Below, piece after piece: positions 1 to 31,743 of a stretch of DNA of 31,743 nt. Under the pieces are notes generated by a model. That model was not told the origin of the DNA, did not search any database, and was given only the letters and a program-made list of their open reading frames with translations. Position 1 is the stretch's first letter. Every line of letters starts with the position of its first letter. Origin of the DNA: a virus (lineage: Duplodnaviria > Caudoviricetes); the IMG/VR virus record IMGVR_UViG_3300005805_000290, positions 1-31,743 of that record, one strand, 5' to 3'. Both the position numbers and the translations under genes were made by a program.

Positions 1-85
1 CTCAATGGGTATATAATAATAAATTATACTATGCAGATATGAAAAATGGCAAAGTAGACTACTCAACTAAGAAAGAGATTGTTTT

Positions 86-436
86 GTGATTATTGCTGTA
101 GAGGGAACTAAAACCTTTGATAATTATGATATTTTTATGAGGGCTATGGGAGTTGCTTTATCTATGCCTACTGTAGATACCGATATTCAAGTATGGTCAC
201 TCGGACCACATAAAATTAATAGTTTTACTGCATCATTTTGTAATTCATCAGAATCATTTTTAAAAAATAAAGGATTTAAAATTCATTTTTATAAAGTAGG
301 ACACGTATGGGTAGCAGATAATATATCAAGTGTTAACTATTATGCATTCTTTAGCCTACCAAAAGAAAATGAATCTAAGATGTGCAAACTAGCACAAGAT
401 ATAGAAGGGTGCGAGGTTGGAATCTTTAGATATTAA
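86..436 (+). CDS. Hypothetical protein, possibly a degenerate SLOG/DUF2493-like protein
   Basis: 116-aa ORF; N-terminus IIAVEGTKTFDNY resembles the SLOG/DUF2493 start; coupled to the next ORF. Confidence 0.45.
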   Translation: MIIAVEGTKTFDNYDIFMRAMGVALSMPTVDTDIQVWSLGPHKINSFTASFCNSSESFLKNKGFKIHFYKVGHVWVADNISSVNYYAFFSLPKENESKMCKLAQDIEGCEVGIFRY

Positions 437-695
437 TAGTCTATCAATAATTTTGTTTACAATACAAACAATATCTACAATTACTGTATTGTTAGTTTTA
501 TTAAAACAAAGTATTTTATCAGCATTGTTTTCACTCATATCCTGGTTATTTTTACAAATATGTTTTTCTGTATATGGATATCTTACAGATCAGTTAGGGT
601 TCTTATTAATGGGTGCTACCAACATACTATTGGGACTAGTAACAACTATATTAAAAGTAGGTCAAAAGGATGAGGCTATTAATGAAGATAACTAG
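417..695 (+). CDS. Small membrane protein (about 3 TM helices)
   Basis: 92-aa hydrophobic ORF overlapping its neighbours. Confidence 0.6.
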   Translation: MESLDINSLSIILFTIQTISTITVLLVLLKQSILSALFSLISWLFLQICFSVYGYLTDQLGFLLMGATNILLGLVTTILKVGQKDEAINEDN

Positions 696-903
696 CATTG
701 AAATGATGGATCAAATAATAAAATCTAATACAAACATGGAATGGGATAGTTGGTCTGTAATTGTATATACAGATGACGATGGATATTTTACAAAAAATGG
801 AGTATTTAAAGATGGAAAATGGAAAACAAAATATGTATTTAATATGAAAGATTACGGTATTTGGGATATACCAGATAGGTTTTTAAAACATGTACAAGTT
901 TGA
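670..903 (+). CDS. Hypothetical phage protein
   Basis: 77-aa ORF in an operon; the true start may be a downstream Met (MKIT, 682). Confidence 0.65.
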   Translation: MRLLMKITSIEMMDQIIKSNTNMEWDSWSVIVYTDDDGYFTKNGVFKDGKWKTKYVFNMKDYGIWDIPDRFLKHVQV

Positions 904-1174
904 TGACAACAGATCGTGTCTTGGAATGGATACAAATCTATTCTTTGAAAAATATGAAGAAGATATAATTGTTAGAGAAGGAATTGATTCTTTATGTTCT
1001 CAATGTCCAGCACAAAGAAAGTGTCTTGCTTATGGAGTCAGTAACCAAGAGTGGGGCGTTTGGGGTGGAGTATATATTGAAGCAGGTAAAATATCTAGAG
1101 AATTTAACAAACACAAAGATAATGACGCATGGTTTAAAGTATGGTCTGGTGCAATGATGGATAAAAATGTATAA
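890..1174 (+). CDS. whiB: WhiB-family Fe-S transcription factor
   Basis: Four Cys (C..LFF..CSQC..C) and the GVWGG turn motif. Confidence 0.93.
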   Translation: MYKFDDNRSCLGMDTNLFFEKYEEDIIVREGIDSLCSQCPAQRKCLAYGVSNQEWGVWGGVYIEAGKISREFNKHKDNDAWFKVWSGAMMDKNV

Positions 1175-1436
1175 CGAAGTAATGAAGAAAGCATTTAAGT
1201 CAATACCAGTACCAAAAGATTTTAATGTACACATTGTAGACTATGATAGTTTTTTGACTATAAGATTCTACGAAAGTCAATGGAGACATTATAGTGAAGC
1301 AGAAAGGTTTAAGTGCGTTACTTACATGTTAAATGTAAAACAAGCACTTGAAAAGTTAGGGGCTAGAGTGGCATTAGATCCAGTCCTTGACTTAGAAACA
1401 CCAGAGGATAGAGCGAAGAGAAGGAAGGTAAAATAA
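1167..1436 (+). CDS. Hypothetical phage protein
   Basis: 89-aa ORF overlapping whiB and ssb. Confidence 0.7.
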   Translation: MYNEVMKKAFKSIPVPKDFNVHIVDYDSFLTIRFYESQWRHYSEAERFKCVTYMLNVKQALEKLGARVALDPVLDLETPEDRAKRRKVK

Positions 1437-1828
1437 TGCCGCAAGTAATAACAGCAGTAGGTAATTTAGTAAAAGATCCAGAGGTTAAAACTTTTGAAAA
1501 AGGGTCATTAACTAAATTAAGAATTGCATGCACAGACAGAATGTCTGACGGTAACGGTGGGTGGAAAGACGGCGACACAAATTTTTATGATGTTGCTGTT
1601 TGGAAATCACTAGGAGAATACGCTGCTTCAACACTTAAAAAGGGCGATAAAGTAATCGTTCAAGGTAAGTTAAAGTATCGTGAATTCAAACGTAATGATG
1701 GAACCAATGGAAATGCATATGAAATTGATGCAACAGATCTTGGTATATATCTTACAAAGAAAACTGCTGGTAGTTCCAGTAAAGTAACATTAGTCCCAGC
1801 AGAAGGTTCAACAACCGTCTGGGGATAA
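1436..1828 (+). CDS. ssb: Single-stranded DNA-binding protein
   Basis: VGNLVKDPE, W..GDTNFYDVAVW, KGDKVIVQGKL OB-fold motifs of the actinobacterial type; no acidic DDIPF tail. Confidence 0.93.
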   Translation: MPQVITAVGNLVKDPEVKTFEKGSLTKLRIACTDRMSDGNGGWKDGDTNFYDVAVWKSLGEYAASTLKKGDKVIVQGKLKYREFKRNDGTNGNAYEIDATDLGIYLTKKTAGSSSKVTLVPAEGSTTVWG

Positions 1829-1845
1829 TTAAATAGTATAATAAT

Positions 1846-1881
1846 TAGAGGGTGGGTAAAACTACCCTCTATTTTATTTTT
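1846..1881 (+). terminator. Intrinsic terminator-like hairpin
   Basis: TAGAGGGTGG-GTAAAA-CTACCCTCTA followed by a T-rich run. Confidence 0.65.
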
Positions 1882-1896
1882 ATAAGGAGAAATATA

Positions 1897-2310
1897 ATGG
1901 GATTACCAATTAAAGATGGAAAGATTACAACTCACTACAAAAAACTTGGCAAAATGTGGTCAAAAGGTTATCATACTGGTGTTGACTTCGCAGTCAAAAC
2001 AGGAACTGAAGTAGTTGCAGTCGCAGATGGAAAAATTGAACCAGCAAACTGGGGAAAATCATATGGAACTCAAGCAGTACAAAAAGTTGAAGGTGGATGG
2101 GTAATTTATGCACATTTATCAAAACTAGATGTAAAGCCTGGAGATAAAGTTGTAGCAGGACAAAAAATTGGAGAATCAGGTAATACTGGTAACTCCTCTG
2201 GTCCACATTTACACTTTGAAATGAGAGACAATATTAGATGGTCAGCAGGTAAAGATTTAGATCCATCCAATATACTTGGCGTTAACGCATTACCACCAGC
2301 CAAGAAATAA
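1897..2310 (+). CDS. M23 family peptidoglycan endopeptidase (candidate endolysin)
   Basis: HTGVD, YAHL and GPHLHFE motifs; start moved to ATG 1897 behind RBS AAGGAG; no signal peptide. Confidence 0.9.
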   Translation: MGLPIKDGKITTHYKKLGKMWSKGYHTGVDFAVKTGTEVVAVADGKIEPANWGKSYGTQAVQKVEGGWVIYAHLSKLDVKPGDKVVAGQKIGESGNTGNSSGPHLHFEMRDNIRWSAGKDLDPSNILGVNALPPAKK

Positions 2311-2380
2311 TAGATAATATCTAACATTTTCGTGTTAAAATTATATAGGTGTATATTTTACACGGGAGACGATTGGAGTA

Positions 2381-3742
2381 TTGTCCAAAAGAATTAAAAT
2401 AAGAATAATGCTTTTAGTTCCAACGCTATTAGCATTATTCTTTTCTTATGTGCCCGCAAATTCTACTCAAGATCCACCATCTTATTATCCAAGTGGTCCG
2501 CAACAAAACATTGATAAATCTGTAGTTGAATCTGGTGGATGGATTCTTTGTTGGTCTGGAACATACGATGGAAACGATTTACTGTCAAATATAACTACGG
2601 CTTGTGATTCAGATTATATTATGTATGCTGGTGGACTAACTAATAATTCTAATTTAATGCTTCTTGCTGCAGGTCAAAAAGAAATAGTATTTACTGCTCA
2701 ACCAGGAATGTCTAATCAAACAATATTAAACAATGGAACATATTGGTATTACAACCCTACTGGTATGGGCTCTATGGGTTTTGCTCCAAATAGTAATATT
2801 CAACAAAGTTCTGCAGACGTATATGCTGCATGGGGAAGTGGAGTAGATGATGGATCTTTAAGATTATCTTGGCATACTAATCATTGCGGTGATGGAAAAA
2901 TTTGTAATGGATGGAGAGTTGGAACAGTAACTGGATTAAACTGGGGAACTGAATATACCAGATATATTTATGAATCAACTGGTGGTCTAGCAGCAACTCC
3001 TACTCCTACTCCAACACCTACAGAAACCCCTTCAGAAAGCCCTACACCCACTCCTACGCCTTCAGAAACAATAGAGCCTACTCCAGAGCCTACTCCGACT
3101 CAAACTCAAAATCCTGAGCCAGTTGATCCAGGTCCAGATCCAACACCTGTTGAGACACCAATTGACGAACCAGTAGAAGAAGTGCAAGAAGAAATACAAG
3201 CGGAAGAAGAACAAATTTTAGAACCTTCACCAGAACCAACTCCTATAGAAGAAATTATATCAGAGCAAGAAGAAGTTAATAATGCTATTGATGAACTAAT
3301 TGTTAATGAAGAAGAAATATCCAATGAACAATTAGACAATATTACAGAATTATTATTAGAAAACTATGAAATAAATGAAGTAATGCCAGTAGCAGAGTTA
3401 TTAGAAAATTTATCTGATGATCAAGTGTTAGAACTTTTAAAACAATTAGACGAGAATCAAATTATTGAATACCGTGAAGGTGTTGAATTAGAAGCAGGTG
3501 TTGCTGTTGTCTTTGAACAACTAGCAGACCCTGCAGCCCTTTTGGGAGAGTTTGTATCAGATCCAGGCCAAGTGTTAGAAGCACTTGGTCAACTTGGTGC
3601 TGATATGACAGAAGAAGAAAGAGAAGACTCACAACAAGTAGTTATCGCTACAGTTATTGTTAGTCAAATTTTAGGATCTGTAACTATGACTTCAAGTATA
3701 GTACAGATGAATGCAAGAGCAGAAATAAGGAGGATAACATGA
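2381..3742 (+). CDS. Secreted or membrane-anchored protein: signal peptide, Trp/Gly-rich globular domain, Pro-Thr linker, acidic stalk, C-terminal hydrophobic segment
   Basis: 453 aa; hydrophobic N-terminus ending VPANS, PTPTP repeats, E/D-rich region, VVIATVIVSQIL. Confidence 0.75.
   Translation: MSKRIKIRIMLLVPTLLALFFSYVPANSTQDPPSYYPSGPQQNIDKSVVESGGWILCWSGTYDGNDLLSNITTACDSDYIMYAGGLTNNSNLMLLAAGQKEIVFTAQPGMSNQTILNNGTYWYYNPTGMGSMGFAPNSNIQQSSADVYAAWGSGVDDGSLRLSWHTNHCGDGKICNGWRVGTVTGLNWGTEYTRYIYESTGGLAATPTPTPTPTETPSESPTPTPTPSETIEPTPEPTPTQTQNPEPVDPGPDPTPVETPIDEPVEEVQEEIQAEEEQILEPSPEPTPIEEIISEQEEVNNAIDELIVNEEEISNEQLDNITELLLENYEINEVMPVAELLENLSDDQVLELLKQLDENQIIEYREGVELEAGVAVVFEQLADPAALLGEFVSDPGQVLEALGQLGADMTEEEREDSQQVVIATVIVSQILGSVTMTSSIVQMNARAEIRRIT
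2995..3160 (+). repeat. Coding low-complexity Pro-Thr/Pro-Glu repeat
   Basis: ACTCCT/ACACCT hexamer variants encoding TPTPTP...PEP. Confidence 0.8.
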
Positions 3743-4191
3743 TAAAGGCAATACTAAAACCTTTTAAATTTATCTTCAAAGCAATTAAGTTCGTAGTTAT
3801 GTTACCCATAAGCCTAGTTAAGTTTATTCTAAGCAAGGTTTGGGCGGTAGTTAAATATGTTCTTAATCTTGTTTGGAAGGTAGTTAAAGGAATATATGAA
3901 GGAATAGTCGTGGTAATTAAAGAAGGTATTCAAGTTATTACCTGGATTATTACAAGTATCTATAATGCAATTAAATGGGTATTTGAAAAAGTATGGAAGT
4001 TAGCAAAATTTATATGGGCATGGCTAGTAGAAGCATTTGTAGAAACATTAAACCAATTGTGGACATTACTAGGTATGTTCGCAGCATGGTTAGTTCTAGA
4101 GGGTAGTGCAAAAACTATCGTAGGGTATGCAATCATATTAGTTCTTATCGTATGGCTTATAACTATGCGAATAAGGGAAGGAGATGAATAA
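3739..4191 (+). CDS. Membrane protein with about 11-residue amphipathic repeats and two C-terminal TM helices
   Basis: Periodic W/K/I/V pattern (VWAVVKYVLNLVWKVVK). Confidence 0.7.
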   Translation: MIKAILKPFKFIFKAIKFVVMLPISLVKFILSKVWAVVKYVLNLVWKVVKGIYEGIVVVIKEGIQVITWIITSIYNAIKWVFEKVWKLAKFIWAWLVEAFVETLNQLWTLLGMFAAWLVLEGSAKTIVGYAIILVLIVWLITMRIREGDE

Positions 4192-4475
4192 TGGCTAAAG
4201 AAACAAAATTAGATGATGAAAAGGCAATGGGTGCAGTAAGCGGTATCAAAAATATTCTACTTAGAATAATCGCTGTATTTGCAGCCAACGGTCTTGGAGT
4301 TATCGGTGCTGGTGCAATCATCGGCATTGATACAATGAGTGCAATCATTCTTGCAGGCACCCTAGGTGTTGCTACAGTGGTTGAAAAATTAGCAAGAGGA
4401 TTTATTGATGATGGAAGACTAAGCATCGATGAAATCAATGCTGCATTTAACTCAGTAGATAAAAAAGCAAATTAG
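4191..4475 (+). CDS. Small two-TM membrane protein (holin-like)
   Basis: 94 aa with two Gly/Ala-rich hydrophobic segments and a charged tail; in the M23 gene cluster. Confidence 0.5.
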   Translation: MAKETKLDDEKAMGAVSGIKNILLRIIAVFAANGLGVIGAGAIIGIDTMSAIILAGTLGVATVVEKLARGFIDDGRLSIDEINAAFNSVDKKAN

Positions 4476-4530
4476 TAGTCACGGGAAGTCCAGATCAAGT
4501 TATAGGGGCTGGAAGTTTTGGGTCGGAGGG

Positions 4531-4559
4531 TTGCCTAAAACACTTTGAAGGAGTATAAT
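4531..4559 (+). promoter_or_regulatory. Sigma-70/SigA-type promoter (leaderless gene follows)
   Basis: TTGCCT-17-TATAAT, ATG 7 nt downstream. Confidence 0.65.
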
Positions 4560-4566
4560 AGTATCC

Positions 4567-4704
4567 ATGTCTGAATCAAATTACTGTGAAGATTGTAAGC
4601 GTTTAAAAGATATTGCCTGTACATGTGGCATGACCTTTGCAGAAAAGATTAAGACGACCTCTGTTAACTGGGCTACTTGGTCAGATACTAGAAAAGGCTC
4701 TTGA
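4567..4704 (+). CDS. 45-aa Cys-rich microprotein (not in ORF track)
   Basis: MSESNYCEDCKRLKDIACTCGMTFAEKIK...; leaderless start. Confidence 0.6.
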   Translation: MSESNYCEDCKRLKDIACTCGMTFAEKIKTTSVNWATWSDTRKGS

Positions 4705-4729
4705 CTTGGCAACTACTTGCGGGTATAAT
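4701..4729 (+). promoter_or_regulatory. SigA-type promoter
   Basis: TTGACT-17-TATAAT. Confidence 0.6.
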
Positions 4730-4794
4730 AATAATAAGTTCTCTTCTTTTATTAACAGAAGAAGACATAATGAAGCATATAAGAAAGAAGTTTA

Positions 4795-4974
4795 ATGTCA
4801 ATAAACGCAAGAGGAATTCCGACAAGCGTATGTCCTATTTGTGGTACTAATATATTTAAAATTTTAGTTACTTTTGATGAAGAATATAATATAGAACAAT
4901 ATTTATTAGACTCAGAATGTGCAGAATGTGGTACACTTGTCACCGCTCCTACACCATTAGATTTGAAAGCGTAA
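4795..4974 (+). CDS. 59-aa Zn-ribbon protein (not in ORF track)
   Basis: MSINARGIPTSVCPICG...ECAECGTLVTAPTP; two CxxC pairs. Confidence 0.75.
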   Translation: MSINARGIPTSVCPICGTNIFKILVTFDEEYNIEQYLLDSECAECGTLVTAPTPLDLKA

Positions 4975-4977
4975 CAC

Positions 4978-5775
4978 ATGCTTCATAGTGGTAAGGTTGG
5001 ATCTAAACTTATTATAAATGGATTTACAATCAACCCAATAAAAGATAAAGATGCTTTTAAAATAAGCATGACTGGATTATTTGACTATGAATATAAACAA
5101 AAACATGTTTGTGATTTTGATACCATGACTACTCATGTAAATTATTTAAAAAAATCAATAATGGATGCTTATGTTGTTGATATAAAAACACAGTTTGATG
5201 AAGGGATTATGGGTTTAGTTATATTAGAAAATGGATATTATATTTTAAGATTGATATACAATAAACATCCAGCAGAGGTACAATTTGATCTATACCTAGA
5301 TGATCATATGATAGATCCAGATTTAATAATTGATCATCTATGTGCTCCATCAATACCATTCGATGGCTTTGGACTATTTGACTATACATACTCTCTTTCT
5401 AAGGTAATGAAACCAACAACTATTTTGTCTGATGTATTTAATAATATAAGATATACTAACAATGAACCATTTAGCATGAGTCAATTTAATGCTGATGAAA
5501 AATATTCAATTACCTTAAATCAATTAAAAGATATACATTGTTTTTATTGCAATAATAAAGGTGAAGTTTTTGGCTTTAGGGGAGAATCGAGAAAAATAAT
5601 AAGTGTATGCAAAGATCATTTAAATTCATTTGATGCTTCTCATCAAGAGCCAGGGCACGGAGATAATCATGATCAAGATAAAAGAATAGTAAGAGACTAT
5701 CTTAAAAAATTTGTTAAAATATTTGATAAAGATAATTATGGTAATATAGTATCTAAACATATAAAGGGAGAGTAA
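4978..5775 (+). CDS. AdoMetDC-like protein lacking catalytic residues, with a C-terminal Zn-finger-like segment
   Basis: Aligns by eye to the SpeD at 15091 (KLIINGF/HLLVNGY; PAEVQFDLY/PAFIQFDLY; FGLFDY/FGLFNY); C-terminal CFYC..VCKDH. Confidence 0.6.
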   Translation: MLHSGKVGSKLIINGFTINPIKDKDAFKISMTGLFDYEYKQKHVCDFDTMTTHVNYLKKSIMDAYVVDIKTQFDEGIMGLVILENGYYILRLIYNKHPAEVQFDLYLDDHMIDPDLIIDHLCAPSIPFDGFGLFDYTYSLSKVMKPTTILSDVFNNIRYTNNEPFSMSQFNADEKYSITLNQLKDIHCFYCNNKGEVFGFRGESRKIISVCKDHLNSFDASHQEPGHGDNHDQDKRIVRDYLKKFVKIFDKDNYGNIVSKHIKGE

Positions 5776-6053
5776 TGGCTAAAGGTAAAGGCGGAAAAGG
5801 CGGGGGAACCCGTAATCCTAATAGAAATAACGGAAAGGCTCCAAAGAAAAATCCTAAAGAGCCTAATGTTGGTGCCACTGGAAAAAGTCGTGGTGGATAT
5901 AACTTAAAAAAGAAAGCAGCAAAAGCAGCAGCATGGGATCCAATTAAAAAACGTATTGCTAGAAAGGCTCGTAGAAAGGCTGCAGGTCTTGCATATAAAC
6001 ATGGAATTAGAACTGGTCAATTAAAGAAGTCTACGGCTAATGCAGATTCATAA
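5775..6053 (+). CDS. Highly basic Lys/Arg/Ala/Gly-rich protein (putative nucleic-acid binding)
   Basis: 92 aa with very few acidic residues. Confidence 0.7.
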   Translation: MAKGKGGKGGGTRNPNRNNGKAPKKNPKEPNVGATGKSRGGYNLKKKAAKAAAWDPIKKRIARKARRKAAGLAYKHGIRTGQLKKSTANADS

Positions 6054-6070
6054 TAGGGTATAATAATACT

Positions 6071-6466
6071 ATGTATGAATATCGTGTAAAGAAAGTTTAT
6101 AAAGTAGTAGATGGAGATACCATTGATGTTGATATTGATTTGGGCTTTAATGTTTCTTACTTCCAACGTGTCCGCCTTGCAGGTATTGATACCCCAGAAT
6201 CTCGTACAACAGACGCATATGAAAAAGAATTAGGATTGCAATCAAAAGAATGGCTAAAGAAAAAATTAGAAGGTGCTGAAAATATTGTTATTAAAACACA
6301 AAAACCAGATTCTTCTGAAAAGTATGGTCGTATTCTTGGAGATCTTCACATTAAAGGTTTTGATAAATCATTAAATCAAATGATGATTGACGAAGGATAC
6401 GCATGGAGTTACATGGGAGATACTAAAGTTAAAGATTTTCCAGCATTATTGGCTAAAAGAAAGTAG
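6071..6466 (+). CDS. Thermonuclease (staphylococcal nuclease-like)
   Basis: VVDGDT, RLAGIDTPE, KYGRIL, LNQMMIDEGYA motifs; leaderless (TATAAT at 6059-6064). Confidence 0.92.
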   Translation: MYEYRVKKVYKVVDGDTIDVDIDLGFNVSYFQRVRLAGIDTPESRTTDAYEKELGLQSKEWLKKKLEGAENIVIKTQKPDSSEKYGRILGDLHIKGFDKSLNQMMIDEGYAWSYMGDTKVKDFPALLAKRK

Positions 6467-6472
6467 AAACTT

Positions 6473-7183
6473 ATGATAGTTGTTGGCACAACCACAGCAG
6501 CATTCGCCATGGATAACCCAGATACCTGGGGATCTTGGATGAGAAATGCTGAAGCAGTAAAAGAAAATTTTCAAAGATTTGCAAACTTTTCTGACATAAA
6601 ATATTTTGCAGCATTACAAGTTGATGCAAGAGGTATAGAACCATTCAAGCCTTTTATTGAAAGATTAAATGCTATTGGCGGAGAGTATTGGACATATTCT
6701 CTTGATGATGGTAGAACAAGTGTAACTACAAGAAATAGATTAAGACATTTAACAGTTGGACAGAATTTAGTAACAGATTATTGTGTTTCTAATCCAGGCA
6801 TAACTCATCAACTATTTATGGCTGCAGATTGTATGCCTCCCGATGATGTAATTCCTAAAATGTTAGAAATGAATTATCCACTTTGTGCACCATTTATTAC
6901 TACTTATAACCTAAGAGGACCTAGAGTTCCAGAATATCCATATCATGTAGAAAATGCAATGGCTTCTGCTGCTGCTATATTTATTTCTAGACAGGTGTTT
7001 TCAAAAATAAGATGGCGTTGGGATTTAGATACAAACATGTCAGATGACCCTTGTTATCATAATGATGCAATTAAATATTTAGGAATACCAACACATGTAA
7101 GACATGATTGTATTGCTAAACATTTTCCAGAATCGATTGGTGCAATTGAAACTCGTGGTCATGATATGACGGTACATAGATGA
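6473..7183 (+). CDS. Putative GT-A fold glycosyltransferase-like protein
   Basis: First gene of the glycan cluster; LFMAAD at the DxD position and SDDP motif; paralogue of 13829-14506. Confidence 0.5.
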   Translation: MIVVGTTTAAFAMDNPDTWGSWMRNAEAVKENFQRFANFSDIKYFAALQVDARGIEPFKPFIERLNAIGGEYWTYSLDDGRTSVTTRNRLRHLTVGQNLVTDYCVSNPGITHQLFMAADCMPPDDVIPKMLEMNYPLCAPFITTYNLRGPRVPEYPYHVENAMASAAAIFISRQVFSKIRWRWDLDTNMSDDPCYHNDAIKYLGIPTHVRHDCIAKHFPESIGAIETRGHDMTVHR

Positions 7184-7737
7184 TAAAAAGATTAAGACCT
7201 AAATGGTCAGATGAAGAATTAGCAAAAATTTATTCTACTCCACATGATCATAAAAGATTTGGTCGTGGACATGGAATCAGAGTAGAAGTAACACAAAATA
7301 TATTAAAAGATATGGCTAGAGAAGTTGGTGTAATGTCTGCTGCTGATTTAAGTTGTGGTAATGGTGCAATATTAGAAACTCTTAATGTTAAAAAATATTT
7401 TGGAGACTACGCACCTCAGTATCAATTTACTGGTCCATTAGAAAAAACAATACATGAAATTCCAAATGTTGACATTTATGTATGCTCTGAAACATTAGAG
7501 CATTTAGATGATCCAGGGTACGCATTAAAATTAATTAGAGAAAAATCTAAGTCATTAATTTTATCTACACCTATAGAAAAGTGGGATGACAATAATGATG
7601 AGCATTACTGGGCATATGACCGTGAAGGCGTAGAACAATTAATGAAAGAAGCAGGATGGACTCCTAATATATTTTTATTTTTAGACACAACAGTGTTTGG
7701 TGAACCTTATAAATATGGTATATGGGGATGCAAATGA
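7180..7737 (+). CDS. Class I SAM-dependent methyltransferase
   Basis: ADLSCGNG motif I and CSETLEHLDDP. Confidence 0.85.
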   Translation: MIKRLRPKWSDEELAKIYSTPHDHKRFGRGHGIRVEVTQNILKDMAREVGVMSAADLSCGNGAILETLNVKKYFGDYAPQYQFTGPLEKTIHEIPNVDIYVCSETLEHLDDPGYALKLIREKSKSLILSTPIEKWDDNNDEHYWAYDREGVEQLMKEAGWTPNIFLFLDTTVFGEPYKYGIWGCK

Positions 7738-8600
7738 AAATATTAATTACTGGACATAGAGGTTTTGTTGGTAAATATTTTTGTGAAAAATATAAGGATC
7801 ATGATATAACAGGAATAGATATCATTGAAGGAAATGATGCAAGAGATTTTTTTAAAGTTAATCAAGAATGCTATGATTTAGTTATACATTTAGCAGCAGT
7901 TGTAGGTGGTAGGGCAACAATAGAAGGTTCTCCACTTTCTGTTGCAGTTGATTTATCTATTGACTCAGAGTTATTTGGTTGGGCACTTAGAACTAGGCCA
8001 AGTAGAATAATTTATTTCTCATCGTCTGCAGCATATCCAATAGAAAAACAATATAGAGATTCAGGATATAAATTAAAAGAAGATGATATAGATTTGAACA
8101 ATGTTCGTAATCCAGATTTAACTTACGGATGGTCAAAATTAACTGGAGAATATTTAGCACAGTTTGCACAAGCAGCAGGTATAAAAGTAAATATTTTCAG
8201 ACCATTTTCAGGATATGGAACTGATCAAGACTTATCATATCCATTTCCATCATTTATAGATAGATCAAAAAAGAAATTAGATCCATTTCAAATATGGGGA
8301 GATGGAGAACAGGTTAGAGATTTTATTCATATGAGAGATGTAGTTAATGCTGTTGATGAGGCAATCAAACAAGACATAGAGGGCCCAGTTAATTTAGGTT
8401 GGGGTAGACCAACTAGTTTTAATGAACTTGCTTCTATGGTAACTAAATTTAATAAATATAGTCCAAATATAGAACATCTTACAGCACAACCAACTGGAGT
8501 TTATTATAGAGTTTGTGACCCTTCTAAAATGTTAACTTTTTATACGCCAGAAATTAGTCTTGAAGAGGGCGTAAAAATGGCACTAAAAGAAATAGTTTAA
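7734..8600 (+). CDS. NAD-dependent nucleotide-sugar epimerase/dehydratase
   Basis: GHRGFVG, HLAA, SSSAAY, YGWSK, GDGEQVRDFIH; start at ATG 7734. Confidence 0.92.
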   Translation: MKILITGHRGFVGKYFCEKYKDHDITGIDIIEGNDARDFFKVNQECYDLVIHLAAVVGGRATIEGSPLSVAVDLSIDSELFGWALRTRPSRIIYFSSSAAYPIEKQYRDSGYKLKEDDIDLNNVRNPDLTYGWSKLTGEYLAQFAQAAGIKVNIFRPFSGYGTDQDLSYPFPSFIDRSKKKLDPFQIWGDGEQVRDFIHMRDVVNAVDEAIKQDIEGPVNLGWGRPTSFNELASMVTKFNKYSPNIEHLTAQPTGVYYRVCDPSKMLTFYTPEISLEEGVKMALKEIV

Positions 8601-8601
8601 C

Positions 8602-9582
8602 ATGAGCGTTGCACTTATTGTTGGCATCACTGGTCAAGATGGCAAACTTCTTACTAAATATCTGTCGTCATTAAACTATAGAATATTTGGTATCACTCAC
8701 GGACAAGATTTAAATAAAAGAGAATTTTTTAATGACTTTCCTAATGTAACTTTGCTTGAAGCAGACGTACAAGATATTAATAGTTTATATAATGCATATA
8801 TTTATTGCGGATACCCACGGGAAGTTTATAACCTATCAGCAGTAAGTTCTGTAGGTTTATCATGGAAGCAACCCAGTCTATCTTATGAGGTTACTGGTTT
8901 AGGAACATATAATTTATTAAGTTCTATTTATAATTATTATTCAGATTTAGATAATTCAGAACAATATATAAAGATTTTTCATGCATCTAGTTCAGAAATA
9001 TTTGGTAATTCGAAAGATATACCACAAAATGAAAATACAAAGATAGATCCAATATCACCCTATGGCATAGCAAAAGCATTTGCACATAATAATATAAAGA
9101 TGTTTAGAGAAGGATATAATATGTGGGCATGTTCAGGAATTTTATACAATCATTCATCTTTTTATAGAGGTGAGGAGTTTGTAACTAAAAAAATTACAAA
9201 GGCAATTGCTAGAATAAAGTTAGGAAAACAAAATAAATTAGAATTAAAAAATATAGATCATGTAGGTGATTGGGGTTTTGCAGAGGATTATATAAAAGCA
9301 ATGCACTTAATGCTACAAAATAAAAAACCACAAGATTACATTATATCTTCTGGTGAAAAACATTCACTCAGAGAAATGATAGATATAGGCTTTAAACATG
9401 TAGGCATAGATACGTGGGACAAAGTTGTTTCGTATAATAAAGATAGTGGTAGACCTACTAATACTAATCAATTATTTGGAGATAACTCTAAAATAAAAAC
9501 AGAGTTAGGTTGGAGTCCAGAGCATACGTTTGAACAATGGGTATGTAAAGTAATAGATCAGGAGTTAGATTATGAGCAATAA
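8602..9582 (+). CDS. gmd: GDP-mannose 4,6-dehydratase
   Basis: GITGQDG, ASSSEIFG, PISPYGIAK, ILYNH, FVTKKI, DWGFAEDY. Confidence 0.88.
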   Translation: MSVALIVGITGQDGKLLTKYLSSLNYRIFGITHGQDLNKREFFNDFPNVTLLEADVQDINSLYNAYIYCGYPREVYNLSAVSSVGLSWKQPSLSYEVTGLGTYNLLSSIYNYYSDLDNSEQYIKIFHASSSEIFGNSKDIPQNENTKIDPISPYGIAKAFAHNNIKMFREGYNMWACSGILYNHSSFYRGEEFVTKKITKAIARIKLGKQNKLELKNIDHVGDWGFAEDYIKAMHLMLQNKKPQDYIISSGEKHSLREMIDIGFKHVGIDTWDKVVSYNKDSGRPTNTNQLFGDNSKIKTELGWSPEHTFEQWVCKVIDQELDYEQ

Positions 9583-10540
9583 AATATATCATTTTTATCA
9601 TATTTGGGCAGATGGACAATGGAAAGATCCAGTATCAGAACATATTGAAGCACTTACAATGTCTAATTTAATAAATAATATTTATTCTTTTAATATTGGG
9701 ATAGTGGGTACAAAAGAAAATAGAGAAATGGTTAAGTCATATTTAAATGAAAAAAATATAAAGTTTAATGTTTGCAAAGAAGTCGACAGTGGATATGAAC
9801 AAGAAACTTTAGATGAAATTTCTAATTTAGAATATATAAATAATCTTGATGAAAATGCTTATATTTTATATGCACATGCAAAAGGGTCTTCTAATACTGA
9901 AAATTTTGAAAAAGAATGGCGAAAAGCATTAACACATAACCTAATAATAAAGTGGGAGGATTGTGTTAAACTATTAGCAGATAATACAATAGTTGGCAAT
10001 CAATACACAACACAGCATAATATAGCACAAATTCCAATAACTGTGGCTTATCCAAAAGGCAAAACATTAATTAAACACGGTATGTATAATGGTAATTTTT
10101 GGTGGAGTCATTTAAAAAATATACAAAAATTAGGTAAAACTATAAAAATAAAAAAGCCTGACGGGACATATGATAGAGGTTCTGCTGAAACATGGATATC
10201 AAATCTTTGTTATACCGTAGATGGAGATAGTAGATTTAGTGCATATAGCATATCAGAAAATAATTCCAGTTATGGTGAAATAAACTCTAATATTATTTAT
10301 AATAACATAAAAGAATTAATAGATGATTTAAAAAATAATAAAAAGATAAAACAAATACAACATATAGAAGTTATAATTTTAAATATTAACTATGATGACC
10401 TATACGATACTCCTTTTAAAATTACATTAGAATCATGGCAAAGAATTGGTGGAGACTTAAAGTATAATCATGTTTTAAATTTTAAACAAACATTTTTAGT
10501 TAAAAGTAGTGGCGTATTATTAGAAGTTTTAATGTCATGA
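9572..10540 (+). CDS. Uncharacterised glycan-island protein (putative glycosyltransferase-like)
   Basis: YHFYHIW, GYEQETL, LYAHAKG, GNFWW motifs shared with 19060-19908. Confidence 0.55.
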   Translation: MSNKIYHFYHIWADGQWKDPVSEHIEALTMSNLINNIYSFNIGIVGTKENREMVKSYLNEKNIKFNVCKEVDSGYEQETLDEISNLEYINNLDENAYILYAHAKGSSNTENFEKEWRKALTHNLIIKWEDCVKLLADNTIVGNQYTTQHNIAQIPITVAYPKGKTLIKHGMYNGNFWWSHLKNIQKLGKTIKIKKPDGTYDRGSAETWISNLCYTVDGDSRFSAYSISENNSSYGEINSNIIYNNIKELIDDLKNNKKIKQIQHIEVIILNINYDDLYDTPFKITLESWQRIGGDLKYNHVLNFKQTFLVKSSGVLLEVLMS

Positions 10541-11313
10541 GCAACGTAATCTACACAATTAATAAACAATATTTAGACTTGTTTAGAGCGTCATGTCAGT
10601 CTTTAATAGATAACTCTACAGTTGGATTAGATATATATGTACTAACAAAGTATGGTGAATTTAGTAATAAAGAACAAAATATAATATCAAATTATTTTTC
10701 ATCACAAAGAGATAATGTAAAACTTACCTTCATTACAAGCGATCTATTTGAAAAGTATAGCGATGAAGGAAGGTTTTATAAAAGCCTATGGTTTGGTGAT
10801 ACGGTATTTCTAAGATTATTTATACACGATGCTTTACATAAGGATTGGGTAACAGTTTTAGATGCAGATACAATAGTTATTGATAACATAGATGATCTTC
10901 TTACAAGGGAATATCATATGCCTATAGCGGGTACACTAGATCTTAACTATACAAAGGATACAGAATACCCATACTTCTGTTCGGCGGTATATAAAGTATC
11001 ACTTGATTATTGGAGAAATAAAGATATAAATACTAAGGTATTAGAATTATTAAAAGAAGAATATCCATTTCCAGAACAAGATATTATGAATAGAATATTT
11101 TTACACAATAAAAGCATACTACCTATGAAATATTGTGTACAAAATTTTTATGCCAACTTGGGTCAAATAGCAGTGTTAAATAATCCATCAATAGTTCATT
11201 TTGCTGGGCCAGATAAACCTACACTTAAAGATTATGCAATGACCAGCAAGTACGATGTTATTTGGTATGAGTATGAAGTCAAAACAAAACCTTTGATGTC
11301 ATTGTTACATTAA
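10537..11313 (+). CDS. Glycosyltransferase family 8
   Basis: FLRL, VLDADT (DxD), PEQDIMN, IVHFAGPDKP. Confidence 0.88.
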   Translation: MSNVIYTINKQYLDLFRASCQSLIDNSTVGLDIYVLTKYGEFSNKEQNIISNYFSSQRDNVKLTFITSDLFEKYSDEGRFYKSLWFGDTVFLRLFIHDALHKDWVTVLDADTIVIDNIDDLLTREYHMPIAGTLDLNYTKDTEYPYFCSAVYKVSLDYWRNKDINTKVLELLKEEYPFPEQDIMNRIFLHNKSILPMKYCVQNFYANLGQIAVLNNPSIVHFAGPDKPTLKDYAMTSKYDVIWYEYEVKTKPLMSLLH

Positions 11314-12270
11314 AATATTTAAAGTTTCTTTATTAAGTTTTGATTTAGCCTTGTTATATCTAATTTGATAATCTTTTTTATAATCGTAAGTATTAAAGTT
11401 TTTATCAACAATATTAGATTGTATTACTCCCCAAAGATACCAGGTATAACTAGAAACTATACTATAAAGTTTAGCCTTGTTAGCATTTTTTTTATCCCAA
11501 TACCCAAAATATTCACTAATAATATAATCTAATTTAATAACATTTAAATCAGACTCTACCCACATATGACCTAGTTCATAACATGGATCGTTATTTCCAG
11601 AGTATTCAAAGTCTATAAATTTATATCCTGATTCTGTAATAATTATGTTATTTGACATTAAGTCATTATGACAAGCAACTGTCGGTCCTTTAACACTATT
11701 AAGGTACTTTCTTATTTTATTAATATAAAACATATTCTTTTTATGTTCAAGAAAAGATTCTGGTAGTTTATAGTTATTTTCTTTACATACTCTAAGAAAC
11801 TTATCCATTAAATCAAAAATATCAAAATCATTTACAAATCTTACACCGTTATGTAATTTTTTAATACTTTTTACAATATTAAAAAGCGTGGAGTTATCTA
11901 ATAAGTTGTCGTTATTAAGAACTACACCATCCAAGTATTCAGTTACCATCATTTTATTGATTGCATTTGTATACAATACTTCTGGCCCAATGCCACTTTT
12001 GTGTGCTATTGTTGAATTAAATGATTCACAAGTTCTCTCAATACCCAACTTATCTGCATTCTTATTCCATAGTTTTAATATTCTATCTTTATTATTATCT
12101 AATGTTATTCTAAAAACCCTATTGGTTGTGCCACCAAACATAGGATAGTATTTAGTCCAATTTTTTAATGGGGGTGTCCTATCTAATTTATTTCTAAATA
12201 TTGTTTGACCTGATTGATATGGTTCACCGAAAGGTGGTATGTTATTTCTTTTATATAACTCTTCTAGCAT
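11305..12270 (-). CDS. licA: Choline/ethanolamine kinase (LicA-like)
   Basis: GGTTN loop, Brenner motif CHNDLMSNN, IDFEYS..ND..YEL, WYLWG. Confidence 0.85.
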   Translation of the reverse strand: MLEELYKRNNIPPFGEPYQSGQTIFRNKLDRTPPLKNWTKYYPMFGGTTNRVFRITLDNNKDRILKLWNKNADKLGIERTCESFNSTIAHKSGIGPEVLYTNAINKMMVTEYLDGVVLNNDNLLDNSTLFNIVKSIKKLHNGVRFVNDFDIFDLMDKFLRVCKENNYKLPESFLEHKKNMFYINKIRKYLNSVKGPTVACHNDLMSNNIIITESGYKFIDFEYSGNNDPCYELGHMWVESDLNVIKLDYIISEYFGYWDKKNANKAKLYSIVSSYTWYLWGVIQSNIVDKNFNTYDYKKDYQIRYNKAKSKLNKETLNILM

Positions 12271-12313
12271 TGATCCTCTTTACTTTATGCTCACCCTGAG
12301 ATATAATTATAGC

Positions 12314-13105
12314 ATGATGCACAGATGTAATCAAGCCCTAATACTTGCGGCGGGTATGGGAAAAAGACTTAGTGAAGATAAGCCTAAATCACTCATAGAG
12401 TTTAATGGTAAGACCCTATTAGATAGAAAAATAGAAGTATTTAATAATAATGGTTTTGAAGAAATAATTATAGTTGTGGGATATAAAGCAGAAATGATTG
12501 AAGATGCTGTTAAAAAATATGACAATGTAACATTAATTTATAATTCAAACTATAAAGAAAGTCAAACTATGGAATCAATATCTGCAGCAGTTCCATACAT
12601 CAAATATTGCTGTGTACAAACAGAGGGAGATTTAACTTTTGACCCAATGGTTATTGATGAACTTCTGTTAAATTCTTCAAATACCATGGTGCATAGTGAA
12701 ATTAAAGAAACAAATTCTGTTTCTATACCACATTTTGTTAATGGTAGGTTAAACGGATTTAGAAGAGAAGTGGAATATAGAAGCGGAATACAACAACCAC
12801 CTAATTTTGTTGGACCCTCTCACTTTACAAAGAATATGCTAGAGTCCATGACTAAACATAATATTGATAGTGATTATAAGTTACTTTATGAAGAGGCTGT
12901 TGCAAAAGCGGTAGAATTAGATTCTATACCTCTTTCAATTTTATATTATCCTAAATTAAGATATTGGGATTTAAACAAGCAAGAAGATTTTGAAAAAGTA
13001 GAAAGTCTTATTAAAACGCTAGATGAGGAAGATTCTTTGACCAAAGGTCCCAATCATTTGGGTAATCAAAATCTTCTGTTTCATCATCCCATTCTACCCA
13101 ATTAA
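12314..13105 (+). CDS. licC: Phosphocholine cytidylyltransferase (LicC-like NTP transferase)
   Basis: ALILAAGMGKRL, PKSL, IVVGYK, LIYN..Y, EGDL; start at ATG 12314 just after TATAAT 12302-12307. Confidence 0.8.
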   Translation: MMHRCNQALILAAGMGKRLSEDKPKSLIEFNGKTLLDRKIEVFNNNGFEEIIIVVGYKAEMIEDAVKKYDNVTLIYNSNYKESQTMESISAAVPYIKYCCVQTEGDLTFDPMVIDELLLNSSNTMVHSEIKETNSVSIPHFVNGRLNGFRREVEYRSGIQQPPNFVGPSHFTKNMLESMTKHNIDSDYKLLYEEAVAKAVELDSIPLSILYYPKLRYWDLNKQEDFEKVESLIKTLDEEDSLTKGPNHLGNQNLLFHHPILPN

Positions 13106-13790
13106 AATTTTCTTTTAAATGAGGATCTTCTGTATCAAGTCCAGCCATTATTCTATAAGTCATTTTTGAAGACTCTTCCATTATCCAAGGGTAACCCATT
13201 TCTCCATTTTTATATTTTTCTACATATTCTTTTGTTAATTTTGAAGCAAGTTCAGCAGACTGTTTAAGTTTATTTATGTGGGTATGATTATAATACCAGG
13301 CAAACATTTCTCCATAAATTTTTTTAGTAATTTCAGAGTTCCTCCATCTTGCATAAAAATGCCAATCTTTTGATTGATTATTTATTAAATGTTTTATTAA
13401 TTCTTCTGTATAATATATGTCTCCATATAATTGAATAGTTATGCCACTTTCATTAGACATACCCTCTGTGCTTGAAAATTCATGATCTGGGTATAGAGAG
13501 TCTTTATCAAAAACTGTTTCAGCCCAATTGCATCCAGGAATTATATACGAGTCAACATTTCTTTTATTACAAGATACCCAAACGTTATCTGCATTGTTTT
13601 GTAACAAAAGTCTTTGAGTTCTATGTATAAGTGGTTCACCCTTTATAGGTATTAAGTGCTTAGGAACTCCTAAATAGTTGTTCCACCTATCTGGTTGATT
13701 TAATGGGTAAATTTCTTTATATATTTTTATATATTCGTCAATATTATCTAGATTTCTATCTCCAGCAAGTATTATAAACTTTTTATCCAT
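13011..13790 (-). CDS. Second nucleotidyltransferase-like protein (LicC/NTP_transf-like)
   Basis: IILAG, RW.NYLGVPKHLIPIKGEPLI.RT, LYGDIYY, TEDFDYP.D. Confidence 0.7.
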   Translation of the reverse strand: MDKKFIILAGDRNLDNIDEYIKIYKEIYPLNQPDRWNNYLGVPKHLIPIKGEPLIHRTQRLLLQNNADNVWVSCNKRNVDSYIIPGCNWAETVFDKDSLYPDHEFSSTEGMSNESGITIQLYGDIYYTEELIKHLINNQSKDWHFYARWRNSEITKKIYGEMFAWYYNHTHINKLKQSAELASKLTKEYVEKYKNGEMGYPWIMEESSKMTYRIMAGLDTEDPHLKENFNWVEWDDETEDFDYPNDWDLWSKNLPHLAF

Positions 13791-13828
13791 AGACCCTATG
13801 GTATCATATATATGAAGATTGGAGTAAA

Positions 13829-14506
13829 TTGAAATTCTTAATAGGCACTACCATGGTTCCATGGAAATGTGAAAAAAACGAACATTTAGACTGGTTAAAA
13901 AATAGAAAGCAAATTATAGATAAGTTTCCTAATAGCAAATTTTTTGCAGCACTAGAAACCGATGTAAGAGGCATAGATCCTTTCATGGATGTTTTAAGAG
14001 CACTTGGCGAAGTTGGTGGAGAATATTGGACATATCAAATTAATGACCATGTTAAAAAAGTTGGATCTCAAAATAGATGGATAAGAATGGAAACTGGACG
14101 TAATCTTATAAGAGAATTTGCACAAAGAGATACCTGGTTACAGGATGCATCACAGAAAAATTTACCACCAGTAATTAATTTTGATGCAATAGTTTATATA
14201 GATAGTGATATAGAAATTACACTAGATATGATAGAGTCAATGTGGAATGCTAAAGGTAATATTGTAAGCCTTGATTTTCCCCATTATGGAGGCCCTAGCG
14301 TGGCGGGTATGATGATAAAAGCACCTTTATATTTTGATTTACCCTTTTATCATAACTCATATGAAAAGATTAATGATGATTTCAAGTTTCAAAAAGAAGC
14401 AGAAAAAAAGTTTGAAAAAGTACAAATATTAGATAATATTAAAGTAGAAACATTAAATAGCACTATTCCAGTAGAGGCTAGACAAATTCCAGATAGGATG
14501 CTATAA
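13829..14506 (+). CDS. Putative GT-A fold protein, paralogue of 6473-7183
   Basis: Shared FAAL(E/Q).D.RGI.PF and GGEYWTY motifs; YIDSD DxD; TTG start after GGAG. Confidence 0.6.
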   Translation: MKFLIGTTMVPWKCEKNEHLDWLKNRKQIIDKFPNSKFFAALETDVRGIDPFMDVLRALGEVGGEYWTYQINDHVKKVGSQNRWIRMETGRNLIREFAQRDTWLQDASQKNLPPVINFDAIVYIDSDIEITLDMIESMWNAKGNIVSLDFPHYGGPSVAGMMIKAPLYFDLPFYHNSYEKINDDFKFQKEAEKKFEKVQILDNIKVETLNSTIPVEARQIPDRML

Positions 14507-14507
14507 T
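14479..14507 (+). promoter_or_regulatory. hsp20 promoter
   Basis: TAGACA-17-TATAAT with extended TG. Confidence 0.7.
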
Positions 14508-14513
14508 ATTTAC

Positions 14514-14562
14514 ATATCCTGCCAAACGGGGGATATAACCACTCGCTATAAAAGGAGGCAAC
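14514..14562 (+). promoter_or_regulatory. ROSE-like RNA thermometer leader
   Basis: 5' hairpin 14514-14536, then CUCGCU-AUAAA-AGGAG hairpin pairing the SD with a bulged G. Confidence 0.6.
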
Positions 14563-14994
14563 ATGGTAGGCTCATTGCTACGAACAATGCAACTCGAACC
14601 CTTTTTCTTGGGATTCGATGACTCGTTCAATAAGTTGCTTGGATTAAGAAATGATCTTAACAAGCACATTTCTAGTTACCCACCTTACAATATCAAAAAA
14701 TTAAGTGAAAGCGAATTCGAATTAGAATTTGCTATTGCTGGTTTTGATAAGAGGGATATCAAGGTAACAGTGAACAACGGCAAACTCAATGTATCTGGAA
14801 CAATGTCTGATATTGAAAATGAGGGTAAGGAATATCTACATAAAGGTATTGCTACACGCTCATTCGTTTCAACATTTGCTCTAGGCGAACACGTTGAGGT
14901 TGAATCAGCCGAGGTAGATAATGGATTACTCAAAGTAAGAGTAAAAAAATATATACCAAAGCATTTACAACCTAAAGAAATTGTAGTAAAATAG
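14563..14994 (+). CDS. hsp20: Small heat-shock protein (Hsp20/IbpA family)
   Basis: YPPYNI, AIAGF, YLHKGIATRSF, NGLL. Confidence 0.95.
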   Translation: MVGSLLRTMQLEPFFLGFDDSFNKLLGLRNDLNKHISSYPPYNIKKLSESEFELEFAIAGFDKRDIKVTVNNGKLNVSGTMSDIENEGKEYLHKGIATRSFVSTFALGEHVEVESAEVDNGLLKVRVKKYIPKHLQPKEIVVK

Positions 14995-15027
14995 AAGATA
15001 ATTTCCTTGGTAGGGAAATCTCCTAAG

Positions 15028-15067
15028 AGAGGTGGGGTTGACAACAACCTCACCTTTCTGCTATTAT
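15028..15067 (+). promoter_or_regulatory. Hairpin after hsp20 overlapping the speD promoter
   Basis: AGGTGGGGTTG-ACAA-CAACCTCACCT stem; TTGACA(15038)-18-TATTAT. Confidence 0.55.
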
Positions 15068-15090
15068 TGACTTCTACAGATCGGAGAAGT

Positions 15091-15483
15091 ATGGCACTTC
15101 ATAATCATTTACTAGTAAACGGATATACCCTCCTGCCTCCAACTGATGAAGACAAAACTAAAGTGTGGATGCAAGAGTTAGTTGATTCAATTGGAATGAA
15201 AACAATTCAAGGTCCATTTGCATCTTATGTAACAAAAGAAGGTAATCGTGGATTAACAGCAGTTGTAATGATAGAAACATCACACATTGCAATGCATGTT
15301 TGGGATGAAACAGATCCTGCATTTATTCAATTTGATTTATATACATGTTCAACATTGCCTGTAGAAAAAGTATTGCAAAACTTAGAAAATCATTTTGGAT
15401 TATTTAACTATTCAACATTAGTCTTAGAAAGAAGCGATGGATTTAAGATTGTTCCAGAAGAGAAGTGGGATGATGTAAAATGA
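15091..15483 (+). CDS. speD: S-adenosylmethionine decarboxylase proenzyme (class 1b)
   Basis: GLTAVVMIETSHIAMHVW self-cleavage site and DLYTCS; start at ATG 15091 after GGAG. Confidence 0.9.
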   Translation: MALHNHLLVNGYTLLPPTDEDKTKVWMQELVDSIGMKTIQGPFASYVTKEGNRGLTAVVMIETSHIAMHVWDETDPAFIQFDLYTCSTLPVEKVLQNLENHFGLFNYSTLVLERSDGFKIVPEEKWDDVK

Positions 15484-15752
15484 CAATGCCAGATTGGTCA
15501 CAATGGGATTCTCAAAAGTTAGTTATTGAAGCAGAATATAGACAAAGAATGGATTTCTTTGAGTGGCGTGATTTAGGTATTGCAAACAAATGGATTTCAG
15601 AACCATTTTGTGATACACATGACACTGGTTACATGACAGATGAAGAAGAAGAGGCATGGGAAAACGGAGAAGATCCATGTATGCTAGTTTTTAGAATTTG
15701 GGAAGATAATATAGAAGTTGTAGAAGGCCAGGAAGTATTATTTAATGAATAA
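15480..15752 (+). CDS. Hypothetical acidic phage protein
   Basis: 90-aa ORF with ATGA coupling; FCDTHD and GEDPC motifs. Confidence 0.7.
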   Translation: MTMPDWSQWDSQKLVIEAEYRQRMDFFEWRDLGIANKWISEPFCDTHDTGYMTDEEEEAWENGEDPCMLVFRIWEDNIEVVEGQEVLFNE

Positions 15753-16008
15753 AGAATATGTTCTACTAGACTTTTGGGCTCCATGGTGTAATCCATGCAA
15801 ACTTATGAATCCAATTATTGATAAGATTGAAAAAGAATATCCTAATCTAACAATAGTTAGAATTAATGTTGATGAAGACACTGCGATGGTAGATAAATAT
15901 GGCATTCAAACTATTCCAACTTATATCTTAGAAAAAGATGGAGAGATTGTTAGTGCTGTAAAAGGTGCTATGCCAGAATATAGATTCAAAAAAGAATTAG
16001 GTCTATGA
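15745..16008 (+). CDS. trxA: Thioredoxin
   Basis: DFWAPWCNPCK, INVDE, TIPT. Confidence 0.93.
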   Translation: MNKEYVLLDFWAPWCNPCKLMNPIIDKIEKEYPNLTIVRINVDEDTAMVDKYGIQTIPTYILEKDGEIVSAVKGAMPEYRFKKELGL

Positions 16009-16157
16009 TTAAATATTTATATGACTCTTTTATGGCACTAGACACACTTAATAAAGTAATGGTAGTTATTATGATATTTCTATTGACTTTTACTGTTACA
16101 ATCACTATACTTGATTATAGAAACAAGGGCAAGCATATAGATAAGAAAAGGTGGTAG
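16005..16157 (+). CDS. 50-aa single-TM protein (not in ORF track)
   Basis: ATGA overlap; MIKYLYDSF...VMVVIMIFLLTFTVTITIL. Confidence 0.6.
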   Translation: MIKYLYDSFMALDTLNKVMVVIMIFLLTFTVTITILDYRNKGKHIDKKRW

Positions 16158-16159
16158 CA

Positions 16160-16354
16160 GTGAAACAAACAGAAGTAGATCCTTTCATGTTAAAACATTT
16201 AGTTGATGAAAGAGATAATGCAAAACTTAGTAAAGATCTTAAACTGGGATATAACTATGCTTTATATATGATTAATTCATATTATAAAACTTTAGGCAAA
16301 ACAATAGATGAAATTATTAATGAACGCCTTGAAAGGCTTGAAAACAATGTCTGA
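16160..16354 (+). CDS. Hypothetical protein
   Basis: GTG start after AGGTGG; in an operon. Confidence 0.6.
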   Translation: MKQTEVDPFMLKHLVDERDNAKLSKDLKLGYNYALYMINSYYKTLGKTIDEIINERLERLENNV

Positions 16355-16544
16355 AGAGTTTGATATAACAGAGTATCTTCGTCAAGAAAGAGATGATCAA
16401 GATGCTAAATTGGATAAAATTGTTTTTGATTCTTTACATCGTAGAGAAATTATGATGGCACAAAGGATCATTGATGAGAATACCCTTTGTTTGTCTGGGG
16501 TAGAACCATGTGATTTCTGTAGAAAAGAATTGGATTTAGAATGA
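16347..16544 (+). CDS. Hypothetical protein with C-terminal Cys cluster
   Basis: MSEEFD...CLSGVEPCDFC. Confidence 0.6.
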   Translation: MSEEFDITEYLRQERDDQDAKLDKIVFDSLHRREIMMAQRIIDENTLCLSGVEPCDFCRKELDLE

Positions 16545-16636
16545 TATATTATATAGCATTACTAACAACATTACAAACAGCATACATTGTATATAAAGAA
16601 TACAAGTTATGGTATTACAACAAATATATGTGGTGA
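16541..16636 (+). CDS. 31-aa hydrophobic peptide (not in ORF track)
   Basis: MIYYIALLTTLQTAYIVYKEYKLWYYNKYMW; ATGA coupling. Confidence 0.45.
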   Translation: MIYYIALLTTLQTAYIVYKEYKLWYYNKYMW

Positions 16637-16643
16637 TCAAAAG

Positions 16644-16714
16644 TTTGGGTTCGTCTAATGGTCGGACTCCTGCCTCCGAAGCAGGTAATATAGGTTCGAC
16701 TCCTTTACCCAAAA
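16644..16714 (+). tRNA. trnR: tRNA-Arg(CCG)
   Basis: TTTGGGT/ACCCAAA acceptor stem, GTCT/GGAC D stem, CCTGC-CTCCGAA-GCAGG anticodon arm, TTCGACT T loop (one T-stem mismatch); CCA not encoded. Confidence 0.82.
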
Positions 16715-16736
16715 AACAATATAAAGAAGGCAATAT

Positions 16737-17024
16737 ATGAGAAATGATTATGAAATATTTATAACAGATCGTAATACAGTTTTATCTTTAGATGAAGATG
16801 AGGTGTATTTTTTTAATACAACAAATTTTGATAATGATGATTTTAATGCTTTAAAAGACAATAATATACAGTACCTAATTGATAAAGGACTTGCTCTTAA
16901 GTTTGATTCTGAAATGATATATAGAATGTATTTAGGTTTTGTCAATAAAAATGTATGTATAGAATGTAAAAAAAGAGTTGGAAATCACGCAGTAGGAAAA
17001 GGATTTGGTAACTTGCCAGCATGA
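16737..17024 (+). CDS. Hypothetical protein with C-terminal CxxC..H
   Basis: 95-aa ORF coupled to the next gene. Confidence 0.65.
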   Translation: MRNDYEIFITDRNTVLSLDEDEVYFFNTTNFDNDDFNALKDNNIQYLIDKGLALKFDSEMIYRMYLGFVNKNVCIECKKRVGNHAVGKGFGNLPA

Positions 17025-17749
17025 ATATTATAAAATTTATAACTAATAGGTTTTGGTTAAAAGCCGATTCATTAAATAAGCCAGTTGCAGCAAGCAAAGA
17101 AATACCATCCTGGTACTCAAAAGCAGATAGATTTATGAAAGATGAAAATGGTAAAAACTACATAGATCCAGAAGGATATACCTATCCAACTTTCAAGGCT
17201 TGCCACCCATTTATGGACAGCATGATTAGCGGTTATGTGTTAAAAACTCCTTGTGATATACACTTTTATATAAATGAAGATAATAAGATATCATGCAGAA
17301 TAGATGATGAAAAGTATAAAAATTTTTGTACAGACAAGGTACCAATGGATCAATTTCATACCCCTATCGGATATCATCAAGAACATTTTGCTTGGTTTAT
17401 AGATTGGGGAATAGTGCTTCCAAAAGGTTACAGTTCTTTATTTCTTACACCAATTAATAGGTTTGATTTGCCATTTCTTAATACTACAGGAATAATTGAT
17501 AATGACGTTACACATTTATCTGGAAACGTTCCATTCTTTTTAGTTAAAGGATGGACTGGGACTATCCCCGCTGGAACGCCATATATACAAATATTTCCTT
17601 TTAAAAGAGAAGATTGGAAAGCAGAATACATAAAAGAGGATACTGCTATAATGGGTACAAAAAATCATGACGTAAGTCTTAAATATAGAACTCCTATAAA
17701 TCAAGGGGTATATAAGAACGAAGACTGGCACAGGAGAGTATATGAATAA
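17021..17749 (+). CDS. Uncharacterised phage protein with a dUTPase-like beta-clip appearance (DUF6065-like)
   Basis: KAC.PF.D.M.SGY, PKGYS.LF..P.NR, TGIIDND, IPAGTP..QIFPFKRE. Confidence 0.5.
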   Translation: MNIIKFITNRFWLKADSLNKPVAASKEIPSWYSKADRFMKDENGKNYIDPEGYTYPTFKACHPFMDSMISGYVLKTPCDIHFYINEDNKISCRIDDEKYKNFCTDKVPMDQFHTPIGYHQEHFAWFIDWGIVLPKGYSSLFLTPINRFDLPFLNTTGIIDNDVTHLSGNVPFFLVKGWTGTIPAGTPYIQIFPFKREDWKAEYIKEDTAIMGTKNHDVSLKYRTPINQGVYKNEDWHRRVYE

Positions 17750-18494
17750 AGATTGGAAGCATAGACCTGGTCTAGATCCAGAAACTATTGCAGATATTAT
17801 TCGTGAGGGTAGAGAAGAAAATGATAAAAAGTTTGAAACATATGCAGAGTATGCTTCTTATATGGTTAAAAAAAATCAAGAGATATTAGATAAACTTGGA
17901 TCAGATTATGATCATAATGGAATACCATATTGGAATAATAAAGTTCATATTGTCGAAAATTTTATTTCGGCGGAGGAATGTAACGAATTAATTAAATACT
18001 TTGATAAACGATCATTTCCTGGACCTGATCCATTAGTTAAATTTGTTTCAATTGCGAACGAATCAGTATACTTTGATATGAAGAATGACAATGAATATCC
18101 TGATATAAATCAATCTGTTCATAATACTTTAGATAGAATACAGGAAATATTGTCAGACACATATGATTTGCCTGTAGAAGTCTCATCTTCTAATTATGTA
18201 GATATGTCTAAAGGTTCGTCTTTGCCTGAGCATACAGATATGGGTGGCTCATCAGATCCCGTAAATCATACTAGAATAGATGATGACGATAAGTTTGAGT
18301 TCTCTGCATTAGTCTATCTAAATGATGACTTTGAGGGTGGCTATCTTAACTTTCCAAAGGAAGGCTTTAAGGTAAAAACAAAACCTGGAAGTCTAGTATA
18401 CTTTAATGGTACTACAGAACTATTTCATGAAGTAACAGAAATTTTGGAGGGTAATAGAAAGAACATTGCTTCTTTTTATAAACGTAAAAAATGA
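17742..18494 (+). CDS. 2OG-Fe(II) oxygenase (prolyl-4-hydroxylase-like) with N-terminal extension
   Basis: HTD, YLNDDFEGG, HEV, GNR. Confidence 0.88.
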   Translation: MNKDWKHRPGLDPETIADIIREGREENDKKFETYAEYASYMVKKNQEILDKLGSDYDHNGIPYWNNKVHIVENFISAEECNELIKYFDKRSFPGPDPLVKFVSIANESVYFDMKNDNEYPDINQSVHNTLDRIQEILSDTYDLPVEVSSSNYVDMSKGSSLPEHTDMGGSSDPVNHTRIDDDDKFEFSALVYLNDDFEGGYLNFPKEGFKVKTKPGSLVYFNGTTELFHEVTEILEGNRKNIASFYKRKK

Positions 18495-19063
18495 ATAATA
18501 CAAGTAGCAGGGTTCATATTATAGAAGATTTTATTTCATTAGATGAATGCAAAAAGTTAATAAAGTATTTTGATAAAAGGTCGTCTCCTGGTCCTGACCC
18601 TAAAAACTATTTTGTATCCTTGGCAAATGAAGCAGTGTACTTTAATATGCAAGATGATAACGATTTTCCTGAAATATCTGTGCATGTTCATAATATATTA
18701 AAAAGAGTAGAAAGTATAGTTTCAAGTACATATGGTATTGATATAGAAGTAAGGTCTTCTAACTATGTAGATATGAGGAAAGGTTCTATTTTAAGATTAC
18801 ATTCCGATATGGGTTCATCATCAAGTGATCCTATAGTTCATGTTCCAATAATTGCTAGTGACTATGAGTTTTCTGCTATGGTTTATTTAAATGACGATTT
18901 TGAGGGTGGTTACCTTAATTTTCCTAATGAAAATATAAAATTAAAAACAAAACCAGGCACCCTTGTATATTTCAATGGAGAAGTAGATTTACCACATGAG
19001 GTTACAGAAATACTTGAGGGTAGTAGAAAAAATATTGCGTCATTTTTGAGAAGAAAAAAATGA
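18491..19063 (+). CDS. 2OG-Fe(II) oxygenase, tandem paralogue
   Basis: HSD, YLNDDFEGG, HEV, GSR. Confidence 0.88.
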   Translation: MNNTSSRVHIIEDFISLDECKKLIKYFDKRSSPGPDPKNYFVSLANEAVYFNMQDDNDFPEISVHVHNILKRVESIVSSTYGIDIEVRSSNYVDMRKGSILRLHSDMGSSSSDPIVHVPIIASDYEFSAMVYLNDDFEGGYLNFPNENIKLKTKPGTLVYFNGEVDLPHEVTEILEGSRKNIASFLRRKK

Positions 19064-19908
19064 ATAAGATATATAACTTCTATCACTTATGGGTAGATGG
19101 TAACTGGAAAGTGCCATTAAATGATCATATAGACTATCTAGAAAGTTCTTTGTTATATGGCAATATTGAAAAGGTATATGTAGGATTAGTTGGTAATATA
19201 TCAAACAGAATAATGGCTAAAGAATATATAAGATTGAATGCTGGTAAAAAATATGAAATTATTGTAGAGGCTGATTCTGGGTTCGAACAAATTACTCAAG
19301 ATGCTATGGTAGATTTTGCACAAGATCATGATGGCTATGTATTTTATAATCACTCAAAGGGTGCTTTCAATGATGTTGAATTTGAACACTCATGGCGTAA
19401 AGAACTATATTCAGTTCTTGTAGGTCAATGGAGAAAGGCAGTAAGGAAACTTAGCGATCACTCTATGGTTGGTACATATTATCTTATGCCTAAACATACT
19501 GCAATGGAATACAGATTAAAAGGTGAATCAAACGACATCAAATACTCTAGGTTTTTAGACAATGAAACTTGGGAAGAAAAGGGTCATTTTAGTAGCAATT
19601 TTTGGTGGACCCACCTTAAATACATAAAAGCATTGGGATACCCACAACGGGTAAAAACTACTACAGACCCATATCTTAAATATGCAGACGACAGGCTTGC
19701 TGCAGAAGTATGGACTAAAGATATGAAGGCAGCAGTCGAGGGTATGGGAGATAAATATTCTATATATGATATGCATAAATCATTTCTATTTAAATCATTT
19801 GATATTCCTAGACCAGAAGAATATAATCAAAGCATAGATAAAGCATATGAAGCATATACAACTCCTGTAATACTATGGCCATACACAACTGACCCAGATT
19901 GGAACTAG
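19060..19908 (+). CDS. Paralogue of 9572-10540 (putative glycosyltransferase-like)
   Basis: YNFYHLW, GFEQIT, YNHSKG, SNFWWTHL. Confidence 0.55.
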   Translation: MNKIYNFYHLWVDGNWKVPLNDHIDYLESSLLYGNIEKVYVGLVGNISNRIMAKEYIRLNAGKKYEIIVEADSGFEQITQDAMVDFAQDHDGYVFYNHSKGAFNDVEFEHSWRKELYSVLVGQWRKAVRKLSDHSMVGTYYLMPKHTAMEYRLKGESNDIKYSRFLDNETWEEKGHFSSNFWWTHLKYIKALGYPQRVKTTTDPYLKYADDRLAAEVWTKDMKAAVEGMGDKYSIYDMHKSFLFKSFDIPRPEEYNQSIDKAYEAYTTPVILWPYTTDPDWN

Positions 19909-20096
19909 GTGTATAATTAATATATGGCCACATGGAAAAGACTTAAGAAATTTTTAGAAGAAATGGCTAAAATAGACAAAGCCACTCACTTTTCACCATC
20001 TCCAGTATTTTGGAAAGATGAAGATAAGACTGGAAGGTATCACAATAAATCCGAACTTAGAGGCCAGAAAAAGTAGCGGGTATGCTTAAATACCTA

Positions 20097-20125
20097 TTGA
20101 CATTAATTCTTATATCTAGTATGCT
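20097..20125 (+). promoter_or_regulatory. SigA-type promoter preceding a leaderless 12-aa uORF (20133-20171)
   Basis: TTGACA-17-TATGCT. Confidence 0.65.
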
Positions 20126-20173
20126 TATAGGTATGTCAAACATAGTAATCAAGAATATAACCAAAAAATAACC

Positions 20174-20566
20174 ATGCTAAGTAAGCACATTGGTGATGCC
20201 TTTGAAGACCTAGTCTTAAAGGATCTAGAAGAGCGTGGATTTCAATTCATCAGTCGTAATGTCTATATGGAGAATACTGGGTGTGAGGTAGACTTCCTTG
20301 CTCGTAATGAAAGCACCACCTGGCATGTCGAAGCCAAGGGTGGATACTATGGCAATAAGAAGCGACCAGGAGCCCAGAGAACAGACAATGTCAAGAAGGC
20401 CATAGCCAGTGCTACCCTGATTCGTTCTGAGTACCCAGAGGTCTATTTTGTAGCCTATTTTTCTGCATTGCCAAAGGCTGGTAGTTATTCATCAAAGATG
20501 ATAAATGCAGCATTAAGGCACGGTATATTTAGTGAAGTGGTATATTTATATCAAGGAGAATCATGA
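20174..20566 (+). CDS. PD-(D/E)xK endonuclease (restriction/Mrr/YraN-like fold)
   Basis: G.AFE..V, EVDF, VEAKGG. Confidence 0.75.
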   Translation: MLSKHIGDAFEDLVLKDLEERGFQFISRNVYMENTGCEVDFLARNESTTWHVEAKGGYYGNKKRPGAQRTDNVKKAIASATLIRSEYPEVYFVAYFSALPKAGSYSSKMINAALRHGIFSEVVYLYQGES

Positions 20567-20718
20567 TTGAATTAATACTATTATCTATAATCTTTCTTAT
20601 ATGGGGTATGAAAGGTCCAAAAGAACCAGACATGCTGTCTAACGGATGCTTGCCTTCTGGTCACAAATTTTCTAGTTATGGAATGTGTACGATATGTGGT
20701 GATTATGAAAAGGCATAA
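20563..20718 (+). CDS. 51-aa membrane-anchored Cys/His microprotein (not in ORF track)
   Basis: MIELILLSIIFLIWG...CLPSGH...CTIC; RBS AGGAG; ATGA overlap. Confidence 0.6.
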   Translation: MIELILLSIIFLIWGMKGPKEPDMLSNGCLPSGHKFSSYGMCTICGDYEKA

Positions 20719-20884
20719 AAAATCGGGGGTAGAAATAGAAGTACTATCCTCCCCTATAGACCTAATAATACATACTAAAGTACCAAGTAAATATATATTA
20801 TTGGATGAAGAAACAGGACAAATATATAGAGGAAATAATAATGGATCTTGGACAAGAATTGATAATGATGGCTATCTAAAATAG
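20705..20884 (+). CDS. Hypothetical protein
   Basis: MKRHKKSG...IHTKVPSKYILLDEETGQIY; last + strand gene before the convergence zone. Confidence 0.6.
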   Translation: MKRHKKSGVEIEVLSSPIDLIIHTKVPSKYILLDEETGQIYRGNNNGSWTRIDNDGYLK

Positions 20885-20921
20885 AACAATATTGTGCTAT
20901 ATATGATATAAGATATTATTA

Positions 20922-20974
20922 TAATGGATCAAATGGAGTAAAATGGAGGGAAATGGGATATGGGGCATTTGGGG
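20922..20974 (+). repeat. Imperfect 10-bp-period AAATGG purine-rich repeats
   Basis: ataatggatc aaatggagta aaatggaggg aaatgggata tggggcattt gggg. Confidence 0.6.
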
Positions 20975-21051
20975 CGGCCGTTCGTAATACATTTACGGGC
21001 ATTTTATTTTTATCTTCATAATCCTTTTTTATATATGCCCAAATTTTTGTG

Positions 21052-21080
21052 ATTATAGCCCATATAAATGATATTGTCAA
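21052..21080 (-). promoter_or_regulatory. Perfect consensus promoter with no substantial gene downstream
   Basis: TTGACA-17-TATAAT on the - strand, inside an imperfect inverted repeat (ATATGCCCA...TGGGCATAT, 21033-21121). Confidence 0.7.
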
Positions 21081-21195
21081 GTGTTTTTTGGTACAAAAAT
21101 TATGACAAATTATGGGCATATTTTTCCCTATTCGTAATACTTTTTAATAGATAATATATTGATTTTGCCCAATAATATATAGATAATATTATATT

Positions 21196-21747
21196 TTATA
21201 TTGAGTCATAATATATAGGTCCCATGCATGAAGGACTATATTGAATACTTGCTTCTACTGCTATTCTTAGTCTTTTATTTATATCTTTGTACCCCCGAGT
21301 TGTGTAAAGGGAACCGAAGGCGATCAGGCCCCCCGACCCAATAGCACCTTCGGTGATTTCATTCAATTGAAAATCGGTTGAGTCAAACTCGAATAAGCGG
21401 CCACGCACAGCGATCAAGGCCAGGACGCCGCCATCCTTGTCATCGGCGGGGGAAGTAGAAGGGGAATATAAATTAATAGCATTTTTAAAAGCAAGACAAA
21501 ACTTTGTTCTCATAAATCTAGTTAAATCTTTATTATGTATATTAATAGGATCTGGAAGATCTATAGAATGTAATAATTGTCCTAATCCAGTTTCTCCTGC
21601 ATATCCAATTAAATACTTTCCATTTCTTTGGATCTTTGGATCCATAATTGGAAGAATAATACTATCATCAGATGCCCCCGAATCCGCTGCCATATAGACT
21701 TTGCGGGGGGTAGAAAGATTATCCACTATACCTACTATACAAGTCAT
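21196..21747 (-). CDS. Ntn-hydrolase, HslV/proteasome-beta-like peptidase
   Basis: MTCIVG (Thr1 after Met removal), AADS, K33 equivalent in DPKI, GYAG, AIGSG. Confidence 0.78.
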   Translation of the reverse strand: MTCIVGIVDNLSTPRKVYMAADSGASDDSIILPIMDPKIQRNGKYLIGYAGETGLGQLLHSIDLPDPINIHNKDLTRFMRTKFCLAFKNAINLYSPSTSPADDKDGGVLALIAVRGRLFEFDSTDFQLNEITEGAIGSGGLIAFGSLYTTRGYKDINKRLRIAVEASIQYSPSCMGPIYYDSI

Positions 21748-21779
21748 TAATAATCCCTAATATAAATATACCTTGGACA

Positions 21780-21809
21780 ATAATAGCATATATCGTAATA
21801 CCCTGTCAA
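21780..21809 (-). promoter_or_regulatory. Promoter for the protease gene, with a TTACGA motif in the spacer
   Basis: TTGACA-18-TATTAT with extended TG. Confidence 0.6.
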
Positions 21810-21947
21810 TATGCCATATATGCATGTTCCATGCAAACTATAGGCAATTTCGTAATATCTTCGTAATATAGATATATTGACAAATATGGGAAAAGATGAT
21901 AGGAAAAAATTTAAATTCCTGGCCCAGGAGCCCAGGCTGCTGAGAGC

Positions 21948-22295
21948 CTAGGACCCCTTGGTCCAACCTAAATCTTCTGCATCATCTTCCGTTAGGCCTA
22001 GTTCGTCTAGTTCTACCTCACGGATCATTTCATCTATTGACTCAAAGAATTGATTAGGGTCATTACCAAAAATATCTCTAACCATATCTTCATATGTTTC
22101 CTCAATATGTAACTCACCAATACCATGAACACTTGGAACCATATCCATAACTAGTGCGTAGGCTAAAGGCACACCCATATCGTGTTGGGCAAAGAAGTCA
22201 TCGAACTGACCACTTCTTCTATACCTATGAGAGAAGTCACAAATAAGTTTTGCCTGCTCTTTAAGACGAGCCTGATTTCTATCTTTAGTAGCCAA
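21948..22295 (-). CDS. Hypothetical acidic protein
   Basis: 115 aa; HDMGVPLAY. Confidence 0.7.
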   Translation of the reverse strand: MATKDRNQARLKEQAKLICDFSHRYRRSGQFDDFFAQHDMGVPLAYALVMDMVPSVHGIGELHIEETYEDMVRDIFGNDPNQFFESIDEMIREVELDELGLTEDDAEDLGWTKGS

Positions 22296-22548
22296 TTATC
22301 TCACCCTCGCTAGTAATGCGTTCTTTGTATTCACTCGATGATACCATAAGTCGTTCTGGTATGTCAATACCTCTTCTATCAAGAGAATAGTTTATGCCGT
22401 CTGCAAAGTTCTTAGCAGTCGCTAGGATAGCCATATTCTCATCTGTAATATCATCTGGTATAGCAAACTTCCATTGGTTCTGAGTTATATGATTATTAGC
22501 AAATAAGTCAATAATCTTCTTTGATATTTTATTGCTTGATACAAACAT
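22285..22548 (-). CDS. Hypothetical protein
   Basis: 87 aa; RBS GAAAGG. Confidence 0.7.
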   Translation of the reverse strand: MFVSSNKISKKIIDLFANNHITQNQWKFAIPDDITDENMAILATAKNFADGINYSLDRRGIDIPERLMVSSSEYKERITSEGEIIGY

Positions 22549-22568
22549 TTATACCTTTCTCCAAGTCC

Positions 22569-22597
22569 ATTATATAGTCGGGGGGTCGTTTTGTCAA
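22569..22597 (-). promoter_or_regulatory. Perfect consensus promoter
   Basis: TTGACA-17-TATAAT. Confidence 0.8.
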
Positions 22598-22800
22598 TCG
22601 CCTGCTACTAGTACTACGTACTTGTCATCAGGGATAGATATTATCTTAGTTTCATAGTAGTTATCTAGGACCACCACATCAAACCCACTGTCAGTGGCCA
22701 TTAGATTGACTACCTCATAGACTTCGCCCTTAACCCTTATTAGATCCCCTTTTTCAAGGTAGTTAGGTAAGACGCTATCTATTACAATATATTCATCCAT
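22594..22800 (-). CDS. Small SH3/KOW-like beta protein
   Basis: LEKGDLIRVKGEVYEV; probable leaderless ATG 7 nt after TATAAT. Confidence 0.6.
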   Translation of the reverse strand: MDEYIVIDSVLPNYLEKGDLIRVKGEVYEVVNLMATDSGFDVVVLDNYYETKIISIPDDKYVVLVAGD

Positions 22801-22817
22801 GGTCAACATTATATATC

Positions 22818-23219
22818 CTATTCTTTATCTAGTTGTACTTCTATATCTAATAATTCATCATATGGTTTTGCTGTTACCATATACCCGATTCTGTTGACGA
22901 AACCCCAGTGATTAATAATGCACGTGGTGCCGTCTTCTTTATCTATGTAAGTCCAGATACGGTTTGGTTCTTCTTGGCCTACAGAAGCCACGAAGTCATA
23001 TTCAGGACCGTAGGTCTCAAACATGATACCTCCAGACCAGTTATTGAATGAAGCATTCTTATCCAAGTGATTGACCTGTGGTTTAAAGAAGTGCTCCCAC
23101 TCTTCCATGGTTAAGATAACCTTTCCATAGTTAGGTGAGTCTGGATTAATATCTGGGTCTAAGCAACTGCACAACTCATTGCCACAGAAGTCACAGCCTT
23201 CTTCGAATTCTTCACTCAC
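22818..23219 (-). CDS. Hypothetical phage protein with N-terminal CxxC..CxC
   Basis: FETYG.E, RIWT, GFVNRIGY; GTG start after GAGG. Confidence 0.7.
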   Translation of the reverse strand: MSEEFEEGCDFCGNELCSCLDPDINPDSPNYGKVILTMEEWEHFFKPQVNHLDKNASFNNWSGGIMFETYGPEYDFVASVGQEEPNRIWTYIDKEDGTTCIINHWGFVNRIGYMVTAKPYDELLDIEVQLDKE

Positions 23220-23460
23220 TGCCATCATCCTCAATGACAACGTTGACTGTGCATTCGTCTAAAGCCCCGTCAGAATATTGAACATGGTCCATATAGTTCA
23301 TATCCATATATTCTTGGATTGCTGTTTCTAACTCATCAGTATCATCAAAGTCAGTCATATCGTTAAATGCTGGATAGATATCTGCAATCTCTTCAGCAGA
23401 CAAACTTACAGTTGCCCACATCTGAAGATTGACTTCAACACTGTCTATGTACTTAGCCAT
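23212..23460 (-). CDS. Highly acidic small protein
   Basis: 82 aa, D/E rich. Confidence 0.7.
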   Translation of the reverse strand: MAKYIDSVEVNLQMWATVSLSAEEIADIYPAFNDMTDFDDTDELETAIQEYMDMNYMDHVQYSDGALDECTVNVVIEDDGSE

Positions 23461-23710
23461 TCTGTTTTCTCTCCCAGTTTAGTCGGTGCCATTGAATATC
23501 ATATAGCAAGTTGGACACTTCCACAAGTGCGTCCATTCTTGCACACATAACATCCAATTCTTCTTTGGTCCAAGTAGGCATATCCATTTGCCATGAAAGA
23601 TCAGCCATAAGGACTTTTAATCTACCAGATAATATTTCGTCTGTAGATATATTGTATTTGAAGTAAGCCTCTAATTGTTTTAGTTCTTTATCTTCTATTT
23701 CTTCTACCAT
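23453..23710 (-). CDS. Hypothetical helical protein
   Basis: MVEEIEDK...; coupled to its neighbours. Confidence 0.65.
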   Translation of the reverse strand: MVEEIEDKELKQLEAYFKYNISTDEILSGRLKVLMADLSWQMDMPTWTKEELDVMCARMDALVEVSNLLYDIQWHRLNWERKQNG

Positions 23711-23943
23711 GCTTTTACCCAACCTGTCGGAGGTTCTGGAGTTGTATCTTCTTCCATAGCCTTAATAGTAGTTTCATTTGGAATGTGGTTATCCCAATGA
23801 GAGTCTACTTCACCTTCAACAACTTTGCAACCCTCTGGCATATCTTCACTACCAAAGTATGCGTCATAGGCTTTGTATGCTGTTTCTTCATCTGGTGCTT
23901 CTATGTGATACCAAGTACCAGATAGTACATTAAACTTTGGCAT
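23704..23943 (-). CDS. Hypothetical acidic protein
   Basis: 79 aa; IEAPDEETA. Confidence 0.7.
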   Translation of the reverse strand: MPKFNVLSGTWYHIEAPDEETAYKAYDAYFGSEDMPEGCKVVEGEVDSHWDNHIPNETTIKAMEEDTTPEPPTGWVKAW

Positions 23944-24029
23944 TAGTAACCTGCCTTACATTCTGAGTTGTGACCAACTGTAAAGTTGCAACCACATACC
24001 CAATGATGACAATTGCATTTGTCTGACAT
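23943..24029 (-). CDS. 28-aa Cys/His-rich peptide (not in ORF track)
   Basis: MSDKCNCHHWVCGCNFTVGHNSECKAGY; RBS GGAGG; TAATG coupling on both sides. Confidence 0.65.
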   Translation of the reverse strand: MSDKCNCHHWVCGCNFTVGHNSECKAGY

Positions 24030-24172
24030 TATTCCTCCACCATAATCATATAGGCTAGTACTTCTAGACTATTACAATCCACACACTTACAGTTAACCAC
24101 ATGACCCTCTACTTTGTCAAGCATGTTCGTAAGTATTTTTTCAAGGGGGTATTCAAGATCAAAATCAAGCAT
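24029..24172 (-). CDS. Small Zn-binding-like protein
   Basis: MLDFD...HVVNCKCVDC. Confidence 0.6.
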   Translation of the reverse strand: MLDFDLEYPLEKILTNMLDKVEGHVVNCKCVDCNSLEVLAYMIMVEE

Positions 24173-24335
24173 AATGTCCCTCTCTAACATAAATAGAATA
24201 AGCCTGGGCAAATCTATCCCATTGTCTTAATCTATCACAATTAATACAATAAAACAATCCTGGAATATCTGAGCATTCCCATTTACAATTGTCACCTTGT
24301 TTGGTATCATACCAACAAAGACTAGATCCCTGCAT
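24165..24335 (-). CDS. Small Cys-rich protein
   Basis: MQGSSLCWY...C..C..CINC; RBS AAGGAG. Confidence 0.6.
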   Translation of the reverse strand: MQGSSLCWYDTKQGDNCKWECSDIPGLFYCINCDRLRQWDRFAQAYSIYVREGHYA

Positions 24336-24588
24336 CTGTGAATCTCCTTTCAATCTCTTCTAACAGATCAGTTTTCCACTGTCTATGAATTCCATCTACA
24401 TCAAAGTCCCAAAACTCTAAGGCTTGGTCATGAACAAATCTGGTAACGTCCATCCATGCAGTTTCACCCTTAAAAGTTTTAGCATGGCGACCATTTAGTC
24501 TAACTTTATAATCAGCCCAATAATCTTCGGGGTTAACAAAAACTTCTAATCCATTTTTACTATATATGTTTACATACTTACTATTCAT
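24322..24588 (-). CDS. Hypothetical protein
   Basis: MNSKYV...FKGETAWMD; RBS AAGGTGG; the longer ORF-track start overlaps a tRNA. Confidence 0.7.
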   Translation of the reverse strand: MNSKYVNIYSKNGLEVFVNPEDYWADYKVRLNGRHAKTFKGETAWMDVTRFVHDQALEFWDFDVDGIHRQWKTDLLEEIERRFTDAGI

Positions 24589-24616
24589 ATACCACCTTAA
24601 TCTAGTCGTCTTAATC

Positions 24617-24645
24617 ATATTAATGGTTATGGGCAAAATTGTCAA
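24617..24645 (-). promoter_or_regulatory. SigA-type promoter
   Basis: TTGACA-17-TAATAT. Confidence 0.7.
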
Positions 24646-24650
24646 TGGGC

Positions 24651-24677
24651 TCGTAAAGGCATATCGTAAAGGCATAT
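24651..24677 (+). repeat. Tandem 13-bp repeat TCGTAAAGGCATA
   Basis: Two exact copies. Confidence 0.8.
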
Positions 24678-24692
24678 AGGACTGTATTAACC

Positions 24693-24725
24693 TGTGGATA
24701 ACCTGGGGATAGAAATTTAAATTTT
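24693..24725 (-). promoter_or_regulatory. DnaA-box pair plus AT pseudo-palindrome (element 1)
   Basis: TGTGGATAA-CC-TGGGGATAG/AAATTTAAATTTT. Confidence 0.85.
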
Positions 24726-24728
24726 CGG

Positions 24729-24802
24729 CGATCCTGAAGAGACTTGAACTCTCGACCTCCACCGTGACAGGGTGGCGTTCTAACCAACTGAACTACAGGA
24801 CC
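24729..24802 (-). tRNA. trnD: tRNA-Asp(GTC)
   Basis: GGTCCTGTAGTTCAGTTGGTTAGAACGCCACCCTGTCACGGTGGAGGTCGAGAGTTCAAGTCTCTTCAGGATCG; full cloverleaf followed by CCG rather than CCA. Confidence 0.95.
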
Positions 24803-24807
24803 AGGTA

Positions 24808-24834
24808 GGGCAGTTTTAAGTGTTGCCCAGCACT
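24808..24834 (-). ncRNA. Compact H-type pseudoknot motif, copy 1
   Basis: AGUG-CUGGGCAA-CACU-UAAAAC-UGCCC. Confidence 0.55.
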
Positions 24835-24839
24835 CTATT

Positions 24840-25853
24840 TTATTTTACTCCAGCAAGTTGTTTTACTTGACGGAATAGTTTATTCTTGTTTGCATTACGC
24901 ATGGCGTCAAAACCACTTGCGTTTGCAAACTTTATCTCTTGACCTTTTTCACCTTTACGAGTCATACCAAAATAGTCTAGGCGTTCAGTTAAGGCATTGA
25001 ATACACCCCATGCTGTGCCTTTGATATTTTGTTGAGTAGGTGAGTCAAAATAGATATCATTAACTAGTGAGATGTTGTTATCCCATTTTGTTAATTGTGC
25101 TTTTTTATCCTTTTCTGGCTTTGGATAAATAGTTGTTAAGATGTCATAGAATTGTTTATCTGTGACACTTGTTTCGAATAGTGCTTTTGCTTCTGCTTCG
25201 AAGTTGTCCATGTATTGAAAGGTAAGCCCTAGTGCTTCTCTGGCTACTTGTAACTTGCCGTCAATAGATTGTGTGTGTCTCAACTTGAAAGATTGCTTTA
25301 CAGCACCTAGTGCAAGGTTGAGAGTATTTTGACATACTACACGCACAGGAGTAATGCTAGCCTGTAATGAAACAGAGCCATCATGTGAAGTGTGAACTAG
25401 TAAATATGTTTTTGTAGTATCGTTAGCACCTTGTGGGTCTAAGGTAAATTCTCTAGGAATTACTAAAGAGCCGAATACTAAACGACCACCTTTGATTGAG
25501 CCAGCAGATTCCCAACTTGCTCCACCATCTAATAAGTTATCGCCAAATTCGAACAATTGTTCATTTTGTACGACCTTGTATTTATTGCCAACGACACCTA
25601 AGATATCTTTGCCGTTACCAAATGGATTTGTACGAGTAACAAAATAGTTTGTTTTATCGTTATTGTATCCAATAGGATTTTCTACTTCTAACAATTCGAT
25701 ATCCCAATTAGATAGTTTTGCACTATCTAACATTGTAGTTGTAGTTATGTGTTCATCTTTATCAAATAACACATTAGCAAGACCATGCCAAGCAGGTGCA
25801 CCTCTAAGTGCAAATGCCACTTCACCATCTTGCATTTCTAAGGCGTGTGCCAT
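24840..25853 (-). CDS. DUF932 family phage/plasmid-like protein
   Basis: PAWHGL, Y.VVQN, SAGSIKGG, SHDGS, TPVRVVCQNTL, RHT, GTAWG..NA.TE..D. Confidence 0.9.
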   Translation of the reverse strand: MAHALEMQDGEVAFALRGAPAWHGLANVLFDKDEHITTTTMLDSAKLSNWDIELLEVENPIGYNNDKTNYFVTRTNPFGNGKDILGVVGNKYKVVQNEQLFEFGDNLLDGGASWESAGSIKGGRLVFGSLVIPREFTLDPQGANDTTKTYLLVHTSHDGSVSLQASITPVRVVCQNTLNLALGAVKQSFKLRHTQSIDGKLQVAREALGLTFQYMDNFEAEAKALFETSVTDKQFYDILTTIYPKPEKDKKAQLTKWDNNISLVNDIYFDSPTQQNIKGTAWGVFNALTERLDYFGMTRKGEKGQEIKFANASGFDAMRNANKNKLFRQVKQLAGVK

Positions 25854-25883
25854 AGTTTATTTCCTTTCGTAGTAGATGACACA

Positions 25884-25912
25884 ATCTTACAGGATAACCC
25901 AGACAAATGCAA
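25884..25912 (-). promoter_or_regulatory. Promoter with TTGTC spacer motif
   Basis: TTGCAT-ttgtctgggttatcctg-TAAGAT. Confidence 0.7.
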
Positions 25913-25938
25913 GCCCCCTCGTAAACCGTGCTAAATTC

Positions 25939-25982
25939 TGTGGATAACCTGGGGACATCCTGTGGATAAAAATCTAAATTTT
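25939..25982 (-). promoter_or_regulatory. DnaA-box triplet plus AT pseudo-palindrome (element 2)
   Basis: TGTGGATAA-CC-TGGGGACAT-CC-TGTGGATAA/AAATCTAAATTTT. Confidence 0.85.
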
Positions 25983-25992
25983 TTTAGGATCC

Positions 25993-26023
25993 ACCGCTGC
26001 AGATCGTTTAAACCTGCAACGGT
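25993..26023 (-). terminator. Hairpin after 26048-26485 (terminator or processing site)
   Basis: ACCGTTGCAG/CTGCAGCGGT stem; no clear U-tract. Confidence 0.45.
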
Positions 26024-26047
26024 CGACACTACTCTACCAACTAGAGT

Positions 26048-26485
26048 TTACCAACTGGATGAATAGATAAAATCCCATTCTTTAGGGAATTCTTTCAAAA
26101 CCCTTTCTAATTGGTCTATAGTATCTTGTAAGTCTCCAAAATAGTATTCATTATATTCATATGAACCAAAAAAGAATCCCTCTTGTGTTGGTAATAAATT
26201 AACAGCCTCTTCTTTTTGCATTAACACTATCTTGCAAGTATCAATTAATAATTGTAGTTGGTCTCGTGATACTGAATATTCTCTACAGTCATCCTTACCA
26301 CCTTGGACGTGTTTAACGAACCATGCATGAATTTGGTTGGATTTTCTCCAATAAGCAACGTTGACTTCTAGTGTTGCAGTATCTAAGGCAAAGGGTGCTG
26401 CTTTAACCAATGTGTTATAAAGTTCAGGCCTAAAGTAATCTTTGCTTGAAAATTGTCTTGCATTCAAGTACATATCTAATCCCAT
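26048..26485 (-). CDS. Conserved hypothetical phage protein
   Basis: MGLDMYL, YWRKSNQIHAWF, LPTQEGFFFG, Y.SSW motifs. Confidence 0.8.
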   Translation of the reverse strand: MGLDMYLNARQFSSKDYFRPELYNTLVKAAPFALDTATLEVNVAYWRKSNQIHAWFVKHVQGGKDDCREYSVSRDQLQLLIDTCKIVLMQKEEAVNLLPTQEGFFFGSYEYNEYYFGDLQDTIDQLERVLKEFPKEWDFIYSSSW

Positions 26486-26512
26486 TTATTTTCCTTTTTT
26501 AGTAGGGTGTTG

Positions 26513-26542
26513 TGAGCAGTTTAACAACATGCTCAGGTTGTT
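26513..26542 (-). ncRNA. Compact H-type pseudoknot motif, copy 2
   Basis: (AA)CAAC-CUGAGCAU-GUUG-UUAAAC-UGCUC(A); also overlaps a possible TTGACA-18-TAAACT promoter. Confidence 0.5.
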
Positions 26543-26586
26543 GTCAAGTGCCTAGTGACTACTCATTTCGTATAGGCACTCGAACT

Positions 26587-27039
26587 CTATAAGTATCTAC
26601 TTACAGATTGGTAAGTTGAGGTTGAGACTACTTCCTCATCTGACATAGATAGCATGCGAATTGCATTTGTTATTTCTGCAACTCTATCTTCATAGCCACC
26701 AATGTAGTTGCGACCATAACCAGTTGAACTGAAAGGGTCTTTTGGTGCTTCTGGTTCATCTGGTAGTTTGGTTCTGTCAATCTCTACTTCTACTTCAACC
26801 CTGAGATTAGGGTCTTGTGTCCAATTTCTAACCAAGACAGATTTTTTGTTAGATGAGGTTATGTCAAAGTTTGCAAAGGCAATCTGAGCACACTTCTCTT
26901 TCCACTCTTTTATATCTGTTTCATATTTGCTAAACGCTAAATCATAGTTCATTTTTGCGTTGTGCATTTCTTCTAGTTTTACTTCTAATGCTTTGATAAC
27001 CTTAACTCTGGCTATCTTTACATTTATTGCTTTTCCCAT
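26587..27039 (-). CDS. Hypothetical coiled-coil protein
   Basis: MGKAINVK... after RBS AAGGA. Confidence 0.75.
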   Translation of the reverse strand: MGKAINVKIARVKVIKALEVKLEEMHNAKMNYDLAFSKYETDIKEWKEKCAQIAFANFDITSSNKKSVLVRNWTQDPNLRVEVEVEIDRTKLPDEPEAPKDPFSSTGYGRNYIGGYEDRVAEITNAIRMLSMSDEEVVSTSTYQSVSRYL

Positions 27040-27073
27040 TTGTTTTCCTTTGTTGGTAGGGTTTGTTAGAATA

Positions 27074-27102
27074 AACATAGCATAATACTAGGCATAGGTC
27101 AA
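27074..27102 (-). promoter_or_regulatory. SigA-type promoter
   Basis: TTGACC-17-TATGTT with extended TG. Confidence 0.65.
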
Positions 27103-27124
27103 GAAACCTCATAACCTTAATAAG

Positions 27125-27140
27125 TGTGATATTGGTCACA
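27125..27140. promoter_or_regulatory. CRP/GlxR-type box
   Basis: TGTGA-TATTGG-TCACA. Confidence 0.75.
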
Positions 27141-27146
27141 ATAACC

Positions 27147-27179
27147 TGTGGATAACTTGGGGATAAGAATTTGGATTTT
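27147..27179 (-). promoter_or_regulatory. DnaA-box pair plus AT pseudo-palindrome (element 3)
   Basis: TGTGGATAA-CT-TGGGGATAA/GAATTTGGATTTT. Confidence 0.85.
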
Positions 27180-27197
27180 TGCGGGGGTATTTAGGAT

Positions 27198-27344
27198 CTA
27201 TCTTCCATCTATAAATCTTGCACTATCATTTTCTTCTTCCCATATAGACTTATTATTTATGGCTTCTATATAACCAACAATACAGCCTACTATTGGAAGA
27301 AATAAGAAACAAAATAAAAGAATTAGCGTTGTTCCGTATATCAT
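27198..27344 (-). CDS. 48-aa single-TM protein (not in ORF track)
   Basis: MIYGTTLILLFCFLFLPIVGCIVGYIE...; ATGA coupling. Confidence 0.6.
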   Translation of the reverse strand: MIYGTTLILLFCFLFLPIVGCIVGYIEAINNKSIWEEENDSARFIDGR

Positions 27345-28069
27345 TTTTTACTCGCAGAGAATAGTATATTATTCCTTCCTACTACACATTGACTACATTT
27401 TACACATGCAGAACCACCTTTGTCAATAAGAGGAATTTTCTTATTATTTTCTGGACATGGAACACCTGTCTTATTAACTAGAGATAGTAATTGTTCCTTA
27501 CCCATAGCGAATGTGTCAGCAAGATATGCTAATTTTATTCCATGGTCATTAGATAGTATCTTAGCATTATCAACATTATCACTATCTGTTGAATAATATA
27601 AAGATAGGTTAGGAATATTCTTTAACATTAAAGCAGCAGACATAACTCTTGTATATACCCAGAATTTTATGTCTTGATTATTTATTATGACATATTGCCA
27701 TGCCCTTGTATATGTATCATTAAAGAAATCGCCGTCCCAGTGAATACGGAATAATTTTTCTGCACCTCTTTTATCACAATCTTTTCTAAAGTCATTTATC
27801 ATATTTTCTAATAAATCTACCATAGTAGGTTCATCAGCGTCTTTCAATAATTCCCAGTTATGCAATAGATTAGCCTTGACAGCCTTGTATAGTTTTTCTA
27901 ACTTACCTGCATAGCAGACTTTCTCACATATGGATGTAGCACTAGGGCATGAATAATTTTTTCCAGCAGGTAGACCGAATGTGTTTTGTATTAAACTACC
28001 ATTACCAGCATTATTAACTAGGTTAGTAACTTTTCTATCGTGTGAGCGTTTTAACTTATTCATTTTCAT
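27341..28069 (-). CDS. GP88-like protein (radical-SAM-related Cys-rich phage protein)
   Basis: FGLPAG..SCP.A...C...CYA, FRIHWDGDF, FWVYTR, C-terminal CP..C..C..C. Confidence 0.75.
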   Translation of the reverse strand: MKMNKLKRSHDRKVTNLVNNAGNGSLIQNTFGLPAGKNYSCPSATSICEKVCYAGKLEKLYKAVKANLLHNWELLKDADEPTMVDLLENMINDFRKDCDKRGAEKLFRIHWDGDFFNDTYTRAWQYVIINNQDIKFWVYTRVMSAALMLKNIPNLSLYYSTDSDNVDNAKILSNDHGIKLAYLADTFAMGKEQLLSLVNKTGVPCPENNKKIPLIDKGGSACVKCSQCVVGRNNILFSASKK

Positions 28070-28211
28070 CCTTTAAGTAGTCTTTCCATATCTTAGCATT
28101 AGACAATCTTTTTTGTCTATCCTTAACCTTATTTTTATGTATGCCACTAGCCCCTGAGCGTCTTAAACCTTGCACATGGGCTACTTTTCTATCCTTATAT
28201 GTGTTACTCAT
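28056..28211 (-). CDS. 51-aa basic microprotein (not in ORF track)
   Basis: MSNTYKDRKVAHVQGLRRSGASGIHKNK...; leaderless start. Confidence 0.65.
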   Translation of the reverse strand: MSNTYKDRKVAHVQGLRRSGASGIHKNKVKDRQKRLSNAKIWKDYLKDENE

Positions 28212-28217
28212 AAAATC

Positions 28218-28246
28218 ACATTATCATAAACCACCGACAAAATCAA
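28218..28246 (-). promoter_or_regulatory. Promoter with TTGTC spacer motif
   Basis: TTGATT-ttgtcggtggtttatga-TAATGT. Confidence 0.65.
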
Positions 28247-28255
28247 GGGTGGGGC

Positions 28256-28288
28256 TGTGGATAACCTGGGGATAAGAATTTGGATTTT
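28256..28288 (-). promoter_or_regulatory. DnaA-box pair plus AT pseudo-palindrome (element 4)
   Basis: TGTGGATAA-CC-TGGGGATAA/GAATTTGGATTTT. Confidence 0.85.
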
Positions 28289-28411
28289 TGATCGCAGTTG
28301 GATGTAGGTTGGAATCCAGGATGATTACACAGTTCAAACCAACCTACACCACAATGTAGTGCTCCCGACTCAGGGAAAATGAATTAAACCTAAGTCGGGA
28401 ACGATTAGTTT

Positions 28412-28588
28412 CTAAAGAGAAACTGAAACTACCTTAAACTCTGGTTGGATTGTTGTCCAGCGTTCTTTACCTCGAACATCTAGACGAACACGCACCGAGC
28501 CAGATGGGTTCTGAACAATTTCCTTAATTGTTCCTTTTACGCCACTCTTTTGAGTCTTGTATTCTTGACCAATCGTTAGAATAGTCAT
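28412..28588 (-). CDS. Small SH3-like basic protein
   Basis: MTILTIGQEYKTQKSGVKGTI...RWTT; RBS GAAAGGA. Confidence 0.7.
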   Translation of the reverse strand: MTILTIGQEYKTQKSGVKGTIKEIVQNPSGSVRVRLDVRGKERWTTIQPEFKVVSVSL

Positions 28589-28615
28589 TTGCTTCCTTTC
28601 GTTGTTGTTAATACC

Positions 28616-28644
28616 AATATATAACATGGGTCTGACAAATGCAA
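28616..28644 (-). promoter_or_regulatory. Promoter with TTGTC spacer motif
   Basis: TTGCAT-ttgtcagacccatgtta-TATATT. Confidence 0.65.
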
Positions 28645-28655
28645 GCATATTTCCC

Positions 28656-28671
28656 TGTGATTTACATCACA
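28656..28671. promoter_or_regulatory. CRP/GlxR-type box
   Basis: TGTGA-TTTACA-TCACA. Confidence 0.75.
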
Positions 28672-28694
28672 CCGTCATAAATCAGACATTTTGC

Positions 28695-28727
28695 TGTGGA
28701 TAACCTGGGGATAAAAATTTGGATTTC
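28695..28727 (-). promoter_or_regulatory. DnaA-box pair plus AT pseudo-palindrome (element 5)
   Basis: TGTGGATAA-CC-TGGGGATAA/AAATTTGGATTTC. Confidence 0.85.
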
Positions 28728-28741
28728 TGGATCCAGGGATT

Positions 28742-29011
28742 TTATTTATCCTCATGTTTAGTAGTTGCTAATTCAATTAAAGTGCTATTCTCTAATTCTG
28801 TTAAGAATAACATTTGCATATTCATTAGAAATAATTTTCTGGCATCTTTATTATCTACCATTTGTTCCCACATTTCATCTGTTTCAATCCAAGACTTTAG
28901 TGTGTTCACAATAAAATTGCGTTCTTCTGCAATCTCATCTATTAAATCATTTTCTAATTGTTTATCAAATACTTCATTAACCATTTTATGTATTGGCTTT
29001 TCTTTAGGCAC
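28742..29011 (-). CDS. Hypothetical protein
   Basis: 89 aa; GTG start after GGAG. Confidence 0.65.
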   Translation of the reverse strand: MPKEKPIHKMVNEVFDKQLENDLIDEIAEERNFIVNTLKSWIETDEMWEQMVDNKDARKLFLMNMQMLFLTELENSTLIELATTKHEDK

Positions 29012-29192
29012 TTTTCACTCCCGATAGTAGTAGGTCTATATTTCTAACCATTTTGTCACAATGCTCTGACAATCTCATTATTTCTTCATCATAGGTTGTT
29101 TCACTATAAGTTGCAATCTCTTGTAGTTGATAACCAGATGTTTTTAGTTTGCCTTGAATTGTTCTTAGTAGTTCTACCCAATGTGCCTGCAT
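29004..29192 (-). CDS. Hypothetical protein
   Basis: 62 aa; RBS AAGGA. Confidence 0.65.
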   Translation of the reverse strand: MQAHWVELLRTIQGKLKTSGYQLQEIATYSETTYDEEIMRLSEHCDKMVRNIDLLLSGVKSA

Positions 29193-29299
29193 TATTCCTT
29201 ACCCTCACAATCTGGACACACAACACATCCGTCTGGATATATGTGTCCTCCGTCTTCATCATAGTTTATTTCATCATTACAAATTATGCAAGTAGTCAT
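29192..29299 (-). CDS. 35-aa Zn-ribbon microprotein (not in ORF track)
   Basis: MTTCIICNDEINYDEDGGHIYPDGCVVCPDCEGKE; TAATG coupling. Confidence 0.65.
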   Translation of the reverse strand: MTTCIICNDEINYDEDGGHIYPDGCVVCPDCEGKE

Positions 29300-29397
29300 T
29301 AGTAGGATATACAATCGTGTCCGTCTAACAATTCACTTGCTTCTAGTTCATCAAATATGTCGAACTTTTTGTTACACTCTCCACATGTTGCTATCAT
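29299..29397 (-). CDS. 32-aa Zn-finger-like microprotein (not in ORF track)
   Basis: MIATCGECNKKFDIFDELEASELLDGHDCISY. Confidence 0.65.
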   Translation of the reverse strand: MIATCGECNKKFDIFDELEASELLDGHDCISY

Positions 29398-29639
29398 TTT
29401 ACCCAGCCCTCTTGTTCTGCTTGTTCTCTTTTAAGTAGTAAGGACTCTGCAACTTTTCTTGCTAAGTTCCATGCACCCTCACCTCTAACATTATATACAT
29501 CAGCCCCGTCAAGAATTACACTAGCCCATGAGCCGTCTTTACTTTCAAGAGTCCACAATGTTTCATCTTCATATATTTTTTGCATATCACCAAATTGTGT
29601 AATAGTGCCTGCATACCATAGTTGTGTTGAATTACTCAT
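29394..29639 (-). CDS. Hypothetical protein
   Basis: 81 aa; RGEGAW resembles FKGETAW of 24322-24588. Confidence 0.7.
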   Translation of the reverse strand: MSNSTQLWYAGTITQFGDMQKIYEDETLWTLESKDGSWASVILDGADVYNVRGEGAWNLARKVAESLLLKREQAEQEGWVK

Positions 29640-29800
29640 TATTTTACCTCACTTAGTTTTTGGTTAAGTTTATCACGATAGCGTTCTACTTTTACATAGA
29701 CACTAGGGTGATGAATTCTTGACTCACATTTATGACATAGCCAATGTATTCCAACTTTAGTGCATACTACACAACTTTGTAAGTTGATTATATTATTCAT
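29639..29800 (-). CDS. 53-aa Zn-ribbon microprotein (not in ORF track)
   Basis: MNNIINLQSCVVCTKVGIHWLCHKCESR... Confidence 0.6.
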   Translation of the reverse strand: MNNIINLQSCVVCTKVGIHWLCHKCESRIHHPSVYVKVERYRDKLNQKLSEVK

Positions 29801-29939
29801 TTATTTTTTCCTTTTCTTTTGATAATTCATAGTCTAGCCCACATGGCAGACAAAGAAACCAATCTTTATCCGACACATGCACAATTTCATATTCATCACA
29901 GAATAGGCATTTGATACCTTTCCATTTATTTTCTAACAT
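29793..29939 (-). CDS. 48-aa Zn-ribbon microprotein (not in ORF track)
   Basis: MLENKWKGIKCLFC...WFLCLPCGLDY. Confidence 0.65.
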   Translation of the reverse strand: MLENKWKGIKCLFCDEYEIVHVSDKDWFLCLPCGLDYELSKEKEKINE

Positions 29940-30061
29940 TAGTAACCACACTTAGCCATAGCACAATCGTAGCAGAATACCTCATCACTAAGATAATCGG
30001 GGGTATTCATTTCAATGTCAATTTCACAATCCCAACATTTTGCAATATATATAGTTTTCAT
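29939..30061 (-). CDS. 40-aa Zn-ribbon microprotein (not in ORF track)
   Basis: MKTIYIAKCWDCEIDI...FCYDCAMAKCGY; RBS GAAAGG. Confidence 0.7.
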   Translation of the reverse strand: MKTIYIAKCWDCEIDIEMNTPDYLSDEVFCYDCAMAKCGY

Positions 30062-30189
30062 TATTTATTACCTTTCATTTCATTTTGTAGTGCTAACCAC
30101 AATTCTAATCTAACCATATCAGAAGCCTCTGACAAATCTGTAACGGACACGCCATTTTCGTCCATATCTATTATTTCTATATAACCCAT
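30061..30189 (-). CDS. 42-aa acidic microprotein (not in ORF track)
   Basis: MGYIEIIDMDENGVSVTDLSEASDMVRLELWLALQNEMKGNK; RBS AGGA. Confidence 0.6.
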   Translation of the reverse strand: MGYIEIIDMDENGVSVTDLSEASDMVRLELWLALQNEMKGNK

Positions 30190-30221
30190 TTTTATATCCT
30201 AACTTTTTATCTTATATAAAA

Positions 30222-30250
30222 ATCCTAGCATAGGGGTCTGACAATATCCA
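30222..30250 (-). promoter_or_regulatory. Leftward promoter of the divergence zone
   Basis: TGGATA-ttgtcagacccctatgc-TAGGAT. Confidence 0.65.
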
Positions 30251-30306
30251 CTCATAAAACGGCGTGTCTAAAAAAAGTGTAACGCAGTCGGGCGTGTCGT
30301 GATCCT

Positions 30307-30339
30307 TGTGTATATCCTGTGGATAAAAATCCAAATTTT
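30307..30339 (-). promoter_or_regulatory. DnaA-box pair plus AT pseudo-palindrome (element 6)
   Basis: TGTGTATAT-CC-TGTGGATAA/AAATCCAAATTTT. Confidence 0.8.
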
Positions 30340-30361
30340 TGTCGGTGGCTCATGATAGATT
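30339..30361 (+). promoter_or_regulatory. Rightward promoter with TTGTC motif
   Basis: ttgtcggtggctcatga-TAGATT. Confidence 0.6.
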
Positions 30362-30384
30362 CTAATTAAATGAAAGGATATAAA

Positions 30385-30447
30385 ATGGTAAATTGCTCAT
30401 GCACATCAAACTACATGTGTCGTTCATGTGCCAGAGGTTATAACTAA
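30385..30447 (+). CDS. 20-aa Cys-rich peptide (not in ORF track)
   Basis: MVNCSCTSNYMCRSCARGYN; RBS GAAAGGA and its own promoter. Confidence 0.6.
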   Translation: MVNCSCTSNYMCRSCARGYN

Positions 30448-30488
30448 CCTTTGGTAACAGACAAATAGGACACAAAATCTAAATTTTT

Positions 30489-30504
30489 TGTGATAAACGT
30501 CACA
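30489..30504. promoter_or_regulatory. CRP/GlxR-type box
   Basis: TGTGA-TAAACG-TCACA. Confidence 0.75.
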
Positions 30505-30543
30505 AAATAAAGTGTAACGCAAACACGGCGTGTCGCCCCTAAA

Positions 30544-30566
30544 TTGTCAGACCCCCCATTTATGAT
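30544..30566 (+). promoter_or_regulatory. Rightward promoter with TTGTC motif and poor -35
   Basis: ttgtcagaccccccatt-TATGAT. Confidence 0.65.
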
Positions 30567-30599
30567 TAAAGTATAGATAGAAATTAAGGAGGTATCCAG

Positions 30600-30701
30600 A
30601 TGAGAGGATACGTTGAAGCCCAAGAGGCTTGGGAGGCTGAACTCCCAGAGGGTGTAGAGCCTGATTACGACCAGTTCTACAAAATCTTTAGAGGCGAATA
30701 G
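30600..30701 (+). CDS. 33-aa acidic peptide (not in ORF track)
   Basis: MRGYVEAQEAWEAELPEGVEPDYDQFYKIFRGE; perfect RBS AAGGAGGT. Confidence 0.7.
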   Translation: MRGYVEAQEAWEAELPEGVEPDYDQFYKIFRGE

Positions 30702-30713
30702 CCACTAGATTTG

Positions 30714-30777
30714 GTCTCTGGATGAGCCTAGGCAAATAAGCCCAATCGGGATGAGCCCTAGCAAATAAGCCAGAGAC
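30714..30777 (+). ncRNA. Two-fold pseudo-symmetric structured element
   Basis: GTCTCTGG-[ATGAGCCTAGGCAAATAAG]-CCCAATCGGG-[ATGAGCCCTAGCAAATAAG]-CCAGAGAC. Confidence 0.5.
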
Positions 30778-30798
30778 ACGCAAGACCCCCTCCCAAAT

Positions 30799-30821
30799 CT
30801 GTCGGGGGTATATGATAGGTT
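30799..30821 (+). promoter_or_regulatory. Rightward promoter with TGTC motif
   Basis: ctgtcgggggtatatga-TAGGTT. Confidence 0.6.
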
Positions 30822-30848
30822 TAAGTTATTACTAGAAAGGTAAGAAAA

Positions 30849-31010
30849 ATGGATAAAGATACAATGCTAGAGTTAATTCACAGCGAACTCAATGCCGAAT
30901 ATGGTGATAGTATGTTAGCAGACTACGCACTACTAGGCACATTAAAATCATTAGTTACTGATGAACAATTAGTTCAGTTAGTTAAAATGAGAGGTTGGAT
31001 AAATAGATGA
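30849..31010 (+). CDS. 53-aa protein (not in ORF track)
   Basis: MDKDTMLELIHSELNAEYG...; RBS GAAAGG. Confidence 0.65.
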   Translation: MDKDTMLELIHSELNAEYGDSMLADYALLGTLKSLVTDEQLVQLVKMRGWINR

Positions 31011-31120
31011 CAACTATTGCATGCTATAAATGCGAAATAGATATTCCAATATCTACCCCTATACACGACAATAAATACGCACTATGTTACGATTGTGCTA
31101 TGGATAAGGCAGGTTACTAA
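31007..31120 (+). CDS. 37-aa Zn-ribbon microprotein, paralogue of 29939-30061
   Basis: MTTIACYKCEIDI...LCYDCAMDKAGY. Confidence 0.7.
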   Translation: MTTIACYKCEIDIPISTPIHDNKYALCYDCAMDKAGY

Positions 31121-31273
31121 ATGAATTACAAACTATGGCTAATAGGTCACAATGTTAAACACTTTATTGAAATGCGTTGGCTAGATGTTAAGTATGCCAA
31201 TGATGAGACATGGCTAGCAATACTACTAGTTAGCACATGGATATTCTGTGCATATGTAGCGAGTGTGAACTAA
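31121..31273 (+). CDS. 50-aa protein with C-terminal TM helix (not in ORF track)
   Basis: MNYKLWLIGH...WLAILLVSTWIFCAYVASVN. Confidence 0.55.
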   Translation: MNYKLWLIGHNVKHFIEMRWLDVKYANDETWLAILLVSTWIFCAYVASVN

Positions 31274-31551
31274 TGAAACTAACGCAACGAGGTAAGTATG
31301 TTATGGTCATCATCTACACGATAGTGATGACGCTACTACTAGTCGGGGTATATGATAAGTTTATAAGTGGTCAATCATGTATAGATAAATACACAGCCGA
31401 TATATTAGCAACACAATTTCTATATAGCGAGGGTATAGATAGAGACCATGCTATTACTGCTATATATAACAATGGTGGTTGGGTAGAAAATGAATACGAA
31501 GAACTAGAAGAAGTTGTATTCCCTTGCCTTAAGAATGAGGGACTAGTCTAG
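31273..31551 (+). CDS. Membrane-anchored hypothetical protein
   Basis: MKLTQRGKYV followed by a TM helix; TAATG coupling. Confidence 0.7.
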   Translation: MKLTQRGKYVMVIIYTIVMTLLLVGVYDKFISGQSCIDKYTADILATQFLYSEGIDRDHAITAIYNNGGWVENEYEELEEVVFPCLKNEGLV

Positions 31552-31556
31552 TTATG

Positions 31557-31591
31557 TGCTCACTAATTAATTTTGGTGAGCATTTTTATTT
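31557..31591 (+). terminator. Intrinsic terminator
   Basis: TGCTCACTAA-TTAATT-TTGGTGAGCA followed by TTTTTATTT. Confidence 0.75.
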
Positions 31592-31691
31592 TACGCATCG
31601 TACAAGAAAGACAAAAATTCAGATTTTCTTAAAAATGGGTTTACAATATTTCTACGGATCTATCAAGAGACACGCTCTCTGAGAATCGTAA

Positions 31692-31726
31692 AACCCCTTG
31701 TTCTGCGAGCAGGGGGTTCTTTATTT
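31692..31726 (+). terminator. Intrinsic terminator-like hairpin
   Basis: AACCCCTTGTTC-TGC-GAGCAGGGGGTT followed by CTTTATTT. Confidence 0.6.
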
Positions 31727-31743
31727 GACAAGTTGTTTTAACC

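Follow-up and report, generated by a model that had tools for sequence, protein, structure and literature searches.

The window, the whole stretch of 31,743 nucleotides analysed here, derives from an uncultured lake phage of actinobacteria. Its right part carries small leftward early genes and the features listed in Table 1. A family search of the early genes gave no useful family name beyond DUF932 and GP88. The region with the DnaA boxes likely lies inside a long terminal repeat starting near 21 kb. A terminal repeat is favoured by a step in read depth, by synteny with Streptomyces BE phages and by a TCGTAA cluster. The read depth about doubles at the inferred repeat start in four of eight runs; no clear step was found in X6 and X7, the step was weak in X4 and the coverage of X3 was too low. 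A depth break at 16.66 kb (run X1) coincides with a tRNA-Arg; we interpret it as a break in the assembly and not as the repeat end.

Table 1 Features of the early region (positions in the window)
Feature	Position	Strand	Remarks
Inferred long terminal repeat	21000..31743	.	left boundary ~20.2-21.9 kb, right boundary past window end
Predicted sigma-A promoter	24617..24645	-	served by unit 1
Unit 1	24693..24724	+	perfect 24693-24701, variant 24704-24712, tail 24713-24724; adjoins tRNA-Asp 3' end
tRNA-Asp(GTC)	24727..24802	-
DUF932 / TIGR03299 gene	24840..25853	-	~50% identical to gene inside Streptomyces BE phage terminal repeat
Near-consensus PafBC-type promoter of DUF932	25884..25905	-	served by unit 2; loose pattern
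Unit 2	25939..25981	+	perfect 25939-25947, variant 25950-25958, perfect 25961-25969, tail 25970-25981; upstream of DUF932 promoter
Predicted sigma-A promoter	27074..27102	-	served by unit 3
Perfect CRP-type palindrome	27125..27140	.	between unit 3 and promoter
Unit 3	27147..27178	+	perfect 27147-27155, variant 27158-27166, tail 27167-27178
GP88-family gene	27341..28069	-
PafBC-type promoter	28218..28239	-	served by unit 4; consensus from available text of PMC8635444
Unit 4	28256..28287	+	perfect 28256-28264, variant 28267-28275, tail 28276-28287; ~8 bp from PafBC-type promoter -35 position
PafBC-type promoter	28616..28637	-	served by unit 5
Perfect CRP-type palindrome	28656..28671	.	between unit 5 and promoter
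Unit 5	28695..28726	+	perfect 28695-28703, variant 28706-28714, tail 28715-28726
Leftward PafBC-type promoter	30222..30243	-	served by unit 6
Unit 6	30307..30338	+	variant 30307-30315, perfect 30318-30326, tail 30327-30338; flanked by divergent PafBC-type promoters
Rightward PafBC-type promoter	30340..30361	+	directly after unit 6 tail
Perfect CRP-type palindrome	30489..30504	.	adjoins lone AT tail 30475-30486, without DnaA box

A recount confirmed the original prediction that the perfect DnaA box TGTGGATAA occurs seven times, in one shared orientation and always between genes; the seven copies span 24693-30326. As had also been claimed, none lies in the first 24 kb: the whole-window scan detected no perfect box in 1-24692 on either strand and none on the opposite strand. 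The estimate of fewer than one box by chance agrees with the Markov expectation of 0.25-0.40 per strand. With 0.55 expected boxes, the value used for the test, seven copies correspond to a Poisson P of ~2e-6. Boxes with up to one mismatch were borderline in the whole window (23 vs 13.8 +/- 3.9 expected), thus the signal resides in the perfect boxes. All seven fit the consensus TT(A/T)TNCACA, as quoted in bioRxiv 10.1101/866236.

Each unit contains the variant partner predicted for it, with 1-3 mismatches and a period of exactly 11 bp (2 bp gap). Tandem strong and weak boxes, a trait of oriC and basal unwinding systems, were found in 6/6 units. The repeat unit of ~35 bp (35-37 bp) consists of box, 2 bp, box and the AT tail RAATYYRRATTT, which abuts the last box in all six units. 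Since this fixed tail is shared, the six clusters named originally exist as sites, but count as one unit copied several times rather than as six separate events. The tail is a near-palindrome at fixed position, and two box-less copies were found in the window. The density amounts to two or three boxes per site and 13 boxes in 5.6 kb; the boxes lie in six short spacers, and the repeats found there are direct repeats only. The full unit including the tail had no match in viral contigs. The box end with the tail gave 55 single matches, four with a box-like start and none in an array, and these were read as chance.

All units are located upstream of a predicted leftward promoter, at a distance of 8-55 bp. 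The box at 30318 had been described with an adjacent promoter of opposite direction. Unit 6 stands between divergent promoters, the leftward one at 30243, and therefore fits the same placement. The early promoters of the window fit tGTCgg-N10-tA-N3-T (PafBC-type), several copies also with a -35-like hexamer; eight PafBC-type promoters were observed vs 0.37 expected. Three perfect palindromes, which we take to be CRP-type by their motif, compare to 0.03 expected in the window. The PafBC-type promoters and CRP-type sites beside the units are absent from the original prediction. About half of the early promoters have no unit. A generic promoter scan (61 vs 48.5 expected) gave no excess over chance and was therefore left out of the support. 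Adjacent WYL gene pairs were present in two of four actinobacterial metagenome-assembled genomes (MAGs). A limited literature search found no paper on phage use of PafBC-type promoters.

The boxes look like true DnaA sites with predicted binding, because the same pair occurs at actinobacterial dnaA loci and the variation in relatives is mainly at the degenerate consensus position. The same 21-mer was found beside dnaA in four actinobacterial MAGs. In 20 inverted pairs of relatives the most variable position per box was the A/T-degenerate one, which points to selection on the DnaA consensus; in this comparison the box cores were the search anchor and the 6-nt spacer was variable. The DnaA-box identity, the confinement to the early region and the actinobacterial host, all proposed originally, are supported. 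Lsr2 counter-silencing was considered as well and dropped, with no Lsr2 match in four incomplete MAGs or G001.

The early regions of 66 relatives contain 68 perfect boxes in 200.8 kb, compared to ~3.5 expected. Among these relatives, 33 boxes are oriented as in the window and 35 opposite, and the pairs show several spacings instead of one fixed period. Co-orientation and 11-bp phasing, stressed in the original prediction, hold in the window but are lineage-specific. The composite of box and tail is also lineage-specific, since the tail followed a box in 0/12 of its occurrences in relatives. In the relatives and the window together, 32 of 52 intergenic perfect boxes fall within the 130 nt preceding a PafBC-type promoter (12.9 expected), none lies on or just after the promoter core (6.4 expected) and 20 are not near a strict promoter; this count omitted 32 further boxes falling in crude ORF calls. 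The distances from box to -10 are variable in the window (~31-78 bp), as claimed. Their use as an argument against promoter coupling was too strong, as boxes occur in excess upstream of promoters but not at all on them. Helical phasing of boxes to promoters was weak, with R 0.33 (n=34) and R 0.45 (n=24) compared to R 0.52 (n=72) for CRP-type sites; kin entered this statistic as independent.

Of 60 relatives, 29 have boxes in the slot before DUF932, arranged in three or more architectures; in other relatives this slot carries CRP-type or other motifs. Among the 12 closest relatives, the DUF932 promoter is without a box in ten. No perfect box was detected in six of 22 relatives with 5.5 kb upstream, and the only one of the complete relative G003 lies outside the early region. 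In six relatives the junction elements consist of an inverted pair, often with a tandem pair.

Box arrays mark the ends of unrelated cultured phages too. In both Jay2Jay and Karimac, a perfect pair in inverted arrangement begins exactly 93 bp ahead of the repeat start; the repeats themselves are devoid of perfect boxes and PafBC-type promoters. Each short terminal repeat of Kp7 has five perfect boxes in the same orientation, and Seahorse has a box array within the last 100 bp. At the Kp7, T5 and BE junctions the boxes lie outside promoter cassettes of the window type. One exact 20-mer of a box array was present in ~1100 viral stretches. Terminase genes were adjacent to 26 of 80 unrelated box loci; this hand tally is a lead only, given the missing control and the bias of viral contigs towards hallmark genes.

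As paired boxes stand just upstream of predicted early promoters, we propose, with somewhat less than even confidence, that the phage adjusts the expression of its first genes to the host's condition by means of host DnaA. The units would be an optional host-state input to transcription from the early promoters in the likely terminal repeat. Host DnaA would bind the paired boxes cooperatively, upstream of predicted early promoters of the host polymerase. As in oriC arrays, the strong box may help DnaA onto its weak partner at 2 bp distance, and the occupancy would alter promoter output, so that early transcription would follow the amount of free DnaA in the host. The cassette would be swappable, with DnaA as an optional input next to CRP-type sites and PafBC-type promoters. 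The co-orientation would most simply result from one unit copied along co-directional cassettes, and some titration of host DnaA would be a side effect. According to the available text of PMC8203912, DnaA activates or represses promoters depending on its nucleotide state. The sites are intergenic, confined to the terminal or early region and upstream of promoters, as in phage promoters under a host regulator of the CtrA type; the fixed orientation and helical phase to the promoter of a classical activator were not found. Against this reading stand the mixed orientation and weak phasing, the relatives without boxes, the early promoters without a unit, the 20 intergenic boxes away from strict promoters and the boxes of Kp7, T5 and the BE junctions outside such cassettes. 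The closeness of boxes and promoters is also partly forced, because nearly all early-region spacers precede a promoter. Among the three options named originally, a sensor fits best.

The sponge option is numerically possible, and such a DNA-only sink drawing DnaA from oriC and the dnaA promoter is in our view rather unlikely. The boxes would enter with the first DNA, twice per virion if located within the terminal repeat, multiply with replication and occupy any non-coding room without blocking promoters. Five candidate-host MAGs (0.9-1.3 Mb) hold only 8, 11, 6, 18 and 8 perfect boxes, compared to seven in 5.6 kb here, although these counts come from incomplete genomes. A sink predicts that orientation, spacing and number of the boxes are unconstrained and that promoter cores stay clear of them, as seen. 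Other phages have dense arrays away from promoters, and box clusters titrate DnaA in bacteria (PMC4451416, available text). Against a sink, the window's pairs are scattered one by one, but in B. subtilis local density is described as necessary for stable binding (PMC2533591, available text), and many relatives have just 0-2 boxes. The 2.5-fold enrichment upstream of promoters and the slot shared with CRP sites would remain unexplained. A role in marking the genome end or in DNA entry, along the lines of the T5 injection-stop proposal, or as scattered copies of the DnaA-box signal of the repeat junction appears improbable. DnaA on entering or terminal DNA would tether it, pause its transfer or help to regenerate the repeat. 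The junction pairs of Jay2Jay and Karimac, the boxes of Kp7 and the end array of Seahorse are in line with this, as are the junction elements of the six relatives, which resemble the promoter-slot pairs. T5-like phages keep box pairs in the repeat, drawn in the same strand sense as those of the window (10.1101/866236). Against it, the units lie ~3-9 kb inside the inferred genome end, spread over six spacers, no perfect box was found at the inferred repeat junction of the window, and the Jay2Jay and Karimac repeats lack internal ones. The T5 model itself is presented as an in silico proposal in the available text.

A unit without DnaA function is very unlikely; it would be either the operator of a phage protein or of another host protein, or a repeat spread neutrally by gene conversion. 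The near-palindromic tail at fixed position, alone twice, the lineage-specific composite and the dispensability of the boxes in close relatives agree with it. The excess of perfect boxes in the relatives, the variation tracking the DnaA consensus and the identical pair at host dnaA loci do not; moreover, a phage DnaA-type binding domain (domain IV) was found in none of five related records. Least probable are distributed DnaA-dependent origins, which would start the first phage replication round with host proteins. A strong and weak tandem pair is described as the commonest arrangement at bacterial unwinding modules (PMC8287927, available text), and in a few unrelated viral loci such boxes lie next to a primase gene. 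However, no run of three trio-like triplets was found 3' of the seven window boxes or 95 boxes of relatives, and without DnaA-trios the window units are unlikely origins. The longest trio-like run was 1-2 in the window and at most 2 in relatives, compared to 3 and 2 in two host controls, where it lies on the side opposite to the AT tail. An own DnaB-type helicase is encoded in all five related records. This option of the original prediction is therefore unsupported.

Should DnaA be active at these units, a lytic phage infecting abundant freshwater actinobacteria would read or drain the replication initiator by DNA alone, and the DnaA input would be joined with cAMP and DNA-damage inputs. This would also bear on the role of the T5 boxes. 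It is doubtful that box arrays have arisen by convergence in many unrelated phages as a takeover device that needs no protein, located in the terminal, first-entering DNA of T5-like, T7-like, BE-like and cos phages and of the ~1100 viral stretches with the exact 20-mer, and capturing host DnaA on entry. If this were true, one virion would contain as many perfect boxes as the whole chromosome of tiny-genome hosts; host initiation would stall, and early genes would be wired to DnaA, cAMP and DNA-damage signals. With Jay2Jay, Karimac, Kp7 and Seahorse, cultured phages with boxes at mapped ends are at hand and the question is now testable.

Streptomyces cluster BE phages (Stanwilliamsviridae; PMC5764925) resemble the window in small leftward genes including DUF932, placed in a ~11-kb repeat that is likely for the window, and in a TCGTAA cluster at the left end. 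In the two records checked, Jay2Jay and Karimac, a DnaA-box pair lies near the junction; they differ from the window in their repeats free of perfect boxes and PafBC-type promoters. PMC5764925 does not mention DnaA boxes. A literature search, covering few subscription papers, found no paper that places DnaA boxes in early promoters or in terminal repeats of actinophages. PafBC-dependent promoters are described on bacterial chromosomes in the available text of PMC8635444; those of the window are phage-borne. E. coli datA and B. subtilis clusters (PMC4451416, PMC2533591, available text) have high-affinity boxes off the origin, as in the window, and could titrate DnaA or regulate a neighbouring promoter. 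In contrast, the window's boxes are on a phage, with two or three per site, no bending-protein site identified and putative titration.

T5-like phages carry box pairs in the first-step-transfer or injection-stop region, as described by Davison in the available text of bioRxiv 10.1101/866236. They share with the window consensus and variant pairs including TTATCCCCA, a place in non-coding DNA of a long terminal repeat, which is likely for the window, a large lytic phage and putative functions. The T5 pairs are 3 bp apart and form inverted repeats in two fixed regions, conserved across T5-like phages. In the window the pairs have a 2-bp gap and an AT tail, occupy six spacers upstream of promoters, are optional in close relatives and belong to a phage with an actinobacterial host; conserved inverted repeats in one long untranslated region, as at the T5 injection-stop, were not found in it. 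Phage genes are under the control of CtrA-binding sites located in the terminal repeats of phiCbK-like and other alphaproteobacterial phages (PMC9437464, available text). Common to both cases are sites of a host cell-cycle regulator, predicted in the window, that are concentrated in intergenic DNA of the terminal repeat, likely for the window, and a proposed reading of the host state. They differ in protein and host phylum, and binding and regulation were shown there, but are sequence-predicted here; the same text reports no skewed distribution of DnaA sites in its phages. The arrangement is less unprecedented than first judged, as the published precedents are the T5 box pairs and the CtrA sites in phage terminal repeats.

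The scan of both strands of the window confirmed the seven boxes predicted to match the DnaA consensus TT(A/T)TNCACA in full (perfect boxes), all on the + strand and all reading TGTGGATAA. No perfect box was found on the opposite strand or in the first 24.6 kb, in agreement with the empty first 24 kb of the original prediction. Its rough estimate of less than one box by chance also held: Markov models gave 0.25-0.40 perfect boxes per strand, with P ~2e-6 for the seven seen. The variant partner at exactly 11 bp was present beside each perfect box, with 1-3 mismatches. A repeat finder detected a larger unit in six copies of ~37 nt, 73-100% alike. This one repeat makes up all clusters, and therefore the six box clusters are copies of a single unit. 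It consists of a box, 2 bp, a second box and the tail RAATYYRRATTT abutting the last box; the tail also occurs without the unit.

The species-genome collection contains the exact pair CTGTGGATAACYTGGGGATAA 66 times. In four candidate host genomes (MAGs), all actinobacterial, the pair lies directly at dnaA, before the gene in L147 (a Nanopelagicaceae bin) and L181 and after it in L161 and L157. For the comparison with phages, 91 loci with a DUF932 gene (12 plus the best 79 of at least 475 confirmed matches) were reduced to 66 relatives. The 6 kb upstream of this gene hold 68 perfect boxes in 200.8 kb versus ~3.5 expected, and inside the gene none was found in 65.5 kb. Box density is not similar genome-wide either: in the related whole phage records G001 and G002, the early region and its borders contain 8 of 10 and 7 of 8 boxes. 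Across 20 homologous inverted pairs, with the box cores as search anchor, the spacer drifts and the most variable position per box is the A/T-degenerate one; flanks conserved around lost 9-mers were not the pattern seen. A search of five related phage records for DnaA domain IV gave no match. By density and sequence conservation, the boxes are putative DnaA sites.

The co-oriented, helically phased arrangement was confirmed for the window, but not for the relatives. There, 33 boxes share the orientation of the window boxes and 35 have the reverse one, with recurring spacings of 11, 12 and 14 bp (tandem) and 23 bp (inverted); co-orientation and 11-bp phasing are traits of the unit in the window lineage. 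Conservation of the element was likewise partial. Boxes were detected at the DUF932 promoter in 29 of 60 relatives (20 inverted pairs, 4 tandem as in the window, 3 tandem reversed, 2 single), but in 2 of the 12 closest, and 6 of the 22 relatives having 5.5 kb upstream carry no perfect box. The complete record G003 has one, outside the early region. Other elements were seen upstream of DUF932 in L201, L204, L006, L205 and L213: in the closest relatives a hairpin and the motif CTTAA...AAATCGGAC stand in place of the boxes, and in more distant ones there are direct repeats of TGTCC, of the response-regulator type.

Each unit is located upstream of a predicted leftward promoter, ~8-55 bp from its -35 position. 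Among the early promoters of the window, eight strict matches to the PafBC consensus tGTCgg-N10-tA-N3-T (excerpts of PMC8635444) were found versus 0.37 expected, seven of them at 28.2-30.8 kb (28218-30821). PafBC-type promoters also occur in G001 (11) and G003 (12); none was found in the repeats of Jay2Jay or Karimac, two cultured Streptomyces cluster BE phages. In two of the four MAGs, WYL genes lie side by side, as expected of PafB and PafC. Three perfect palindromes of presumed CRP type compare with 0.03 expected in the window. Counted over relatives and window, 32 of 52 intergenic perfect boxes precede a PafBC-type promoter by at most 130 nt, where 12.9 would be expected; on the promoter core or immediately behind it there are none, against an expected 6.4. 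The count omits 32 further boxes inside crude ORF calls. Phasing to the promoter is clear for CRP sites (R 0.52, n=72) and weak for DnaA boxes (R 0.33 and 0.45, from kin that are not independent). The units are not classical fixed-phase activator sites.

At 1.1 per kb, GATC is depleted in 24400-31743 compared with the rest of the window (3.3 per kb). Of the eight copies there, seven have a perfect box no more than 60 bp away (P ~1e-6). In relatives, GATC density per kb is 5.3 close to boxes, 3.2 upstream of promoters without boxes and 0.85 elsewhere. AGCT, CCGG, CGCG and GCGC have zero copies in 1-31743, which suggests strong restriction avoidance.

The window (GC 33.5%) encodes WhiB, SSB, Hsp20, thioredoxin, an HslV-type peptidase, DUF932 and GP88, and lake and river runs hold near-identical DNA. 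Its DUF932 is ~50% identical to the Streptomyces BE phage gene, present there in two copies 1.2-2.6 kb from the left end; the terminal repeats of these phages span ~11 kb (PMC5764925). In Jay2Jay the left end recurs at 122094 (L013 / L282), giving a repeat of 11,438 bp; PMC5764925 gives 10,778 bp. A terminal repeat likely starts near 21 kb in the window, as indicated by strand switch, TCGTAA cluster and contig depth. The strand switch at 20.9 kb parallels Jay2Jay. Seven of the 15 TCGTAA words on the + strand are grouped, possibly as a site for a phage protein, and six lie within the first 700 bp of Jay2Jay, likewise of Karimac. CGTAA is also found at the centre of the relatives' inverted box pairs. 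Contig depth about doubles rightward in four of eight runs, drawn from three studies (X1, possibly the source run, 21 to 45-54; X2, 5 to 8-9; X5, 9 to 21; X8, 5-8 to 11-15); the step is weak in X4 and absent from X6 and X7, and X3 is uninformative. Contig depth is a blunt measure, hence the grading as likely only.

What occupies one and the same promoter slot differs between lineages: boxes of differing geometry in some, motifs for other regulators in others. This suggests that occupancy by DnaA counts for more there than geometry. According to excerpts of PMC4451416, the layout that allows cooperative loading at oriC pairs a strong box with a weak one 2 bp further on, and excerpts of PMC8203912 describe activation or repression of promoters by DnaA depending on level and nucleotide. 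We therefore tentatively favour a reading in which the units give early transcription an optional DnaA input, close to the sensor of the original prediction. The strong box would help to load DnaA cooperatively onto the weak box 2 bp off, and DnaA bound at the units would raise or lower the early promoters by its level or nucleotide.

The main rival, a sponge in which the boxes act as DnaA sink, appears less probable; it agrees with the loose box geometry and with the just 6-18 perfect boxes carried by each of five MAGs. Cultured phages point to a role at the genome end: the inverted perfect pair of Jay2Jay and Karimac starts exactly 93 bp before the repeat, Kp7, a T7-like Klebsiella phage, has five co-oriented perfect boxes per terminal repeat, and the Seahorse array lies within the last 100 bp. 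The window units, however, are 3-9 kb inside the inferred end, and we consider this role unlikely. Distributed origins, also proposed originally, are very improbable, since no DnaA-trios (as defined in excerpts of PMC8287927) were found and a phage-encoded helicase is present in five of five related records.

Coordinates of boxes and accompanying features (window positions unless a record or locus is named)
Feature	Position	Remark
Perfect boxes	24693, 25939, 25961, 27147, 28256, 28695, 30318	
Tail without unit	30475, 31615	
CRP-type palindromes (presumed)	27125, 28656, 30489	two between unit and its promoter
GACACGCC / GGCGTGTC	30146-30534	four copies around divergent promoters; possibly WhiA-like
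36-nt inverted repeat	29939-29974 / 31085-31120	86% complementary, 1110 nt apart, spanning strand switch
TCGTAA cluster	20254-21861	
Sugar epimerase, glycosyltransferase, choline kinase, nucleotidyltransferase gene block	7180-13790	two on opposite strand
Six perfect boxes of G002	L284:370-505 (G002:27269-27404)	five at 21-bp period; AT-rich gene-free stretch ~5.5 kb past DUF932 start
Inverted pair before right terminal repeat	Jay2Jay 122001-122031 (L282:402-431), Karimac 119227-119259 (L283:328-360)	different genera
Kp7 terminal-repeat boxes	L281:63-222	with variants, in each short repeat

One exact 20-mer occurs in an estimated ~1100 viral stretches, mostly of unrelated phages (at least 120 matches listed). 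In 26 of 80 flanked 20-mer loci a terminase gene lies no more than two ORFs away, on one side or the other, by a hand tally with no control. Within a literature search that covered few subscription papers, no paper was found that describes DnaA boxes in the early cassettes of actinophages or PafBC promoters in phages. Excerpts of 10.1101/866236 and PMC13250531 present box pairs of the T5 repeat as an in silico model, and for CtrA sites in phage terminal repeats the regulation of phage genes was demonstrated (excerpts of PMC9437464). The window is a real, unusually box-rich example of such phage box arrangements, with a putative role.
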